Of a stretch of 64,000 nucleotides of DNA, positions 1 through 64,000 are shown piece by piece. Location: positions 186,806,001 to 186,870,000 of the forward strand of contig OZ024743.1 of NCBI GenBank assembly GCA_964016885.1, given 5' to 3'. The stretch is from Eledone cirrhosa. Taxonomy: Eukaryota. The position numbers and the translations under genes were made by a program. The notes under the pieces were generated by a model, which was not told where the DNA came from, made no database searches, and saw only the letters and a program-made list of their open reading frames with translations. Each line of letters starts with the position of its first letter. The stretch's first letter is position 1.

Positions 1-1324
1 TTGAAAGTAGTATTATAATATAAAATAGTTATAAACAATTATTATTTGTTTTTGCAGAAGTTTCTTTCTGTAACATGTAAAATAGATTCACAGAATATCT
101 AGAAGAGGGCACATATAACAAATTTGATCTTAATTCGTGAGACTACAAAGATGAGACACATATAACAAGATGATTAGATTATAATAAGTATATAATAAAA
201 TTAAATCGTTATCTAAAGGCCATGGTTCTTATTTAGCAATTTCATTTTTTTGTAGATAATGACAAGTAGTATTAAAAAAAATCTAATTTAAACATATATC
301 TTATGTTCAGAAATCAATGAAGATTTCATCAATTATGAGAACTAAACGTAACCGCCAAAAACAGAAGTAATAAAAAAAGAAAGCAAAAATGTTAGCTCTC
401 AAATTTGTATAAGATAATATTCCAACTTATAAACTATTGATTTCTATTGGAAAATATATGTTACAATAGTTTGTATGTTACAATGGTTTGGGGAATGAGC
501 AGTTGATATGGCTCAAGTATCAATTTGATACAAAAAGAATTCAGTAATATTCATTATTGAATAGCAGATGCTTGTTTAATAATCTGTAATGGCCTGAATG
601 GGGGTTGGGAGTGTAATCGAAGAGTTTCCTTGCAAACTGAAGAGTCCATTTAATGGTTGGATCTAATAATATTGCAAAAATCATTTATTGCTTTTCTGAT
701 AAGAGAATTGTCAGTACTGTTGCCCGAACATTCTACAATACCTAAAATAAGTATAGTATACAGATAATTAGGTTGTTGCAAATGGTAGCAATGAAAAGCA
801 ATCACTTCTTCAGATTTCCCCAGATGATTTGGAAATGGAAATGAGTATGATAGGAATGGTATTATTTGCTTGTTATTTTTATATCCTAAAGGATTTCCTA
901 GATGTATGAAATACAGAAATGTCATGTTAAAGGAAATGAGCATAGGATATCTATTTCAAGATTTATTGACTCTACTTCGCTTTTGTATATAACTTTAAAA
1001 CTAGAAGTAGAAGAGTATGGTTAACTTTAGTCTATTATATGAAATACAAATGATGATACAATTATGGCATCTCACCCTTATGTACCATATCTGCAGTTCT
1101 TATATTTTTCCTTTTTTAAACTAATGCAAAAAGGCTTTCAAGATGACGTTCTTGAATTAATAGTGATACATGTTATATTTCAGTACAATTACTTATAAGT
1201 ATATATACACATAAGATACATATATTGATTGGTAGATTGATCGATTATATTTACTAACTCTGAGCAGAATTATTGAAGTACCTTAGTTTTGCTTTGTATA
1301 CATAAGATGATATTCATGATTAAT

Positions 1325-2612
1325 GATAATCATCATCATTTTTACATCCACTTTTCCATGTTTGCATGGGAGGGACAAGCGTTCTTCTATATCACATCTA
1401 ACCACTTATTCCATTCATTTGTATTGAGGTTCAACCCCCTGAGTTCAAATTCTCCACATTTGCAATATCTTCTTCATCCACAAGATCACCTAACACTTCT
1501 TTACCCATCTATCATACATGGTCTCCCTTCTTGCACCCTGATTCCTTTCATATTGTCTCAAATTATCTGTACCACATTGTTCATATACAATAACATTATA
1601 CATCCAATGGAGAATGGTCACATCATTTCTTTCCAGCTTCTTCTCAATCCACTGTTTCTAATGGCCATATCTTGCTAACATGTAATTTTACACTTCATAT
1701 ACAAGCATCATAGAATCTACCCTTCACTTGAAAAAGAGTCTCTTTATTGCCAGTAGAAGTAATAGCACCTTGAATTTTCTTCCCTTTGTTTTTATTCACC
1801 ATACCCTCCTCCATTGCTAATTGAGATGCTTAAGTAACAGAAGCCATCAATTATTTCTATGGAGCCTCCTGGGTATTGGAAGGAATATATTTTACTTATG
1901 CTCTGAATGCTAACTACTCAAGTACATCTGCTACATACAATGTCCTTTTTCTCTTTTACGCTGTCTATTATCCCACTATATCTCTTGTGCAGCCATAGAT
2001 TACATTGGGAACACACTATAGAGTTCCTATCTACTCTTTTCCTGCATATCACACACAACCATTTCTTTGATGTTAGCATGGTCCTGTCTTCTTTTTTTAT
2101 ATACTAAAGTATTAGTCTGCTAAAATTAGCCACCTTGATGGCATTCAATTATAGTTTTAGTTTCTGAGTATGAAATTCTTCCTAAAATGTTCTGCAGATT
2201 TAGCTATAAATATTAGATCACCAGCATACAGGAGCATTAACCCTCCCCCCCTTGGAGAACTCTAATAAACAGGAGAAAGCAGAAAACAAAGCCTTAGTGA
2301 ACACTCACCAGCACATTGAATTCTTCACTGAACTCATTGCCAACTCTCACTTGGCTGATGACACCTTATACCATGCTCACAAGCCATTCATCTACAGTGA
2401 GTATTTTTAAATCTCTCAGTTTACAGAGTATGATATTATATCAAAAGTTTTCTCCAGGTCTAAAAATGCTAAATATAGTGGCTTATTCTTAGCTGAAAAG
2501 TTATTTTTCAGTTGTCTCTCTAAGAAGACATCAATGGTACACCATCCTAACACAAACCCAGACTGCATCTCATTTAAGCTAATTCACATTCTAGTTGTTG
2601 TTTTTTCAGCAT
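1325..2612 (-). mobile_element. Decayed RTE (PHD-type) copy
   Basis: (CAT)n tail at ~1330. Collinear nucleotide similarity to 16961-18370, e.g. tagtggcttattctt and ctgcatctcatttaag. Many stops. Confidence 0.8.
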
Positions 2613-5584
2613 CATGTCAGCCTTGATTGAGCAATTATATGATCAACACCATCAACAACACATCCTTTATTTGGGCATTGTATATTTCAGTTTAGATTAT
2701 TTACTGGGTCCTCTTATTTTATTGAAGATACTTGAGTGTGATTTGTGGGAAATTTGGTTGTTATGTCTACTAGATGGAAGGTCAATGAATAGGCTTCCTC
2801 TTTGGTTGGATATTTATTATAGTTGTGTTATATTATGTTTGTACTTAACTTTAAAACTAGTATTATGTATGTATGGACTCATAAATCCTGGTGGAGTCAT
2901 ATTGGCATTTTAAACAAGGTGGAACCCAGCCTTCTTCAGATCTAAACACAGCTGATTTCTTCCAGAGAAGGAGAGAGTGATAGAGAGGAATTGAGAAAGA
3001 GATATAGAGGAAGAAATGACATCAGTACTAGACTAGTACTTCATTTATTGACCTCTAAAAGATGAAAAGGTAAGTTGATCATGCATGATTTGAACTCAGA
3101 ATGCAGAGAGCCAGAGTGAATACCACAAATTATTTCATCCAACATTCTAGCAGCTCTGTCAATTCACCATCTTACTACACCAGTATGTGCACAACATATT
3201 ATAGAGTACATATCAAGGTGAATAACCAGCATCCTACTACAGACATTGTCTAATTCTGTTAATGGAGCAAAGCTGTAGCTAAGCAGTAAACAGCATGTGG
3301 CTAAAAGAGAATTCTAGATTGTTGCTGATGAACCCCAGGCCAGCCTTGATCCAACAAACCTGTGATGAATCAATATTACAGTATAGACCATCTACTGTTT
3401 CTTTTTATATCAGAGACTACATTGTCTAATATATTCGTCTTTACTTAAGATGGTAAGTTTGGGTTTGAATGAGATTTGGCTACTATTTCTACTTGTTATT
3501 GAGTAGAAGGTCTCTTATTTACTCATAGAATGGTAGATAAAATACCTACATATTAAATATAAAATAATAAGAAAAAGAAAGTAGTATAAGGGCCTTTAGA
3601 AGGAAGAAAGAAATTGTTTTAGTCAACCAGGGATGGGTTCCTCCAACAGAAGAGAGAAGGCCCTTGATTGGGTGGATTGGACTATATGTTATGCAAAAGA
3701 GTATTATCTTTAAAGTCTGGCAAGAAGCATTATCAAAAGCTGCAACAAGGAAAATGCATTGGCGACAGAAGAAAGAGAACATCTTCTGAAACAATTTCAA
3801 ACTTGGAATGATGAGCAAGAGTTAAAAAGGCCTAAATGTTAATACAGTAAAGATGAAAGCTACTTAGCAATGATTAACCTTTTCTGATTAGAGTTATAAA
3901 TCAATAGGCAGTGATCATTATTCTATCGACTTTTAAGGGTGTTTAAGGCAGCAAATTGGTAGCTAGTAAAGCATCGTATATAATGCCTTGCAGTGTTCAT
4001 TCTGCTTCTCTGCACTCTAGGTTCAAATCCTGCAAAGTTAACTTTGCCTTTCATCCTTTTGAGATTGATAGATAAAGTACTAGTCAATTACTGGGGTAAC
4101 ATTTTCTCCCTATCTCGTTCTCCTAAGAAGAAATCAATTGAGGTCAGATCTAGTAAGGGATGGGCTCTGCCAGGTTTAAAATGCATCCTTATGACACCAA
4201 CAGGAGTCGAGGGTTCAATGAGAATAGTAAGTTATATAAATAAAATTTAGAATTGAACTGAATTGCAGGGTGTGTTAGGAATGCTTGCCAATCTTATTAT
4301 CATAATAATATATGAAGTAAGTATTAAAGACATTATTAAATAATTTATAGTATATAGTTGATGAATTTAAGAAGAAAATGATATTTAGCAGTACATATAT
4401 GAAAGCAGCTGTATTTTTGTGGAATATTTAAAACTATTTACAACACATTAAATATTTTCTATAGATGAAATATATTGGCTGCTGTGATATAATTCAATGG
4501 CAAATAGAATCATATTTAAGCTAATTGATAGAGTTAGACAAAAATGTGGGAAATGGACGTTAAATGATGATGATGATGATGATGATATACAAGTGTAAAT
4601 AGCCATGAAATCTGATGATGGATTGGTTAAGTGATATGGATGAATTACAAACAAAAAATTACTATCTGAATTAGTTCTATAAATTGAGTCTATTAACTTA
4701 TACAACTATCAAAGAGATATATCCTTCTATTTTACACATGGTTTAGTAACTCCATGAATTTTCACAAAGCTATGAAACCAAATTATGACAGTGGTCAATT
4801 ATTGCATAGACTATGTGTGTATGTGTGTGCATACATACATGTATGTATATGTGTGTGTGTATGTGTGTAGGATAAAGTATATATAAATATGTATATAAGA
4901 TCCCCATCATCTTATGTGAAAACATATGTATGTATATATTATGTGTGTGTATATAGGATAAGGTGTGTATATATATATATATGTATACATGTGTGTGAGT
5001 GTTTAAAAAATAAAAGTAAACATTTATTAACTGCGTTAGCTACCTAGCTACCAAATAAATGAATGAATAACTGAAACTTATTTGTTTCAAATAGCACACT
5101 TATGATTGCTATGAAACTCATGCTTCTGCATACATTTCTTAAGCATTTTATTTTCATAGTTCACTAGAGCAGAATATCTTCTATGTTTTCAGTGATCTTT
5201 CTAATACAATTTGCCAGTCATGTATTACAACAATTGCCCACTCAGCTATGACTGTTTACATATTCAGAAACATTCCATGAGTAACATTCAAGACAATCAT
5301 TTACTGATTTACCAGCATTGAATAAAATCAATTGAAAAGGGTAATCTGAAAGAAAGAGGAAATAAAGAGAGAGGGAAGATGAAAAGAAGAGAGAAAGGAA
5401 AGCTTTTTTTTTTTACTTTTAGCAAATGATCTACAAGTTAGTCAAATAATAGATAGTATCTTTAGTTTGGAAATTTTACATTTCATAGAATTGCATTCGT
5501 CACATTCTCCTATCTACACCTTAATTTATGAAATTAAAACAATGAAAGGCCAATAATGTCAGTTGATTAACTTGTTGTGTTAGT

Positions 5585-5981
5585 AATGATTTCTGATTCA
5601 GGCACAAGACCAGCAATTCTGGGAAAGGGGAAGTTGACTACATCATCTCCAGTACTTAACTGATACTTATATTATCCACCTTGGAAGGATGTAATTAAAG
5701 TTGACTTTGACAGGATTTCAACTCAGAACATAAAATGTCAAACTTAAATTGCACAAAGCATTTTGTTTGATGCCAATACTGCCTGTGTTGTGCTAATAAT
5801 GATTTCTGATTTAGGCAGGAGATGTCAATTAAATCAACCCCAGTGACTTACTGGTACATTATTTTATCGACCCCAATAAAGATGAAAGGCAAAGCTCACC
5901 TCGGTGGAATTTGAAGTCAGAATGTAAAGTGCTGTAACTATATGCCACAAAGCTCTACTGATACTGCCAATTCCCTGCCCT
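5585..5981 (-). mobile_element. Two older SINE A-related copies in tandem
   Basis: B box and central block in each copy. TTGTTGTGTTAGTAA-like repeat at 5572, ~5786 and 5982. Confidence 0.8.
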
Positions 5982-8260
5982 TTGTTGTGTTAGTAACGCA
6001 AATGTAGGTTCAATCGCAATATTTTTCTACTTTTAATCTTTTTTCTTTTTTTTCTCTTATTATCTTAGTACACATATTTAAGTTATGAAATTGAGTTCCA
6101 CTTAGATTGACTATATCTTTATTATACAAACATAAAGGATTTGAAATATCTTTATTTTGAACATTAAATTCAATATAGTATGAGTTAAATCACTAGTTAA
6201 CAATTTCATTATCTTTCATTTATATTAAGAAATCATTGAATGGGCCATGAAAGCATATATAAAAGAAAAGTTTTGACTTTTAGTCAAATGTTTTTCTTAG
6301 TCTATACAACTTATCACATATGACTCCACATCATCCTATTATCCACTGACTTCAAAAAGTGACCTAACTCCACACACCTAGAACCTTATTTATATATTAA
6401 CTGATCAAACTACTGAAATGCCCTTGAAGAAGTTTGTGAAATAATAAGCTGAAATCACAGGGGGTTATGGTCAGGATTTTACTTCATCAATGTGTGCATT
6501 CTGTAACTGGACTTTACTGAAGTATCACCTTTTGCATCTTTCTGAACACCGAGAAATGAAGTAAAATCAACTTCAGGAAACTGAGTACCTACAAAGCTAT
6601 ACGCTTGTTTGCCATGTATTTTATACAACATATTGTGGGCTTAATTATATGTTTTATAATTAATTATATGTTTTATAATTATATATATATATAATTAGCT
6701 AATAATTAATAATAATTAATTATATGTCTTATGAGATAGAAGAAACGTGCATTAAATAAAATAAAATGTAAATAATAGTCTTTGATCTTCTTTTCAATGT
6801 GTGTATATATATATATATGTATGCATATTTATGTAAGTTGATATTTGAGAATTAAAAAAATTGATTTTATTTCCTTATAGTTTCATCTGATTATCCTTAT
6901 TTGGTTTTTATTTCATAAAAAATAACAAAATGCATTATCTAGTAAAACTAGAAATATATGTGAAGAGTTATGGACAAATAAAGTATCTTCTGTTCATAAA
7001 AATCTCTGATTCAGTCAGATTGATCTATAGGCAATTTCCAAGTAGAGATTGACTCTAAATATATGAGCTTGAATGAGAGATTTCTGAATATCTTACTGAA
7101 ACACAATGTTGAGCTGTTAAGCCATTCCACTGGATATATAATCAAATAAATATTTTTGGAAAATGAAGTCACAGATAAGGAAAAATTTCCAGATTGATGT
7201 TTCAAGACATATTACAGACGATTCTGAATAAATAACAATTCCCAGAATAAACTGAATATTATTATTTCAGACATAATTGTTATTCAATTTCATATTTTCT
7301 ATATATTTTGCTTTATTGGCTAGATAATAATGTCTGTGAATAACTTACCAAATATTCAATTCATAAGAAAAGATATGAGCTATCTATGAAAACACAGAGT
7401 AGTAAGATTTATTAGACTAGTGAGGAATTTTGTAGCCATAGACACGAAAATTTGATTTTTCTCTATTTGACTTTTATAAATATTGAAATAATTTTAAGAT
7501 ATAAAACTAATGAAGATAAAATACATATTTATATTCTTTAATGAATGTCAGAAAGCGATTGATGTTTTTAAAACAACTAAAGGAATTACTGATTTAGAAT
7601 TCACTTACTATTAAAATAGTAGTAAGAGTAAATGAGTAATCTAATATGATATTAAGATGCAAAAAAATCGAAACAATCTGCTTAAAAAGATAAAAGAGAA
7701 AACAAAAAGATAGACATAACTATAAAGTACTTAGAAACATATGAAGCCAGAAATTTGTTGGGTGGTTAGTCAAATAAATTTCCTCTAATCTTGATTAATA
7801 ATTTATTTTATTAATTGCAAAATGATGAAAGGCAAAATTCATCTCAGTGGGATTTGAACTAAGAAAATCAAGAGCTGGAACAAATATAAATGGCAAGAGG
7901 AGTTTTATTGTATTTTCTAACATTTGTGCTAGTTTACCACTCTAGTACTCTAGCACAAAGGTTAGTGATAAATATAAAACAAATTCTGTCCCTAACCAGA
8001 AACTATATTCAATTAATGCCATAATTAAGGTTGGGAAGGAGCATAAGTGAAGGACATTGAAATGTATTAGGTATATATTCTAGGAGCAGTGCAATAGTTT
8101 ACACATGTATTGAGCATAAAAATTAAAGCATATATAATATATATATATGTATATATGTATCTAGGGATTGTAATGTCTAGTTACGGTAGGCTCACCAGAG
8201 TGAGCACTCAATGTGTAGTTTCCAGTAAGTAGAGAGGTGTAGTATTAAGCAGAGTATAAT

Positions 8261-8449
8261 AATTGTGTCTACTTTTGGCACAAGGCCAGCAATTATCCCA
8301 GTGTATTACTGGTACTTTATTTTATCGACCCCATAAGGATGAAAGGCAAAGTTAACCTCGGTGGGATTTGAACTCAGATCATAAAGGGCCATAACTCTTT
8401 GCTGCAAAGCATGGTGTTCGACCCTCTACCGATACTGCCAATCCACCGC
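8261..8449 (-). mobile_element. tRNA-derived SINE family A, full length
   Basis: A box TGGCAGTATCGG, B box GAGTTCAAATCCC, central GCCTTTCATCCTTAxGGGGTCGATAAAA block, tail GGCCTTGTGCCAAAAGTAGA. TSD AGTATAATAAT at 8253-8263 and 8450-8460. Confidence 0.9.
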
Positions 8450-11400
8450 AGTATAATAATAATAAAAATAACGATTTGTTAAATCTACATTACGTTTATT
8501 GAGTAGTGATGTGCATTTCACTATTGATCAGTGGTCTGACAAGCTTTTGAATCCAGAGTCGGGAGATTGATACAGATCAAACATTCAGCTGGTCAATAGC
8601 GAAATCATAACAAATCATCCTTTTTATTATTATTATTTTGTATATATGTTTGTATATATATATATATGCATACATATATATATATAAGTAAATATATTTT
8701 TGACCAATAACCTCTTGATGCAAGTTTGCTGCTAAATTATATATATATATACATATGATGTGTATATCATCATCATTATCATCGTCATTTCAAAGTCTGC
8801 TTTCTCTGCTTGCAAGGGTTGGATGGGTTTACATAGACCAAGTCATTACTGAAGCAGAGCCACAGATCTCCCAGACAGGTCAGGGATCTGTTAGTCACTT
8901 ATGTACAGTCTCATGTTCCACCAAGTGCACAATTGACACAATTGAGGGTCCTCCAAACTCTTTGTTTGGCAAGATCTCTTCAACTGGATGCCCTTTCTAT
9001 CACCAACCATTTTAGAGCATGCACCGAGTACTTTTATATGTAGATCATCAACACTAGTGAGGTTGTTATGTCTTTGACATGATTGAGGGGTCATCCCAGC
9101 CCTTTATTTGGCAGGCTTTCTATGGCTGGATGCCCTTCCTATCACCAAACTCATTACAGTATTTATCGGATTCATTTATTCATGCAGTTTACCAAACTAT
9201 CGGGAGGCTCTCATTATATATATATATATACACACATACATACAACCTTTTCCCCACTCTCATTCTCATTCTTATCTTGACATCATTACCAGTACAAAGA
9301 GATTATCTTACATATATATATGCATCCTGATAAAGATAAAACACCATGAGATCAAGTACTCCCAAATTAATATTTACTTACACAAATATAATGTGATTAA
9401 AAAATAAACAAAAAGTACAAGTAGAAATAAATTAACTATTATCTGATTTCTAGTTAACAGAACATAACCTTGCATAGAAGCTGAACATACTTGGAAAACA
9501 GTGCAATAAAATTGTTAGAAAATATAAAGAAAAGTACAGCAGTTCCAATTATTGGCATCAGTTCATTAAATGCCAATTCTCTGTCACATGTATGGTATGT
9601 TTAGGTGACAGTAAAACATACTATATTCATTGTATATAATAGTATTGCAAAATAAGCTCAGATAAATATAAAATTCTAAATGGAACTGTGGATCACACAG
9701 TACAATAAAGATGCATCTAGAATTAATTGTTTTTCTGATACATTGTGAAGACATAGAAATACTAACATAACCAATATATTTCTGATTCGTATTAGTGAAT
9801 AAAATACAACATAAATACTGTCAGATATATTTTTATAACACATTTGCTAAAAGCAAGTTAAAAATTGAAAATGATAAATAGTTTGAAGAATACAAGAAAG
9901 AACATTTTCTTATATTATTAGACAAAATTATTTTGAGAATGAAAATATAAGTGATTAAGCAGAGATCTTCAGCTAAAAATGTCATTTACTGTAAGAGTAA
10001 TATATAGTATAAGGAAAAGGCTTTTTATGTTTACTTGATACTATAAAATAAACATTTTTTCATTTAAACCTTAAATAAAATCATTCCCTGAAATTGTATG
10101 TATCTAAAAATGTATATAATTGAATTACCTCTTAGTCCAAAGAGCATTTAACTAACAAGACCAGTGGAAAGTTTGTCTTTTCTATTTTGTTCTATTTTAA
10201 TGCATAAACTTATAGATTTTCACAACTTTGTTTCATTATGTTAAAGAGTCAGATTATGTCTCCAATTTTGTCCCATAGTTAAGATTATTTAAAGTGTAAT
10301 TCTTGCAAGGCAAATATTATGACAAACAATAAGAATATAGACATTTTAGTTATTTTCTTAAAGTTATATTTGATAAAATAATAAAAATATTTCTTTGTTA
10401 ATAAGTAGGGGGGCATGTGAAATTTGAAATTGTGAGAATCACAAGCATAGAAAATAACTAATAAAATTCAATTGCTATAGCTGAGAAAATTGGGTAAATT
10501 ACCCTTAGAAATGGAAAAAAGTGGGCAGAAACATTTTAACTGAACGCTCTGTACTACATTAGCAAGATTCTTGAAAAGTACAAAGCAGCACAAATGTGTA
10601 TCACATTACAAAATGCAGTCCTTGCTCAAATACTATAAAATTTCACAATGATCTGTCCATTAGTAAACATACAATAAAGATTTAAATTAACAATCATATT
10701 TTAAAATATTTTCTGCTAAATCATTACAGGCTTCTAAGAATAGATCCTTCAAAATACTACAATTCATAGTTCTGAGCTTTGCACTATGAAAGTTCTGTTT
10801 GGACTAAATATTGCTTATGGCAGTATTTAAAGACAGCATTTTATTATCACAAAAGGATAAAAATACAAATATATGATTAATATGTAAATGAAGCACAAAC
10901 AGTTTTAGGTACCTTTAGTATTAAACAAATAGGACACTATTATATTTCCTCATTTAAAGTTGAAGGTTGTTTTGCTTTGAAGTCATTATAGTTTCATAGG
11001 AATTATAAATTAAAATTTCTTTATACAAAATGAAGATTGTTTTAAAATGATGTTAAATCTTTCTATGTACTTATGATAGATCAAACAGATCATAAAATAA
11101 TAAAGTGGATAGCAAATTTCCTCAATTGAAAATCTGTACCATAACTTTTCATAAACTCTTCAATAAACTACATAAAACTATGTCATATTATTCTTTAAGA
11201 TTTACACCAGAATCAAATAATGACATCTCTGAATACCACAAGATTGTTAAATATTATATTTCCAAAGAATAACGCATGACTGGGAAAAATTTATAAAAAA
11301 ACTATTGTGTTGTTTTCACTAAATACTTTACAGCTGATTACATAGATGATAGCACGTTACCCATGACAAGATGGGTTTAAAAGAAAAATATTGATTCTGA

Positions 11401-12330
11401 AAATGTTCTTCTGCAAGAGTAATTTCATATTAGTATGTTGCAGACAAGAGAGGGTAAAGAGGCAAAAAGGATAGTGATACTACTAAAGTATTGCATGGTC
11501 AAGCAATTGAAACTGTGTTTCAAAAATTTAATATATGTTAATTACATGAAAAGCAAAACATTTAAATTGATACAAATTAATCAACTATGGACAACATTAT
11601 TTTGAGAAATAAAAAAATCAGTTATTCAAAGAGATGTGAACTAGACAGCTGAAATTGCATGAACATGGCAAGTAAAATGACAAAATTAATGAAAATGATA
11701 CCAATTAAACATTGTGATAGGAATTAATCAGTAAGCAGATTGAGAACTAAGCATTTAGATGATGTCTCAAGTGATTAAAGATATGTGAATTATCTAGAAT
11801 GATGAGACTGATTAAGTTGCTGTGATTTATACACTTATAATATTGAGAATTAAATGATTAGAATTAGCTAATTTGATGACAGGTAAATTGGGAAGTTATA
11901 TTTTAGGAAATTAGAATCAAAGAATTAAATTAGAAATTATTGTTTAGGATTAGGCAACTCTAAAGTTGATAATCCATTTTTCTAATGGAATTGGACAGCT
12001 AACATGTTGGGTGTGGAGGTTTCCCACCATAGTAATATATTTAATATATCTTTAATTTATTTGTTTTGATACATTAATTTATCTGGACAGTTTTATTTAA
12101 AAAACACCCCACAAAATGTCTACTAATTTTCAGATTCTTTTCATAAAAATAATCTTTTATTGCAGTGTAATTTCATTATATTTCTTTTAAAATGTTCAAC
12201 TTAACATATAAAAAGCATTTCATTGAGAGTTTAAGGATCTCCAAAAAATATATTTTTTAGGACATTAAAAACTAGATTTTCATGTTATTTACAGGTAATA
12301 GGTTTTGCTTGTGACCTCAGAAATATGAAT

Positions 12331-12492
12331 AATTGTTTCTACTTTAGGCACAAGGCCAGCAATCACCCAGTGCATTACTGGTACTTTATTTTATCGACCC
12401 CGTAAGGATGAAAGGCAAAGTCAACCTCGGCGGGATTTGAACTCAGATCATAAAGGGACGTAACTATGCTGGAAAGCATGGCGTCCGACCCT
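12331..12492 (-). mobile_element. SINE A, 5'-truncated
   Basis: 19-bp TSD CCTCAGAAATATGAATAAT at 12315-12333 and 12490-12508. Confidence 0.9.
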
Positions 12493-13279
12493 CAGAAATA
12501 TGAATAATGTTTAATGGTAAAGCTTTAAATAATTAATTTGTATATTGAAGGACATCCAGCCATAGAAAACTAGCCAGAAACAGTCCTATATAAGCAAGAC
12601 ATGGTCACCTGACCCAACTTGCCTCTAATGCTACCATGGAAAATGGATGATAAACGATGATGATGATAATGATAGTGATTTGTTAATTCAAATAATGCAT
12701 TCTATCTACAGCTATAATTGCTACTACTAGCGCTATAACTTCCATCAATAGTGTTGCAATTATAGTATTCCTGTCTCCCCTGCAATAATATTATGATTCT
12801 CTTCTCTAGCTTATGCATTTTAACTGTGTCTAGGTACACTTAATTTGATAAGAATCAGCTCAGTATTATAGACATTCTTATGGGATATATCATAAACAGT
12901 AAAAACTGCCCAAAGTTTAAGGTTTATACGTCTTCTACAATAAGAAACACCAACCCTTCAATCATTAAGATACAAGTCTTCTACATAAAAAAAACAATTG
13001 TACTCACAAAGTCACATCCTTATCATTTTCAATAAAATAAATTGCGGTCAATTTTGATGATAAGCCTTCCAGTTGTTTCCTCACTGAAATGAACCACTCA
13101 TTGAGTTAGCATGTAATATGTGGAGTATTCAACAAATATGTATACTATTAATGTAATTCTCAGGGAGAATCAGCATTACCATGTGACACGTCTGGTTTTT
13201 CAATTAGGTACAGTCCATCCAATTGGCTTCCAAACAATTTATATTTACCCAGTTTTACTCACATGAGTGATGCAGACAA

Positions 13280-13500
13280 CATTTTATATGGCAGAAGGCA
13301 GCAACTCATGGCCAGGAACAGCTATGCAATTTAAGGCACGAGGATTGAGCTTTCTGAGTGGTGCAGATGACTGGGAGTGTACAGCAGACCACCCAGAGTC
13401 AGCAAAACAACCCAAAGTCATCAGAAAGAATGGTTTGAAGCCAGATATCGTACTCCTTTCCAGTTCATCAAAACAGCTGATTTTGGTTGAACTTACCAAA
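13280..13500 (+). mobile_element. HERO/R2-group LINE RLE fragment
   Basis: ADDWECTAD.....P.VI...LKPDIVLLSSSSKQLILVELT resembles the DW...D....P.....LRPDIVLWS......IELT RLE motif of HERO-type elements. Confidence 0.65.
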
Positions 13501-16500
13501 ACACTCGCTTGAGTGGGGTTTCTTCTTTGAAAACCTTCTGCTGTCCAGCTCTCCTGAGAGTTTCTTACCACTTCTCTTTTTAAGAAATGTATATACGTAT
13601 GAGTTACAGAACCATAAAATTCCTTGTTTCTATATTATGGGTTTATATATGGGTTTATATTTCCTTGAAAAATATTCTATGAAAGGTTTTGTTATTTAAA
13701 TACATTTTAATACTGAGCTTGAATGGTTATAGTTTGTTTGTTTATATTAGAAATAAGAACCTGCATAGACAAGGGTCGAAACAATGTCTCAAGACTACCT
13801 AACTATAAATTAGGTACCTTGTTCATGATTAATGAGTCATTGACTATTTATGTTTTCCTGTTCTAACAAAAAGCTCTGATCACAGCTCTTAATAAATTTG
13901 AAGTAAAGGATATCACTATCTTCCAAAAAGAATTAAAAACCATCTTATTCAAAATGCATTTAATGATTACATTTTAAAATGAAAGTGAAAAATGACAACA
14001 TCTGAAGAATAAGAGATTATCTACCCTGATTTCAATGATTTCCTTTGAGATTGAATATGATTAAGAGGCTTGGAAGTCATTTTATTTTTCTTTCAAAAGT
14101 TAGTTAGACTTATTTAGGTATAGACAGTTAGACTTATTTAGGTATAGAAAAATATATAGTGAAATACAATATCTCATTATTCCAGCCACAATAGTTTGTG
14201 TTTTCATTACTTGTATATTTAGAAAATTTACACTCGGAACATTAAAAAACAACTAGAAGCTCATTACCTTTCTACTTCTATTATAAACTGTATATTTTAA
14301 AATTATTATTAATACTGTTAATAGACATCAAATGACTCAAACACCATAGAAGCTTTCCTGTCCATGGGAAGGGACTTTTGCAGGACTAAAACAAAGGAAA
14401 TAATGTTTGATTCTATTTTCATGACATATTAATGATATTAATTTCTTGACTGGATGTAGATGCAGGAATTTTTTTCTTCGTTACAAATCCTCTCTGTATA
14501 TGGATATGGATAGCAAACTCTGTTTCAAGTTGTAAATTTTAGCATATTGTGTTCACAATAAAGGCAGAAAAGTGAAGTCAATATTCTATTAGTTAACCGA
14601 TTACCACAGTATTATTTGAACACAGCTGACTGGGGCTGACCAATAGCAACTCCATCAATAATGATATGATGTTAAGAAAATTGCTTCACAATCACAAAGT
14701 CCTGAGTTTGGTCCTATTGTATGACATCTTGTAAAAATATCATTACAATAGCTTTTTGAGGTAAATTGGGGAGATGGAAATTGTGTGGAACCCTAAGAGA
14801 TAGATTGTACTTGTAATTCAAAGATCCAGCTATGAGTCATTTTGCATGATGATGATTTGGCTTGAGAATTATATTATAGGTACATGTGTCTATGGGATAT
14901 TCAAACATTTATATATTATTTCACAAGCTGGACATTCAGCTGATCGGGCAACTAAATGTCTTTGTCATCATCATCTTCATATTAATGAGTTTGTAACAAT
15001 CTAACAATGGATCCTATTTGAGATTGTAAGACCTGCTAAAAACAGCAGTCTAATCCCCCCCAAAGTTTCAGTATGTAGCTCAAATTTACAGTTCAGCTCC
15101 AATGTTTTAGATGCAAATTCAGAACTTTATTTTGACAGTCATATTGAATATTTAAAGTTATAGACAAGAAAGGAAATGGAAGTTGTGAAATTAATATTAT
15201 ATAGTAACATATGGAAAACATCTATGATCATGTCAAGAATGTAGTTCTAACAAATTCTGATACACAAAGAGTCTGTTACAGTTAACAATGATATAATGAT
15301 TGAATTGGAATTGGTCATATTTGTTTGTTCAATGAACCAGAGTTAAACTGCTTTAGACCATCACTGTATTTGGATAGATGTGTAATACTTTCACATATCA
15401 AGCACAGATCAACAGATTTATGAGTTAATGTAATTATGTATTTGATCTTTAAATTAGAGGCATAAATCATATTTAAAACATTCCTTGCTTTACTATCTTG
15501 TAGATTTTCACGTAAGTAATGTCCTTTATTCATTATATTGCCACCTTTATTCTGCTCACAAATTTTAGCAAGAGCAAACTGCTTTTAATATTTGTTTGTA
15601 AACTATATTATAATCTTCATTCCACAAAAAAAAAAGCTTTTACTATATTTCTTTTTATGTTCATGTTTAGATGTGATTGTATATCTGTGCAAGTAGATTT
15701 ATGTGAATCAAGAATCAATTCATAATAAAATAGGTAGTAATGCTACAAATTAATAGTTTTAAGTACAGATTTACTGACAGAAGCTTTTAGGAAAGGAAAG
15801 GAATGAAAAAGTAATTGAAAAATGAGACTTCCATTTTTAAATCAGTTATTCTCTGCCACTTTTTCACATGTAGTACTCATCTATCAGTTAAAGCTTACTA
15901 ACCTTTCACACTTACATAAATACATACACTTATAATATGTGGATACACATACATAGCATATTTAAGAATTGTAGATTTGGTTATAGACAAAATTAGATTC
16001 TTTGATAATTGCAAAAAAATATTGAATAGGAACTGTCATAGAAAAGAACTGAAATCAAATCATTGGAATCATTGAATTACTCTGGAAGAAATCAATAGGG
16101 ATAAAAGTCATAAACAGAAAATATTCAGCTAGAAAACATTATATTAAATAGACATTTAGCATTGAAAATTAGTTTTAAGTATACTGATATTGATTGAAGG
16201 AAAGTCAAGAAAGAAATGTAGAAACTAGTTAAAAATGGAATTTGTACCAGCAAAAGGTATCTTCTATAAAAAAAAACTTTTTAAAGCATTCATTTTATAT
16301 CTAGGTTTCATAAAAGCTTCTTAATATAGTATTGCAGCAGAAGTTTTGTTAACTATAATAATGAACAAATATGTTATCTAAAAATAACATGTATTGATAA
16401 TGAAAAACGATCACACATATATTCATATGGATACGCACCACCCAGCCGCATGCCACAAACTGAAAATTAATATCAGGCAAAGATTAATTTTTATAGATAT

Positions 16501-16960
16501 ATTTCAGCATTATATTCATGTAATCTGTGATAGTTCATCATTATTAGATTCTGACTAAAAATTATCTTTTTTTTAATCACAAACTCATTCATAGCTATAA
16601 ACAGTGCTATTTCTTGATATGTATTTTTATGTCAATAAGTTTGAAATCCATAAATAGCTTCTCTAATTTCAAACCACTTACTGAAGATTAACTGTTAAGG
16701 TAATCAAGTAAGATGCTGCATAGATGAACATATTCTAACTCTAAATAGATACCATTGCATGAGCAGATAAATGGTACATAAATTTAGGTATGCTTTATGA
16801 TATACTAATTGGAATTGAGTTAGGTGGTCAGCTATTGTTAGACCTCCATCGTTTCTGAAGATGATTCAACCAATGGAACTGCTTGCTCATGAAATTAACA
16901 TTTAAGTAGCTAAGCAATCCACAGACATGTGCACCCTTAACATTGTTCTCAAGGAGATTC

Positions 16961-19130
16961 ATCATCATCATCATCATCATCATTTTACGTCCGCTTTTCC
17001 CTGCTTGCAAGGGTGGGACGGGTCTTATTCAGCACAGCATCTCTCCACTCGTCACGGTCCCTCGTCATCTCCACCGTGAGCTTCAATGATCTGAGGTCTG
17101 TTCTCACCACCTCCGCCCATGTTTTTCGTGGTCTACCTCTACTACGTCTTCCTTCAACTGGCATTTCCTGGCACTTCTTCACCCATCGGTCATCCTCCAT
17201 GCGCATCACATGTCCATACCACCTCAGTCTCCTCTCCCGTACACTACATTCTATCCCTCTCAGACACAGTTTCTCTCTCAACACATTTATGCTGGGTCGT
17301 TCACGCACATTTACACTGCACATCCAACGGAGCATGCTTGCCTCATTTCTCTCCAGCCGTCGCATATCTTCTGCGGTAGCTGCCCATGTCTCACTACCAT
17401 GCAGCATCGCGCTCCTCACACAGGCATCATACAACCGGCCTTTCGTACGCAGGGAGAAACCCTTCTTCGTCAACAGAGGAAGCAGCTCCCTAAACTTCTT
17501 CCAACCCGTCCTTATTCTAGATACTATGGCCTCGGAACACCCTCCTCCCATGCTAATCTGATCTCCTAGGTACCGGAAGCTATCCACCACTTCTATAGCG
17601 CCCTCTCGCATTTGAAAAATGTGTCTATCAGTGCGACTTCTACTGTCTAATTTCCCTGTACATCTACTGCATACATATTTCTCCCTACCTGTTAGTTTGC
17701 CTGCTATCCCGCTACATCTCTTGTGTACCCAGGACCTACATTGTGTGCATTTTATAGAATTTATGCCAGTTCCTTTTCTGCATATCGAACATGGCCATTT
17801 CCCTGACGGAATCAGGGTTTTGTCCTCTTTTCTACTCATCAACACTTTTGTCTTAGCTAGATTTACTCTCAGTCCTCTTGCTTCCAACTGCTGTTTCCAT
17901 AGCCGGAATTTATTCTCTAGCTCCTCTACTGATTCTGCCATAAGAGCCAGATCGTCAGCATAGAGAAGTTCCCATGGACAGCCAGTCTTAAACTCCTCTG
18001 TTATGGCTTGGAGGACTATAATGAACAAGAGCGGGCTGAGGACCGAACCCTGATGTACTCCTACTTGTATCTGGAATTCCTCACTAAACTCCATTCCTAC
18101 CCTGACTTTACTGAGAGTACCTCTGTACAAAGTTTGCACTGTCCTTACAAGCCATTCCTCAACACCCAGCTTCCTTAGGGACCACCAGATGACAGATCGG
18201 GGTACCCTATCAAAGGCCTTCTCTAGGTCAACAAAGGCCAAGTATAGTGGCTTATTCTTCTCTAAGAACCTCTCTTGCATTTGTCTCACCAAGAAGAGGG
18301 CATCTGTTGTACTCTTCCCAGGCACAAAACCAAACTGCATCTCATCTAGTTTGACCCTTTCTCTAATTAGTTGTGCTAAAATCCTTTCTGCCACTTTCAT
18401 AACCTGATCTATCAGTTTTATACCCCTATAATTGCTCCTCTCCAAAGCATCCCCTTTACCTTTGTAGCAATTTATGAGAATACTGCTGCACCAGTCTTTG
18501 GGTATGACACCACCATATATAGCCTGATTGATTATGCGTGCAACCAGTTTAGTGCCTACGTCCCCTGATGCCTTCAGCATCTCAGCAACTATTCCCGATG
18601 GTCCGGCCGCCTTACCATTTTTCATTTCCCTAATCGCCTCTTGGACCCTATATTCGTCAATCTCAATAGCTGGTCCCTCTGTCGGATCTACCAAGGGTAA
18701 TTTCTCTCTCTCCCATTCGTTCTCCACATTCATCAGTCTCTCATAATGGCATTTCCAGGCCTCCTTTTTCTGGTCATTCGTGACACTAAGTACACCGGCA
18801 TCATCCCGGACACATTTATCACCAACAACATCCTGATTTGCATTGACACACTGCCTTGCAATGTGGAACACCGCACGCCTCTGATCTTCCCGTCGCAGAA
18901 CATTGGCAAACCTCCTACTCTCTGCCTCCCTGCGTGCTAAGTACACCTGACGTCTAGCTTCTCTCTTAGTGGCTGTATATTCTTCCCTACTCCCACCCTT
19001 ATTCCAAGCCTTCCATGCTAGTCTTTTGTCTCTAATAGCCTTATCTACACTGCTGTTCCACCACCAGGTCACTCTCTGTCTGGTTGGGGCTCTGCTCCAG
19101 CCACAAGTTTCATCAGTAGCCTTCAGCAAT
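16961..19130 (-). mobile_element. RTE-clade LINE, 5'-truncated, young; RT with internal PHD finger and (ATG)n tail
   Basis: Uninterrupted 714-aa ORF 16985-19129 with RT motifs (KAAGPSG, NYRGIKL, QFGFVPG, FVDLEKAFD, GVHQGSVLSPLLF, YADD, FRYLG) and an RTE C-terminus (RRLRWYGHV, RGRPRKTW). The stop is followed almost directly by (ATG)n at 16961-16983. The APE endonuclease is absent. Confidence 0.95.
16985..19129 (-). CDS. RTE reverse transcriptase ORF fragment (no true start codon, N-terminally truncated)
   Basis: Provided ORF; RT subdomains intact, including YADD. Confidence 0.9.
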   Translation of the reverse strand: MLKATDETCGWSRAPTRQRVTWWWNSSVDKAIRDKRLAWKAWNKGGSREEYTATKREARRQVYLARREAESRRFANVLRREDQRRAVFHIARQCVNANQDVVGDKCVRDDAGVLSVTNDQKKEAWKCHYERLMNVENEWEREKLPLVDPTEGPAIEIDEYRVQEAIREMKNGKAAGPSGIVAEMLKASGDVGTKLVARIINQAIYGGVIPKDWCSSILINCYKGKGDALERSNYRGIKLIDQVMKVAERILAQLIRERVKLDEMQFGFVPGKSTTDALFLVRQMQERFLEKNKPLYLAFVDLEKAFDRVPRSVIWWSLRKLGVEEWLVRTVQTLYRGTLSKVRVGMEFSEEFQIQVGVHQGSVLSPLLFIIVLQAITEEFKTGCPWELLYADDLALMAESVEELENKFRLWKQQLEARGLRVNLAKTKVLMSRKEDKTLIPSGKWPCSICRKGTGINSIKCTQCRSWVHKRCSGIAGKLTGREKYVCSRCTGKLDSRSRTDRHIFQMREGAIEVVDSFRYLGDQISMGGGCSEAIVSRIRTGWKKFRELLPLLTKKGFSLRTKGRLYDACVRSAMLHGSETWAATAEDMRRLERNEASMLRWMCSVNVRERPSINVLREKLCLRGIECSVRERRLRWYGHVMRMEDDRWVKKCQEMPVEGRRSRGRPRKTWAEVVRTDLRSLKLTVEMTRDRDEWRDAVLNKTRPTLASREKRT

Positions 19131-21838
19131 TGAACATGACAATGTGTTACAAGGATGGCCCCTTCAATTTACAAGCATAACTCATTTTTGCCAGCTGAGT
19201 GGTGAGGAGCAATGTGAATGAAAGCCTTTGACTCCAAGATACAACATGCCACTTGGTCCAGAAATTTAACCACAACCTTTTGATAGTGAGTAAACATATT
19301 AACTACGAAGCCATCCCCCTTCACCAATGGATCTAATTTTTAAATTCAATTCATTGTTCATAATTAAACTATTTATAATATTCCTTTAAGTTTTAAACAC
19401 TTTTATTAAGAATGCTCTTACTGTAAAAACTGACAAATTGAAAACAAAATGTGTAAATGAGGGACAGTACTCAGATTTTGCAGCACTTTCCAGAATCATG
19501 ATGTCAATCATCACCATTATAATCGTTTAATGTGTGTTTTCCCAGCTAACAAAGTTTGGACACATCATAACAGACTGGTCAGTATTCAAGTAGAACCTCC
19601 AGGTGGGTTAGGGGACTGACATATTATCTTGCACTCTACTGAATGTATTTTATCATGGCACCAACACTGTAAATCTGGCCAGTATTTAACTAAAATGCCT
19701 GCTTGAATAAAAGATTTATGTTGATAATAATCTCAGGTTTTTAAATACATTTTTATTCATGCTATCATGTAAGATGTATCAATTTTCTTTATTTAGAAAC
19801 TAAGTAAAACGTTTTCCTCAAATATCATTTAGTTTACATCTTAAATGGAGTAAATGGCAATTAGGCAGAAGTGACCTTGTTTAGATTTGTGACTAAATCT
19901 TCAAAGAAACTGATCTTAATGATAAAGCCAGACTGTATTAGTATCTAATAATAAATCTTCTGCATAGGTAAGAATTATGTATTTCCAAATCCCTAAATTT
20001 ATATATAAGCATCTATATTTTATGAATGTAGCTTATTGATTTTTTAAAAATTAATTAATATTGGAAATTCAGTTTTAATATCAATTATTCACCAAGCAAT
20101 GTTTTAGAAAGAAGAAAAAGAAAACTATATTTTTGATGATAGGAGAGATTAGGAAACACACACACACAATGTGTTCTACAGAATCATCATTCTAAATGGT
20201 TAGAGGGCCTATATTTCAAATAACATATTTGTGACAGAGTCATAAGAACCAACTTAGTGTTGGTGATTTACATAATACACTCTGTAAAGTAGTTGGGGAT
20301 AGGAAGAGCATACAGTTGTAGAAAGCTTACCAAATAAAAAGTCAGAAGGACCCTCCAGCTCAGTCAATGACATGACAATATACTTAGTGTTAGTGATCAA
20401 CAGGATAAATGCATCCAATGCACTTTGTAAAGTGGTTGGTGATAGGAAGGTCATCCAGCCAGAGGTAACCTGTTAAATAAAGAGTCCTTCTGACTCTTCA
20501 ATTCTGCCATAGACATGAAAAATCTACATAGCGTTGGTGATATACACAATAAACACACATACTACATACTTTAAAATGGTACTTTTGGATGGGTATCTAA
20601 CCATAGAAAACCTGCCAAACAAAAGATCATGAGCACTCTTTAGTTATGTCATGTGCTGGTGTCGTGCAAAAATGCACTTCATTGCGAACAGGATCATATG
20701 TAAGTGAGTTGCTGGCTGCTGGTCCATCAATGTGGTCAGTAGCTCCTCTTAGTACCAATCTGGTCTGCTAATGACACCTCCAACCCTTGCTAACAAGCAA
20801 AGTGGATGTTAATTGATGATGATGATGACAAAACAAAGAAGCATAAAGCATCTTGGGTAAAACCCTTCTTCCTATACACTGTAGCCATTAATTCATTTAC
20901 CAAATTAGACAACCTCATTAGACTAAAGAAAATGTTAAAATGATCAGTCACAAAATGTATTAATAAAATATCAGTACTCTTTTCCTCACACACCTATATA
21001 AATTGTATAGAGCAATATTTTATATAAATGATCCATAACCTCAAAACATATTAATGGAAGCCTAACAATAAAAGCAAATTTCAAGGAATCAGCATTTGAG
21101 AGAAATAGTGTATGATAACTACTTAATCCAATTTCTTGAATGTAGGTTATGTTTTAAACTAATTATTCTTTATGTTAAATATCAATCGTGCTAAACATTG
21201 ATCATGTTAAGCATTAACCATGCTGACAGATGGCTAGATAAAATGCTTTACATTATTTGTTTCTGCTCTTTGTACTCTGAGTTCAAATATCATTGTTGAA
21301 CACTTTGCTTTTCATCCTTTCAGGGTGGATAAATACAGTAACATTTCAGGGCAATGACCTGGTGGAATTGTTGAATGTGATGTCTGGCTGTTTAAATTCT
21401 AATAGCAATGTTATTCCAAACTGTATCAACCCTTGATGTTCTTTTGGATAAAATTAGTGGCATAGAAAAGAGAGATTAGTCACACATAATAAAAAAAACT
21501 TGTCCATGCCTGCACTTTGGAGAGGGACATTACAGAGGAAGATACATAGTTTTACTAAATATTCAGAGGCCCTGGAATATGCTATCTACAAATAGCCACT
21601 GGAAACACCTAATTTTAAGAGTAAAACCATGAACTTTTTCTTTTTAGAATCACAAAAACTTACATGAATAAATACTAGTAACAGCATTGTTAAATACTAT
21701 AATCTATAGTTTTAACTGTTGATGAAATAAATGATATCTAGAGTTACTATCAAATAGAGAAAACATCATCCTATTATTTCCACTTCCTTTTAAGGTGTAG
21801 GAATAGGGAGATAAATTAACATCATTATCATATAGACT

Positions 21839-22024
21839 GTGGATTGGCAGTATCGGTAGAGGGTCGGACGCCATGCTTTGCAGCATAGAGTTACATTCCT
21901 TTACATTCTGAGTTCAAGTCCCGCCAAGCTTAACTTTGCCTTTCATCCTTTCGGGGTCAATAATATAAAGTACCAGTAATGCACTGGGGTGATTGTTGAC
22001 CTTGTGCCAAATATAGAAACAATT
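21839..22024 (+). mobile_element. SINE A
   Basis: A and B boxes. TSD ATTAT(C/T)ATATAGACTG at 21824-21839 and 22022-22037. Confidence 0.9.
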
Positions 22025-22074
22025 ATTATATAGACTGGTGGTAATGCATTATATAAACTATAAATAATAATAAT

Positions 22075-22183
22075 AATAATTGTTTCTACTTTTGGCACAA
22101 GGCCAGCAATTACCCAGTACATTACTGGTACTTTATTTTATCGACCCCCATAAGGATGAAAGGCAAAGTTGACCTCGGCGGGA
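22075..22183 (-). mobile_element. SINE A, 5'-truncated
   Basis: Tail plus central block, with a (TAA)n flank. Confidence 0.85.
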
Positions 22184-23084
22184 TAATGATAGTATAGGGC
22201 ATCCAGCTGTAGAAAAACAGCCCCCAAACACCCAGCCTACACGGTAAAGTGGATGTGTAAAAGACACAGCAAAAAGCACCCAGCACACACTGTCAATGTG
22301 GTTGGCATTAGGAAGGGCTTCCAGCCATAGAAAAGCAGCCAGAAACTCTCCTATATGAGTGAAACATAGTCACCTGACCAAACTTGCCTCTAAATGGGAC
22401 AAACCCATCGAACCCATGCTACTGTGGAAGATAGATGTTAATTGATGATGATGATATATATATATACATCCTCCTGCATAATTTTCTCTCTGTATATCTA
22501 TTTGACCTATGTAGGATTAACATCGTGATTCATTTTCAGATTCATATATGCAAGGGCCACTAACCACAGAATAATCAATCCTTCAATTTAAAATACAAAA
22601 TTGCTTTATATTCTCAAGGTTCCTTGAAATGCTATCTTTCAAAATGTGATATGATGACCTGTATTTGGACATAAGCAAGCCATCATATACATTTACCACA
22701 TTTATATAGAATAATATAGATTAGGGTTATATTTACTTACTAGCAAGTGAAATCATAAAGCCAAACATTAACTGATCTTTCAATAAATCTAGAAATAACT
22801 TAATGAATTGAATATATCAAGTTAATAAATGTTACTGCCTCTAACTAGTAAATTCTGAGCAACATACGAAGATAGATTTATCTCAGAGCCTACTTGTCTG
22901 GCCAAATGTTAATCATTTTTCTGAGAGACATTTAACGATCCTTACTCCAACGTTGCAGAGAATGGATTTTGGATGATAAAAGTAGTTTTATTCAACAAAT
23001 TTCAATTGGATTATATAATGTTTGCAATAAAATTTATAAGAAGGAAAAAGAAAAAAATTTAAATAGCAAAAGTAAAGGAAAGCA

Positions 23085-23400
23085 GGATGAAGTATCAGAC
23101 TCTACAACCTGTCTAGGTAGTATGTCTCAGCTCTGCCCCATGGACAAAATGGTAAAGGTATTGCTGTAGAGAACAGCTAGCAAAATCTGCTGCATCAGTG
23201 ACTCCACCTCATGGGGCTTCTTCCTCAAGCAGGTATACTCCTTCCAATATTGCAGAGATCACTATGGCAACTGGCAAGAAAACGGGTCAGTCAAGTCCTG
23301 GTATTTGGATATTTGACTCTCGTCTGCATTACAGGTAGTAGTGCCTATGTTTGTGATTAAAATGCCAGTGTTGGTGGTGGAGTATCTGTTCCAGCAGATT
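23085..23400 (-). mobile_element. Decayed CRE-clade-like LINE 3' end (RLE)
   Basis: ADESQISKYQDL..FLPVAI.. followed by LMQQILLAVLYSNTFTIL, resembling A..K..KY..L..F.PVA.E / L.QRISLAV.RGNA..IL. Confidence 0.5.
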
Positions 23401-24670
23401 AGAAATTTAACTTCCTTTAATAAGAAGAGTGTATTTTCATCTGACCACTTACTATTACCCCAAGCAAAGCTAGCAGGGTGCATTTGTGATTATGAATTTA
23501 GTTTATCTAACTCTACAATATTCTCTATCATATCAAGTTTTATCATAAATGATCAACATAATTTAAGTTCATTCTGTTGCTTTGTTTGTTTTGAAGAAAC
23601 TCTGATCTATGACAGGTAATCTTTTCAGTATAATGCTAGTTTTAATATTTTTGACAACCAAAAGTAATGATTGGCCAGAGATGGTAGGGCAAAAAACAAA
23701 TGCCTTACAATAATGTTGTATGTATATGGTTTTAGCTTAAATCACAGTCAAGTCAATTTTGCTTTTCACCTTACTTGTATTAATAAAATAGTACTAGTGA
23801 TCTAAGGTTGATTGAAATTCCTTGTACCTTGCCCCTTGCCAACATTGACATTAATTAAAAGATATTAATATTACTGAGGGATGAGCATTTCAAATAACTT
23901 GACAAGACTTTTATTGTTCAGCAATAAACACAGAAGAAAGAGCAATTATCTTTTTCCTCCAAATCACAAGTGGTTGTATATTAACAAGGCAAAGAATTCC
24001 AGCAGGTAAAGTGGTATAAACATTTCTTTCCCTTTACCCCATACAATTAAACAAGTGTAATATTAATATTTCTTCTCAAATTTCCACAGATCAACCAAAC
24101 TTTCATCTAGCAAAACGTGTTTAACTGAATCACCATAACACTGTTAATATCAGTTATTTTGTTGATATTTTGGCTTGGTAATGTCTTGCGGATGCTATGG
24201 TGAATCGTAAACAGATTATTAAAAAAATAGCACTAACAGCTTAAATCATTTATGAAATGTGATAATTGTATGATTTCAAGCAATGCTTAATTAAGAAATC
24301 AAATAAGTTATAATCAGTGTAATTGTCAAAATTAATGCTAAGTTTCTTTCTATCTTTTTATTTATGTGTATGAAAAATTTTCATCATTAATAAATTCAGA
24401 GGAATAATAACTGGCGTTTTAAGCCATTTGTACTAAATTATTTGTTTCAAGTTCGTCCCTTATTGAGTAGAAGATAAATTGGACTGGTTGAAAACAAAAT
24501 ACTTTCAAATTATCTTAATTAATCTAATATGTTATTGACTATTATTTATATATATGTATCAAGATGAAAGCAAAAGCTTTAAAATATAAAAGCTTCAATA
24601 CAGACATTAGAACTGAGAAAGAAAGGAAAAAAAATAAACATCAATATTTTAGTGAAGTTTAGTAGAGATA

Positions 24671-24796
<126 letters not shown>

Positions 24797-25728
24797 TTAC
24801 ATGAGTTTAGTGGTTAGTTTGGCAGATATAAGTGAGTTGAATAGTAGTAAATGAATCATTTTATTAGAATAATGGTTTTATAAGCTAAAAAAATAATTGT
24901 ACTCTGATAAAGAAACGTGTTTTAGATGCCACAAAAGTTACGAGTCTATATCATTTCAAAGTCTGCAAGGAAAAACGTCTTCAAACCACACCTAGTTTGT
25001 TAAAAGAAGTAAGGATGTATATTTACTGTAGTCACAGATACAGTACAGCTAAAAAAAGATGAGATGGTAAAATTTGGAATGCTTTTGATTAGAGCAGAAC
25101 TGGAACTCAAAAACAACAACTACCAATATTACAAACATTTAGCAAAAAATATTGTGAGACTTGGTTTTCCTCTTCCTTTAAACAAACAGGTGGCACTCAT
25201 CAGATCAGACCAAGGAAACAATGTTTCCATTTGCTAATACTATCTATGGATCACAACTCCTGGCAGAAAGAGCAACAGGAAATAAAGTGTCTTGCCCAAC
25301 CTGGGAATCAAACTCACAACCTTATGATTGTGAATCTAACTCCCTAACCACTAAGCTAGCAACTGTCTGGATTAAATGGTTTTTACATGGTTTTATTAAG
25401 GCATAGAACAGCTAAAACCTGGTCTCCTTTATAGCATTGTGCAGGATATGAGATACAAATTTGTATTATAAAACATAAACTATGGCTAGCTATTAAACAT
25501 TAGCTTTAAGATACGTCATTGCTTTAAGATACGTGTTGCTTTATTCATTATAGCTTAACAGTTTGACAAATAGAAATTGCTAGAATAAGTATTAGTATCA
25601 GTAAGACTAACTAAAGCACTAAAGATTTGCTTTGAAAGCAGTATTCTCAATATGTCAACAGTTCAGTGAGTGAAACCAATTTTAAAGAATAAAATAAATA
25701 GAAATATGTATGTATGTATGTATGTATG

Positions 25729-28681
25729 TTTTCTCTTTCTCTTAATTTCGAGTATATTTTTTTGACCGGCCACCTTCCTGGTGGCAAGGTTGTAAAAGAA
25801 AAGAAATTGTCATCCCTTGAATCGCAAGAATGTTTTGCATATTTTGAAGGTGCCAGCTATCGCAGCCATTTGTAGACTATGAATTAGGGAGCTGCGCTTT
25901 TTGTCCGCAAATCCAAGTTCGGTCATACTTTGGTCCAAGCGGGTTGGTATATAACCCGTAGCACCAACAATGATGGGTATGAAGCTAAAGGTGTATCTTG
26001 GATACTGGATTTGTAAGCTCCTCATCAATGGTCCGTAGATGTCCTCCTTCTCCTGTATTTTTCTGACAACGTTTACATCAAGTGGGCAGCTGATCTCCAC
26101 AACAGAACACGTTTTCAATGTGTGGTCCCAAACTACAATATCAGGCCGGTTGTGCTTTAATTTGGTGGCAGTTTTTATTTTCAGGTTCCACCAGTATTCC
26201 TTAGTGCCATCTGTCTCAATATATTCTTCCTCGTTTGTTGTTAATTTTGTTTTCCGAAGTGCGTTCCAGATAGTTCTAGCTATCCCATCGTGTCTCATGG
26301 GAGGTAGTAGCGAGATGACATTCTTTCGCAGCTGGCAACAATGTGGCTTACATCCTCGATCTTTGTTTTACATAGCCTACATTTATTGTCAGCTGCTGGC
26401 CCTCCTCTTTTGTGCAGCAGATATTTGGTAGGGAGTTCTTGTTCCTGTATTGCATAGAGATATCCCTCAAGGTGTGATGTCATAAACTTGTCGGAACTCC
26501 ATGCCAGGCTTTTTGAGTGGTTTATCCCCTCTATGGTCTGTGTTTTACGCCTCAAGTATCCATGCACAACTTTCTCTGTAAATTGGTCAATTTTTTTTTC
26601 TTGTTTGAACATTGAATAGGATCTTCCGATTTCTCTGGGTGAGAGATTTATATCAGGCTTTATTCCATATCTCTCCTCCAGATCAGTCGCTATTCTAATG
26701 ATATTTCTTTTTTCATGCTCATAAACCTGAGCAAGATGGTCGCCAACCTTTTTCCTCTGTTGAAGGTGTTGCTTCAGTGTTACTATCCGGGTCTCATATG
26801 TTGTTAATATTGATTTTAGACCCCGGCCACCTTCCTTGCGTGAGAAGTATAGCCTATCCACATCACCATTGATGTTAAAGTTCCCAGTAACACTGAGAAG
26901 TTTTCGAGTTCTAACATCCATCTCACTTAGTTCTTGCAATGACCAGTTCAGTAGGCCAAATGTTGGCGTTAGAATTGGCACAGCATAGGTATTGTGGGCA
27001 ATGTATTTGTTGTATGCTGACAGTTCTGATGACCATATTTTTTTTACTCTTCTGAGGTATTCAGTTCTGGTTCTCTCCTTATTTATGGGTCCATCATATC
27101 TGACATTCTCATCCTGTCCAAGATATCTGTAGTTGTCACCTGACTGCAGAGGTTGTATTGTCAGGCCGTTCATATCTAGATTTCTAGAGGAGGGCACTGC
27201 TCTTCCACGTTTTACTGCCAAATATGCACACTTGGACTCACCAAATTTCATTTTGATGTCGGTTGAAAATTGTGTAATGAGGTCCAATTGTTTCTTGATG
27301 TCATTGATATTTGGCCCATACAACTTCAGGTCATCAACAAAGAAAAGATGGGAGATACTTCTGGGCCCACTTCTTTGTCCACCTTGTTTCCTGAGTAGGT
27401 AAGATAGTGGATTCAGTGAGAGAACGAAGAGTAGTACTGACAAGCTATCACCCTGAAAGATGCCCTTCTGGTAATGTATCCTATCAGTCTTAACCTGCTC
27501 CTTCTCACCTCTAAGGATCAAATTGGTGTACCAGTTCTTGGTCAGGCGTTCAACAGCAGCTACTAATGGTTGTGGGACTTTAGCTAACTGTAAAGCCTTA
27601 ATAATCCACCCATGAGGTACACTATCAAATGCTTTTTGATAGTCCAGCCACACGATAGTCATGTTTCTGCGATTCTTTGTTGTTTTTTCCTGAATCATTT
27701 TGTTAGTTAGTAAGTGATCTATGCAACCCCACACCTCCCTCTTTCCACCAGCTTGCTCAGGTGTTATGATGTTGTTGGTAGCACAGTGATCCTGTAAGAA
27801 CAGGTTAAGGCACCCAGTATATAATTTATACATGATGTTTTGGCAGGCAATTGGGCGGTAATTTTTAGCAAGGGTGGTTTGGCTATTTTTGGGAATGAGG
27901 AGAGTAGTGGCAGTTGATAACCATCTGGGCAGTTCTTGTTGGCCCTTAATGGTTTCTGTAAACAGCCGTATGAGATCTTGCCGATAGAAAGTGAAATTCT
28001 TCAACCAGTATCCTGTAATGAGGTCTGGGCCTGGCGATTTCCTATTCGACATTTTCTGTAGAGCTGTTTCCAGTATTGACCCATCTATGTCATATTGTTT
28101 TGTCTGGACATGTTGGCAGTAGTCCTGTTCCAGTTGTTTTAGCCAATTAGCTTGTCTGTTGAATCCGTCATCCGTTTCCCATACAGATCTCCAGTAGTTC
28201 TCAACCTGTTCTTTTGAAGGGGTGTCGTTTACAGGGATTGAGCTTTTGCCACCGAAGCTGCGATAAACTGATTTAGGATCTCTGGCAAACAATCTATTTA
28301 GCACTTGTCGTTTATGGGCTGTTGACTTATATTTTAGTCTTTCTGTTGTAGCTGTGAGTTGTTGTTTCAACTGGTGTAATTTGGAGTTCAAAGTTTTAAA
28401 TTTGGTATCTCCAAATCGTCTCTCTAACTTTTTCTTTAGGTCTTCCTGGTGTCGTGTGAAGTTTCTCTCTATGTTGCATTTCATAACGACTGCGATGTGT
28501 GAGATACTTCGTCTCAGGGACAAAATTTTGGTTTTTAAATTTCGCATCCACGCTGGTTCAGGCTTTCTGTTTGTATCTTGATTGTGTGGTTTTAGATGTG
28601 TGTTATATGATAGTAATGTGACAGCTGAAACATATAACAAAACATTGAGCGTTTCAAATGTCGTTTCTACACCTTTAGATC
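25729..28681 (-). mobile_element. R4/Dong-type non-LTR retrotransposon (RT + CCHC + restriction-like endonuclease), 5'-truncated, one frameshift
   Basis: ORF motifs KSPGPD, NYRPIAC, WLDYQKAFDSVPH, GIFQGDSLS, FVDDLKLY, YRYLG, RKEGGRGL, CRLC..E...H....C, then RHD and RPDIVV...VEISCP...K (RLE) in ORF 25810-26298. There is an 81-nt 3'UTR, and (TATG)n lies on both flanks. Confidence 0.93.
25810..28681 (-). pseudogene. R4/Dong ORF split by a 1-nt frameshift at ~26298 (RYYLP / MRHD)
   Basis: ORFs 26295-28877 and 25810-26298 overlap at ATGA and join into the expected ..YLP-x-RHD.. motif. The first ~65 aa of the 860-aa ORF are translated microsatellite. Confidence 0.88.
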
Positions 28682-28682
28682 G

Positions 28683-28700
28683 TATATGTATGTATGTATG

Positions 28701-28732
<32 letters not shown>

Positions 28733-28865
28733 TGTATGTATGTATGTATGTATGTATGTATGTATGTATGTGTGTGTATGTATGTGTGTATGCGTGTGTG
28801 CAAGTGTGTGTGTGTGCGTGTGTGTGTGTGCGCGCGTGTGTGTGTGTGTTTATGTACGCATGTGT
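28683..28865. repeat. (TATG)n/(TG)n compound microsatellite
   Basis: Direct reading; the partner (TATG)6 is at 25705-25728. Confidence 0.97.
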
Positions 28866-29793
28866 AGGAAAGATCATGAGTTTTGCACCTAGATAGTTCC
28901 CCTCTGTAACACAAACTCAGGAAAGGTGTTTTTGTAGAAGACCAGCAGTCACTAATCTCTCCTCTTGATGCCACAGTTGTTGTCCAAGGAAAATCAATCG
29001 CCAAAGCAGCTTGGCACCACTGACATTACAACTATTTTCTCCAGCTGAGTGAACTGAAGCAATTTAAAATAAGGCATCAAGCTCAAGGAAACAATGCATT
29101 GCCTGGTCTGGGAATTGAACTCACAACCTATCTATTGCAAACCCAATGCTCTAACAACTAAGACATGTGCCTTCACATTAGAATGCAAAGATTAACATGT
29201 TAATTGCCCAATTGGTAGAGAACTGTGAGTTCTTAAATCTACATGGTTGAATTTAACAAGGGACTAAACAGCAAAATCAGCATGCATTAAGAGAGAGTTT
29301 GAAAACCATATTTTATTCAATTCATCTACTGTTCAGTAAGCTACATGCACACTTTTTTTTAACACAGATATTTCCTGTATCTCATGGAAATGTGACAATA
29401 TATCTACTGAAGATGAAAGACAGTTGAATCACAAAACCTTCTGTCATATTTAATTTATTATTATTATAAATTCATTGATGGTGGCTCACCTTACTGAGGT
29501 GTCAGGTGTTGCCTGTAAGGGTACCTAGCTGTTTCAGTGCCTTAAACTCGCCATCATCTGTGGTAATGCTGCGAGCATTACTGGCTTGCCTCAAAATGTT
29601 CTGTTGACCCTTATGATGTGCAGCTGCTTGTCGCACTTAGTGGTAAATTGATGATCATTTTCGTTTTTGTTTCTCTCTTTTTTTATTTTTCTATTTTTTT
29701 CTTCCTCTCGCCTGGGTCATGTGTTTTGGTGTGTTGTTTTTGTGAGGTTCCTGGGGATGGCTGGTTGTATTTGTTATATGCATTTATATGATG

Positions 29794-30128
29794 GAGGTAC
29801 ATGGCTTAGTGGTTAGAGCATTGGGCTTGCAATCGAAAGGTTGAGTTCAATTCTCAGACCGGGTGATGTGTTGTTTTCTTGAGCAAGACACTTTTATTTC
29901 ACATTGCTCCAGTTTACTCAGCTGTAGAAATGAGATGATATGGACTGGGGTCCCTATCATTCCACTGCAAAGTGGTCATGGAGGTGCCACAGCAAAAAAC
30001 GCACCCATCACTCACTGTAAATAAGGTTGGTGTTAGGAAGGGCATCCAGCTGTAGAAATCAAGCCAGAATCAGTTCCCATCCCACCCTTGCAAGCAGGGA
30101 AAAGCAGACGTAAAAGGATGATGATGAT
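29794..30128 (+). mobile_element. tRNA-derived SINE family B (CORE/V-like block + RTE-derived tail)
   Basis: A box TGGCTTAGTGG, B box GAGTTCAATTC, CTTGAGCAAGACACTT block, TTAGGAAGGGCATCCAGC block. The 3' end CCCACCTTGCAAGCAGGGAAAAGCAGACGTAAAAGGATGATG matches the RTE terminus. Confidence 0.85.
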
Positions 30129-30268
30129 ATTTGTTTATCAACCACACTGTTTGTAATGTTATTCTGGAATAATTGTGAACAATTTGTAATGTCATTTATG
30201 TATATATATTATAAATTCAGAGATATACTTTTTTACTAAAAGAGAAACTTTTCCTATACTGAAGAAGT

Positions 30269-30303
30269 AAGGAAGGAAGGAAGGAAGGAAGGAAGGAAGG
30301 AAG
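30269..30303. repeat. (AAGG)n microsatellite
   Basis: Direct reading. Confidence 0.95.
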
Positions 30304-30472
30304 AGATCACGTCTTATGGGTTACTGCTCCAATTAATTGCAATAGAGTGAATACCATAAAATGCAAACAGTGTTAAACTAAATGAAAGTTTAGGTCTTCC
30401 ATCAAGAACAAATATATTTCATCTCATGGGTTTCTACTCAATTCTGATTATGTCTACAGAATTTCACTCACA

Positions 30473-30558
30473 AGGCTTAGGTTGACCCAGGCTTAGGTTG
30501 ACCCAGGCTTAGGTTGACCCAGGCTTAGGTTGACCCAGGCTTAGGTTGACCCAGGCTT
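30473..30558. repeat. 16-bp tandem repeat AGGCTTAGGTTGACCC x5.4
   Basis: Perfect units, within a SINE remnant (cactcacaaggct..). Confidence 0.95.
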
Positions 30559-32934
30559 TGTTCAACAGGAAACTATCATTGTGGAACTTTAAAAGAATAC
30601 AAATCTGATTATGCATAGAGATTAGATTGGCAGAAATACTAAAAAGATGAAATAAAAGCTAGTGTTAACATCATTCTGATAAATAAAAGAGTATCATTTC
30701 AAATTTAGATTTTGTTTACATTTATTAAAAATCAACCACTATTATATTTTTATTGGCCTTGTGCCAAAAAGTAGAAACAATTATATTTTTATTGTATATT
30801 TCCTGTTTTCAAATTAATTACATTATTAACCTGCATCAAATTTATGAATAAACTTCAAAAATGATAGTATTATTAAGAAATATATGAAAAGTGAATACAT
30901 TTCTTTTATGTTCATTAATGCCTAAAATAACTCTTTCTTGATGTAATAGTTTCAATTCCAATGCATTAACTCAGATCAAATCAAGTCATTTATCAAATAA
31001 CTCTAACTCCAAACTTATAAGTAAATGTAACTGTTATAATAGCCAAATTAAAGAAGACAAACTTGAATGATATAATGATTTAAAAATCATAATCATCTTC
31101 AACAATGATTTAGCACCAGATTTTACAAACTAGCAAATATTGTACAGGTTTGGTTTCGTATTTCATGAACTAATAATAGTATAACCATTTCTCTGGAATA
31201 CATTAGCCAACATATTTAATACCCCCAAAGCGTTCTCATTTATATTAGTTCAAGCTGCCTAACAAATTCCAATTGAAAATCCAATAAATCATACTAAACT
31301 CATTCCTCTTCAATCATTGCATATTTGCCTTTATTGCTCAAGTATTACTGCTATGCAACATTGAAATTATAACAATGGATCATTTATTTGACTGCTTGTG
31401 TCAGCCAGTGAGAGAGAGAAGGAGGGGAGAGAGAAATTCAGAGTAAGAGCGACTCATTTTGTAAAAAAAAAAATAATGGTGGTCAATTTCTTAAATTTCC
31501 TGCCAATATTTTGTATTCTGTGCGTTATCCTTCCCCCAGCTTCACTTCCAGAACTAATTCCGTCATAAAGGTAACCGGTAACCAAAATTAGCCTCTATAG
31601 CCAATAGATTCTTTGTAAAGTTGTTAGTCATAAACTGCTGAATTTCTCAGTCATTTCTTAAGCCAGTCAATACATTCTTTGTTAACTACATTATTATGAA
31701 TTCTTATATAATTCTTTCTTGTATACTAGTCTGACAAATATGTATGCACCATTAAGGAAACATTAGTACACTATATAACATGTATTAGGAAGACCATCTT
31801 TCCATAGAAACTATGCTAAAATGGAATGTGGTCTCCCTAACCAAGACAAAGAATGTAAATTGATGATAATGATACCATAAAATCACATTAAACATTTTTT
31901 AGAAAATTCCAGAGGAAAATATGAAAGAGGAAAAATGAAAAACAAAATACAATGTCTTGTCCAACCTAAACAAATAGGGAAGAGTACACATAAAATATGG
32001 TCATGATATTATGACAATAACCACTTTGAAAATGATTTGCTCTGATGGTAGACAAATCTCTGATTCAGAAATCCTTAAAAACTGACGTTTCAGAGCATTT
32101 AAAATTTAAATATATGGGTACAAATACAAGGAATCTGAAAAAGAATTAGGAAATATATATTTATCTCACCATAATTGTTTATTGCATTATATATATTTCT
32201 GTTACATAGTTATTCATGTGACTTCGTCAGATGCTTACGCAATCATTGGTACAGTTATGCAATCATTGTGATATGCCGGTGGCCATGCACATTAAAATAA
32301 TCGACTGTCCCATTACTCCAAACTGCTGACCTTGAGCCTATGTTAGAAAACTTATTGAATTTAAGAAAGTTTTGCTATCTTTTATTATTTTTGTTTCTTT
32401 TACTGGCTTTAGGCCCCTCAATGCACAGAAATAGTAACATATAAATACAATAAAATGTATGGTAAATTATCCTTTTCTCATAAAATATTCTTTCCAATAG
32501 TTCGACCAAATATATTAATTGCTCAATGCAATATTTCACTTAACTACTTGAAGTTCCAAATGCAAAAGTATTGCAAATAGATATAAGTACCTTGTTTCCT
32601 CTCTAAATGTGTAAGCTCAACCTTTACATTGCTTTAGGAAAAGAATATAAAAGTTCCCAATATATGTCACTAAAATTATTCCTTATCAAACCATTCTATT
32701 AGTGAGATATTTCAACAAAACTTAACTATATTCATTTAAAAGTTTTCAGAAGGCACTTTATTTAACTTAATTTGGTACACGAATAACATACTAAATAGTT
32801 TTTTTATTTTATATTTCTCAACATAACATTATTTTCTCATATTGATGCAATTAAAAATGGAAAACCAAAAGAAATACTTCATTTTAAGATTTTACCCACA
32901 CATTATGTGACCAGCAAACTAAATGCTCCCCACA

Positions 32935-32937
<3 letters not shown>

Positions 32938-32985
<48 letters not shown>
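32938..32985. repeat. (TA)n microsatellite
   Basis: Direct reading. Confidence 0.97.
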
Positions 32986-32987
<2 letters not shown>

Positions 32988-32992
32988 AAAAG

Positions 32993-33030
32993 AGTCTTAA
33001 CGTTTCGGATGTTGTTTTTCATCAGAAAAT
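32993..33030 (-). ncRNA. Minimal type I hammerhead ribozyme motif (Penelope-type, degenerate)
   Basis: Minus strand TTTT-CTGATGA-AAAACAACATCC-GAAACGTTA-AGAC; the core is intact but helix II is decayed. Confidence 0.5.
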
Positions 33031-33759
33031 TGAATGAGAAATGAAAGCATGGAAAAACAGACATAAAACGATGATATCATTATCACTATTTTACATTTGC
33101 TTTCTATGGTGACATGGGTGAAAGAGATTTCATCTTGCTCAGCTCACACATTCCATATTTGGTATAGTTTTTACAGCTTGATGCCTTCCATAATGCTAAC
33201 AACTTTACAAAGTGTACTAGGTGTATCTTATCATGACACCAGCCCTAACACTTTATGGAGTGTACAGGGTAAATTTTATCATGGTTCAAGCACTAGAGAG
33301 CCTGTCATATACTTCACTTGACTGGTGAGCCCTTTCTACTGTATATTTTCTCTGATTATTAACTATTTTATCATTTTACAGATTGTACATGAAGCTCTTG
33401 AATTGTGCACCATCACAAGAGAGCTTGTTATGTAATGACATTGTAGGAAAGTCCTCTCCACTCTATGTTGTCTCAATCTGTTTAACTACTACTTTATAGG
33501 GTAGGTGGAGAGTGAATGCATAACATTGTGATTCCTTCATACAGGAGACTGACTTGTTCACTGCATACAAAAAAGGACCTGTCCATATGTAGTCTCAAGT
33601 CTCTTATATTTTCTTTTAGTATTGCACTTCTTGTGCTGATGGGTGTTTTTATCGTCAGATGGCTTATTGCTGAGTCATATTCTTCATCAGGTTCATTCTT
33701 CATAACATTGCTCTGTGTCTTTCTTGGTCTTCTCTTTCTATAGTTCCATTCATATTAAG

Positions 33760-34195
33760 TGTTCTGCATTTTCCCTACAACTCTTGATCTCCTCACACAT
33801 CACATGACGATATCAGTGCAATCATCTTGCTTGCTACATTCTATTCCTCTTATACTTAGCTTTTCCTTCAGTTCACTTTTGCTCTGTCATTCATGCACAT
33901 GAGAATTACACATCCCAGTGAAATATGAATGCACTATTTCTTTTCAGCTGCCACAAATCTTCTGTACTCAGAGCCCATGTTTTGTTGTCATGTAATATAG
34001 CAGTTCGATCACAAGCATCATATAATCTGTTCTTGACTCTGAGAGAGAAGCCTTTTGTTGCCAGCAGAGATAACAGCACCCTGAATGTCTTCCAGCCTGA
34101 TTTTTACTTTAATTACAACACTTTCAATATATCTGCCTCTACTATTACTGACATTATTAAGATAGCACATATTTCTACCACTTCTAGTCAGCCAT
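33760..34195 (-). mobile_element. Decayed RTE fragment
   Basis: Similar to 17200-17600 (caagcatcatataatctg, agagagaagccttttgttgccagcag). Confidence 0.7.
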
Positions 34196-36097
34196 CTGAA
34201 TACACACGCACACACACACGTGTGTGTGTGTGTATGTAGATATATATATACACACAAAAACAGAATATAAAGAAACCGAAAAGATATTTATTGATGGGAT
34301 AACAATTGGATACCTAAGTATAAAATAAGAGAAGAAGAATATATTTAGTCTATATGAATGAAGAATTAAAACTCAAATTTTAACTCAAAAGCTTACTGGT
34401 TTCTTAACCATGATTCAAGAAAAATGGGAATATTAAAAAATCTTCATCTATTTTATTGAAATATACAGTACCTTGCAGTATGGGAGAAGCCTGCTTCTAA
34501 ATTGTTCAGATTTGATGGAGACTGGAAACTAAAACAATTTCCTGTTTTCTCTTTATCTATTATTGCTATTGATATTTCAAAAAGATAATCCAATCACTAA
34601 GATAATGTAGACTAGATGACAATCTTCAGCAAATCACCAGCTCAACTAGCAATTAAAATCAATGTGATTTTCTGATCATTCATTTTTTTTCAACGAAAGG
34701 AAATTTTCCCATCTCATTGGTATACATTCCATAACTGCTTTATCCAAGGCAAATTTCTATGGCCAGATACCCTTCCTGGTACTAACCCATATTTTTCAGT
34801 ATGATAGTGAATTACGGTGTTTTGGAGATGGAGTTGAACACAGGTGTACATATACATACAAATGACAGGCTTTTACAGAGTCTCCATCTACCGAATTGAC
34901 TGACAAGGCAGTGGCCAGCTTGAGGCTATAGGAGACTGAACTCAGAACTACATGATTTAAAAGTGATCTTCTAAATCATTCAGCAATAACTGCATTAATA
35001 CTATTTAATGAGTGATAGGAATAATATAGGATGATGAGATAAAACGATGATGTAAACTATATGCAACTATGGTTTACAAGCTTATAAGGAAGTCTATGTA
35101 GTCAAACAGCCCGCTAAAAGTAACTGTCAAATTCTCCTTTAAATCACACCTTTCAATCTTGACAGAAGGAAGGAAACATTGGGTTATGTAATACTAGATA
35201 TCTCCATGAAGAAAAAATAGCTCTGACTAGAATGTCATTGATCACATGTCTGCTCAATTTGGGATTACCTGGAGCAGAACAATATCAACTATGGTTTAAT
35301 CAGGATTTTATTTTTTAGCTAGATTAATGCTAAAAGTTATTTAGCAAATCAATAATTATTGAAGAGAATGGCATGTAGAACAGAATATCAAAGGTAAATT
35401 TCCGCCTTCCATTTAAATTTTCCTCTGTCTATATGGTTTTCATTGGTGTTTACCTTCTCTTTAGAGACATGGCCATATAAACAAACTTGACTGTAAGAGA
35501 TTCATATTTAGAATAAAATAGTTGAGTGAATTAAGTCACCACTGATTTTGCCATGGTTTTAAATCTTTCACTATGGTGCATTAAATATTCAGGGAACCTT
35601 AAGATCTTGTGTGGATAAAACCAACATTTAGATAATTGATGATAGATCCTTCTTTGGTTTCAATGATGACCACTTAATTGGATGTTCAGTTAACTGGATG
35701 GTTGATTATTCCATAGACATTTTACCTTTAATATAATTCCTAATCAGCATTTGTGACAAGATTGGACCTTTAAATAACAGGTACCATCTATCCAACGGTA
35801 TTCCACACACTTTCTGACTATCCAATTACATTCACAAAGTTTGGCTTGACCTAAGGTTATGATAAAGACACTTGTCTAAAATACCACATAATGGGATTGA
35901 ACCCATGATTGTAATGTACATTATTTAACTACTCAGCTATGCTCCCATGTTTGGATAACACCAGTTTCATTGTATAAAGTATTTTACAGCACTTAAAACA
36001 AAAGATTAAATAAGAAATGTATAGAATTCTGTATTTAGTCCTATCAGTGTTATGGTCATGGTGTAATGTATATTCTATTAGGTGTATGCTTCATTTG

Positions 36098-36185
36098 ACT
36101 TACCTGAATTTAGGTATGAATTCATAGAAAAGTAAAAAGGCACACTTACCTATAAAAGAAAGAAAAATAAAGAAATTATTAGAAA
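36098..36185 (-). other. Candidate recursive splice site with 46-nt RS-exon (36149-36104)
   Basis: Minus strand: TTTCTAAT branch motif, TTTCTTTATTTTTCTTTCTTTTATAG|GTAAGT, and 46 nt from the junction a second donor CAG|GTAAGT. Confidence 0.65.
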
Positions 36186-36964
36186 TAAGAATTTACAATT
36201 AAAGAGAGAAAAATATTTAAAGAGTTTTTCAAATCAAAATAATGAAATTTAATTATTTGCAATAGAAAATGAAAACAGTGGAATAGTAAATCATGAATCA
36301 ATAACAAAGTGATGTGAGGTTTTATGTACTTAATAATTTCTCCTCTTTTATGTTGACATGGAGCCTTAGGTATATTTTACAAACTGAGAACCTTAAGCAT
36401 GACTTCATTTTAATGAGTAAGGTTAAATTTCTTCTTACAAATAGGCAATACTTGTAGTTGGCCTTTAAGTCATGTTTGTGACATCGGCTATTTGGTGTTA
36501 TGAACTGACAATTTAAGATTTTATCCACTCAAAGAAAATAATTATGTAACTGATATGATTATTGATACAGCTAAATAATACATTACATAGAATAAATTAC
36601 AAATTCAATAATTTACTTTTTTATGAGAGACTGCTGAATGAGGAGAATGCATGACAGAAAGATATCTGCATCAAGGAAACACAGCAAAGCCAGTAACAGG
36701 ATCAGCAACTTAAGTCATCATCATCATCAATGTTTTATGTTTGTCTTACCAGACAAATTAATTATGCTAGCAAATTAAACTAACCATTTCAGATATATTA
36801 TATCTCTTGCTTAATATCTATAGTAAGATTCTTCTCTAGACAGGCCCACAGGGTAGTTATGTTTTGATAAAGAGAGAAAAAATTCTGAAATCCAAAACAG
36901 TGGTCTTTTACAATGTTCTGTGTATAAAGGAATAATGGAATGGGTTAGTACTTCATTATTTTTA

Positions 36965-37343
36965 GGGTGGTGGATTGGCAGTATCAGTAGAGGGTCGGAC
37001 GCCATGCTTTCCAGCACAGTTACGTCCCTTTACGATCTGAGTTCAAATCCCGCCGAGGTTGACTTTGTCTTTCATCCTTACGGAGTCGTTAAAATAAAGT
37101 ACCAGTAATGTACTGGGTAATTGCTGGCCTTGTGCCTAAAGTAGAAACAATTATTTTTAGGGTGGTGGGTTGGCAGTATTGGTAGAGGGTTGGACGTCAT
37201 GCTTTGATGCATATGGCCCTTTCCATTCTGAGTTAAAATCCCGCCGAGGTCAACTTTGCCTTTCATCCTTACGGGGTCGATAAAATAAAGTACCAGTAAT
37301 GTACTGGCGAATTGCTGGCCTTGTGCCAAAAGTAGAAACAATT
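36965..37343 (+). mobile_element. Two SINE A copies in tandem
   Basis: Full copies at 36965-37152 and 37160-37343. ATTATTTTTA occurs at 36955, 37150 and 37341. Confidence 0.9.
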
Positions 37344-37467
37344 ATTTTTACCAGAAAGGCCTAGAAATCATTATTTTTCTCAGAAAGGCTTCTAATTCAA
37401 AACTATACTTAGATCTACTCAAAATTTACCTTAAATCTTAAATATATATCTTTTCTCTGGCTGTCTG

Positions 37468-37569
<102 letters not shown>

Positions 37570-38889
37570 TGATTAAGACGATGGGCTAGAATTCCAAGGG
37601 GCCCTCTCTCTGCTTTGGTTCAAAATATATTGAAGATATTTAATCCATGTGTATCCAAGTTATTAAAATGGGTACATCATGGATGTCATAAGAGGCAACT
37701 AAAAAGAATAGTAACAAAGAGACCATCTTGCTGTAAAATAATGCCTCAAAACATCTCATCTAACTCATACCAGCATAGAAAAGTAGATATAAAAGTGGCA
37801 ATGACAATGATTTATATATGTATCTAAGTATATATATATATAGAGACATCTTTTGCTGATATATATCACAAAAGGTTGTAAATATTAGTGAGAGAAACAA
37901 AATCCTGGTGCCTTTGCATGAAGTCCCTTGTCTTATATTTTCTGCTTCACTTGATAGAGTCTCTTAACATCAAAAATGCAATGAACCAACGATTTGCCCT
38001 GATAACAAACAAATCTAGCGTTCATAAATTGCAAAATATAATAAATAAACAGAGAGTGAGATAGTAAGCAAAGTTTAAAAATTTGTCTTTCTAGTTTCAA
38101 ATGTTATAGGTTTAAAACCTAGATGTCATTCATTCTTATTATCAAATATACCTTGTATCAATCTCTTTTGGACAGTAATATCGACATTAACATTTAAAAT
38201 TTCAGTTAGATATATTGTTAACCATAAACATTTTTTCCAATAAGACAAATGAACAATATTTGTTATAGAAATATATGATTTCTCTCTTCTCTCTTCTGAT
38301 CGTTAAACATGTCAAATACTGAGAATTCTATGGCATTGGGCCACATTAGAATTTTTATGTTAAAAATAAGAATAGAAATATAAAATGTGTTTACTTTTTC
38401 TTGTGTAGTCAATATTCATATTCCAAGACAAAATTCAATAACAAGTGCTCCAAGGAAATGTTTTACCAACACACTATTCTTGATAAGTTGTCTTTCTATT
38501 GTTTCAATGCAAGAGCTATGATTTATTGACATAGTTGTTTTGAAATTGATTAAGGAGAGAGAGAAACACTTTTTAAAAAGTTCAAACATTTTAATTGCCA
38601 CGGAATTTAGCCCAAAACTATAGAATTATTCATCTTTTAAAAATTATTAACAATGAAAGAGAAAAACTGCAATTTTAAGAAAATCATATAAAGAAATATA
38701 ATTTTTTAAAATTGAATATTTTTGCAGTTTTGTTTTTGAATCAAAACTTTCCTTTACTATGGTTTCTGTTGTTGAAAATAAATAAAAATCAAATAACTAT
38801 TTTTCATTTGAAAGCTAGAATATTTGAATTACAATCTTAATAAAAGTGATAAGAATAAAATAATAAAAAACAGACTAAATATGAATAGA

Positions 38890-39303
38890 GAAAATGGAAG
38901 ACAATCAGAGTGTGTAATGGTCCAATCGGGCATATCTTGAAATATGGAAATTGTGCATTGTTAATGTGCAAGAACGACAAAGCATGGATGAACTGAGAGA
39001 GAAACTGAGTATAAGAGGAATCATAAGTGGTGTGTGGGAGAGGAGACTGCACTGGTATGGGCATGGGATACACATGGATGATGATCACTGGGTGAAGAAG
39101 TGCCAAATAATCCAAGAGGAATGAAGCTGCAGTAGAGATAGGCCAAGGAAGACCTGGAAAAAGAGGTGCTGAGATCTGATCTCAAATCACTAAAGCTCAT
39201 GTAGATGACAAAGGAACATGACAAGCTGAGAGATGCTGTACTAAGAAAGACCCATCCAATATATACAAGTATGGAACAATGGACATAAAATGATGATGAT
39301 GAT
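38890..39303 (+). mobile_element. Decayed RTE 3' end with (ATG)n tail
   Basis: gagactgcactggtatgggcatg (RLHWYGH), gaagacctgg, and the end ggacataaaatgatgatgatgat, the same terminus as the 16961 copy. Confidence 0.8.
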
Positions 39304-40251
39304 TTCTTTCAATAAAAACACTTTCTAGTACTTTTTCCTCTTTCCAGACATGTAACAAAACAATTAAAAATATGCTAGTAGCACTTTAAAGACAAGATAG
39401 AACACATGTATGGTCATGCTAGAAACATGTGTCGCCATATAAAGCATGTATGGTTACAGTAGCTGCTATGTTTATTTCAATATCAAAATAAATATGACTA
39501 AGGTACTTGTGTCCAAATATGTTAGAAAACATGTATAATGATGTTATTATGCACATCATAGTAATCATTTTCTACAATTAAACTATAAATTAATTATTCT
39601 GCCTCTGTGTGATTTGTTCTTGCCACATTTTGACAGTTCTTCCCAATTTCATCCAGGTATGCTGCTTATGTTGACTCATTTATATGCCTTTTTGTAAATT
39701 ATCCTGAACAGTGTTAAAACTGGATTTTAACATTGTTGATACTGTTAGTTAGAACTATTTGAATTGGGGTGCACAGGTTTCAAATTTTCTCAATACATCC
39801 CAAGTCAAATGCTTTGTTTATACTTCTAGCTACAGGCTTAAAATATTCTAAAAAGGCTGAATTAGTGGCCAGATATTTGAAATTACAAATTTACATTATG
39901 GATAAATTGAAACATCAACCCATTTCATCAAAGCATTCCATGTTAGATTTTACTATCCTGCATTAATGTATTTAAGGCTTTTTACAAAAGACTACCATTT
40001 TCATATGGAGGATAATGAAACTGGTGTCTCAATTATAAAAAGTTGCTTTCTCAACTAAAATATTGAATTGGTGATTGAAATAGATATAATCCCGTCATCT
40101 CAGATGAATGTAAACTGTGGATTAGGAGTATTGCCACTAATAGTTAATCCTGTACATTAATTTCATTTGAAATTTCAATTTATTTTAATTCTACCTGAAA
40201 TCTTGCAGTGTATTGTATGTACTGGCTGTACAACTTATAAAAGCTTAAATA

Positions 40252-40515
40252 GGCTAGAAAATTTGAAATGTTAGAATTTCAATGGAAGAAAATAACTGAA
40301 ATAACAATTGATCCCTATAAATAATATTTAAGAAAATTTGGTAAATTATCCCTAGAGATGCAAAAAAGTGGCCAAAAGACACCTCTGAGCAATTTGTTTC
40401 TATCTCTAAGGGTAATTTATCCAATTTTTCTTTTTACTGTTATTTATAGTGATCGACTGTCATTGCAGTTATTTTCTGGGTTTGGGATTCTCACATTTCC
40501 AAATTTTCCAACTTC
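40252..40515. mobile_element. MITE-like palindromic element
   Basis: Degenerate ~120-bp inverted arms (gaaaataactg..gaaaatttggtaaattatccctagagat vs atctctaagggtaatttatccaatttttc..cagttattttc). A solo arm is at 10405-10530. Confidence 0.7.
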
Positions 40516-40734
40516 ACACTCTCAGAGCTTTGATAATTCATGAGGTAATTATGATAATATGATGAATATGATCATGATATTTGCTGCTGTAGTTTTATCT
40601 AAAATCACAAAAGTCCTTTCCCAATCTTTCAGTTTCAAGGCTTCTGGAAATTCTGAAACTTCAGAAATGCAAATTCCTAACATTTTAATGCATTAAAAAT
40701 TATATCAATTGCGATATAATTTTACTAACATAAA

Positions 40735-42136
40735 TGATACAACAGCGGCTCATGGGTGGATGTTGTTTACCTTGACTTTACTAAGGCTTTTAATTCTGTG
40801 CCACACAAAAGACTTATGGCAAAACTCTCTGCAATGGGTGTGAGGGATGATCTTTTCGACTGGTTGAAATCCTTCATTCTCAGCCGAAAAGAAGTAGTCA
40901 CGGTTCTAGGACAGCATTCTTCACCATATGAGATGTCATCTGGTGTACCACAGGGATCTGTTCTTGGTCCCCTTTTGTTTGTGGCATATATTAATAACAT
41001 AGATGCCAACTTACAGAATGCCACGGTACTGAAATATGCAGATGACATCAAGCTGTACCTTGAAATCAAAAGGACTGATCCTGAAATCTACAACTCTTTC
41101 CTACAATCAGACCTGGACACATGCAGCAATGGATCACAGACTGGCAACTGAAGCTGGCTGTGGACAAGTGTACCACCATGCATTTTGGGAGGAAAAATCC
41201 AGCATCCACATACTCCCTCCACAACACTGATACCAAGAAGTCCTCTTGTGATCGTGACCTGGGCATTACTGTCAGCAGCGATTTGCGTTGGACAAAGCAT
41301 GTCTCTAAGATTGTCAAGAAGGCCGAGGGTGTCTTGGCATCACTCAGCAATACCTTTGTTAGCCGCTCTTCAGCCATCTATTTAAAACTGTATACAGCTA
41401 TGGTACGACCACACTTGGAATTCGCATCATCAGTCTGGAACCCCTATCTTGCTCAGAACATTGACCTCCTGGAAACTGTTCAGAGACGTGCAACCAAGCG
41501 CATACCCTCCATCAGACACTTACCATACTCTGAACGCCTTGCTTCCCTGGGCATGGATTCATTGAAGCTCTGACGTCTGGCAATGGACTTGGTGAATACT
41601 CACAGAGTTATTAACCATCTCACCAATTGCAACCCTGAGCACCTTTTTGATCTCCATGTGTCTAACACACGTGGACATGCCTACAAAATCAGAAAACAGC
41701 ACAGCTCCCATGACTTTCGTAGACATTTTTTCACGCTCAGAGTTGCTGAAGCATGGAACAAACTGCCTGCGTCAGTTGTTAGCTGCCGAGACACTGCATC
41801 CTTTAAGACACTCATGCTTCCCGAAATACGCCAAAGCTACACCTGATGTACCCCTTCCATACACATGCACACATGTGTGTATCATGACTCGTGCACTGTT
41901 CATTTTCCTGATGTTTGTGCATTGCCCTATGTACTGTACATGCACTTTTTGATGAGTTGTGGTGCACCTGAGCACTGTACACAATATTTCATTGTTATTA
42001 TTGTTATTATTATTATATCATGACTCATACACTTTTCATTTTCCTGACATTTGTACATTATTCTATGTACTATACATGCACCTTTGATGAGTTGTAGTGC
42101 ACCTGAGCACTGTACACAATAATTTCATTATTATTA
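40735..42136 (+). mobile_element. CR1-clade LINE, 5'-truncated, with duplicated 3'UTR and (ATT)n tail
   Basis: YLDFTKAFNSVPH, SGVPQGSVLGPLLF, YADD, RDLG, VRPHLEFASSVWNP, VQRRATK, TRGH, RV...WNKLP. Frameshift at ~41120 and an in-frame TGA at 41571. Confidence 0.92.
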
Positions 42137-42571
42137 AGTATAAACCATATTTAAACTAATTTAGTTATTTTGTATGTCTGATTTCCAAATAACTTTATAG
42201 ATATGCTGATTTATCAGTTATTTCTCTCTTGTTTGAATAATGAAACAAATAAATAAAATTTAAAAAGAAAAATTGAACTAAAAAATACATTTTAGAAAGA
42301 TACAAGCAACAGACTTTTCTGAATGGAAAACAAAATCAAGTACAAGTATCTCATTAGAATATCATATTCAATCAGAATAAATGAAGTGTCTAGAAATTCT
42401 TATTTCCCATAGGACTAATTAAATACTACCTATAATAACAAACAGAAAAAAGACTTCCTATAAACTTGTTAATATCAACCATTAAATATATATATATATA
42501 TATATATACATATATATGTTTGTTTGTGTGTGTGTGTGTGTGTGGATATGTATGTATATATATATATATAT

Positions 42572-43340
42572 TATCATCATCATCGCTGTATAAGGTCTAT
42601 TTTCCATGCTTGCATGGGTTAGATGGGTTATCATGTTTTGAGGCTAGACTCCTCAGGTGGCCCTTCTAATACCAACCATTTACATGTACTAGGAGTAGGG
42701 TTTCTATGACTGGATGCCCTTGATAAGACCAACCTCTTTAAAGCATTTAATGAGAACATTTTATCCTGACATTGGCACCATCCAATTACAGTGTGGACAG
42801 GGTGCTTATCTTCGTGGCACCAGTACTGCCACTGTACAGGTTTGGCCTGAGTACCTGTTTATTATGGCATCATCATTAGGGAGGCATTGCAAGGAATATA
42901 GATGTTCCTACCGACATGAGAAAGGCTGCCTGAGGTTAAGGATGTGGCCTTTAAGTGTGTGAGTTGCTTCTGGTGGTATATTGGGAGGCGTCCTGGCTAT
43001 TCATACTGGCTTTGGTTGGATAAGGCTGTGAATTAGGTACGTGGTTGGAAGTAGGGGCTCATCTTTCTTCTATGTTGACATGGGTTGTACAGAGAAAATG
43101 AATTGGGTAGGGTGAGAGGGGGCACATACTATGCGTGGGGGTGGGAACATTTCTTTTTCTTTCTGTGTTTCCATTGGTTAGATGAGGGAAGTAGTGAGTG
43201 ATGATCCAGCTGCCTTTCGTCTCTTCATATCCTGAATTGCCTTATTATACGGCCGCTAACCTGAATGGCTGACCCCTCTGTTTAGTCTACTTGGGACAGA
43301 CCATCTTCCTCTTCATTCTCTTCTTGCAATGTGTGATTTG
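42572..43340 (-). mobile_element. Non-autonomous element with RTE-type (CAT)n tail
   Basis: catcatcatc..tttccatgcttgcatggg terminus and ggatgccctt blocks; GC-richer body with no ORF. Related pieces at 8765-9150, 12550-12675, 20400-20830, 22195-22455, 46175-46325 and 58880-59020. Confidence 0.5.
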
Positions 43341-43401
43341 GTCTTTCCAAATACAATACATTTAATGATATATTTTACTAATATTATAATAATAAAATAA
43401 T

Positions 43402-44118
43402 AAATCAGATTTGTATTGGTGCAGTATGGGAGTTGGAAGCAAAATAGGCAACAAATAAGACAGTCATTATCGACTGATATATATTGTTTGCATTTGTCTC
43501 TTGGTTAAGGATTGATGACTAAAAGGATTAAGCAAAGTTATTAGAGACCCATTGGCTAAGGGATAAGAAGATCCAACTTCAATTTAGGAACTGAGAGAGT
43601 TTGCAGGCTGTGCAGTAAATACAGCTACATTTTGTTTCCTTGAAAAACGTTTCATTTGTGTTGTGGTAGATATAAGCTATTTTTTCTTTTACCTGTACAG
43701 TTTCAAGTAAGGGATTGTAAGCTTTCATTATATTAATGGCCTTGTGCCAAAAGTAGAAACAATTATATTAATTACATGGAAATACCATATCTAATAAGAT
43801 GTCATCGATTACCCAGCCACATGGCTATCTTTGATGGGTTAGAAAAGCATATTTTCTACCAAGAGAAGTCAGCTTAAAAGTGGTGCAGTTTCCAATAATT
43901 AATTGGTTTGAAATACCTGAGTATTTAGTCATTTGGGATTGTTTTGTAGTAGAAAGATAAGTGAAAAGCTACATTCCTGAAGTAGTGATCATATGATCTG
44001 ACAGTGGAGTAAGAGTGATGTTTGGGTTTAGGATAAAATTAAAGAGAGACAAGATTCAAGGAATTTTCAAGAATTGGTCATTCAATTCAATTAAGTTTAT
44101 TATCACTGTTCCTGCAGT
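43402..44118 (+). repeat. 717-bp direct duplication, copy 1 (derived)
   Basis: Matches 46552-47268 at a constant offset of 3150, with about six substitutions counted by eye and no indels. Confidence 0.95.
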
Positions 44119-44363
44119 GGTACTTTATTTTATCGACCCCATAAGGATGAAAGGCAAAGTTAACCTTGGCGGGATTTTAACTCAGATCATAAAGGGAGGT
44201 AACTCTATGCCAAGCTTTGAAGCATAGAGTTACCTCCCTTTATGATCTGAGTTCAAATCCCGTCAAGGTTAAATTTGCCTTTCATCCTTACGGGGTCGAT
44301 AAATTAAAGTACCAGTAATGCACTGATTTAATTGCTGGCCTGGTGCCAAAAGTAGAAACAATT
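44118..44363. mobile_element. SINE A fold-back (inverted half + forward copy)
   Basis: Arms 44118-44210 and 44222-44314 are reverse complements. The forward copy ends in the normal tail. Confidence 0.9.
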
Positions 44364-46329
44364 ATAATAATAATATATTTAAAAAAATGAATGCATGTGG
44401 CTTAGTGGTTAGAGAGTTGGATTCCCAATCACGAAATTTCAAGTAAGACAATTTATTTTTTTCAAGACAATTTATGTTTTGTTGTTCTCTCTACCAAGAG
44501 TAGATAGTATCAGCAGTGGTAACACCATTGGCTTGATATGACGAGTTCCACCCCACTCAGTAAGTGAATGCGGCTTGAGATCTTGTTGATTTTTGAAAAG
44601 AAAAAAAAATATACATTAATTCAATGAATTTCTTCTAATATATTACCAGTATGAAATGTAAATTAGTTTAAAGTAGACAATAAGAACAATTTTAACAAGA
44701 GAATCTATAATGAGCAAAGAAGAATTATGTGAAAAGATAACAATAAAGATACATAAAGAAATTAAAGTATTTTTAACTTGTAACCTGACCGAGGAAGAAA
44801 ACGTATGATGGAATAACGAAACTCCATATTTTAATAATGGATGAATAGTTAGTTGATTTATTTCCAAATATGTTTAAACAACATTAAAGTGTTAAATTTG
44901 ATTAAATCTCAAGAAAGGAAAATGAGAATTCTTAACTGTGGGATAACAAATGTAGTTTAGCATTTTCATTTTTCTCTCTCTCTTAAAAATCATGAAAAAA
45001 AACCCATAATATCAATAGAAGAAAAGTGTGATGGAAATATATTGATGGCCTGTTGAGGTTAACTACTTCTTTCCCCTTATAACAGGATGATTGTATTATA
45101 GCATAAGTCAGAAATGTGATACAGTATATATATAATAGCAAGACAGAAAACTTAAAATGATGAGAAATCAATATTCAGTAGATAGAAGTGACACATGAGA
45201 CTACTTGCAACAAGCCAGGGATACTACAGCCAGGGATAAATTACAGGTATAAAAAAAAAGTTTTTGCTAAGACGTATCGTATGGAATAATGATAATAAGA
45301 CATCGAAGGAATAATGATAAGTGTTAGAGAAGAAAGCTGCCCGAGTAGTAGACACTGAGAATAAGTCAAGAAAGATTCTGTTTAACAAGAAGGAAAATAT
45401 TTGGGATGGAGAGCCAGAAAGAAGTTTATGATATTTTCTTGCATATTAAAATAAATGTAAAAATGTGGATAGCATCCACATGATGCTTTTGATAAATTTA
45501 AGATTACATGTTCATTATAAATAATGTTTATATAGATTTAAAACAGATACTATATATAATTTACATTAAAAAAATGAATCTAATGAATATGAAAAGTATT
45601 ATATTCCAGTAGTTCTTAAAGGAAAAGTTTTGTCCTTTCACCCATTAATAAGACAAAATAGAGTTACATAACCTTAAATATTATTATGGAATATTATTAA
45701 AAAATTATAATTCTATTAAACATAGCAATTTGCCTGCCTTCATTACGAAACACTGTTATAGCCTATGGTATAATGCTTAGAAGTCAAGAGGTTAACAGTT
45801 AGTTATGAGATACTCACATTCCCTAAACAACATGTACATATTCTTGGAAATATAAATTAACAAAATGATTTGTAATAATGTTTGATATTTGCAAATTGTG
45901 ACAATCCTTTAAGAAAATATAGCTTTATTGATTATTTGATTCATGAAATATAAATTCAGATTTTTTTATTTCACAATTGTTTCTTCTCTCATATTATATT
46001 TTATGGATAGGTGTAGAAATTCAAATAGAATTAAAAATGCCTTGAGGTAGGTGTTTTATAGTAATATATACCTATCTAATATTAGGAAGTAATTAACTGT
46101 TATATTATAATAAATTTTAGATTTCAAAATCATATTTATAGATGCATATACAAATACATGTACTATATTATAATTTAGGAAGGGCATCCAGCTTTAGAAA
46201 CTGAGCCAAATTCAGTTCTGTAGGGTCACCTGACCTGGCATTGCTCCCAACGGGACAACTCGTCTAACCCATGCTAGCGTGGAAAGTGGGAAAATGGATG
46301 TTAAACAGTGATGATGATGATGATTACAT

Positions 46330-47300
46330 TTATTATTTAGTCTAGGAAGAAGGGCAAGGACCATAGACTTTTGCAGTCTGGTGAGTTTCATGCAATTGAT
46401 GTTCAACTTGAACATCTACATGTTCTTAGGTTAGTTAGAGGAGTGGGGCAGCACTCATAAATTGGTCCTCTTGATTCAGGTAACTAGAGTAGTTCTCATG
46501 CCTGGTGATTATGATTATGTAGAGATAGATGGAGTAGAGAATGAGAAGTTAAAATCAGATTTGTATTGGTGCAGTATGGGAGCTGGAAGCAAAATAGGCA
46601 ACAAATAAGACAGTCATTATCGACTGATATATATTGTTTGCATTTGTCTCTTGGTTAAGGATTGATGACTAAAAGGATTAAGCAAAGTTATTAGAGACCC
46701 ATTGGCTAAGGGATAAGAAGATCCAACTTCAATTTGGGAACTGAGAGAGTTTGCAGGCTGTGCAGTAAATACAGCTACATTTTGTTTCCTTGAAAAACGT
46801 TTCATTTGTGTTGTGGTAGATATAAGCTATTTTTTCTTTTACCTGTACAGTTTCAAGTAAGGGATTGTAAGCTTTCATTATATTAATGGCCTTGTGCCAA
46901 AAGTAGAAACAATTATATTAATTACATGGAAATACCATATCTAATAAGATGACATCGATTACCCAGCCACATGGCTATCCTTGATGGGTTAGAAAAGCAT
47001 ATTTTCTACCAAGAGAAGTCAGCTTAAAAGTGGTGCAGTTTCCAATAATTAATTGGTTTGAAATACCTGAGTATTTTGTCATTTGGGATTGTTTTGTAGT
47101 AGAAAGATAAGTGAAAAGCTACATTCCTGAAGTAGTGATCATATGATCTGACAGTGGAGTAAGAGTGATGTTTGGGTTTAGGATAAAATTAAAGAGAGAC
47201 AAGATTCAAGGAATTTTCAAGAATTGGTCATTCAATTCAATTAAGTTTATTATCACTGTTCTTGCAGTAGAGTAATTTATCCTGTCAACTCAAATCCCTC
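46330..47300 (-). mobile_element. Highly decayed LINE-like remnant (L2/Crack-type end?)
   Basis: TRLQKSMVLALLPRLN resembles the T.R...S.IP....LN C-terminus of L2-group ORF2. The rest is unreadable. Confidence 0.3.
46552..47268 (+). repeat. 717-bp direct duplication, copy 2 (probable source)
   Basis: See 43402-44118. Confidence 0.95.
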
Positions 47301-47669
47301 GAGTACTTCTTACTTAAACATCTCCAAGTCAATCATAGACATGAGTACATCACTAAGTATATTGTTTGTTGACATCTAAGTTACATCAGGGTAAATCTCT
47401 ACAGATATAGACACTCAGTGTGTGTCCATTGGCAGGGGGAGGGTGTGTGCGTGTGTGTGTGTGTGTGTGGGGGGGGGGGGGTAAATCAGCTAACACATGC
47501 CATTTTGGTTTCAAGAATGAAGAAAGGAAAACATTTTTAATCAGTTTGTTAATAAAGATATATGTATTTTTATTAAAGAATAAAGTGTGTTGGATTTAGA
47601 CTATAATGTCATGGTGAACAGATATGAAGTATAAACAAAGGTAATAACAATAATACAAATAAAACTAAG

Positions 47670-47946
47670 AATAATATACAGACTACTACCATTGTTACTA
47701 CAATGATATATATCTAGGCAATGTGGAATAATGCTCTACAATAATACACAGACTACTACCATAGCTATCACAATGACATATATCTAGATAATGTAGGAGA
47801 ATGCTCTCCAATAACACACAGACCTGCCCCCATTGCTACTACAATGATATATATCTGGACAATGAGGAAGAATACTCTTCAATAATACACAGACCACCAT
47901 CATCACTACCACACTGGTATATGTCTGGACAGAGTAAGAAAATGCT
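47670..47946. repeat. 70-bp minisatellite x4 (degenerate)
   Basis: Units start at 47670, 47740, 47810 and 47881 (aataatacacagactactacc...). Confidence 0.85.
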
Positions 47947-49496
47947 AATTATATCACTATCTCATATTACTGAAAGATATACAAAGTGCTTGAAATAGCA
48001 GCCAATTCGTCCTCAAATTACATCTTACTGTCGTAAAATATTTAGATCACAATACATAATAAAAATATAATAGAATGATTATGGCTGGAATAGGTTTGCT
48101 CATAGTTATTCTTGATGAGGAATGGAGCTAAACAACTCAAATTTATAGGCTTTACTTCGTGATTTCTTATATACATAAAATACCTCAGTTATATGCAGTT
48201 TTTAAGCAAAGAGAAATGAGATGCTGTGGTGATCAAGCTTTTCTAAATGATATTAGTAATCTAAATGAAATGGCTTAACTAGGAATTGTAATTTGCTAGC
48301 TTTCAGCACTTCTAGATATTGAACATCTTTCACTTGATTTCTCTCAATATATTTTGTCTATTTTTTTTCTTTCTTTCTCTCCATTTTATCCACTTTTGAA
48401 TACTTACATAAGTTAGAGCAATTATATTTACAGTGGATAACTTTCCTTATCTCTAAGCACTCAATCACAAAGTATAACTGGAAACTGCTTTATCAGTCAG
48501 TCAAACTTGAGCAAGCACAATTATGAATCTTACACCAGTGTGTAAGACTTTGTATGTTATAGTAGAGTTTGAACTCTGTGGGCAGTAATCTACCACATTA
48601 ACCTTGCAGCCATTATGGTTTATCAACAAATAACTTTCAAGCATTCTATGTAACTCAAATTTATTTATGCTCACCAACATTTTTCAGAACTTCTTTAAAG
48701 AATTTCTTTCATTTTTATTAAGTATTTAATTACCAAAACTTTCTTGAATTAAACAAATCTCTTTTCCATGGCAAACATCAGACTTAAAAGCTGACTTCAT
48801 TAGACAGCCATTTTCTGCATCACTACCATTAATTGGTTTACATTTAAATTATTATTATCTGACATCACTTTAATTTAGATTTCCTATTATTTTCTAAACT
48901 GATTCAAATTGGCAAAACATAGCTTTGATTTTGTCTAGCACAATTTATTTACAAGGGACTTTAACTTTATGAGAACGACTAGTATATCATTTCAATTGTA
49001 TTATCTATTCATAAGTTTGGCAATCACAGGTTGAAAATAGATCAAAGCCAAGATAACATTATCGTTTTGAATAGCATAATATTATTGTTCTTATTGAGAA
49101 GTCCAGCTATAATCAAGCATGAATAATCACCCAAAATACCTATAACAAAAACACAATTTCATTACAAGTAGGTCGCTTGGCTTTCTACCAATAGTGACCA
49201 ATAGAAAGCTTGTATAATCAAAGATTAATTTTATACCTCAATTTCTTCCCATTTTCTCCTTTCATATACGAAAATAAGTATTATTGGGATTTTACAGAAG
49301 AAATTGAACAAATGTGTTCAGACGATTTTTTTGTAAGTTCTTAATGTTGGAGTTAATGAACCTATTACCTCTTTAGTAATAAAGTCCATATCCAGACAAA
49401 ATATATTAAATCTAAATACCATGATAGATGAAGTAATAAATAAGCAAAAGTTTTGGTCCATAGTTAATGAATTCAATTCTGACATGATATATTCAG

Positions 49497-49588
49497 ATGT
49501 TCAAGGACAGGACACATTACTAGATATACCTCATTACTGGTACATTCTGATGTTCAAGGATGGGACACATTACTCGATATACCTCATT
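49497..49588. repeat. 52-bp-period tandem duplication
   Basis: gatgttcaagga..gacacattact.gatatacctcatt occurs twice. Confidence 0.8.
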
Positions 49589-49785
49589 GCACAAATGGAA
49601 AACAAATATTGATCTCTATGATAAAGACATTTGAGTTAGCAAAAATATTCAGTTATCAGAGGGGAATACAAATCAGCAATTTAGGCAAAAACCACCAGAG
49701 AAATCAGTTTTCAGTGATTCTTATAATTTAGAGTTCTCAATTGTGTAGACATTCATGTAGTTCCTCTTTTCTAGTTACATAAGAT

Positions 49786-49966
49786 AATTGTTTCTACTTT
49801 TGGCACAAGGCCAGCAATTACCCAGTATATTACTGGTACTTTATTTTATCGACCCGTAAGGATGAAAGGCAAAGTTAACCTCGGCGGGATTTGAACACAG
49901 AATGGGAAGGGCCGTAACTCTTTGCATGGCGTCCGACCCTCTACCGATACTGCCAATCCACCGCCT
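49786..49966 (-). mobile_element. SINE A, full length
   Basis: TSD GTTACATAA(G/A)ATAAT at 49774-49788 and 49969-49983. Confidence 0.9.
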
Positions 49967-52074
49967 TTGTTACATAAAATAATGATTATACTTTTTGTAC
50001 AGAAAATTTTAGAGTTAGTTGTTTAATAGTTGGTTTGTTGACATGACATAACTTCTTCCAATTGATCATCTATTTCCAGTTATCTAATTATATAATCTCC
50101 TCTACTCTCTTATATAAGTATCTCCTATAGTCTTGTCATCTATTACTATTACTATTTTTTGTTAAGTATTGTTGGGCAGTTCTAGTTGAACATGTCATAA
50201 ATGTCATAAATTTAACTAAAGAATACTAAGAACTAACAATATGTTCATCATTATACACATATCATTCTCTCCTTTTGAAATACAAAAGCTTCACAAAATC
50301 AAGATGGGAAAATGGGTGTATCATGATTCTTGGTTCAAACTTTTCAAGGGATGGCTCTTTTGATTTTAACATTTTTGGGGCCAGTAAAGAAGTATCAGTA
50401 ATATATTTAAATTGAGTCCGATTCATCTTCAATTACATAAAAAGAATTGTACTGGCAATGAAAAAAGAAACAAACAAGTACATGTTACTAAGATAAGTTG
50501 CTAAAATATGGAGAAACTAACTATTGTGGAACAGGTAGTGATTTATTTTAGGAATTATACAAGACATAGTAAATAAAGCATTTATACTAATACCCATATT
50601 TTCTGAGGGTAGTGAATCACCAGAGTCATTACAATATCTGACAGAATTTTTTCTGTATTCATTCTGGCTTTTTGCTCTCAGAGTTCAAATCCTACTGAGG
50701 TCAACTTTGTCTTTCAAACTTTTAAGGTCAATAAAAGAAGTACCAGTCAATTACTGGAGTTAATTCCACCTCTACAATTCTGTCATTTCCTCTCTCTTTT
50801 TCTCTCTTTCTCTGAAAAAAATCGACTGTGTTCAGACCTGGAGAGGGTTAGGCTTTACCAGATTTTAAATGTCCAAAACATGTCATATGTCATAACGTCA
50901 CCCCTATGACTCCTTCAGGATGTACAGGCCTTTACATACTATATTTTTTGAATGTAGCCAATATATCTATAATGTGGTAACATAAACAATATATGATAAA
51001 GGATATAGCCCTCTACATCAGTTTTCGCAGGCTATCTACTCTGGAACGATGGGAATATTAGCTGTAGGTGACTGCTTTAGGAAATTTCATGACACATCCA
51101 TAAGAGAATCCAAAATATGGTGAAATAGATATCAATATTAGTTGTTGCCATTGTTGTTTAACTCCAGATCATCTCTAATGAAGCAGACCTATTGTCAAAA
51201 ATATTCCAGTAATCGCCACTATTTTATTTCCTTACATAGTATATCTAGGAGTACACTATTCACTGTACCTTTCCTTTTGTAGGATTGTAAAGTATGATTT
51301 CAGAGAAATTTGGCTGCAAATTTTAGCAGATCGAGTGCTCCCTCTTAGGACTAGATAATTTGAACTTTGTTGGTATTTACCAAGATATTAACTTTTGCCT
51401 TTCATCTTTATTACTCTTTGAAACTACTGTAAAAGTTTTCAGATGAAAAGATGCACTTGGAAGCTTCTGCCAAGTGAATTCAGTTCTCATTGTTGAGTAA
51501 AAGTTGTAAAGATGCTGTAAACAATGAACAGCATGCCCAAATCAAACAGCTCGAAGGAGAACATGACTAAGAATGAAATACTCGTTAACAGAAATATAAT
51601 TCAATGCTCAACAGCTTCAGGGAGGTAAACAATTTTGTTTTATGTACAATGAACTAATTATACAAAGCTAATCGTTAAAACAAATCAATTACAACTTAAA
51701 GTGTACAAAGGTCTCAGATAGGCTAGACTAATAATAAACAAAAGGTATATTACATGTAATTCAGGTGAATGCAGATGCATTAAGAAAACATGTTACTAAA
51801 CATATCCATCCAATTTATGTACACACACACATTTATTAGTTTCAGTCATTAAACTGTTGCCAAAGTAGAGTACTGCCTTCAAGAGTTTAGTCAATCATAT
51901 TAACCCTAGTACATACTCCAGTCTGCTATAAAGTTTACCAGAATTTATTTTTATCTAACCTCCAGTTACATGAACACAACAAAGATCAGTTTTAAGAATG
52001 GAATCACACACATTATATATATATATATAAAATAGAATGTTGTAGTTTGCTTGAAGCATTGTGTATAATGTAGA

Positions 52075-52390
52075 AAATGATATGTTTTAAGAACGCTAAG
52101 ACAATGTGAAATGGCCTGTAAAATTTAGTTTACATGAAAAAGTAAAAGCAACGAAAAGATTTGTTGTTACTTGGCATGTATTTATTTTTTTCTGTCTTAA
52201 TATTGGGAAACTCTGAAAATAAAACATTTTACTCTGAGAATTCCCCACACTCTGAGGAAGGGATTTTTAAGTCCCAAAATACTAGGACAAAAAGTAAATA
52301 AATACCAGGTAACACAAACTCTGTTGCCTTCATGTAAACTAAGATTTACAGTCCATTTTGCATTGTATTAGCCTTCTTAAAACATAATTT
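52075..52390. repeat. ~130-bp imperfect inverted repeat with a hammerhead-like core (Penelope-like)
   Basis: 52075-52207 is the reverse complement of 52272-52390. CTGAGGA-AGGGA..TCCC-(A)AAA lies at 52252-52279. Confidence 0.7.
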
Positions 52391-52410
52391 TTTAATATTA
52401 TATTAATATG

Positions 52411-52452
<42 letters not shown>

Positions 52453-53145
52453 CACATATGATCATCACCATTTAATGTTAATGTTTTATGCTAGCATGTG
52501 TTAAACGAGTTGTCCTGATGTGAGACAAGTCAGATTAGGTGACTGTGTCTTGCTCATACAGAACTGATTCTGCCTTGGTTTCTATGGTTGAATACCCTTC
52601 CTAATGACAAACATATTTACAGTGTGCACTGGGTGCTTTTTATCATAGAACCAAAATGACCAATTGACAGATTGGATTGGGTACTTTTTCATTGTTGTAC
52701 CAGCACAATTACCTCACAGGGTGAACCAGGTGCTATTTATCATATCATCAACATAACCACTTTACAGGGTTAAATGTATATATATATATTATATATATTG
52801 CTTCTATTATACATACATACATACATATGTATGTACATACATTTATGATGGCTTTTCTGCACAGTTTCCATCTATCCAATTCCATTCACAAACCTTGAAG
52901 AAATTTGCTTAAGGAGCTGTGCAATGGGATTGAACCAAAACCATGTGATTGTGATGGAAATTTCCTAAATACATCTATTTGTGCATTTTAGATGCACTAT
53001 TTTATTTTTGCTGCAACACTTTTTTCAATTTGTTTAATGCATAACTAACAGAATAATATTACAGATGTGACACGGATGATTGATTGGCAGAATTGGTAGA
53101 GTATCAGATAAAAAATGCTCCTGCAATATTTGTTCTGAATGTCTC

Positions 53146-53947
53146 AGAGAATAATAAACAAATAACATTGATTTGGATACAAGGCCATACAAATATTAGA
53201 GGAAATAGAAAAGCAGATGAGTTAGTAAAGGAAGGTGTACAAAGGGAGATAACAGATATAGACTATAGCCCAAATCTATTTCAAATGAAATCATTTACCA
53301 AAAATATAATTAGTCAAGGGTAGGAAAAATTTAGGGAAGAATCTAGAGATAAACTCTCAAATTTCAACCTATACTTTCTCAACCAGATCTGACCATATTT
53401 AAAATTTATCAAACACTAAGCAATGTTAATAAAATAAAAAAAAAAATGCTGGCTTCAGTCTGTACATATACCACTGAATTACATTTTATCATGAACAGGT
53501 CATTCAGAATCACCTCTATGTTCTTGTTGTGACTTCCCAGAGTTCTTTTGCACTATTTGTTCTAATGGAAAACTATCAATCGAAGAGAGAGGACATCTTG
53601 AAGTCAATCATTAAAAAAGTACCAAGATTAGAAATACAATATATTGTAAAAGATCTACCAACTATAAACAAAATCTTTGAGTACAGAGATGTTATGAAAA
53701 GATTCATCAACAGAACCTCCTAGTTGCTTTACAGCTTCCCTTGCTTTCCATTGTTTCATGCTTATTTTGTCTCCTGTGAGCTTTCTGTACATGAATTTTA
53801 TTTTAAATTCTTATTTTTATATTCACTTATCTCTGTATATCTTGTTTTTGTACTCAATACTTCCCCTAGTCTATCGTGGCTTATTAGTGCTATACGGATG
53901 TTTAAATTGATTAAATGAATAAATAAATACAGAAAGAAAGAAAATAC
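53146..53947 (+). mobile_element. RNase H-containing LINE 3' remnant (I/R1/Ingi-group-like) inserted into an old SINE
   Basis: ITLIWIQGHTNIRGNRKADELVKEG is the RNase H C-terminal motif (W..GH..I.GNE.AD.LAK). A degenerate CxxC knuckle lies at ~53518 and a (TAAA)n-like tail at ~53915. Confidence 0.7.
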
Positions 53948-54028
53948 ATTCTGAGTTTAAATTTCACTGAAGTTAACTTTGCCTTTCATTATTTTAGGGT
54001 TTAAATAAATACAGAAAGAAAGAAAATA

Positions 54029-54148
54029 CATTCTGAGTTCAAATCCCGCCGAGGTTGACTTTGCCTTTCATCCTTACGGGGTCGATAAAATAAAGTACCA
54101 GTAATGTACTGGGTAATTGCTGGCCTTGTGCTTAAAGTAGAAACAATT
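54029..54148 (+). mobile_element. SINE A (5'-truncated) nested in an older related SINE (53080-53145 + 53947-54255)
   Basis: TSD ATTATTTTAGGGTTTA at 53988-54003 and 54146-54161. Confidence 0.85.
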
Positions 54149-54327
54149 ATTTTAGGGTTTATAAAATATAATACCAGTCAATGGCTGGGTTTAATGTAAA
54201 CAACTTTGACTTTCCTCTAAATTTGTTGGCCTTATGCCTAAATTAGAAATCAATGTTACAACTATGACTACTCATAAAACCTGATGGATACAAAAAACGT
54301 TTACTTCACTGGTGCTCCCACTACCAA

Positions 54328-54407
54328 CTCAAGTGCATCTGCCACATACAAAGCCCACATCTTCCAACAGACTACCTGCTATGCCGCTACACCTCTTGTG
54401 TACAGTA
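54328..54407 (-). mobile_element. Small RTE PHD-finger fragment
   Basis: Translates to VHKRCSGIAGSLLEDVGFVCGRCT. Confidence 0.7.
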
Positions 54408-54854
54408 TGAAAATACACTCTTGACAAGTTCAATGTGTCTGAACATGGAAGAGCTGAACTCCCACTGTCATTTCCCCCATCTCTCTGTATAGTGAGCGAA
54501 TGGGGTGCCATGTGCTGGCCACCCCACAGCCCCAGTGGACAGAATGGTGGTGTTTCCCCAGTGGATGGTAAGGGAGATGTGCTGGAAGAGCCATTCCAAC
54601 TGTGTTTGGTTTTTTTTTGTCCACTGGTCAACTGATATATCAACTGCTCATAGGCCCCAAAATAATGAATGTATGTCATTTCACTTTGTTGGTACCAGCA
54701 TTTGCACACACGCTCTCTTTTCTCTCTCTTGGCAGTGATGCATATTCTGTTTCTCTCTATAAATGGTATATAGTAACCATAGTACTAACATAGCATGATT
54801 CATAATATAGGCATATATGATAGTGTAACATAAATTATGATCATGTCATACCTC

Positions 54855-55075
54855 AGTAGCCATTTTGAGAAAGTCAGATACTAGTGTAGATCACGCCACC
54901 TAGCTTTGACTTTGGAGGCAGTCAATTAACTGCCCTTAGTTCTGACGTCACGTTCTGACATCAGTAGCTGAATATACACTATTTTCGACTTTGTCTCTTG
55001 AGGTGAGCAGACGCGTTTCACTGTGGCGAAACAGCGATATCACACCATGCGGTCACGGGATATTTGAACACCACC
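54855..55075 (+). promoter_or_regulatory. Promoter/enhancer-like CpG-enriched patch
   Basis: YY1-like GCCATTTT at 54859, palindrome GGCAGTcaattaACTGCC at 54917-54934, CRE TGACGTCA at 54943 plus TGACATCA at 54956, Inr-like TCAGT at 54961, donor GAG|GTGAGC at 55003. Unusually many CpGs for non-TE DNA in this window. Confidence 0.5.
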
Positions 55076-57181
55076 ACAAAATGATAATTATGAATTACAA
55101 ATCATGGAGCAACTGATATGATAACCTGTTTTGTTTATTGCTCTGATTAAAATGCTCATGTACATATAATCTCGAGGTATGTTCTTTTTGCTTAATTGTT
55201 TACCTACACCTAACAACAAATAGAAGAGATGTTCTACCAGCCAAGCTAGGGAAACGAACCCCCCCCCCCTAAATCGTAAAACAACACAGCCTTCTAAAAT
55301 TGGTGACAATCTCTCCTAAACTAGTATTTTAGGATTTTCATCTATCTTCAGTGACATGTACTCACTCTGTACTCACTTATGAAACATCTGTACTCACATA
55401 TGAAACATCTGTTGGTGATGCTCATTTTTATATAGTGAGGGATTGACAGGTTGTTATTAATTAGCAGTAGCACTAACAGCATAATTCATAAGTCATTGTA
55501 TATGAAAGCATATACAATGTGCTTTATACAAGTACAGCCTTCTCTTTTTCTTATTTGCTATGTTTCTCTTTCATTCTCTCTTGTTGTTCATGCAGATTCC
55601 TCCTTTTTTTCTCTCACACTTAGTCACTTTTACTTTCTAAACACACACTATATTATTTTGTTTATTACATACACACTTAATCACTCAGAAATGATATACT
55701 TTACTATTAAAATAACTAAAAGCTTTATACTAAAGATAATTAAATTGTCTTTAATATTTTTTTCATGAAATAATTGAGTTTTCTCTACTTTCAATAACTT
55801 TTAATTTGAGTAACCTGTTATATTTCATATGATTGCCTTTACTTCAGAATATTAGCTCAAGGATTATGTTACAAATAAAATTATTTTGAATTCCACTTTA
55901 TTGTGAACTGGTAGGCAATGAATTGTTTGGGGAAAACCGTAATATGCTGATAGATTTTAATCAATCACCTGTTCAATATTAATGTAAAGATTATTGAAAA
56001 TATTTATTTGCTTCCATGAATAAAAAAAATACATCATTCAATTAGATTCCCTTTACACTCTGACAAGGATAATTTGACCTACTGAACTATAAATACCATT
56101 ATTCATTAATATAATGACCATGTTTGCTCACTAGATTTTTGTCTTTTGTTTTCCTAGATAATTTTGATGGAATTAATTGCATAGAAAGAACTAAAAAAAC
56201 TAATAGAAATATCAATGATGATGTTTTGATACAGAATTCATTAACCAATTCTTTAGATGGAAAAAATCTAGAAATATAATATAAAGTTTTGAGTGACATA
56301 ATAACTTCAATAACTAATAACAAAATAGGTTTATAGCGCTTTATAGTTCTTTACAGCAATTATATTTCTTCACTAATGTGTTGCTATTTCATTTAAAAAG
56401 GTCCAAAAGATACTAATTTAGTTTATGGTATGTTTTACTTTAACCTTTAACCTATTCTGTATAATTTTTATCTAGTCTTTGACACCGAATCAGTCACTAC
56501 TGCTTCATTGCTTGTTTAGCACTAGAAAACATTATTCCCGTAGATCTATCACCAAAAGCATTATTACCATGGTATTCTCATTAACTAATGTAACTTCTTT
56601 AAGATGGTAGGATATGATTTGAGGGAGATTTTGCTGCTATTTTTAGCAATTTGAATGAGCCTGGAAATCAACTAAGCAGCAATCTAGTTTTGAGAATATT
56701 GTCTTCTTTTACAGCATTTTACATCTAGTATGCTCATACATTTTTAATATAGTAAAATGAAGTTTGAGGGGAATTTGACTGCTACATTTATTATACATTC
56801 CTTAATCACTCCAGACAAATATAAAAAAAATATTAGCTTCAAACACTGTGCTAGGGTGTAAAGCAAAGTATGATATGTTTGAACTGCATTCACTTTGCCT
56901 GCTTCTGTTGCAGCCCTCGCCAAAATCTAGACAAACAGAAATAAGTTTGAGAGTAAAGAGAAAGAGTACAATACATCCAAACTGTAAAATTGCAGTACTT
57001 TCAATTATAATGCTAAAACGAAACTAGACAGATTATGGCATATCTGAAGCTATAGATCTGTGGATACAACATTGTTGTTCAACAGACTGTTATATATTTC
57101 TGTTTTATTAGAGTTGATCTGAGCTTATATCACAGCTAAATAAAATGTGATTTTAATTCATTTCCAAATACATTATTTTCA

Positions 57182-57360
57182 GTGGATTGGCAGTATAGGT
57201 AGAGAGTCGGACGCCATGCTTTCCAGCATAGTTACGTCCCTTTATGATCTGAGTTCAAATCCCGCCGAGGTTAACTTTGCCTTTCATCCTTACGAGGTCG
57301 ATAAAAGTACCAGTAATGTACTGGGTAATTGCTGGCCTTGTGCCAAATGTAGAAACAATT
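57182..57360 (+). mobile_element. SINE A
   Basis: TSD ATTATTTTCAGT at 57172-57183 and 57358-57369. Confidence 0.9.
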
Positions 57361-57799
57361 ATTTTCAGTATTTTGTAACATTAAAATATATCCTTTCATG
57401 CCAGCATGGAAAAGTACACACCCTACAATACCACCATGTCACTCATTATGCTTAAGGCTTCTCCTCCCTTCATGGGCTAGTAATAGGTAGCCTAATTACC
57501 CACCCCACTTCCTATCAGTATTCTCAGCTTAGCCAAGAATACAAGTGCCAGGCTGAAAAATTGAAATGCTGATGTCATGATAAATGCACCAAGCCCACAC
57601 TGTAAACTGGTAGTATTTGTGTCACAAAAAAACCCCACTCAGTCTACACTGTCAAAACAAACCTGGTACACACCATTAAGTTGTTGCTGTTAAGAAGGAC
57701 ACCCAGCTATATAAATTGTGGTGGTGTTGTGGTAACTATACATAGTACATTGTTGGAAAGAGGCAAAATGTAATTAGTGAACATATAGATGCAAGACTA

Positions 57800-58020
57800 A
57801 TAATGGTTTCTGATTTAGGCACAAGGCCAACAATTTTGGGGGAGGAAAAAGTCGATTAGATCGACCTCAGTGCATTACTGGTACTTTATTTTATTAACCC
57901 TGGAAGGATGAAAGGCAAAGCTAACCTTGGCAGGATTTGAACTCAGATCATAAAGGGGCATAACTCTATGCCATAAAGCATGTTGTCTAACACTAGCAAT
58001 ACTGCCAATCCACCACCCTT
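57800..58020 (-). mobile_element. SINE A-related older subfamily
   Basis: Same head and central block, with a longer spacer before the GGCCTTGTGCCTAAATCAGAAA tail. Confidence 0.85.
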
Positions 58021-59024
58021 TAATGCATTTAAATAATAAATACAAAAAAAGGATGAAGAAATTTAAGACATGTTATTAGTGTTACGTGTATTTCAACAAG
58101 AATGAATATGAAATAAGGAAATGACAAAGATTTCATTTAAAATGCATTTTAGTATATAAGAATAAATCCATATACAGAATTTAATTTAAGGATTTATTCC
58201 AATATACTAACATTTTACCATTTCCTTATTTCATATTGCTTCTGGTTGAAACACTTGTAAAACTAATGAAATATCTTAAATGTCTTCATCATTCTTGTAT
58301 TTATCATTCTATCACATATTGAGATTTATGTTCTAGAAATATCATCATATACATGTGTGACAATAGTATTACATTTTGTAGTTATAAAATATTGATAAAT
58401 GGACAGTTGATCACTAAAAGAAGTAGGCCATAACATTTAGGAAATTTATTGGAAACCTAGAATTTAACATTCATCATTATTGTGTTTTTAATGCCCACTT
58501 TTCAATGCTGGCATGGGTTACCTGAGACCTCATGAGACAGTTTTTATATTTCTGATGCCATTCAATACTGTATTTTTAAATGTGGTATATACAGCTAATC
58601 TCTGTTGAAACACTAAAATACACAACCTATTGTTTATGTGGGATATGAACAAATGTTTTTGCTTGATTTAAATGGTGCCAATATAAAGTTGCGATGTGTT
58701 CCTTCACAGTATCTGTCTACAAACTCCACTTACAAGGCATTGGTCATCCCAAGACTTTAGGAGATGGCACTTGCCTAATGCGTAATACAGGGAGCAGGAA
58801 CCTGAAATCTTCATAACCAAACTGCCATGCTTGCACCTAATTGTAAAATGTATTACTTGTTAACTATATTATACAACTCATCAACATCATCATCACCACC
58901 CCTGATTAACATTTACTTTCCATGCTTTCATGAGTTAGACAGGTTGTAACCTTCTGAGGCTAGAGGAAACAAGTACCCATGTCTTGACCATAAGTTCAGT
59001 TTTAGGCTTAGTTTCTATTGAGGA

Positions 59025-60352
59025 CCTTATCTGGTGGGCTCTTAGAAAACTAGGTGTTGATGAATGGCTTGTGAGAGGTATACAAGCCATGTATAAAGAA
59101 ACAGTCAGCAAGGTTAGAACTAACAACGAATATAGTGAAGAGTTTAGCGTAAAAGTCGGTGTTCATCAGGGTTCCGTTCTTAGCCCCCTACTATTTATTA
59201 TTGCCCTTCAGGCTATAACAGAGGAGTTCAAGACCGGCTGCCCATGGGAACTCCTATATGCAGATGATCTAACGCTCATAGCTGAATCAATGGTTGAACT
59301 AGAGAAGAAATTCCGAACATGGAAGCATAGCCTAGAATCAAAAGGCCTTAAAGTTAACCTGTCTAAGACTAAAGTTCTAGTTTGTAGGAAGGAAAATAGG
59401 GCACCGGTCCCATCTGGGAAATGGCCATGCTCAGTGTGTAGGAAAGGAGTAGGCAGAAACTCCATTTTATGTTCCAAATGCAAAGTATGGGTGCATAAAA
59501 GATGTAGTGGGATCACAGGTAAGCTAACTAAGAATATAGATTTTATATGCGGCCGGTGCGCTGGTGCAATAAGTAGCAGCAAGTGCCCACAGAATACTAG
59601 TTCATTCCATTGTACAGATGGTTCTATAGAAATAGTGGACACCTTCCGTTACCTGGGTGACAAAATCAGCAGTGGGGGAGGGTGCTCTGAAAGTACAGTA
59701 GCTAGAGTCAGAACGGGATGGAAAAAGTTCAGAGAGCTTATACCACTATTGGCCACTAAAGGGTTCTCTCTAAAAATGAAAGGCAGGCTGTATGATGCCT
59801 GCATACGAACAGCAATGTTACATGGCAGTGAGACCTGGGCATTGTGTGCAGAGGATATGCACAGACTGGAGAGGAACGAAGCTTGCATGCTCCGCTGGAT
59901 GTGTAATAGTAATATACGTGAACGACAAAGCGTAAACGAACTAAGGGAGAAATTAGGAATAAGAGGGATCAGATGTTGTTTACTCGAGAGAAGACTACAT
60001 TGGTACGGTCACGTGATATGCATGAAAGATGACAGTTGTATAAAAAAGTGCAGGGCGATAAAAATAGACGGTAGCCACGGAGTAGGCAGACCCAGAAAAA
60101 CCTGGGACGACGTGTAGGTGTCACGACAAAAAAACACAGAGTCTACGCTGTAATGTGGCCATGTAGGTAACACAGTAAAAACCTCCCAGTCCAGACTGTA
60201 AACGTGGTTGGTGTTAGAAAGGGCATCCAGCCGTAGAAAACCCGCCAGACAGCCCTATACGAGCAGGACAACCAATCTTGCCTCAAGTGGGAAAACTCCC
60301 ATCCAAACCCATGCAAGCGCGGAAGATGGACGTTAAACGATGATGATGATGA
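59025..60352 (+). mobile_element. RTE-clade LINE (second subfamily, PHD-containing), 5'-truncated, ending in a SINE-like 3' segment and (TGA)n tail
   Basis: ORF to 60117 is highly similar to the 16985-19129 protein (GVHQGSVLSPLLF, YADD, PHD, GRPRKTW). Probable TSD TGAGGA at 59019-59024 and 60353-60358. Confidence 0.93.
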
Positions 60353-61286
60353 TGAGGAGGAATGCCTTTCTTAATGCCAACCAGCTCCTTAATGTGAACC
60401 CCTACTTAATGCCAATCAGTAAATCATTATTTCCTCATAATAATTGTTTCTAGCTAGATAGACAAGACTATTAATTGACAAATATATTTGAACTATAATT
60501 AACATTTTGGACAATAGGTCAGGTTTTATTGACATGAGCAGCTGTAACTCATCAGTTTCATATAGATAAATACAGCAAAATGAGCTGCCTATATCATTTA
60601 TATAATATGCTACAGTAGAGAATTAAACTATACATTAAATAAAACATCTGCCTGAAATATTATTTTCAGAAACTGTTGATATTGTCTGTGATTTAAACTA
60701 CGAACTGTTTCCCTGAATCTACATAATTTAAGAGCTACCCTAGATAGTATTTAATTGGAGTTTAACAATAAATCAGCCAGTAATTTAGCAGAAATATTTG
60801 TTGGTAAATGTAAAGAGTTTTATACAATACATATATCTTATAACATTTTGATATTTTCTTCCACTTTAGACTAGGAGACTTTAAAGTACAAATAATTGGT
60901 TGAGTGCCAAGAAATGTTAAATGGCAGCAGGTTGAAAATGAAAACGTAAAAGAAAATTCAGAAAAAGTCAGACATGTTCTTATTCAACGAAACATTGGCA
61001 AATTTTATCTGGAAGAAGTAGACGGCAATTGATTTTTCTTTACTTTATCATACTATTTATTGCTATTCCTCTCAACTATGTTATTTTGTTTCAATAAAAT
61101 TCTGAGGCTTTTATTGTTTAAATTTTTGATGATATTATGAGCATGGTGCATTATATAGATTTAAAAAAATTAACATTTTCAAATACAAAAGCAATATGTT
61201 TTACTTGAATTTTTAATTATGGAATAGCTAATGGAACGAAATAAACTATTTATATATATATACACAAACTTATATATATGTGCACT

Positions 61287-61322
<36 letters not shown>

Positions 61323-61384
61323 CAAACTTATATATATACACATATATATATATATATATATATAAATCATCATTCAGAGATATC

Positions 61385-62605
61385 ACAGAGATATTGAGCA
61401 TACTTCGGCAAGCTTATGGCTCTTATTGACAAGGGAACTGATCGTAGAACACCCCGATCTTTGTAAAACTTCAGTGTCAGGTCTAATGCTTTTCTATTTG
61501 ATACCTAGGATTTGCCAAAGGCAATTCTGATTGAATCTTTCAAGTATCTTGAAATGCCACTGGTGAAAGTTCATGCTTTACACCCATACAACAAAATTGT
61601 AAGCACACATGCCTCATACACAGTTATTTTTGTCCTCAATATTATGTATCTATCTGACCACATCCTTTTAATTAATTTTCCAAATGCAGCACTTGCCTTC
61701 TGTACTTGAAGATGTATTTCTGCATCTAAACTCCCATTTTTAACAGAGTACTACTCAATTGCACAAAAACATCCACTACTGCCAACCTAGCCTCATTCAC
61801 ATATATATTTTGCACAACATAAGGTTTTTCTGTTGCTGGAGTGTAGATCACCTTGGTTTTAGTTAAGTTTACAGTGAGCCCCAAAAGAACACATGCTTTA
61901 GAAAATTTCCTTTTCCTTTGTAAATGGTGATCAAGATTCCATTAACGCAGTCTTGTGATATTGGTGTTGCTTCCCAACATTTCATGAGAAGTGCATGAAT
62001 AACCAAGGATATGTAGACTCCTCCAACTTTCTATAATTCAACTGGAATCCTATCTAACCCTGGTGCTTTACCTTAGTTTACCTGTGCAGTTGCCTTTCTG
62101 ATTTCTTCAATAGTCAGTAGATTGTTCATTGATAATATTTATCATGCTGAAGCAGACTCACTTATTACATTAAAGTTGACAATAGAAGGATTCTAAAAAG
62201 GGTAAGAAAAATGCTCTTTCCATCTCTTTATAATGTTGTCAAAGTCTTTATAGAGAATAACACCATCCTTCGATTGCACAGGGACATTGTAAAATGACTG
62301 AGAACCAAATGATTGCAGTAATAAGGTATAACACGTTTTACTATCCTTACTATTAAAGGAGGCTTGCACCTCTTGAGATACCTCTGATCACTAATCTTTT
62401 TTCATCCTTCTCGGTTCACGTTAAAATGGGGTTTTGTATTCTTTATATATCTTCCCAGTTGCAGGTCGGGTTGAGGGATTCTCACACAGGATCTTTTTAT
62501 AGAGAGTCTGTTTTCTTTTCCATAACTGCCTGATAATAGGATCGCTATTATCAAACCAATCTTTATGTTTTTTCACACTATAACCAAGTACATGTATTTG
62601 GTTAT
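61385..62605 (-). mobile_element. Decayed RTE-BovB-like LINE
   Basis: VLGYSVKKHKDWFDNSDPII resembles the BovB LG...RKHQDWFD motif. Further KAPGLD-like (62060-62075) and N.TKTKV / AFGKL remnants. Confidence 0.7.
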
Positions 62606-62614
62606 AGAATGAAA

Positions 62615-62647
<33 letters not shown>

Positions 62648-63231
62648 AATAATTACATATATATATATATACACATGCACATCTATATTTATATATATAC
62701 ATATATATGTATATTCACATATATATATCTATATATCATATAGGTATGTATACATATGATTAGTGTAATTGCATGTATTAATGAATGTGTGTGTTTATGT
62801 ATAAATGTATGCTAATAAATCTATCTAAGGCGATAGATCATTGCTTGTAGCCTACAGGTAAATATAAGGGAAATAGGTAAGATTGATGAGTTTGATAACA
62901 AAAAATATTAGAAGTTACAGCTTTGTGTGAAGAGAAGCGAATGGTGTTGCAAAGAGAAATAGGAATGAAAACTATGGGTATAATATCTTAAAGTGATACA
63001 CTCAGTAAAGGTAATAAAAAAGTAGAAAATCAAGTGCAGTTTCATTTGATGACAGAACACATTTGTCATGGCCTGCGGACTGAACAGCTCATTGTAATAA
63101 CAGTAAAAGAAGCATCATACAAAGCTGTAGAAAGCAAAAACAGAAAATAAAACAATGTGTATCAGTGAGAAAGTCAGTATCAATCTAGTAGAATGATTTT
63201 CTAGATCTGATTCAATATAATAGTAATTGAA

Positions 63232-63965
63232 ATATAATTTTATTATTATTTTCATTATTATCATCATCATCATCATCATCATCATTATTATTTTTGCTTT
63301 GTCCTACAGTGTAGATGGAAAATACACCGAAGTATTTAGTCATCTGCCAAGTCACAACATGGAACTCGGACAGATAATACTTTCCTTAAAATTTGTGCAG
63401 TGCCTAGCAAGGCTGATTTTTATGTCACCAATCTTACATGGTATTTCCAGTCACTTTAAGAAGTCTTGAAGTTTCAATGGGATTGACCTTAATTCCATGA
63501 TCACAACTGGTATCATTTTCACATTACCCTCTCATATTCCAAATAGTCTTGCCAGCTCCACTATCAATTCAGAGTACTTGGTGAATTTTTCAACCTTTTA
63601 ACTTACAATATTTATGTGATTTGTTATGTCTACATCGATGATCTGACAATATTTGTCTTTCTTGTTCTATACAACAATGTTTGGTTGGCAATGACCAAAT
63701 ACTCTATCTGTCTGAAAATCATATTCCCAGAATACCGTTGCTTTCCCACCCTCCTGCATTACTTTACTAAGCATATATGTTCAAACCAATTCTTTATTAC
63801 TTTGTATTGGTATTTATGATATAAAAGCCAATGAAGGTACAAATAGATTTTATCATCGTGATGCTAGTATCCTTTTGCTAGAGAAACCTTACAAAAACAA
63901 AAAAAAAATTTCTTTTTACAGAGTTGATACGAGTTCCCACTTCAGGCTAAATGAAGCAGATAAGG
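63232..63965 (-). mobile_element. Decayed R4/Dong-type LINE 3' end (RLE) with (TAA/TGA)n tail
   Basis: Minus-strand translation FWEYDFQTDRVFGHCQPNIVV*NKKDKYCQIIDV..KFTKYSELIVELARL matches the R4 RLE pattern. (ATT/ATC)n at 63235-63290. Confidence 0.75.
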
Positions 63966-64000
63966 AAATCTCTGAAGAGCATGCTAGAATATTGCAGATA

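Follow-up and report, generated by a model that had tools for sequence, protein, structure and literature searches.

[quoted passage not shown] The gene was located by a heuristic exon scan of 1.06 Mb around the window, followed by tblastn with cephalopod alpha2delta-3 proteins (exons 1-5). An earlier sequence-only reading of the window had proposed a giant minus-strand host intron on the strength of a motif typical of recursive splicing. That intron exists, measures 278 kb, and holds the motif in the orientation of the gene. The features are as follows, in window positions unless a C4 coordinate is given, with a slash marking the splice junction:

C4:187,068,732-186,790,527, minus strand: intron 1, 278,206 nt, from tblastn exon mapping, with no N inside
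C4:186,972,252-186,972,191, minus strand: site A, a candidate ratchet point with a 62-nt putative cryptic exon, 130 kb upstream of the window site
36152..36328, minus strand: AG-free zone of 177 nt upstream of the acceptor
36178..36182, minus strand: branch-point-like CTAAT with its A at -30 (36179), a putative branch point
36154..36175, minus strand: polypyrimidine tract, pyrimidine at 21 of 22 nt
36144..36152, minus strand: candidate ratchet point TAG/GTAAGT, the acceptor directly abutting the donor (TAG 36152-36150, GTAAGT from 36149)
36104..36149, minus strand: putative cryptic RS-exon of 46 nt, which, retained behind exon 1, would bring a stop at codon 38
36098..36106, minus strand: second (RS-exon) donor CAG/GTAAGT, GT at 36103, with 9 Watson-Crick pairs to the 5' end of U1 from the same genome

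The alpha2delta-3-like gene runs from C4:187,068,842 down to ~186,204,750 by tblastn. Exon 1 (110 coding nt, ending ACT/GTAAGT) and exon 2 (starting at 186,790,526) are 97% and 100% identical to Octopus sinensis XP_036356717.1, and exons 1-4 can be joined without a stop. Exon 5 matches the [quoted passage not shown] proteins of Argonauta hians (E 1e-22) and O. sinensis and shows a weak VWA_N match; it returned no PDB match, and exon 3 as sole query returned no homolog. The exons for residues 222-400 are on an unplaced contig (C45:38,446-86,666), and a 200-N gap at C4:186,578,340, where they would be expected, marks this as an assembly gap. An exon-like match at C4:186,944 kb was dropped as a host exon, since it belongs to a frame that we take to be LINE ORF1-like. 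The window itself holds long open reading frames or fragments at 16985-19168 (-), 26295-28916 (-), 40738-41846 (+) and 58939-60117 (+), presumably non-LTR retrotransposon reverse transcriptases by their resemblance, and two tandem copies of a highly abundant short interspersed repeat (36955-37350, read depth in millions) 0.8 kb upstream of the splice motif.

The motif occupies window positions 36098-36328. The branch-like word about 30 nt upstream, the ~22-nt tract, the TAG and the GTAAGT at 36149 are all present, base for base, as first read, and so is the second donor with its GT at 36103, 46 nt past the first. The claim that they sit in non-repeat DNA also holds: the site is outside the self-repeats of a 464-kb region, and the 301 nt around it match a single place in the genome (in a search which ignores common words). 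Gaps between AGs as long as 177 nt are rare, with 96 of 51,429 on the same strand over 864 kb. CTAAT also precedes the real acceptors of exon 2 and exon 4, at -28 and -30 respectively, and is absent before exon 3. DNA contigs from one sample, possibly the assembled one, span 34500-36650 unbroken with 2 differences and the motif unchanged. A site of this strict type is expected 0.0004 times per 64-kb window, a figure to be read knowing that the window was chosen for the site.

Intron 1 contains another site built in the same way. Site A has a tract with pyrimidines at 20 of 20 positions, an AG-free stretch of 114 nt, AG/GTAAGT, and then CAG/GTAAGA 62 nt further on; a DNA contig covers the motif without differences, and no CT[AG]A[CT] word falls within the final 60 nt before its acceptor. 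At both sites, sequencing runs give uniform DNA-like cover with no joints, which says nothing either way on expression. The two sites divide intron 1 into segments of 96,480, 130,103 and 51,623 nt. Eight YAG/GT sites exceed loose thresholds in the 1.06 Mb, and the two in intron 1 score highest (11.9 and 10.4, the next being 7.8, with acceptor and donor weights that are our own heuristics, not trained on octopus). They are the only ones that combine an acceptor score >10 with a GTAAGT donor, and both are on the sense strand; the best site on the antisense strand of the same 1.06 Mb scores 4.9.

Elsewhere in the gene such sites are weaker or absent. Intron 2 (113 kb) has a moderate AG/GTGAGG at C4:186,726,029 (-) with no second GT[AG]AG within 150 nt. 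A 238-kb intron further down (C4:186,519,375-186,281,073) has one weak candidate at 186,283,169 (score 4.6), 2 kb from its end, and the same scan found no candidate in intron 3 (82 kb). Giant introns thus do not require such sites.

The strict pattern Y12-N-YAG/GTAAGT has 120 matches genome-wide where 17-18 are expected, a 7-fold excess, with the expectation taken from near-miss patterns (GTAA[ACT]T, 82 matches; GT[CT]AGT, 31) scaled by background hexamer counts. Because the GTAA[ACT]T control shares the TAA, it is the donor and not the stop codon that is enriched. Variant donors are weakly enriched: GTGAGT has 32 matches against 17.8 expected (1.8-fold) and GTAAG[ACG] 54 against 38.7 (1.4-fold), ~14 of them in tandem repeats. 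A few of the strict matches could be ordinary donors at exon ends, a contribution that is probably small. A control with the reversed pattern (30 matches) was discarded as less suitable than near-miss hexamers and as unstable, since it gives 437 matches for GTAA[ACT]T.

Strict sites also tend to be followed by a second donor. With the first 30 test and first 30 control loci in genome order, a set that includes neither intron 1 site, GT[AG]AG occurs 20-125 nt downstream at 13 of 30 test loci and 3 of 30 controls (p 0.007; 11% at random places), and in a window 300 nt further on at 3 and 4, respectively. The 13 include a duplicated pair of 98% identity, and the remaining 17 of the 30 test loci have no GT[AG]AG within 125 nt. 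Ranked by weight score, 9 test loci and 0 controls have a second donor of at least 4, and 3 and 0 one of at least 6. AG-free zones are marginally longer than in controls (median 56 versus 39.5, p 0.05), and the DNA upstream of the test loci is AT-rich (GC 0.13-0.39), unlike coding sequence.

The strict sites are clustered and co-oriented. Among 100 of the 120 sites, 19 pairs of neighbors are at most 750 kb apart, versus 4.1 expected and a maximum of 12 in 5000 shuffles; 18 of the 19 are on the same strand (16 of 17 without two likely duplicates; 3 of 4 among the 82 controls). Of 52 of the 86 variant sites, those on C1-C18, the 6 that lie no more than 300 kb from a strict site are all on its strand, as are 7 of the 9 that lie no more than 750 kb away. 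For sites up to 1 Mb from domain matches, the strand is the same in 6 of 6 cases for Ig I-set, 5 of 6 for ion-channel and 1 of 4 for homeobox domains, compared with 2 of 6 for controls (79 of the 82); here matches were collapsed to cluster ends on placed contigs, and nearness is not proof of a shared gene.

Three places drew attention in these surveys. On C3, three strong co-oriented sites (79,076,229, 79,024,088 and 78,938,710, minus strand) lie 52 and 85 kb apart with none comparable antisense, and no host gene was found in the 200 kb searched (C3:78.92-79.12 Mb). A strict site at C8:3,674,000 (-) is 438 kb past seven minus-strand homeobox matches (C8:4.1-7.1 Mb), a run which, by its resemblance, may be a Hox cluster. 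At C24:5,478,381-5,478,844 (+), nine acceptor + GTAAGA motifs form a short tandem array ~84 kb past same-strand Ig-domain matches.

These counts bear on whether the window motif could be a chance product of AT-rich DNA or a relic out of use. Chance alone would account for some 17 of the 120 strict matches and the genome is rich in pyrimidine runs, but intron 1 has two sense-strand sites, each followed by a second donor and preceded by a long AG-free zone, and the probability of a second strict site in the same intron, which was found afterwards, is ~0.0008 even with the second donor left out of the figure. We regard chance or decay as extremely unlikely.

The motif could instead belong to a real exon that is never re-spliced, either a cassette poison exon skipped by direct splicing of exon 1 to exon 2, or an alternative first exon, transcribed from a promoter inside the intron, which uses the first GTAAGT as its donor. 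A strong acceptor and a strong donor do define an exon, and the unspliced TAG/GTAAGT pairs well with U1 (-12.4 kcal/mol). This would however leave unexplained the 7-fold excess of GTAAGT after strong acceptors relative to GTAA[ACT]T, which carries the same stop. Against an ordinary internal exon that ends at the AG/GT stands the lack of any acceptor scoring >4.5 within 700 nt upstream, and against a first exon stand the branch word, tract and AG-free zone, which are acceptor features. Use as an exon of either kind is very unlikely.

The fate of the 46-nt piece was followed in the reading frame of the host. It does not behave as an ordinary coding exon or microexon: the frame is lost, the piece is absent from homologs and there is no AG within 177 nt upstream. 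In proteins from O. sinensis, O. bimaculoides and a cuttlefish-type cluster, exon 1 passes straight into exon 2 with no insert, so productive mRNA presumably skips both the 46-nt and the 62-nt pieces. The sequence-only reading had argued that inclusion would frameshift the transcript and so poison it. A stop does result, by another route: intron 1 is in phase 2, and a kept piece therefore places an in-frame TAA directly at codon 38 and not a frameshift stop further on. All three inclusion forms, with the site A piece, the window piece or both, stop at codon 38. The lengths 62 + 46 = 108 nt would together preserve the frame, yet the first TAA still terminates.

Some other possible products of the piece were considered. 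An ATG within the 46 nt was dropped as the start of a Hox-like peptide, because its frame does not match that of exon 2 and the host gene does not belong to the Hox genes. O. sinensis isoform X2 (XP_036356718.1), which starts at a Met in exon 5, was rejected as a trace of RS-exon inclusion because an in-frame Met in exon 2 would precede it. An internal ATG in exon 1 (C4:187,068,757, coding position 86) is open through exon 4 only with the 46-nt piece kept; it would replace the signal peptide, has a weak context and is probably incidental.

Joining the end of exon 1 to GTAAGT in silico yields exon 1's native donor at -3..+6, because both ratchet points begin with GTAAGT. Donor strength was compared as duplex energy with the 5' end of U1 from the same genome, a crude measure. 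At the window site the regenerated donor pairs at -7.3 and the RS-exon donor at -12.1 kcal/mol (7 versus 9 Watson-Crick pairs), and at site A the values are -5.4 and -11.0 kcal/mol. The U1 snRNA genes themselves form tandem arrays with a period of ~2.67 kb at C2:180,973,544-180,995,099 and on C1128. The description of the window motif as a textbook site of recursive splicing is accordingly borne out for its AG/GT, its short cryptic exon and its competing donor and not for the balance of the donors, where the regenerated one is outdone by the second in pairing with U1. Full silence is therefore not assured, and some inclusion, as a poison exon, is plausible. With its regenerated donor weaker than the RS-exon donor, the window site is not classed as a fully silent zero-nucleotide ratchet point.

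The donor imbalance raises a variant in which the site is used recursively and a substantial fraction of transcripts, under regulation, retains the 46-nt exon, so that the codon-38 stop would remove the message and the site would serve to switch the dose of the channel subunit. At both intron 1 sites U1 pairing is stronger for the second donor than for the regenerated one, and both second donors have the consensus CAG, most sites genome-wide being weaker (a score of at least 6 in 3 of 30). In Joseph et al. 2021 (PMC8605326), the fly ratchet donor is usually the stronger and relative donor strength governed inclusion in Bx and kuz alleles, with a weakened donor leading to full inclusion in Bx; the hth exon, however, is skipped though its ratchet donor is the weaker. 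Against regulated inclusion there is also the crudeness of duplex energies and the fact that exon 1's native donor, identical at -3..+6, must work. Protein records cannot show decayed transcripts and so speak neither for nor against the switch. We consider regulated inclusion unlikely.

Our preferred reading, to which we give a probability of about 0.7, is that the window site is a ratchet point with a 46-nt cryptic exon and the second of two that remove intron 1 stepwise. Recursive use of the site is very probable when the silent and the poison forms are taken together. Following the Drosophila model, from which we infer every splicing step, the acceptor and second donor would define the short cryptic exon; exon 1 would be spliced to the AG, rebuilding a donor identical to its own at -3..+6; and re-splicing from the rebuilt donor would remove the cryptic exon together with the next intron segment. 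The order would be site A (C4:186,972,252), then the window site, then exon 2, in steps of 96, 130 and 52 kb. Most mRNA would carry no trace of these events, and a smaller share may retain the 46 nt and yield no protein.

The window thus holds a likely recursive splice site, a known mechanism in a new phylum. If the sites are used, fly-style stepwise splicing is extended to molluscs. The combination of a 3-Gb genome, vertebrate-sized introns and a 7-fold excess of the ratchet motif separates intron size from lineage, and suggests that recursive splicing is old in bilaterians, was thinned out in vertebrates and works over ~100-kb steps. More speculatively, and on balance doubtfully, octopus might run a fly-style program at vertebrate scale, with ~100 or more co-oriented GTAAGT ratchet points in the very long early introns of neuronal genes, including genes for Ig-domain proteins and ion channels, taken in steps of 50-500 kb, and with the alpha2delta-3 cryptic exons as regulated poison switches setting the dose of a presynaptic subunit. 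The site coordinates and the alpha2delta-3-like gene are direct targets for public octopus and squid total RNA-seq, and a site whose second donor is the stronger puts the donor-competition model to a natural test.

In flies, recursive splicing is established at more than 500 sites. A literature search, with subscription papers mostly outside its scope, found no report of it in molluscs, and no mollusc, nor any other lophotrochozoan, is among the 13 genomes in Table 1 of Shepard et al. 2009 (PMC2773006). For straightjacket of the fly, no match was found in 9 supplementary files of PMC6110457; the tables of Duff et al., outside this search, may list the gene.

The octopus sites resemble the Drosophila ratchet points of Ubx, kuz, Bx, luna and hth in having AG/GTAAGT in a long intron, with the window site's putative branch point near -30, where the fly branch-point peak lies (Duff et al. 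preprint, 10.1101/006163). They share a short out-of-frame cryptic exon, ~50 nt in flies (PMC8605326), with a second donor, the occurrence of several sites per intron (two in kuz) and absence from the protein. They differ in scale: intron 1 is 278 kb, compared with at most 133 kb in the fly, and its segments are 52-130 kb, compared with 2.6-63.6 kb; in the same preprint 6% of large fly introns are recursive and the largest segment is 63.6 kb. The octopus second donor pairs better with U1, which in flies is reported only for exceptions such as hth (PMC8605326), and the octopus sites are known from DNA, whereas the fly sites have RNA proof.

The sequence-based, strand-biased excess matches that of insects and sea urchin in the survey of Shepard et al. 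(PMC2773006), where ratchet motifs are enriched 4- to 22-fold; our control consists of near-miss hexamers and theirs of the antisense strand of annotated introns. Vertebrate RS-exons (Sibley et al. 2015, as given in PMC8605326) provide the other likeness: a giant early intron of a neuronal gene, a 3-Gb genome, a premature stop and donor competition, with only nine fully suppressed sites noted for mammals in PMC8605326. Unlike vertebrates, whose large introns show an enrichment of at most 1.5-fold (PMC2773006), the octopus genome has an excess of ~100 strict sites, 7-fold over expectation.

Follow-up and report, generated by a model that had tools for sequence, protein, structure and literature searches.

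How did a single SINE insertion come to enclose a palindrome of its own sequence together with 717 bp of host DNA that still resides 3150 bp downstream? The locus lies in the window, the 64,000-nt stretch of DNA analysed here. It is bracketed by an identical 13-nt target-site duplication, ATTATAATAATAA, at 43383–43395 and 44361–44373 on the + strand, and all parts of the insert are enclosed by these two copies. The first five nucleotides of the 3′ copy (ATTAT) double as the last five of the SINE. From its 5′ side, the insert consists of an 8-nt slipped repeat, the 717-bp copy, a 93-nt inverted SINE arm, an 11-nt loop, and a 5′-truncated forward SINE. The slipped repeat (AATAATAA, 43396–43403, + strand) is a filler, a tandem second copy of the final 8 nt of the duplication. 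Its last two to three A residues form a microhomology with the start of the copied unit, homology to 46552 onward beginning at 43402. This repeat was absent from the original prediction, which had described the duplication as bracketing the 717-bp copy, the inverted SINE part, and the forward SINE; all three were found exactly where it had placed them.

On the + strand of 384 kb of sequence (the window plus 32 loci), ATTATAATAATAA occurred only at these two positions; one further match was detected on the − strand of the same 384 kb. Other copies of the SINE family are flanked by ATTAT-led duplications of 11–20 nt. A 13-mer duplication with at most one mismatch accompanied 47 of the 104 SINE tails in the 384 kb, mostly 190–206 nt upstream, as well as 17 of 38 in another 400 kb. 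ATTAT opens most of the 47 duplications that were verified, and the same target preference is seen at 44361. The predicted target-site duplication is thus real and typical of the family, having the ATTAT start and a 13-mer otherwise missing from the + strand of the 384 kb. In its duplication, 3′ end, and target preference, the locus conforms to a target-primed (non-LTR) SINE insertion.

The 717-bp unit is present at 43402–44118 (copy A) and at 46552–47268 (copy B), both on the + strand and hence in direct orientation. The copies differ at six positions without any indel (0.84%); the predicted identity of ~99% was borne out as 99.2% in an ungapped alignment. Searching the whole genome (3.0 Gb) returned two full-length matches of the unit, and the remaining 54 of the 56 matches measured at most ~67 nt and fell within an older SINE tail embedded in it. 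Both flanks of copy B are single copy. Identity between the two copies ends sharply at either edge, with unrelated flanks beyond. Since the edges of copy A abut the duplication and the SINE arm, and copy B is embedded in single-copy DNA, the left copy is the inserted one. Besides the SINE, the duplication encloses host sequence copied from close by, the original of which stayed in place.

Two common routes to such a layout were rejected. The abrupt loss of identity at both edges and the unrelated flanks are at odds with a tandem or segmental duplication by unequal recombination. Neither edge of the source at 46552–47268 carries a SINE head or tail, which dismisses 5′ or 3′ transduction.

The forward SINE (44209–44365, + strand) is 5′-truncated at about position 42 of the reference, a real 205-nt copy. 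It has the normal 3′ end of the family, ...GTAGAAACAATTAT (also written ...GGCCTGGTGCCAAAAGTAGAAACAATTAT), which finishes at 44365 and abuts the 3′ duplication. The inverted arm (44118–44210, − strand) is a 93-nt antisense copy of 44222–44314 with five mismatches (95% identity), and it ends at about reference position 146. Both arms carry the variants ACCTCCC and CCAAGG. They are separated by the loop at the turn (44211–44221), where GC at 44209–44210 pairs with GC at 44222–44223 as a 2-nt microhomology. An arm that copies the adjoining forward segment from the turn onward, with a short microhomology, is what cDNA snap-back would leave. The inverted SINE half claimed to lie beside a tailed forward SINE therefore exists, with 93-nt arms and an 11-nt spacer. 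The hairpin strand folds at −98.9 kcal/mol (z = −24).

Several other origins of the palindrome were considered. The Rfam matches to microRNA precursors were far under the gathering score (e.g., mir-3202, 49.8 vs 90 bits) and represent generic hairpin matches. A palindromic master element was rejected because the subfamily 30-mer of the forward SINE has 1612 exact, ordinary genome matches, and the arm lengths and duplications vary between loci. In the full-length SINE copy at 8200–8500, Rfam revealed no tRNA-like 5′ part (E up to 1); the SINE contains GAGTTCAAATCC, which we take to resemble a B-box. Twin priming, as described for 5′-inverted L1 elements (PMC2912911), likewise yields an element whose 5′ segment is inverted and whose 3′ segment is direct, within one duplication, but its inverted part derives from more upstream RNA sequence and directly adjoins the 5′ duplication. 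In the present insertion, the arm duplicates 44222–44314 and lies about 717–723 nt from the duplication; thus, twin priming was rejected. The same source puts 5′-inverted Alu elements at 1 in 5554, i.e., very rare.

Palindromes and near-identical repeats are prone to assembly errors, and the second 717-bp copy or the palindrome might represent a mis-join or a chimeric read. The read evidence consisted of Logan short-read contigs from one sample, probably the assembled one. Contigs bridged 43000–43431 with 0 differences at a depth of ~8, and the left junction, comprising the duplication, the filler, and the unit, was spanned in three runs, also with 0 differences. The contig depth was ~16 over 43402–43761 as compared with ~8 in the flanks. 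Both edges of the source were bridged, and the depth of 13 over 46895–47429 fits a mixture of doubled and single depth, with the duplication reaching ~47268. Among the contigs listed for this one sample, none bridged the 44118 junction or the hairpin centre, which is the point in favor of an artefact; a narrower second look at 44118 yielded just the contig that continues into the source's own flank. The RAD-seq runs X4 and X5 gave almost no depth over the unique parts. No paralogous empty site or alternative haplotig was found in the genome search, and the flanks are single copy as wholes. The bridged left junction and the roughly two-fold depth of the unit speak against an assembly error, as do the obeyed duplication rule of the family and the ~500 similar palindromes on many chromosomes. 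We consider this explanation highly improbable.

These palindromes were found by two motif searches of the genome, which returned 38 fold-back sites with the turn near the ATGC...GCAT hairpin and 463 with the turn in the B-box region. The reversed-pattern controls of both searches gave 0 sites. The ~500 fold-backs are spread over many chromosomes, in a family whose shared block has 244,445 genome matches (~244,000 SINE copies). Given the counts of 463 vs 38, the natural hairpin of the SINE was rejected as the main hot spot. We examined 80 fold-back loci: 33 with the turn near the hairpin (three by eye only) and the B-box-turn set (49 of 50 loci, from which a segmental duplicate and a satellite were removed). 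The inverted arms stop at variable SINE positions among the loci. A duplication that is not of low complexity directly adjoins the arm at 8 of 30 and 15 of 49 analysed loci; L033, L034, L041, L054, and L057 are clear fold-backs of this form. Fold-back SINEs inside single duplications thus recur in the genome at independent loci, L033 and L034 being examples.

Long extra DNA was seen at this copy alone among the 80 loci. The long-copy step is therefore rare, and its mechanism is argued from a single example. The far-duplication candidates (L051, L103, L129, L139, L145, and two in the 400-kb neighbour stretch) turned out to be tandem SINEs, satellite, or low-complexity sequence.

Shorter pieces of host DNA were copied at other insertions of the family. 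At 8 of 49 loci, the palindrome continues beyond the SINE tail and takes in 40–148 nt of the 3′ flank, which in one case is a (TA)n tract. At L030, a full-length SINE is accompanied, inside the duplication, by a 126-nt inverted copy of its own 3′ flank (two mismatches). This locus is a second SINE with locally templated host DNA inside its duplication. The long direct copy from kilobases away was confined to the present insertion among the loci examined.

The family-typical duplication, the inserted nature of the left copy, the recurrent fold-backs, and L030 are together explained most economically by a single aberrant retrotransposition. We therefore tentatively favor, at somewhat less than even odds, that the 5′-truncated SINE, its 93-nt inverted self-copy, and the 717-bp downstream copy were made in one faulty target-primed reverse transcription. 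What is observed is the anatomy of the locus, its duplication, the copy number of the unit, and the recurrence in this family of fold-backs and flank copying; from these, we infer the order of events, the identity of the end that copied the 717 nt, and DNA as its template. The endonuclease of the partner LINE would nick the bottom strand at ATAAT, and the 3′ AUUAU of the SINE RNA would pair with the nicked end, with reverse transcription proceeding to about SINE position 42. The 3′ end of the cDNA would then snap back through the 2-nt GC pairing, leaving the 11-nt loop, and copy 93 nt of its own strand into a palindrome. A second-strand break followed by 5′ resection would expose the downstream bottom strand. 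The target-site duplication forms the 3′ tail of the reciprocal end, which would slip once to produce the 8-nt repeat, anneal at 46552 through a 3-nt AAA microhomology, extend by 717 nt, and release. Finally, the two 3′ tails would be joined at 44118 with a 1-nt microhomology, followed by fill-in.

The direct orientation of the 717-bp copy is more compatible with a reciprocal end extended along resected DNA downstream than with a second jump of the same strand. A snap-back strand that copied the resected flank is expected to leave an inverted copy, as in L030 and the run-through palindromes. The original prediction had the SINE cDNA fold back and then jump to a local template. Its fold-back part was supported; a subsequent jump of the same strand onto resected flank would predict an inverted copy, and the direct one observed would then call for a + sense RNA or a top-strand template. 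A DNA template copied by the reciprocal end agrees with the direct orientation and the downstream position of the source, and the acceptor-like right edge of the source points in the opposite direction.

Some features sit uneasily with the one-event scheme. The microhomologies at the outer junctions are just 1 and 3 nt. Resection of ~3.9 kb and release after 717 nt are required. The right edge of the source falls on a splice-acceptor-like YAG, which a DNA template does not predict.

The most serious difficulty concerns divergence. The SINE arms differ at 5 of 93 positions (5.4%), and the 717-bp pair differs at 6 of 717 (Fisher p = 0.005, Poisson p = 0.001). Only one of the five arm mismatches involves a CpG site. 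In a single event, both pairs start identical and diverge alike, so this gap is unexpected. The claim of one retrotransposition event was accordingly upheld in part: the duplication, the recurrence of fold-backs, and L030 support it, and the more diverged arms count against it. Arms that were born imperfect would offer a way out, which was unsupported by a pooled test over 11 fold-backs (2.76% divergence for the arms vs 1.1% for the duplications, p = 0.28). To save the one-event scheme, one would have to invoke either gene conversion acting on the two 717-bp copies or an elevated mutation rate within the palindrome of the SINE.

The gap leaves room for a two-step origin, in which an older fold-back SINE suffered a later break at the edge of the palindrome, repaired with 717 bp from 3.15 kb downstream. 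The roughly six-fold higher divergence of the arms is what an older SINE predicts. Other fold-backs have the duplication right next to the arm, so the simple form is the usual product. Strongly folding palindromes are fragile, and the 93-nt stem folds very strongly. A palindrome, however, is expected to break at its hairpin tip or at the two bases of a cruciform, and here the hairpin centre and the right arm are intact. In addition, a second rare event must have hit within 0–8 nt of the old 5′ junction. The slipped repeat at 43396–43403 resembles the processing of the original 3′ overhang, and L030 represents host DNA taken up during the insertion itself. Weighing these points, we regard two separate steps as unlikely.

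Another possibility retains the single event and changes the template. After the 93-nt snap-back, the same cDNA strand would have switched template again at 47268, copied back to 46552, and joined the upstream end. As its new template, this strand would have used either the top DNA strand or a + sense RNA from the locus, in the form of nascent pre-mRNA or an excised intron. The duplication, the anatomy, and the fold-back class support this route as well as the one that we favor. According to 10.1101/792986, non-LTR reverse transcriptases need little or no homology to move from one template to another, and LINE-1 template switching is described as yielding chimeric insertions (PMC11702581). The right edge of the source reads ...TTCTTGCAG/T, a YAG preceded by 10 pyrimidines in 14 positions; comparable sites make up 233 of 63,940 positions (0.36%). 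A GT lies 4 nt left of the left edge, and codon arithmetic places the open frames 46435–46547 and 47269–47379 in phase across the putative splice. An imperfect 8/9 match between ATAAAGTAC of the SINE and 47272–47280 lies beside the junction. On the other hand, the putative 5′ site (AA/GTTAAA) is poor, the acceptor-like edge was noticed post hoc, and the six mismatches carry no A-to-G or other RNA-type signature. Top-strand DNA is normally resected and hence not exposed as a template. The divergence gap between the arms and the 717-bp pair applies equally here. For the open frames flanking the source, Pfam was blank, and a protein scan gave a weak, repeat-inflated match only. A second switch of this kind may be entertained, yet we find it doubtful.

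The boundaries invite a narrower version, in which the 717 nt are a reverse-transcribed excised intron and the reverse transcriptase jumped end-to-end from the snap-back onto the 3′ end of the freshly spliced intron. This reading follows from the extent of the source, from 4 nt inside a GT to a pyrimidine-rich CAG, and from the in-phase flanking frames. We consider it very improbable. If true, a fossil of intron RNA would have been written into DNA beside a SINE, and local nascent RNA could feed segmental duplication. The Pfam search covered 38 of the 50 open frames of at least 85 aa (the 12 omitted overlap others) and the two short ones beside the source, and its matches in the window were restricted to four LINE reverse-transcriptase frames. 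The 57-aa frame at 46435–46608 had four matches among 1.84 billion proteins, the best being a fascin-repeat protein with a score summed over six repeats. With tblastn in the window, this match reached E 0.07, and no further exon was matched. The frame was not counted as a gene.

Returning to the single faulty reverse transcription with a DNA template, its last steps have counterparts in known repair and insertion systems. In polymerase-theta-type templated insertion and synthesis-dependent microhomology-mediated end joining, a 3′ tail anneals nearby, extends, dissociates, and joins. The inserts are typically tens of bases, and short slipped repeats of the flank occur at the junction. The annealing of a few bases to a nearby single strand and the slipped repeat are shared with the present locus, unlike the 717-nt length.

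Target-primed reverse transcription by the R2 protein in human cells (PRINT) was described to include snap-back synthesis on the cDNA and, less often, on nearby target DNA (PMC11371274). The antisense element sequence by the upstream junction is similar in that account, and the likeness holds for the 93-nt arm, the ~500 fold-back SINEs, and L030. PRINT, as presented there, involves engineered R2 at rDNA and sequencing reads, whereas the present cases are fixed germline SINEs, probably served by a different LINE clade. The 717-bp direct copy from 3 kb away is an extra feature of our locus.

A closer parallel to the added host DNA is provided by human LINE-1 insertions, for which inverted duplications were reported that use 2-bp microhomology and leave the target-site duplication intact (10.1101/2024.12.14.628481). 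In that description, the duplication is kept, local genomic DNA is added at the junction, and priming uses 2-bp microhomology; the additions were ascribed to processing of the reciprocal end after kilobase-scale resection. Those insertions came from human cell clones and tumours, unlike ours, and three of the cases are termed "templated". Chimeric retrocopies such as U6/L1 (PMC4476161, 10.1101/2025.02.02.635956) also have a second template at the 5′ end of the retroelement within one duplication. Their second templates, as outlined in these sources, are abundant RNAs from elsewhere, in contrast to the single-copy sequence 3 kb away in cis found here. Comparable outcomes are thus already published for R2 and LINE-1 in the accounts cited. 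The locus is likely a natural, clean example of the messy insertions known from human LINE-1 experiments, and not a new mechanism.

The value of the locus lies in its being a fixed germline record of a non-LTR insertion gone wrong, a natural counterpart of outcomes recently seen in LINE-1 and R2 experiments. Every junction can be read, which allows reasoning about the order in which the templates were used. A single, very abundant SINE family, numbering at least 244,000 copies, accounts for ~500 or more small palindromes and for occasional duplications of host DNA, 40–148 nt when inverted and, once, 717 nt in direct orientation. Hairpin-forming loci and small local duplications arise from such events and supply raw material for regulatory RNAs and genome instability.

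The copied unit also preserves the trace of an earlier insertion. An older, extremely 5′-truncated SINE tail of ~29 nt, with its own ATTATATTAAT duplication, lies at 43727–43777 on the + strand inside copy A. It is 100% identical to its counterpart in the source at 46877–46927. The presence of this tail in both copies indicates that it predates the 717-bp duplication.

The window sits on a 379-Mb contig of a 3.0 Gb genome. Positions 43200-44600 and 46300-47600 were read directly and then aligned to each other, and the coordinates and the description of the composite insertion (43383-44373) in the original prediction turned out to be correct. On the plus strand, the 5' target-site duplication ATTATAATAATAA (43383-43395, read directly) is followed by the filler AATAATAA (43396-43403), which repeats the final 8 nt of the 13-mer in tandem and overlaps the next part by two to three A residues. 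This part (43402-44118, plus strand) aligned with 46552-47268 as a 717-nt copy with six mismatches and no indel. It meets an antisense SINE arm (44118-44210, minus strand), and the forward SINE occupies 44209-44365 on the plus strand. The first 93 paired nucleotides of the forward SINE (44222-44314) complement the arm with five mismatches, and an 11-nt loop lies between the arm and this paired part. The 3' copy of ATTATAATAATAA (44361-44373, plus strand) opens with five letters that are also the closing five of the SINE. Directly after it, a different SINE-like head with the A-box-like TGGCTTAGTGGTTAGAG was seen at 44385-44460, where Rfam reported no tRNA at E values up to 1.

The SINE family is represented by 21 BLAST segments in the window. 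A conserved 15-mer of the family had 244,445 matches in the genome, and a 30-mer of the subfamily of the window copy (the SINE of the composite) had 1612. The family ends in ...GTAGAAACAATTAT, without a poly-A tail, and its members are bracketed by 11-20-nt duplications starting with ATTAT. An upstream 13-mer duplication (at most one mismatch) accompanied 47 of 104 tails in 384 kb of genome and, by the same criterion, 17 of 38 in another 400 kb adjoining the window; the partner lay mostly 190-206 nt upstream, which is the length of the full element. The 13-mer ATTATAATAATAA occurred on the plus strand of the 384 kb at just two places, both in the composite, which settled the doubt that this AT-rich match might be due to chance. 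Owing to this uniqueness and to the ATTAT rule, the bracket of the composite, 978 nt apart, is a true duplication of the type normal for this family. Head-to-tail SINE stacks, each copy inserted at the ATTAT with which its predecessor ends, were found at window 37003-37345 and at three other loci fetched from the genome (L036, L051, and L057). The window copy (44335-44347) and other SINE copies carry a 3'-end hairpin, GGC-CTTGT-GCC, with the loop CTGGT in the window copy.

Of 56 genome matches to the 717-bp unit, exactly two are full copies, and the other 54 are to a short SINE tail embedded in it. The flanks of the right-hand copy (46552-47268) are single copy; the left copy has its edges at the target-site duplication and at the outer SINE-arm end, which marks it as the insert. 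Identity between the two copies ends abruptly at both edges, which rules out a tandem or recombination-type duplication. Transduction was also ruled out, as no SINE adjoins the source. Both copies contain a 29-nt SINE tail, 5'-truncated to an extreme degree and bracketed by a separate ATTATATTAAT duplication (43727-43777 and 46877-46927); this tail is therefore older than the duplication event. The assembly was checked with short-read contigs of one sample (three runs, probably of the assembled animal) and some RAD-seq runs. Contigs spanned 43000-43431 with no differences at a depth of about 8, reached about 16 over 43402-43761, and bridged both source edges. The depth of 13 for 46895-47429 was that expected for 374 doubled and about 200 single bases. 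None of the listed contigs, including those from a narrow second read placement, bridged 44118 or the hairpin center. The duplication and the left junction are thus supported by contigs, and the right junction by the assembly alone. Two inverted segments of another repeat family, 72-83% similar and each with a (GAT)n tract, flank the region about 3.5 kb apart at 42570-42726 and 46175-46333.

Fold-back SINEs were searched genome-wide with patterns that required a SINE block in both orientations, separated by 10-40 nt. One pattern, around the natural ATGC...GCAT hairpin, gave 38 sites, and a second, around the B-box region, gave 463; reversed control patterns gave none. The total of about 500, against 244,445 matches of the 15-mer, corresponds to roughly 0.2% of copies. 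We fetched 10 kb around 32 hairpin-set sites, with one array represented by a single one of its six copies, and around the 50 B-box sites listed first, all on one contig. At nearly all loci, one arm reaches the SINE tail, and the other, an inverted copy, is shorter and stops at a SINE position that varies between loci. A uniform script covered 30/33 and 49/50 loci (four were dropped because the tail pattern failed) and placed a non-low-complexity duplication immediately adjoining the inverted arm's outer end at 8/30 and 15/49, with low-complexity ones at a further 2 and 7. By eye, the match was unambiguous at L033, L034, L041, L043, L050, L054, L055/L056 (a segmental duplicate), L057, L036, and L038. 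The differing arms and duplications, together with the ordinary abundance of the window copy's subfamily, rule out a palindromic master element. The turn consists of a 2-nt stem and an 11-nt loop in 12/49 loci, as in the window copy; this recurrent turn adjoins the self-complementary GTTAAC. Six copies of one fold-back SINE, which includes an extra 23-nt piece, are spaced 5-10 kb apart (G000:C1:136440918-136478690; L011-L016, L026); here, the palindrome was carried along in a larger tandem or segmental array. Another (L129, G000:C1:234574563-234584562) lies in a satellite with a period of about 310 nt and long (TG)n tracts.

At 8/49 loci, the palindrome overruns the tail by 40-148 nt into the host 3' flank, which is a (TA)n tract in one case; overruns of 43-148 nt were listed for L106, L110, L112, L120, L126, L128, and L139 (center at about 5000 of each locus). 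L052 shows the same by eye. Each of these insertions therefore duplicated its 3' flanking DNA in inverted orientation. At 7/49 loci (L098, L103, L109, L131, L133, L140, and L146), the overrun is just 9-13 nt, a length matching that of a target-site duplication. The original prediction had proposed a scan for SINEs with locally templated 5' sequence inside the duplication. One such locus was met incidentally among roughly 47 unselected, duplication-verified copies, and none in the 400-kb neighboring stretch. At this locus (L030, G000:C2:53460168-53470167, minus strand), 126 nt of host DNA lie between the 5' duplication ATTATCTCAATAGTG and the head of a full-length SINE. They are copied, in inverted orientation and with two mismatches, from the SINE's own 3' flank, beginning 21 nt beyond its tail (about 2370-2709 in plus coordinates, with the source at about 2234-2359). 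As a very rough estimate, such uptake occurs in a few percent of copies or less.

The flank copies at the run-through palindromes and L030 are all inverted, since a reverse-transcribed end copies its own primer strand, whereas the 717 nt of the composite are in direct orientation, and their source lies 3.15-3.9 kb downstream. An already snapped-back strand on the resected flank would yield an inverted copy; a direct one would need plus-sense RNA or the top DNA strand. The reciprocal end, with the duplication as its 3' tail, would yield a direct copy if annealed to the resected bottom strand downstream. The 8-nt slipped repeat (43396-43403) and the AAA overlap at 43402 are compatible with processing of this tail. 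Because of these features, and because the 717 nt are direct and downstream, we favor an order in which the reverse-transcribed end would first snap back, the reciprocal end would be extended on the resected bottom strand, and the ends would be joined at 44118 with a 1-nt overlap. The prediction of a single event, in which the cDNA folded back and then jumped, is thereby kept for the snap-back; a second jump by the same strand is less favored for a direct copy.

Copying of the 717 nt from RNA, with splice-like edges bounding the source, seems very improbable. The right edge of the source reads ...TTCTTGCAG, with T after the edge, and a YAG following at least 10 pyrimidines in 14 occurs at 0.36% of plus-strand positions; a GT precedes the left edge by 4 nt, and the neighboring open frames are in phase. 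However, the acceptor-like edge was spotted after the fact, the donor site is poor, and the open frames beside the source had no Pfam match. A scan of 1.84 billion proteins returned just a repeat-inflated weak match, and no other exon was found in the window.

Divergence argues against the composite having arisen at once. The arms differ at 5/93 sites (relative to other copies, the right arm carries three of the changes and the left arm two; only one is at a CpG) and the 717-bp pair at 6/717 (Fisher p = 0.005). Pooled over 11 fold-backs, arms were not significantly more diverged than their own duplications, so that an error-prone snap-back is unsupported as an excuse. The difference would suit two steps, an older SINE with the 717 bp entering later at the palindrome edge, but a rare event would then have to land a few bases from an old junction, and we consider this rather unlikely. 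Sequence exchange between the 717-bp copies may account for their low divergence.

Returning to the favored order of snap-back, reciprocal-end extension, and joining, each proposed step appears to have a published counterpart. R2 proteins were described to snap back on cDNA or nearby target DNA (PMC11371274), and a 2-bp homology was reported to prime inverted duplications in which the target-site duplication is kept (10.1101/2024.12.14.628481). The composite would work in the same way as these R2 and LINE-1 snap-back and templated-insertion outcomes, but it is a fixed germline SINE with both combined in one copy. Twin priming was ruled out, as the arm repeats sequence of the direct part and lies apart from the duplication. 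For primates, PMC2912911 gives 1/5554 5'-inverted Alu elements. A literature search found no paper on fold-back SINE classes, which is weak evidence of absence. The composite may serve as a natural SINE example joining snap-back and templated insertion, in a family where fold-backs recur. The window also contains four LINE reverse-transcriptase open frames, at 16988-19168(-), 26298-28916(-), 40738-41148(+), and 58939-60114(+); in addition to RVT_1, Pfam identified a PHD finger in two of them and zf-RVT in one.
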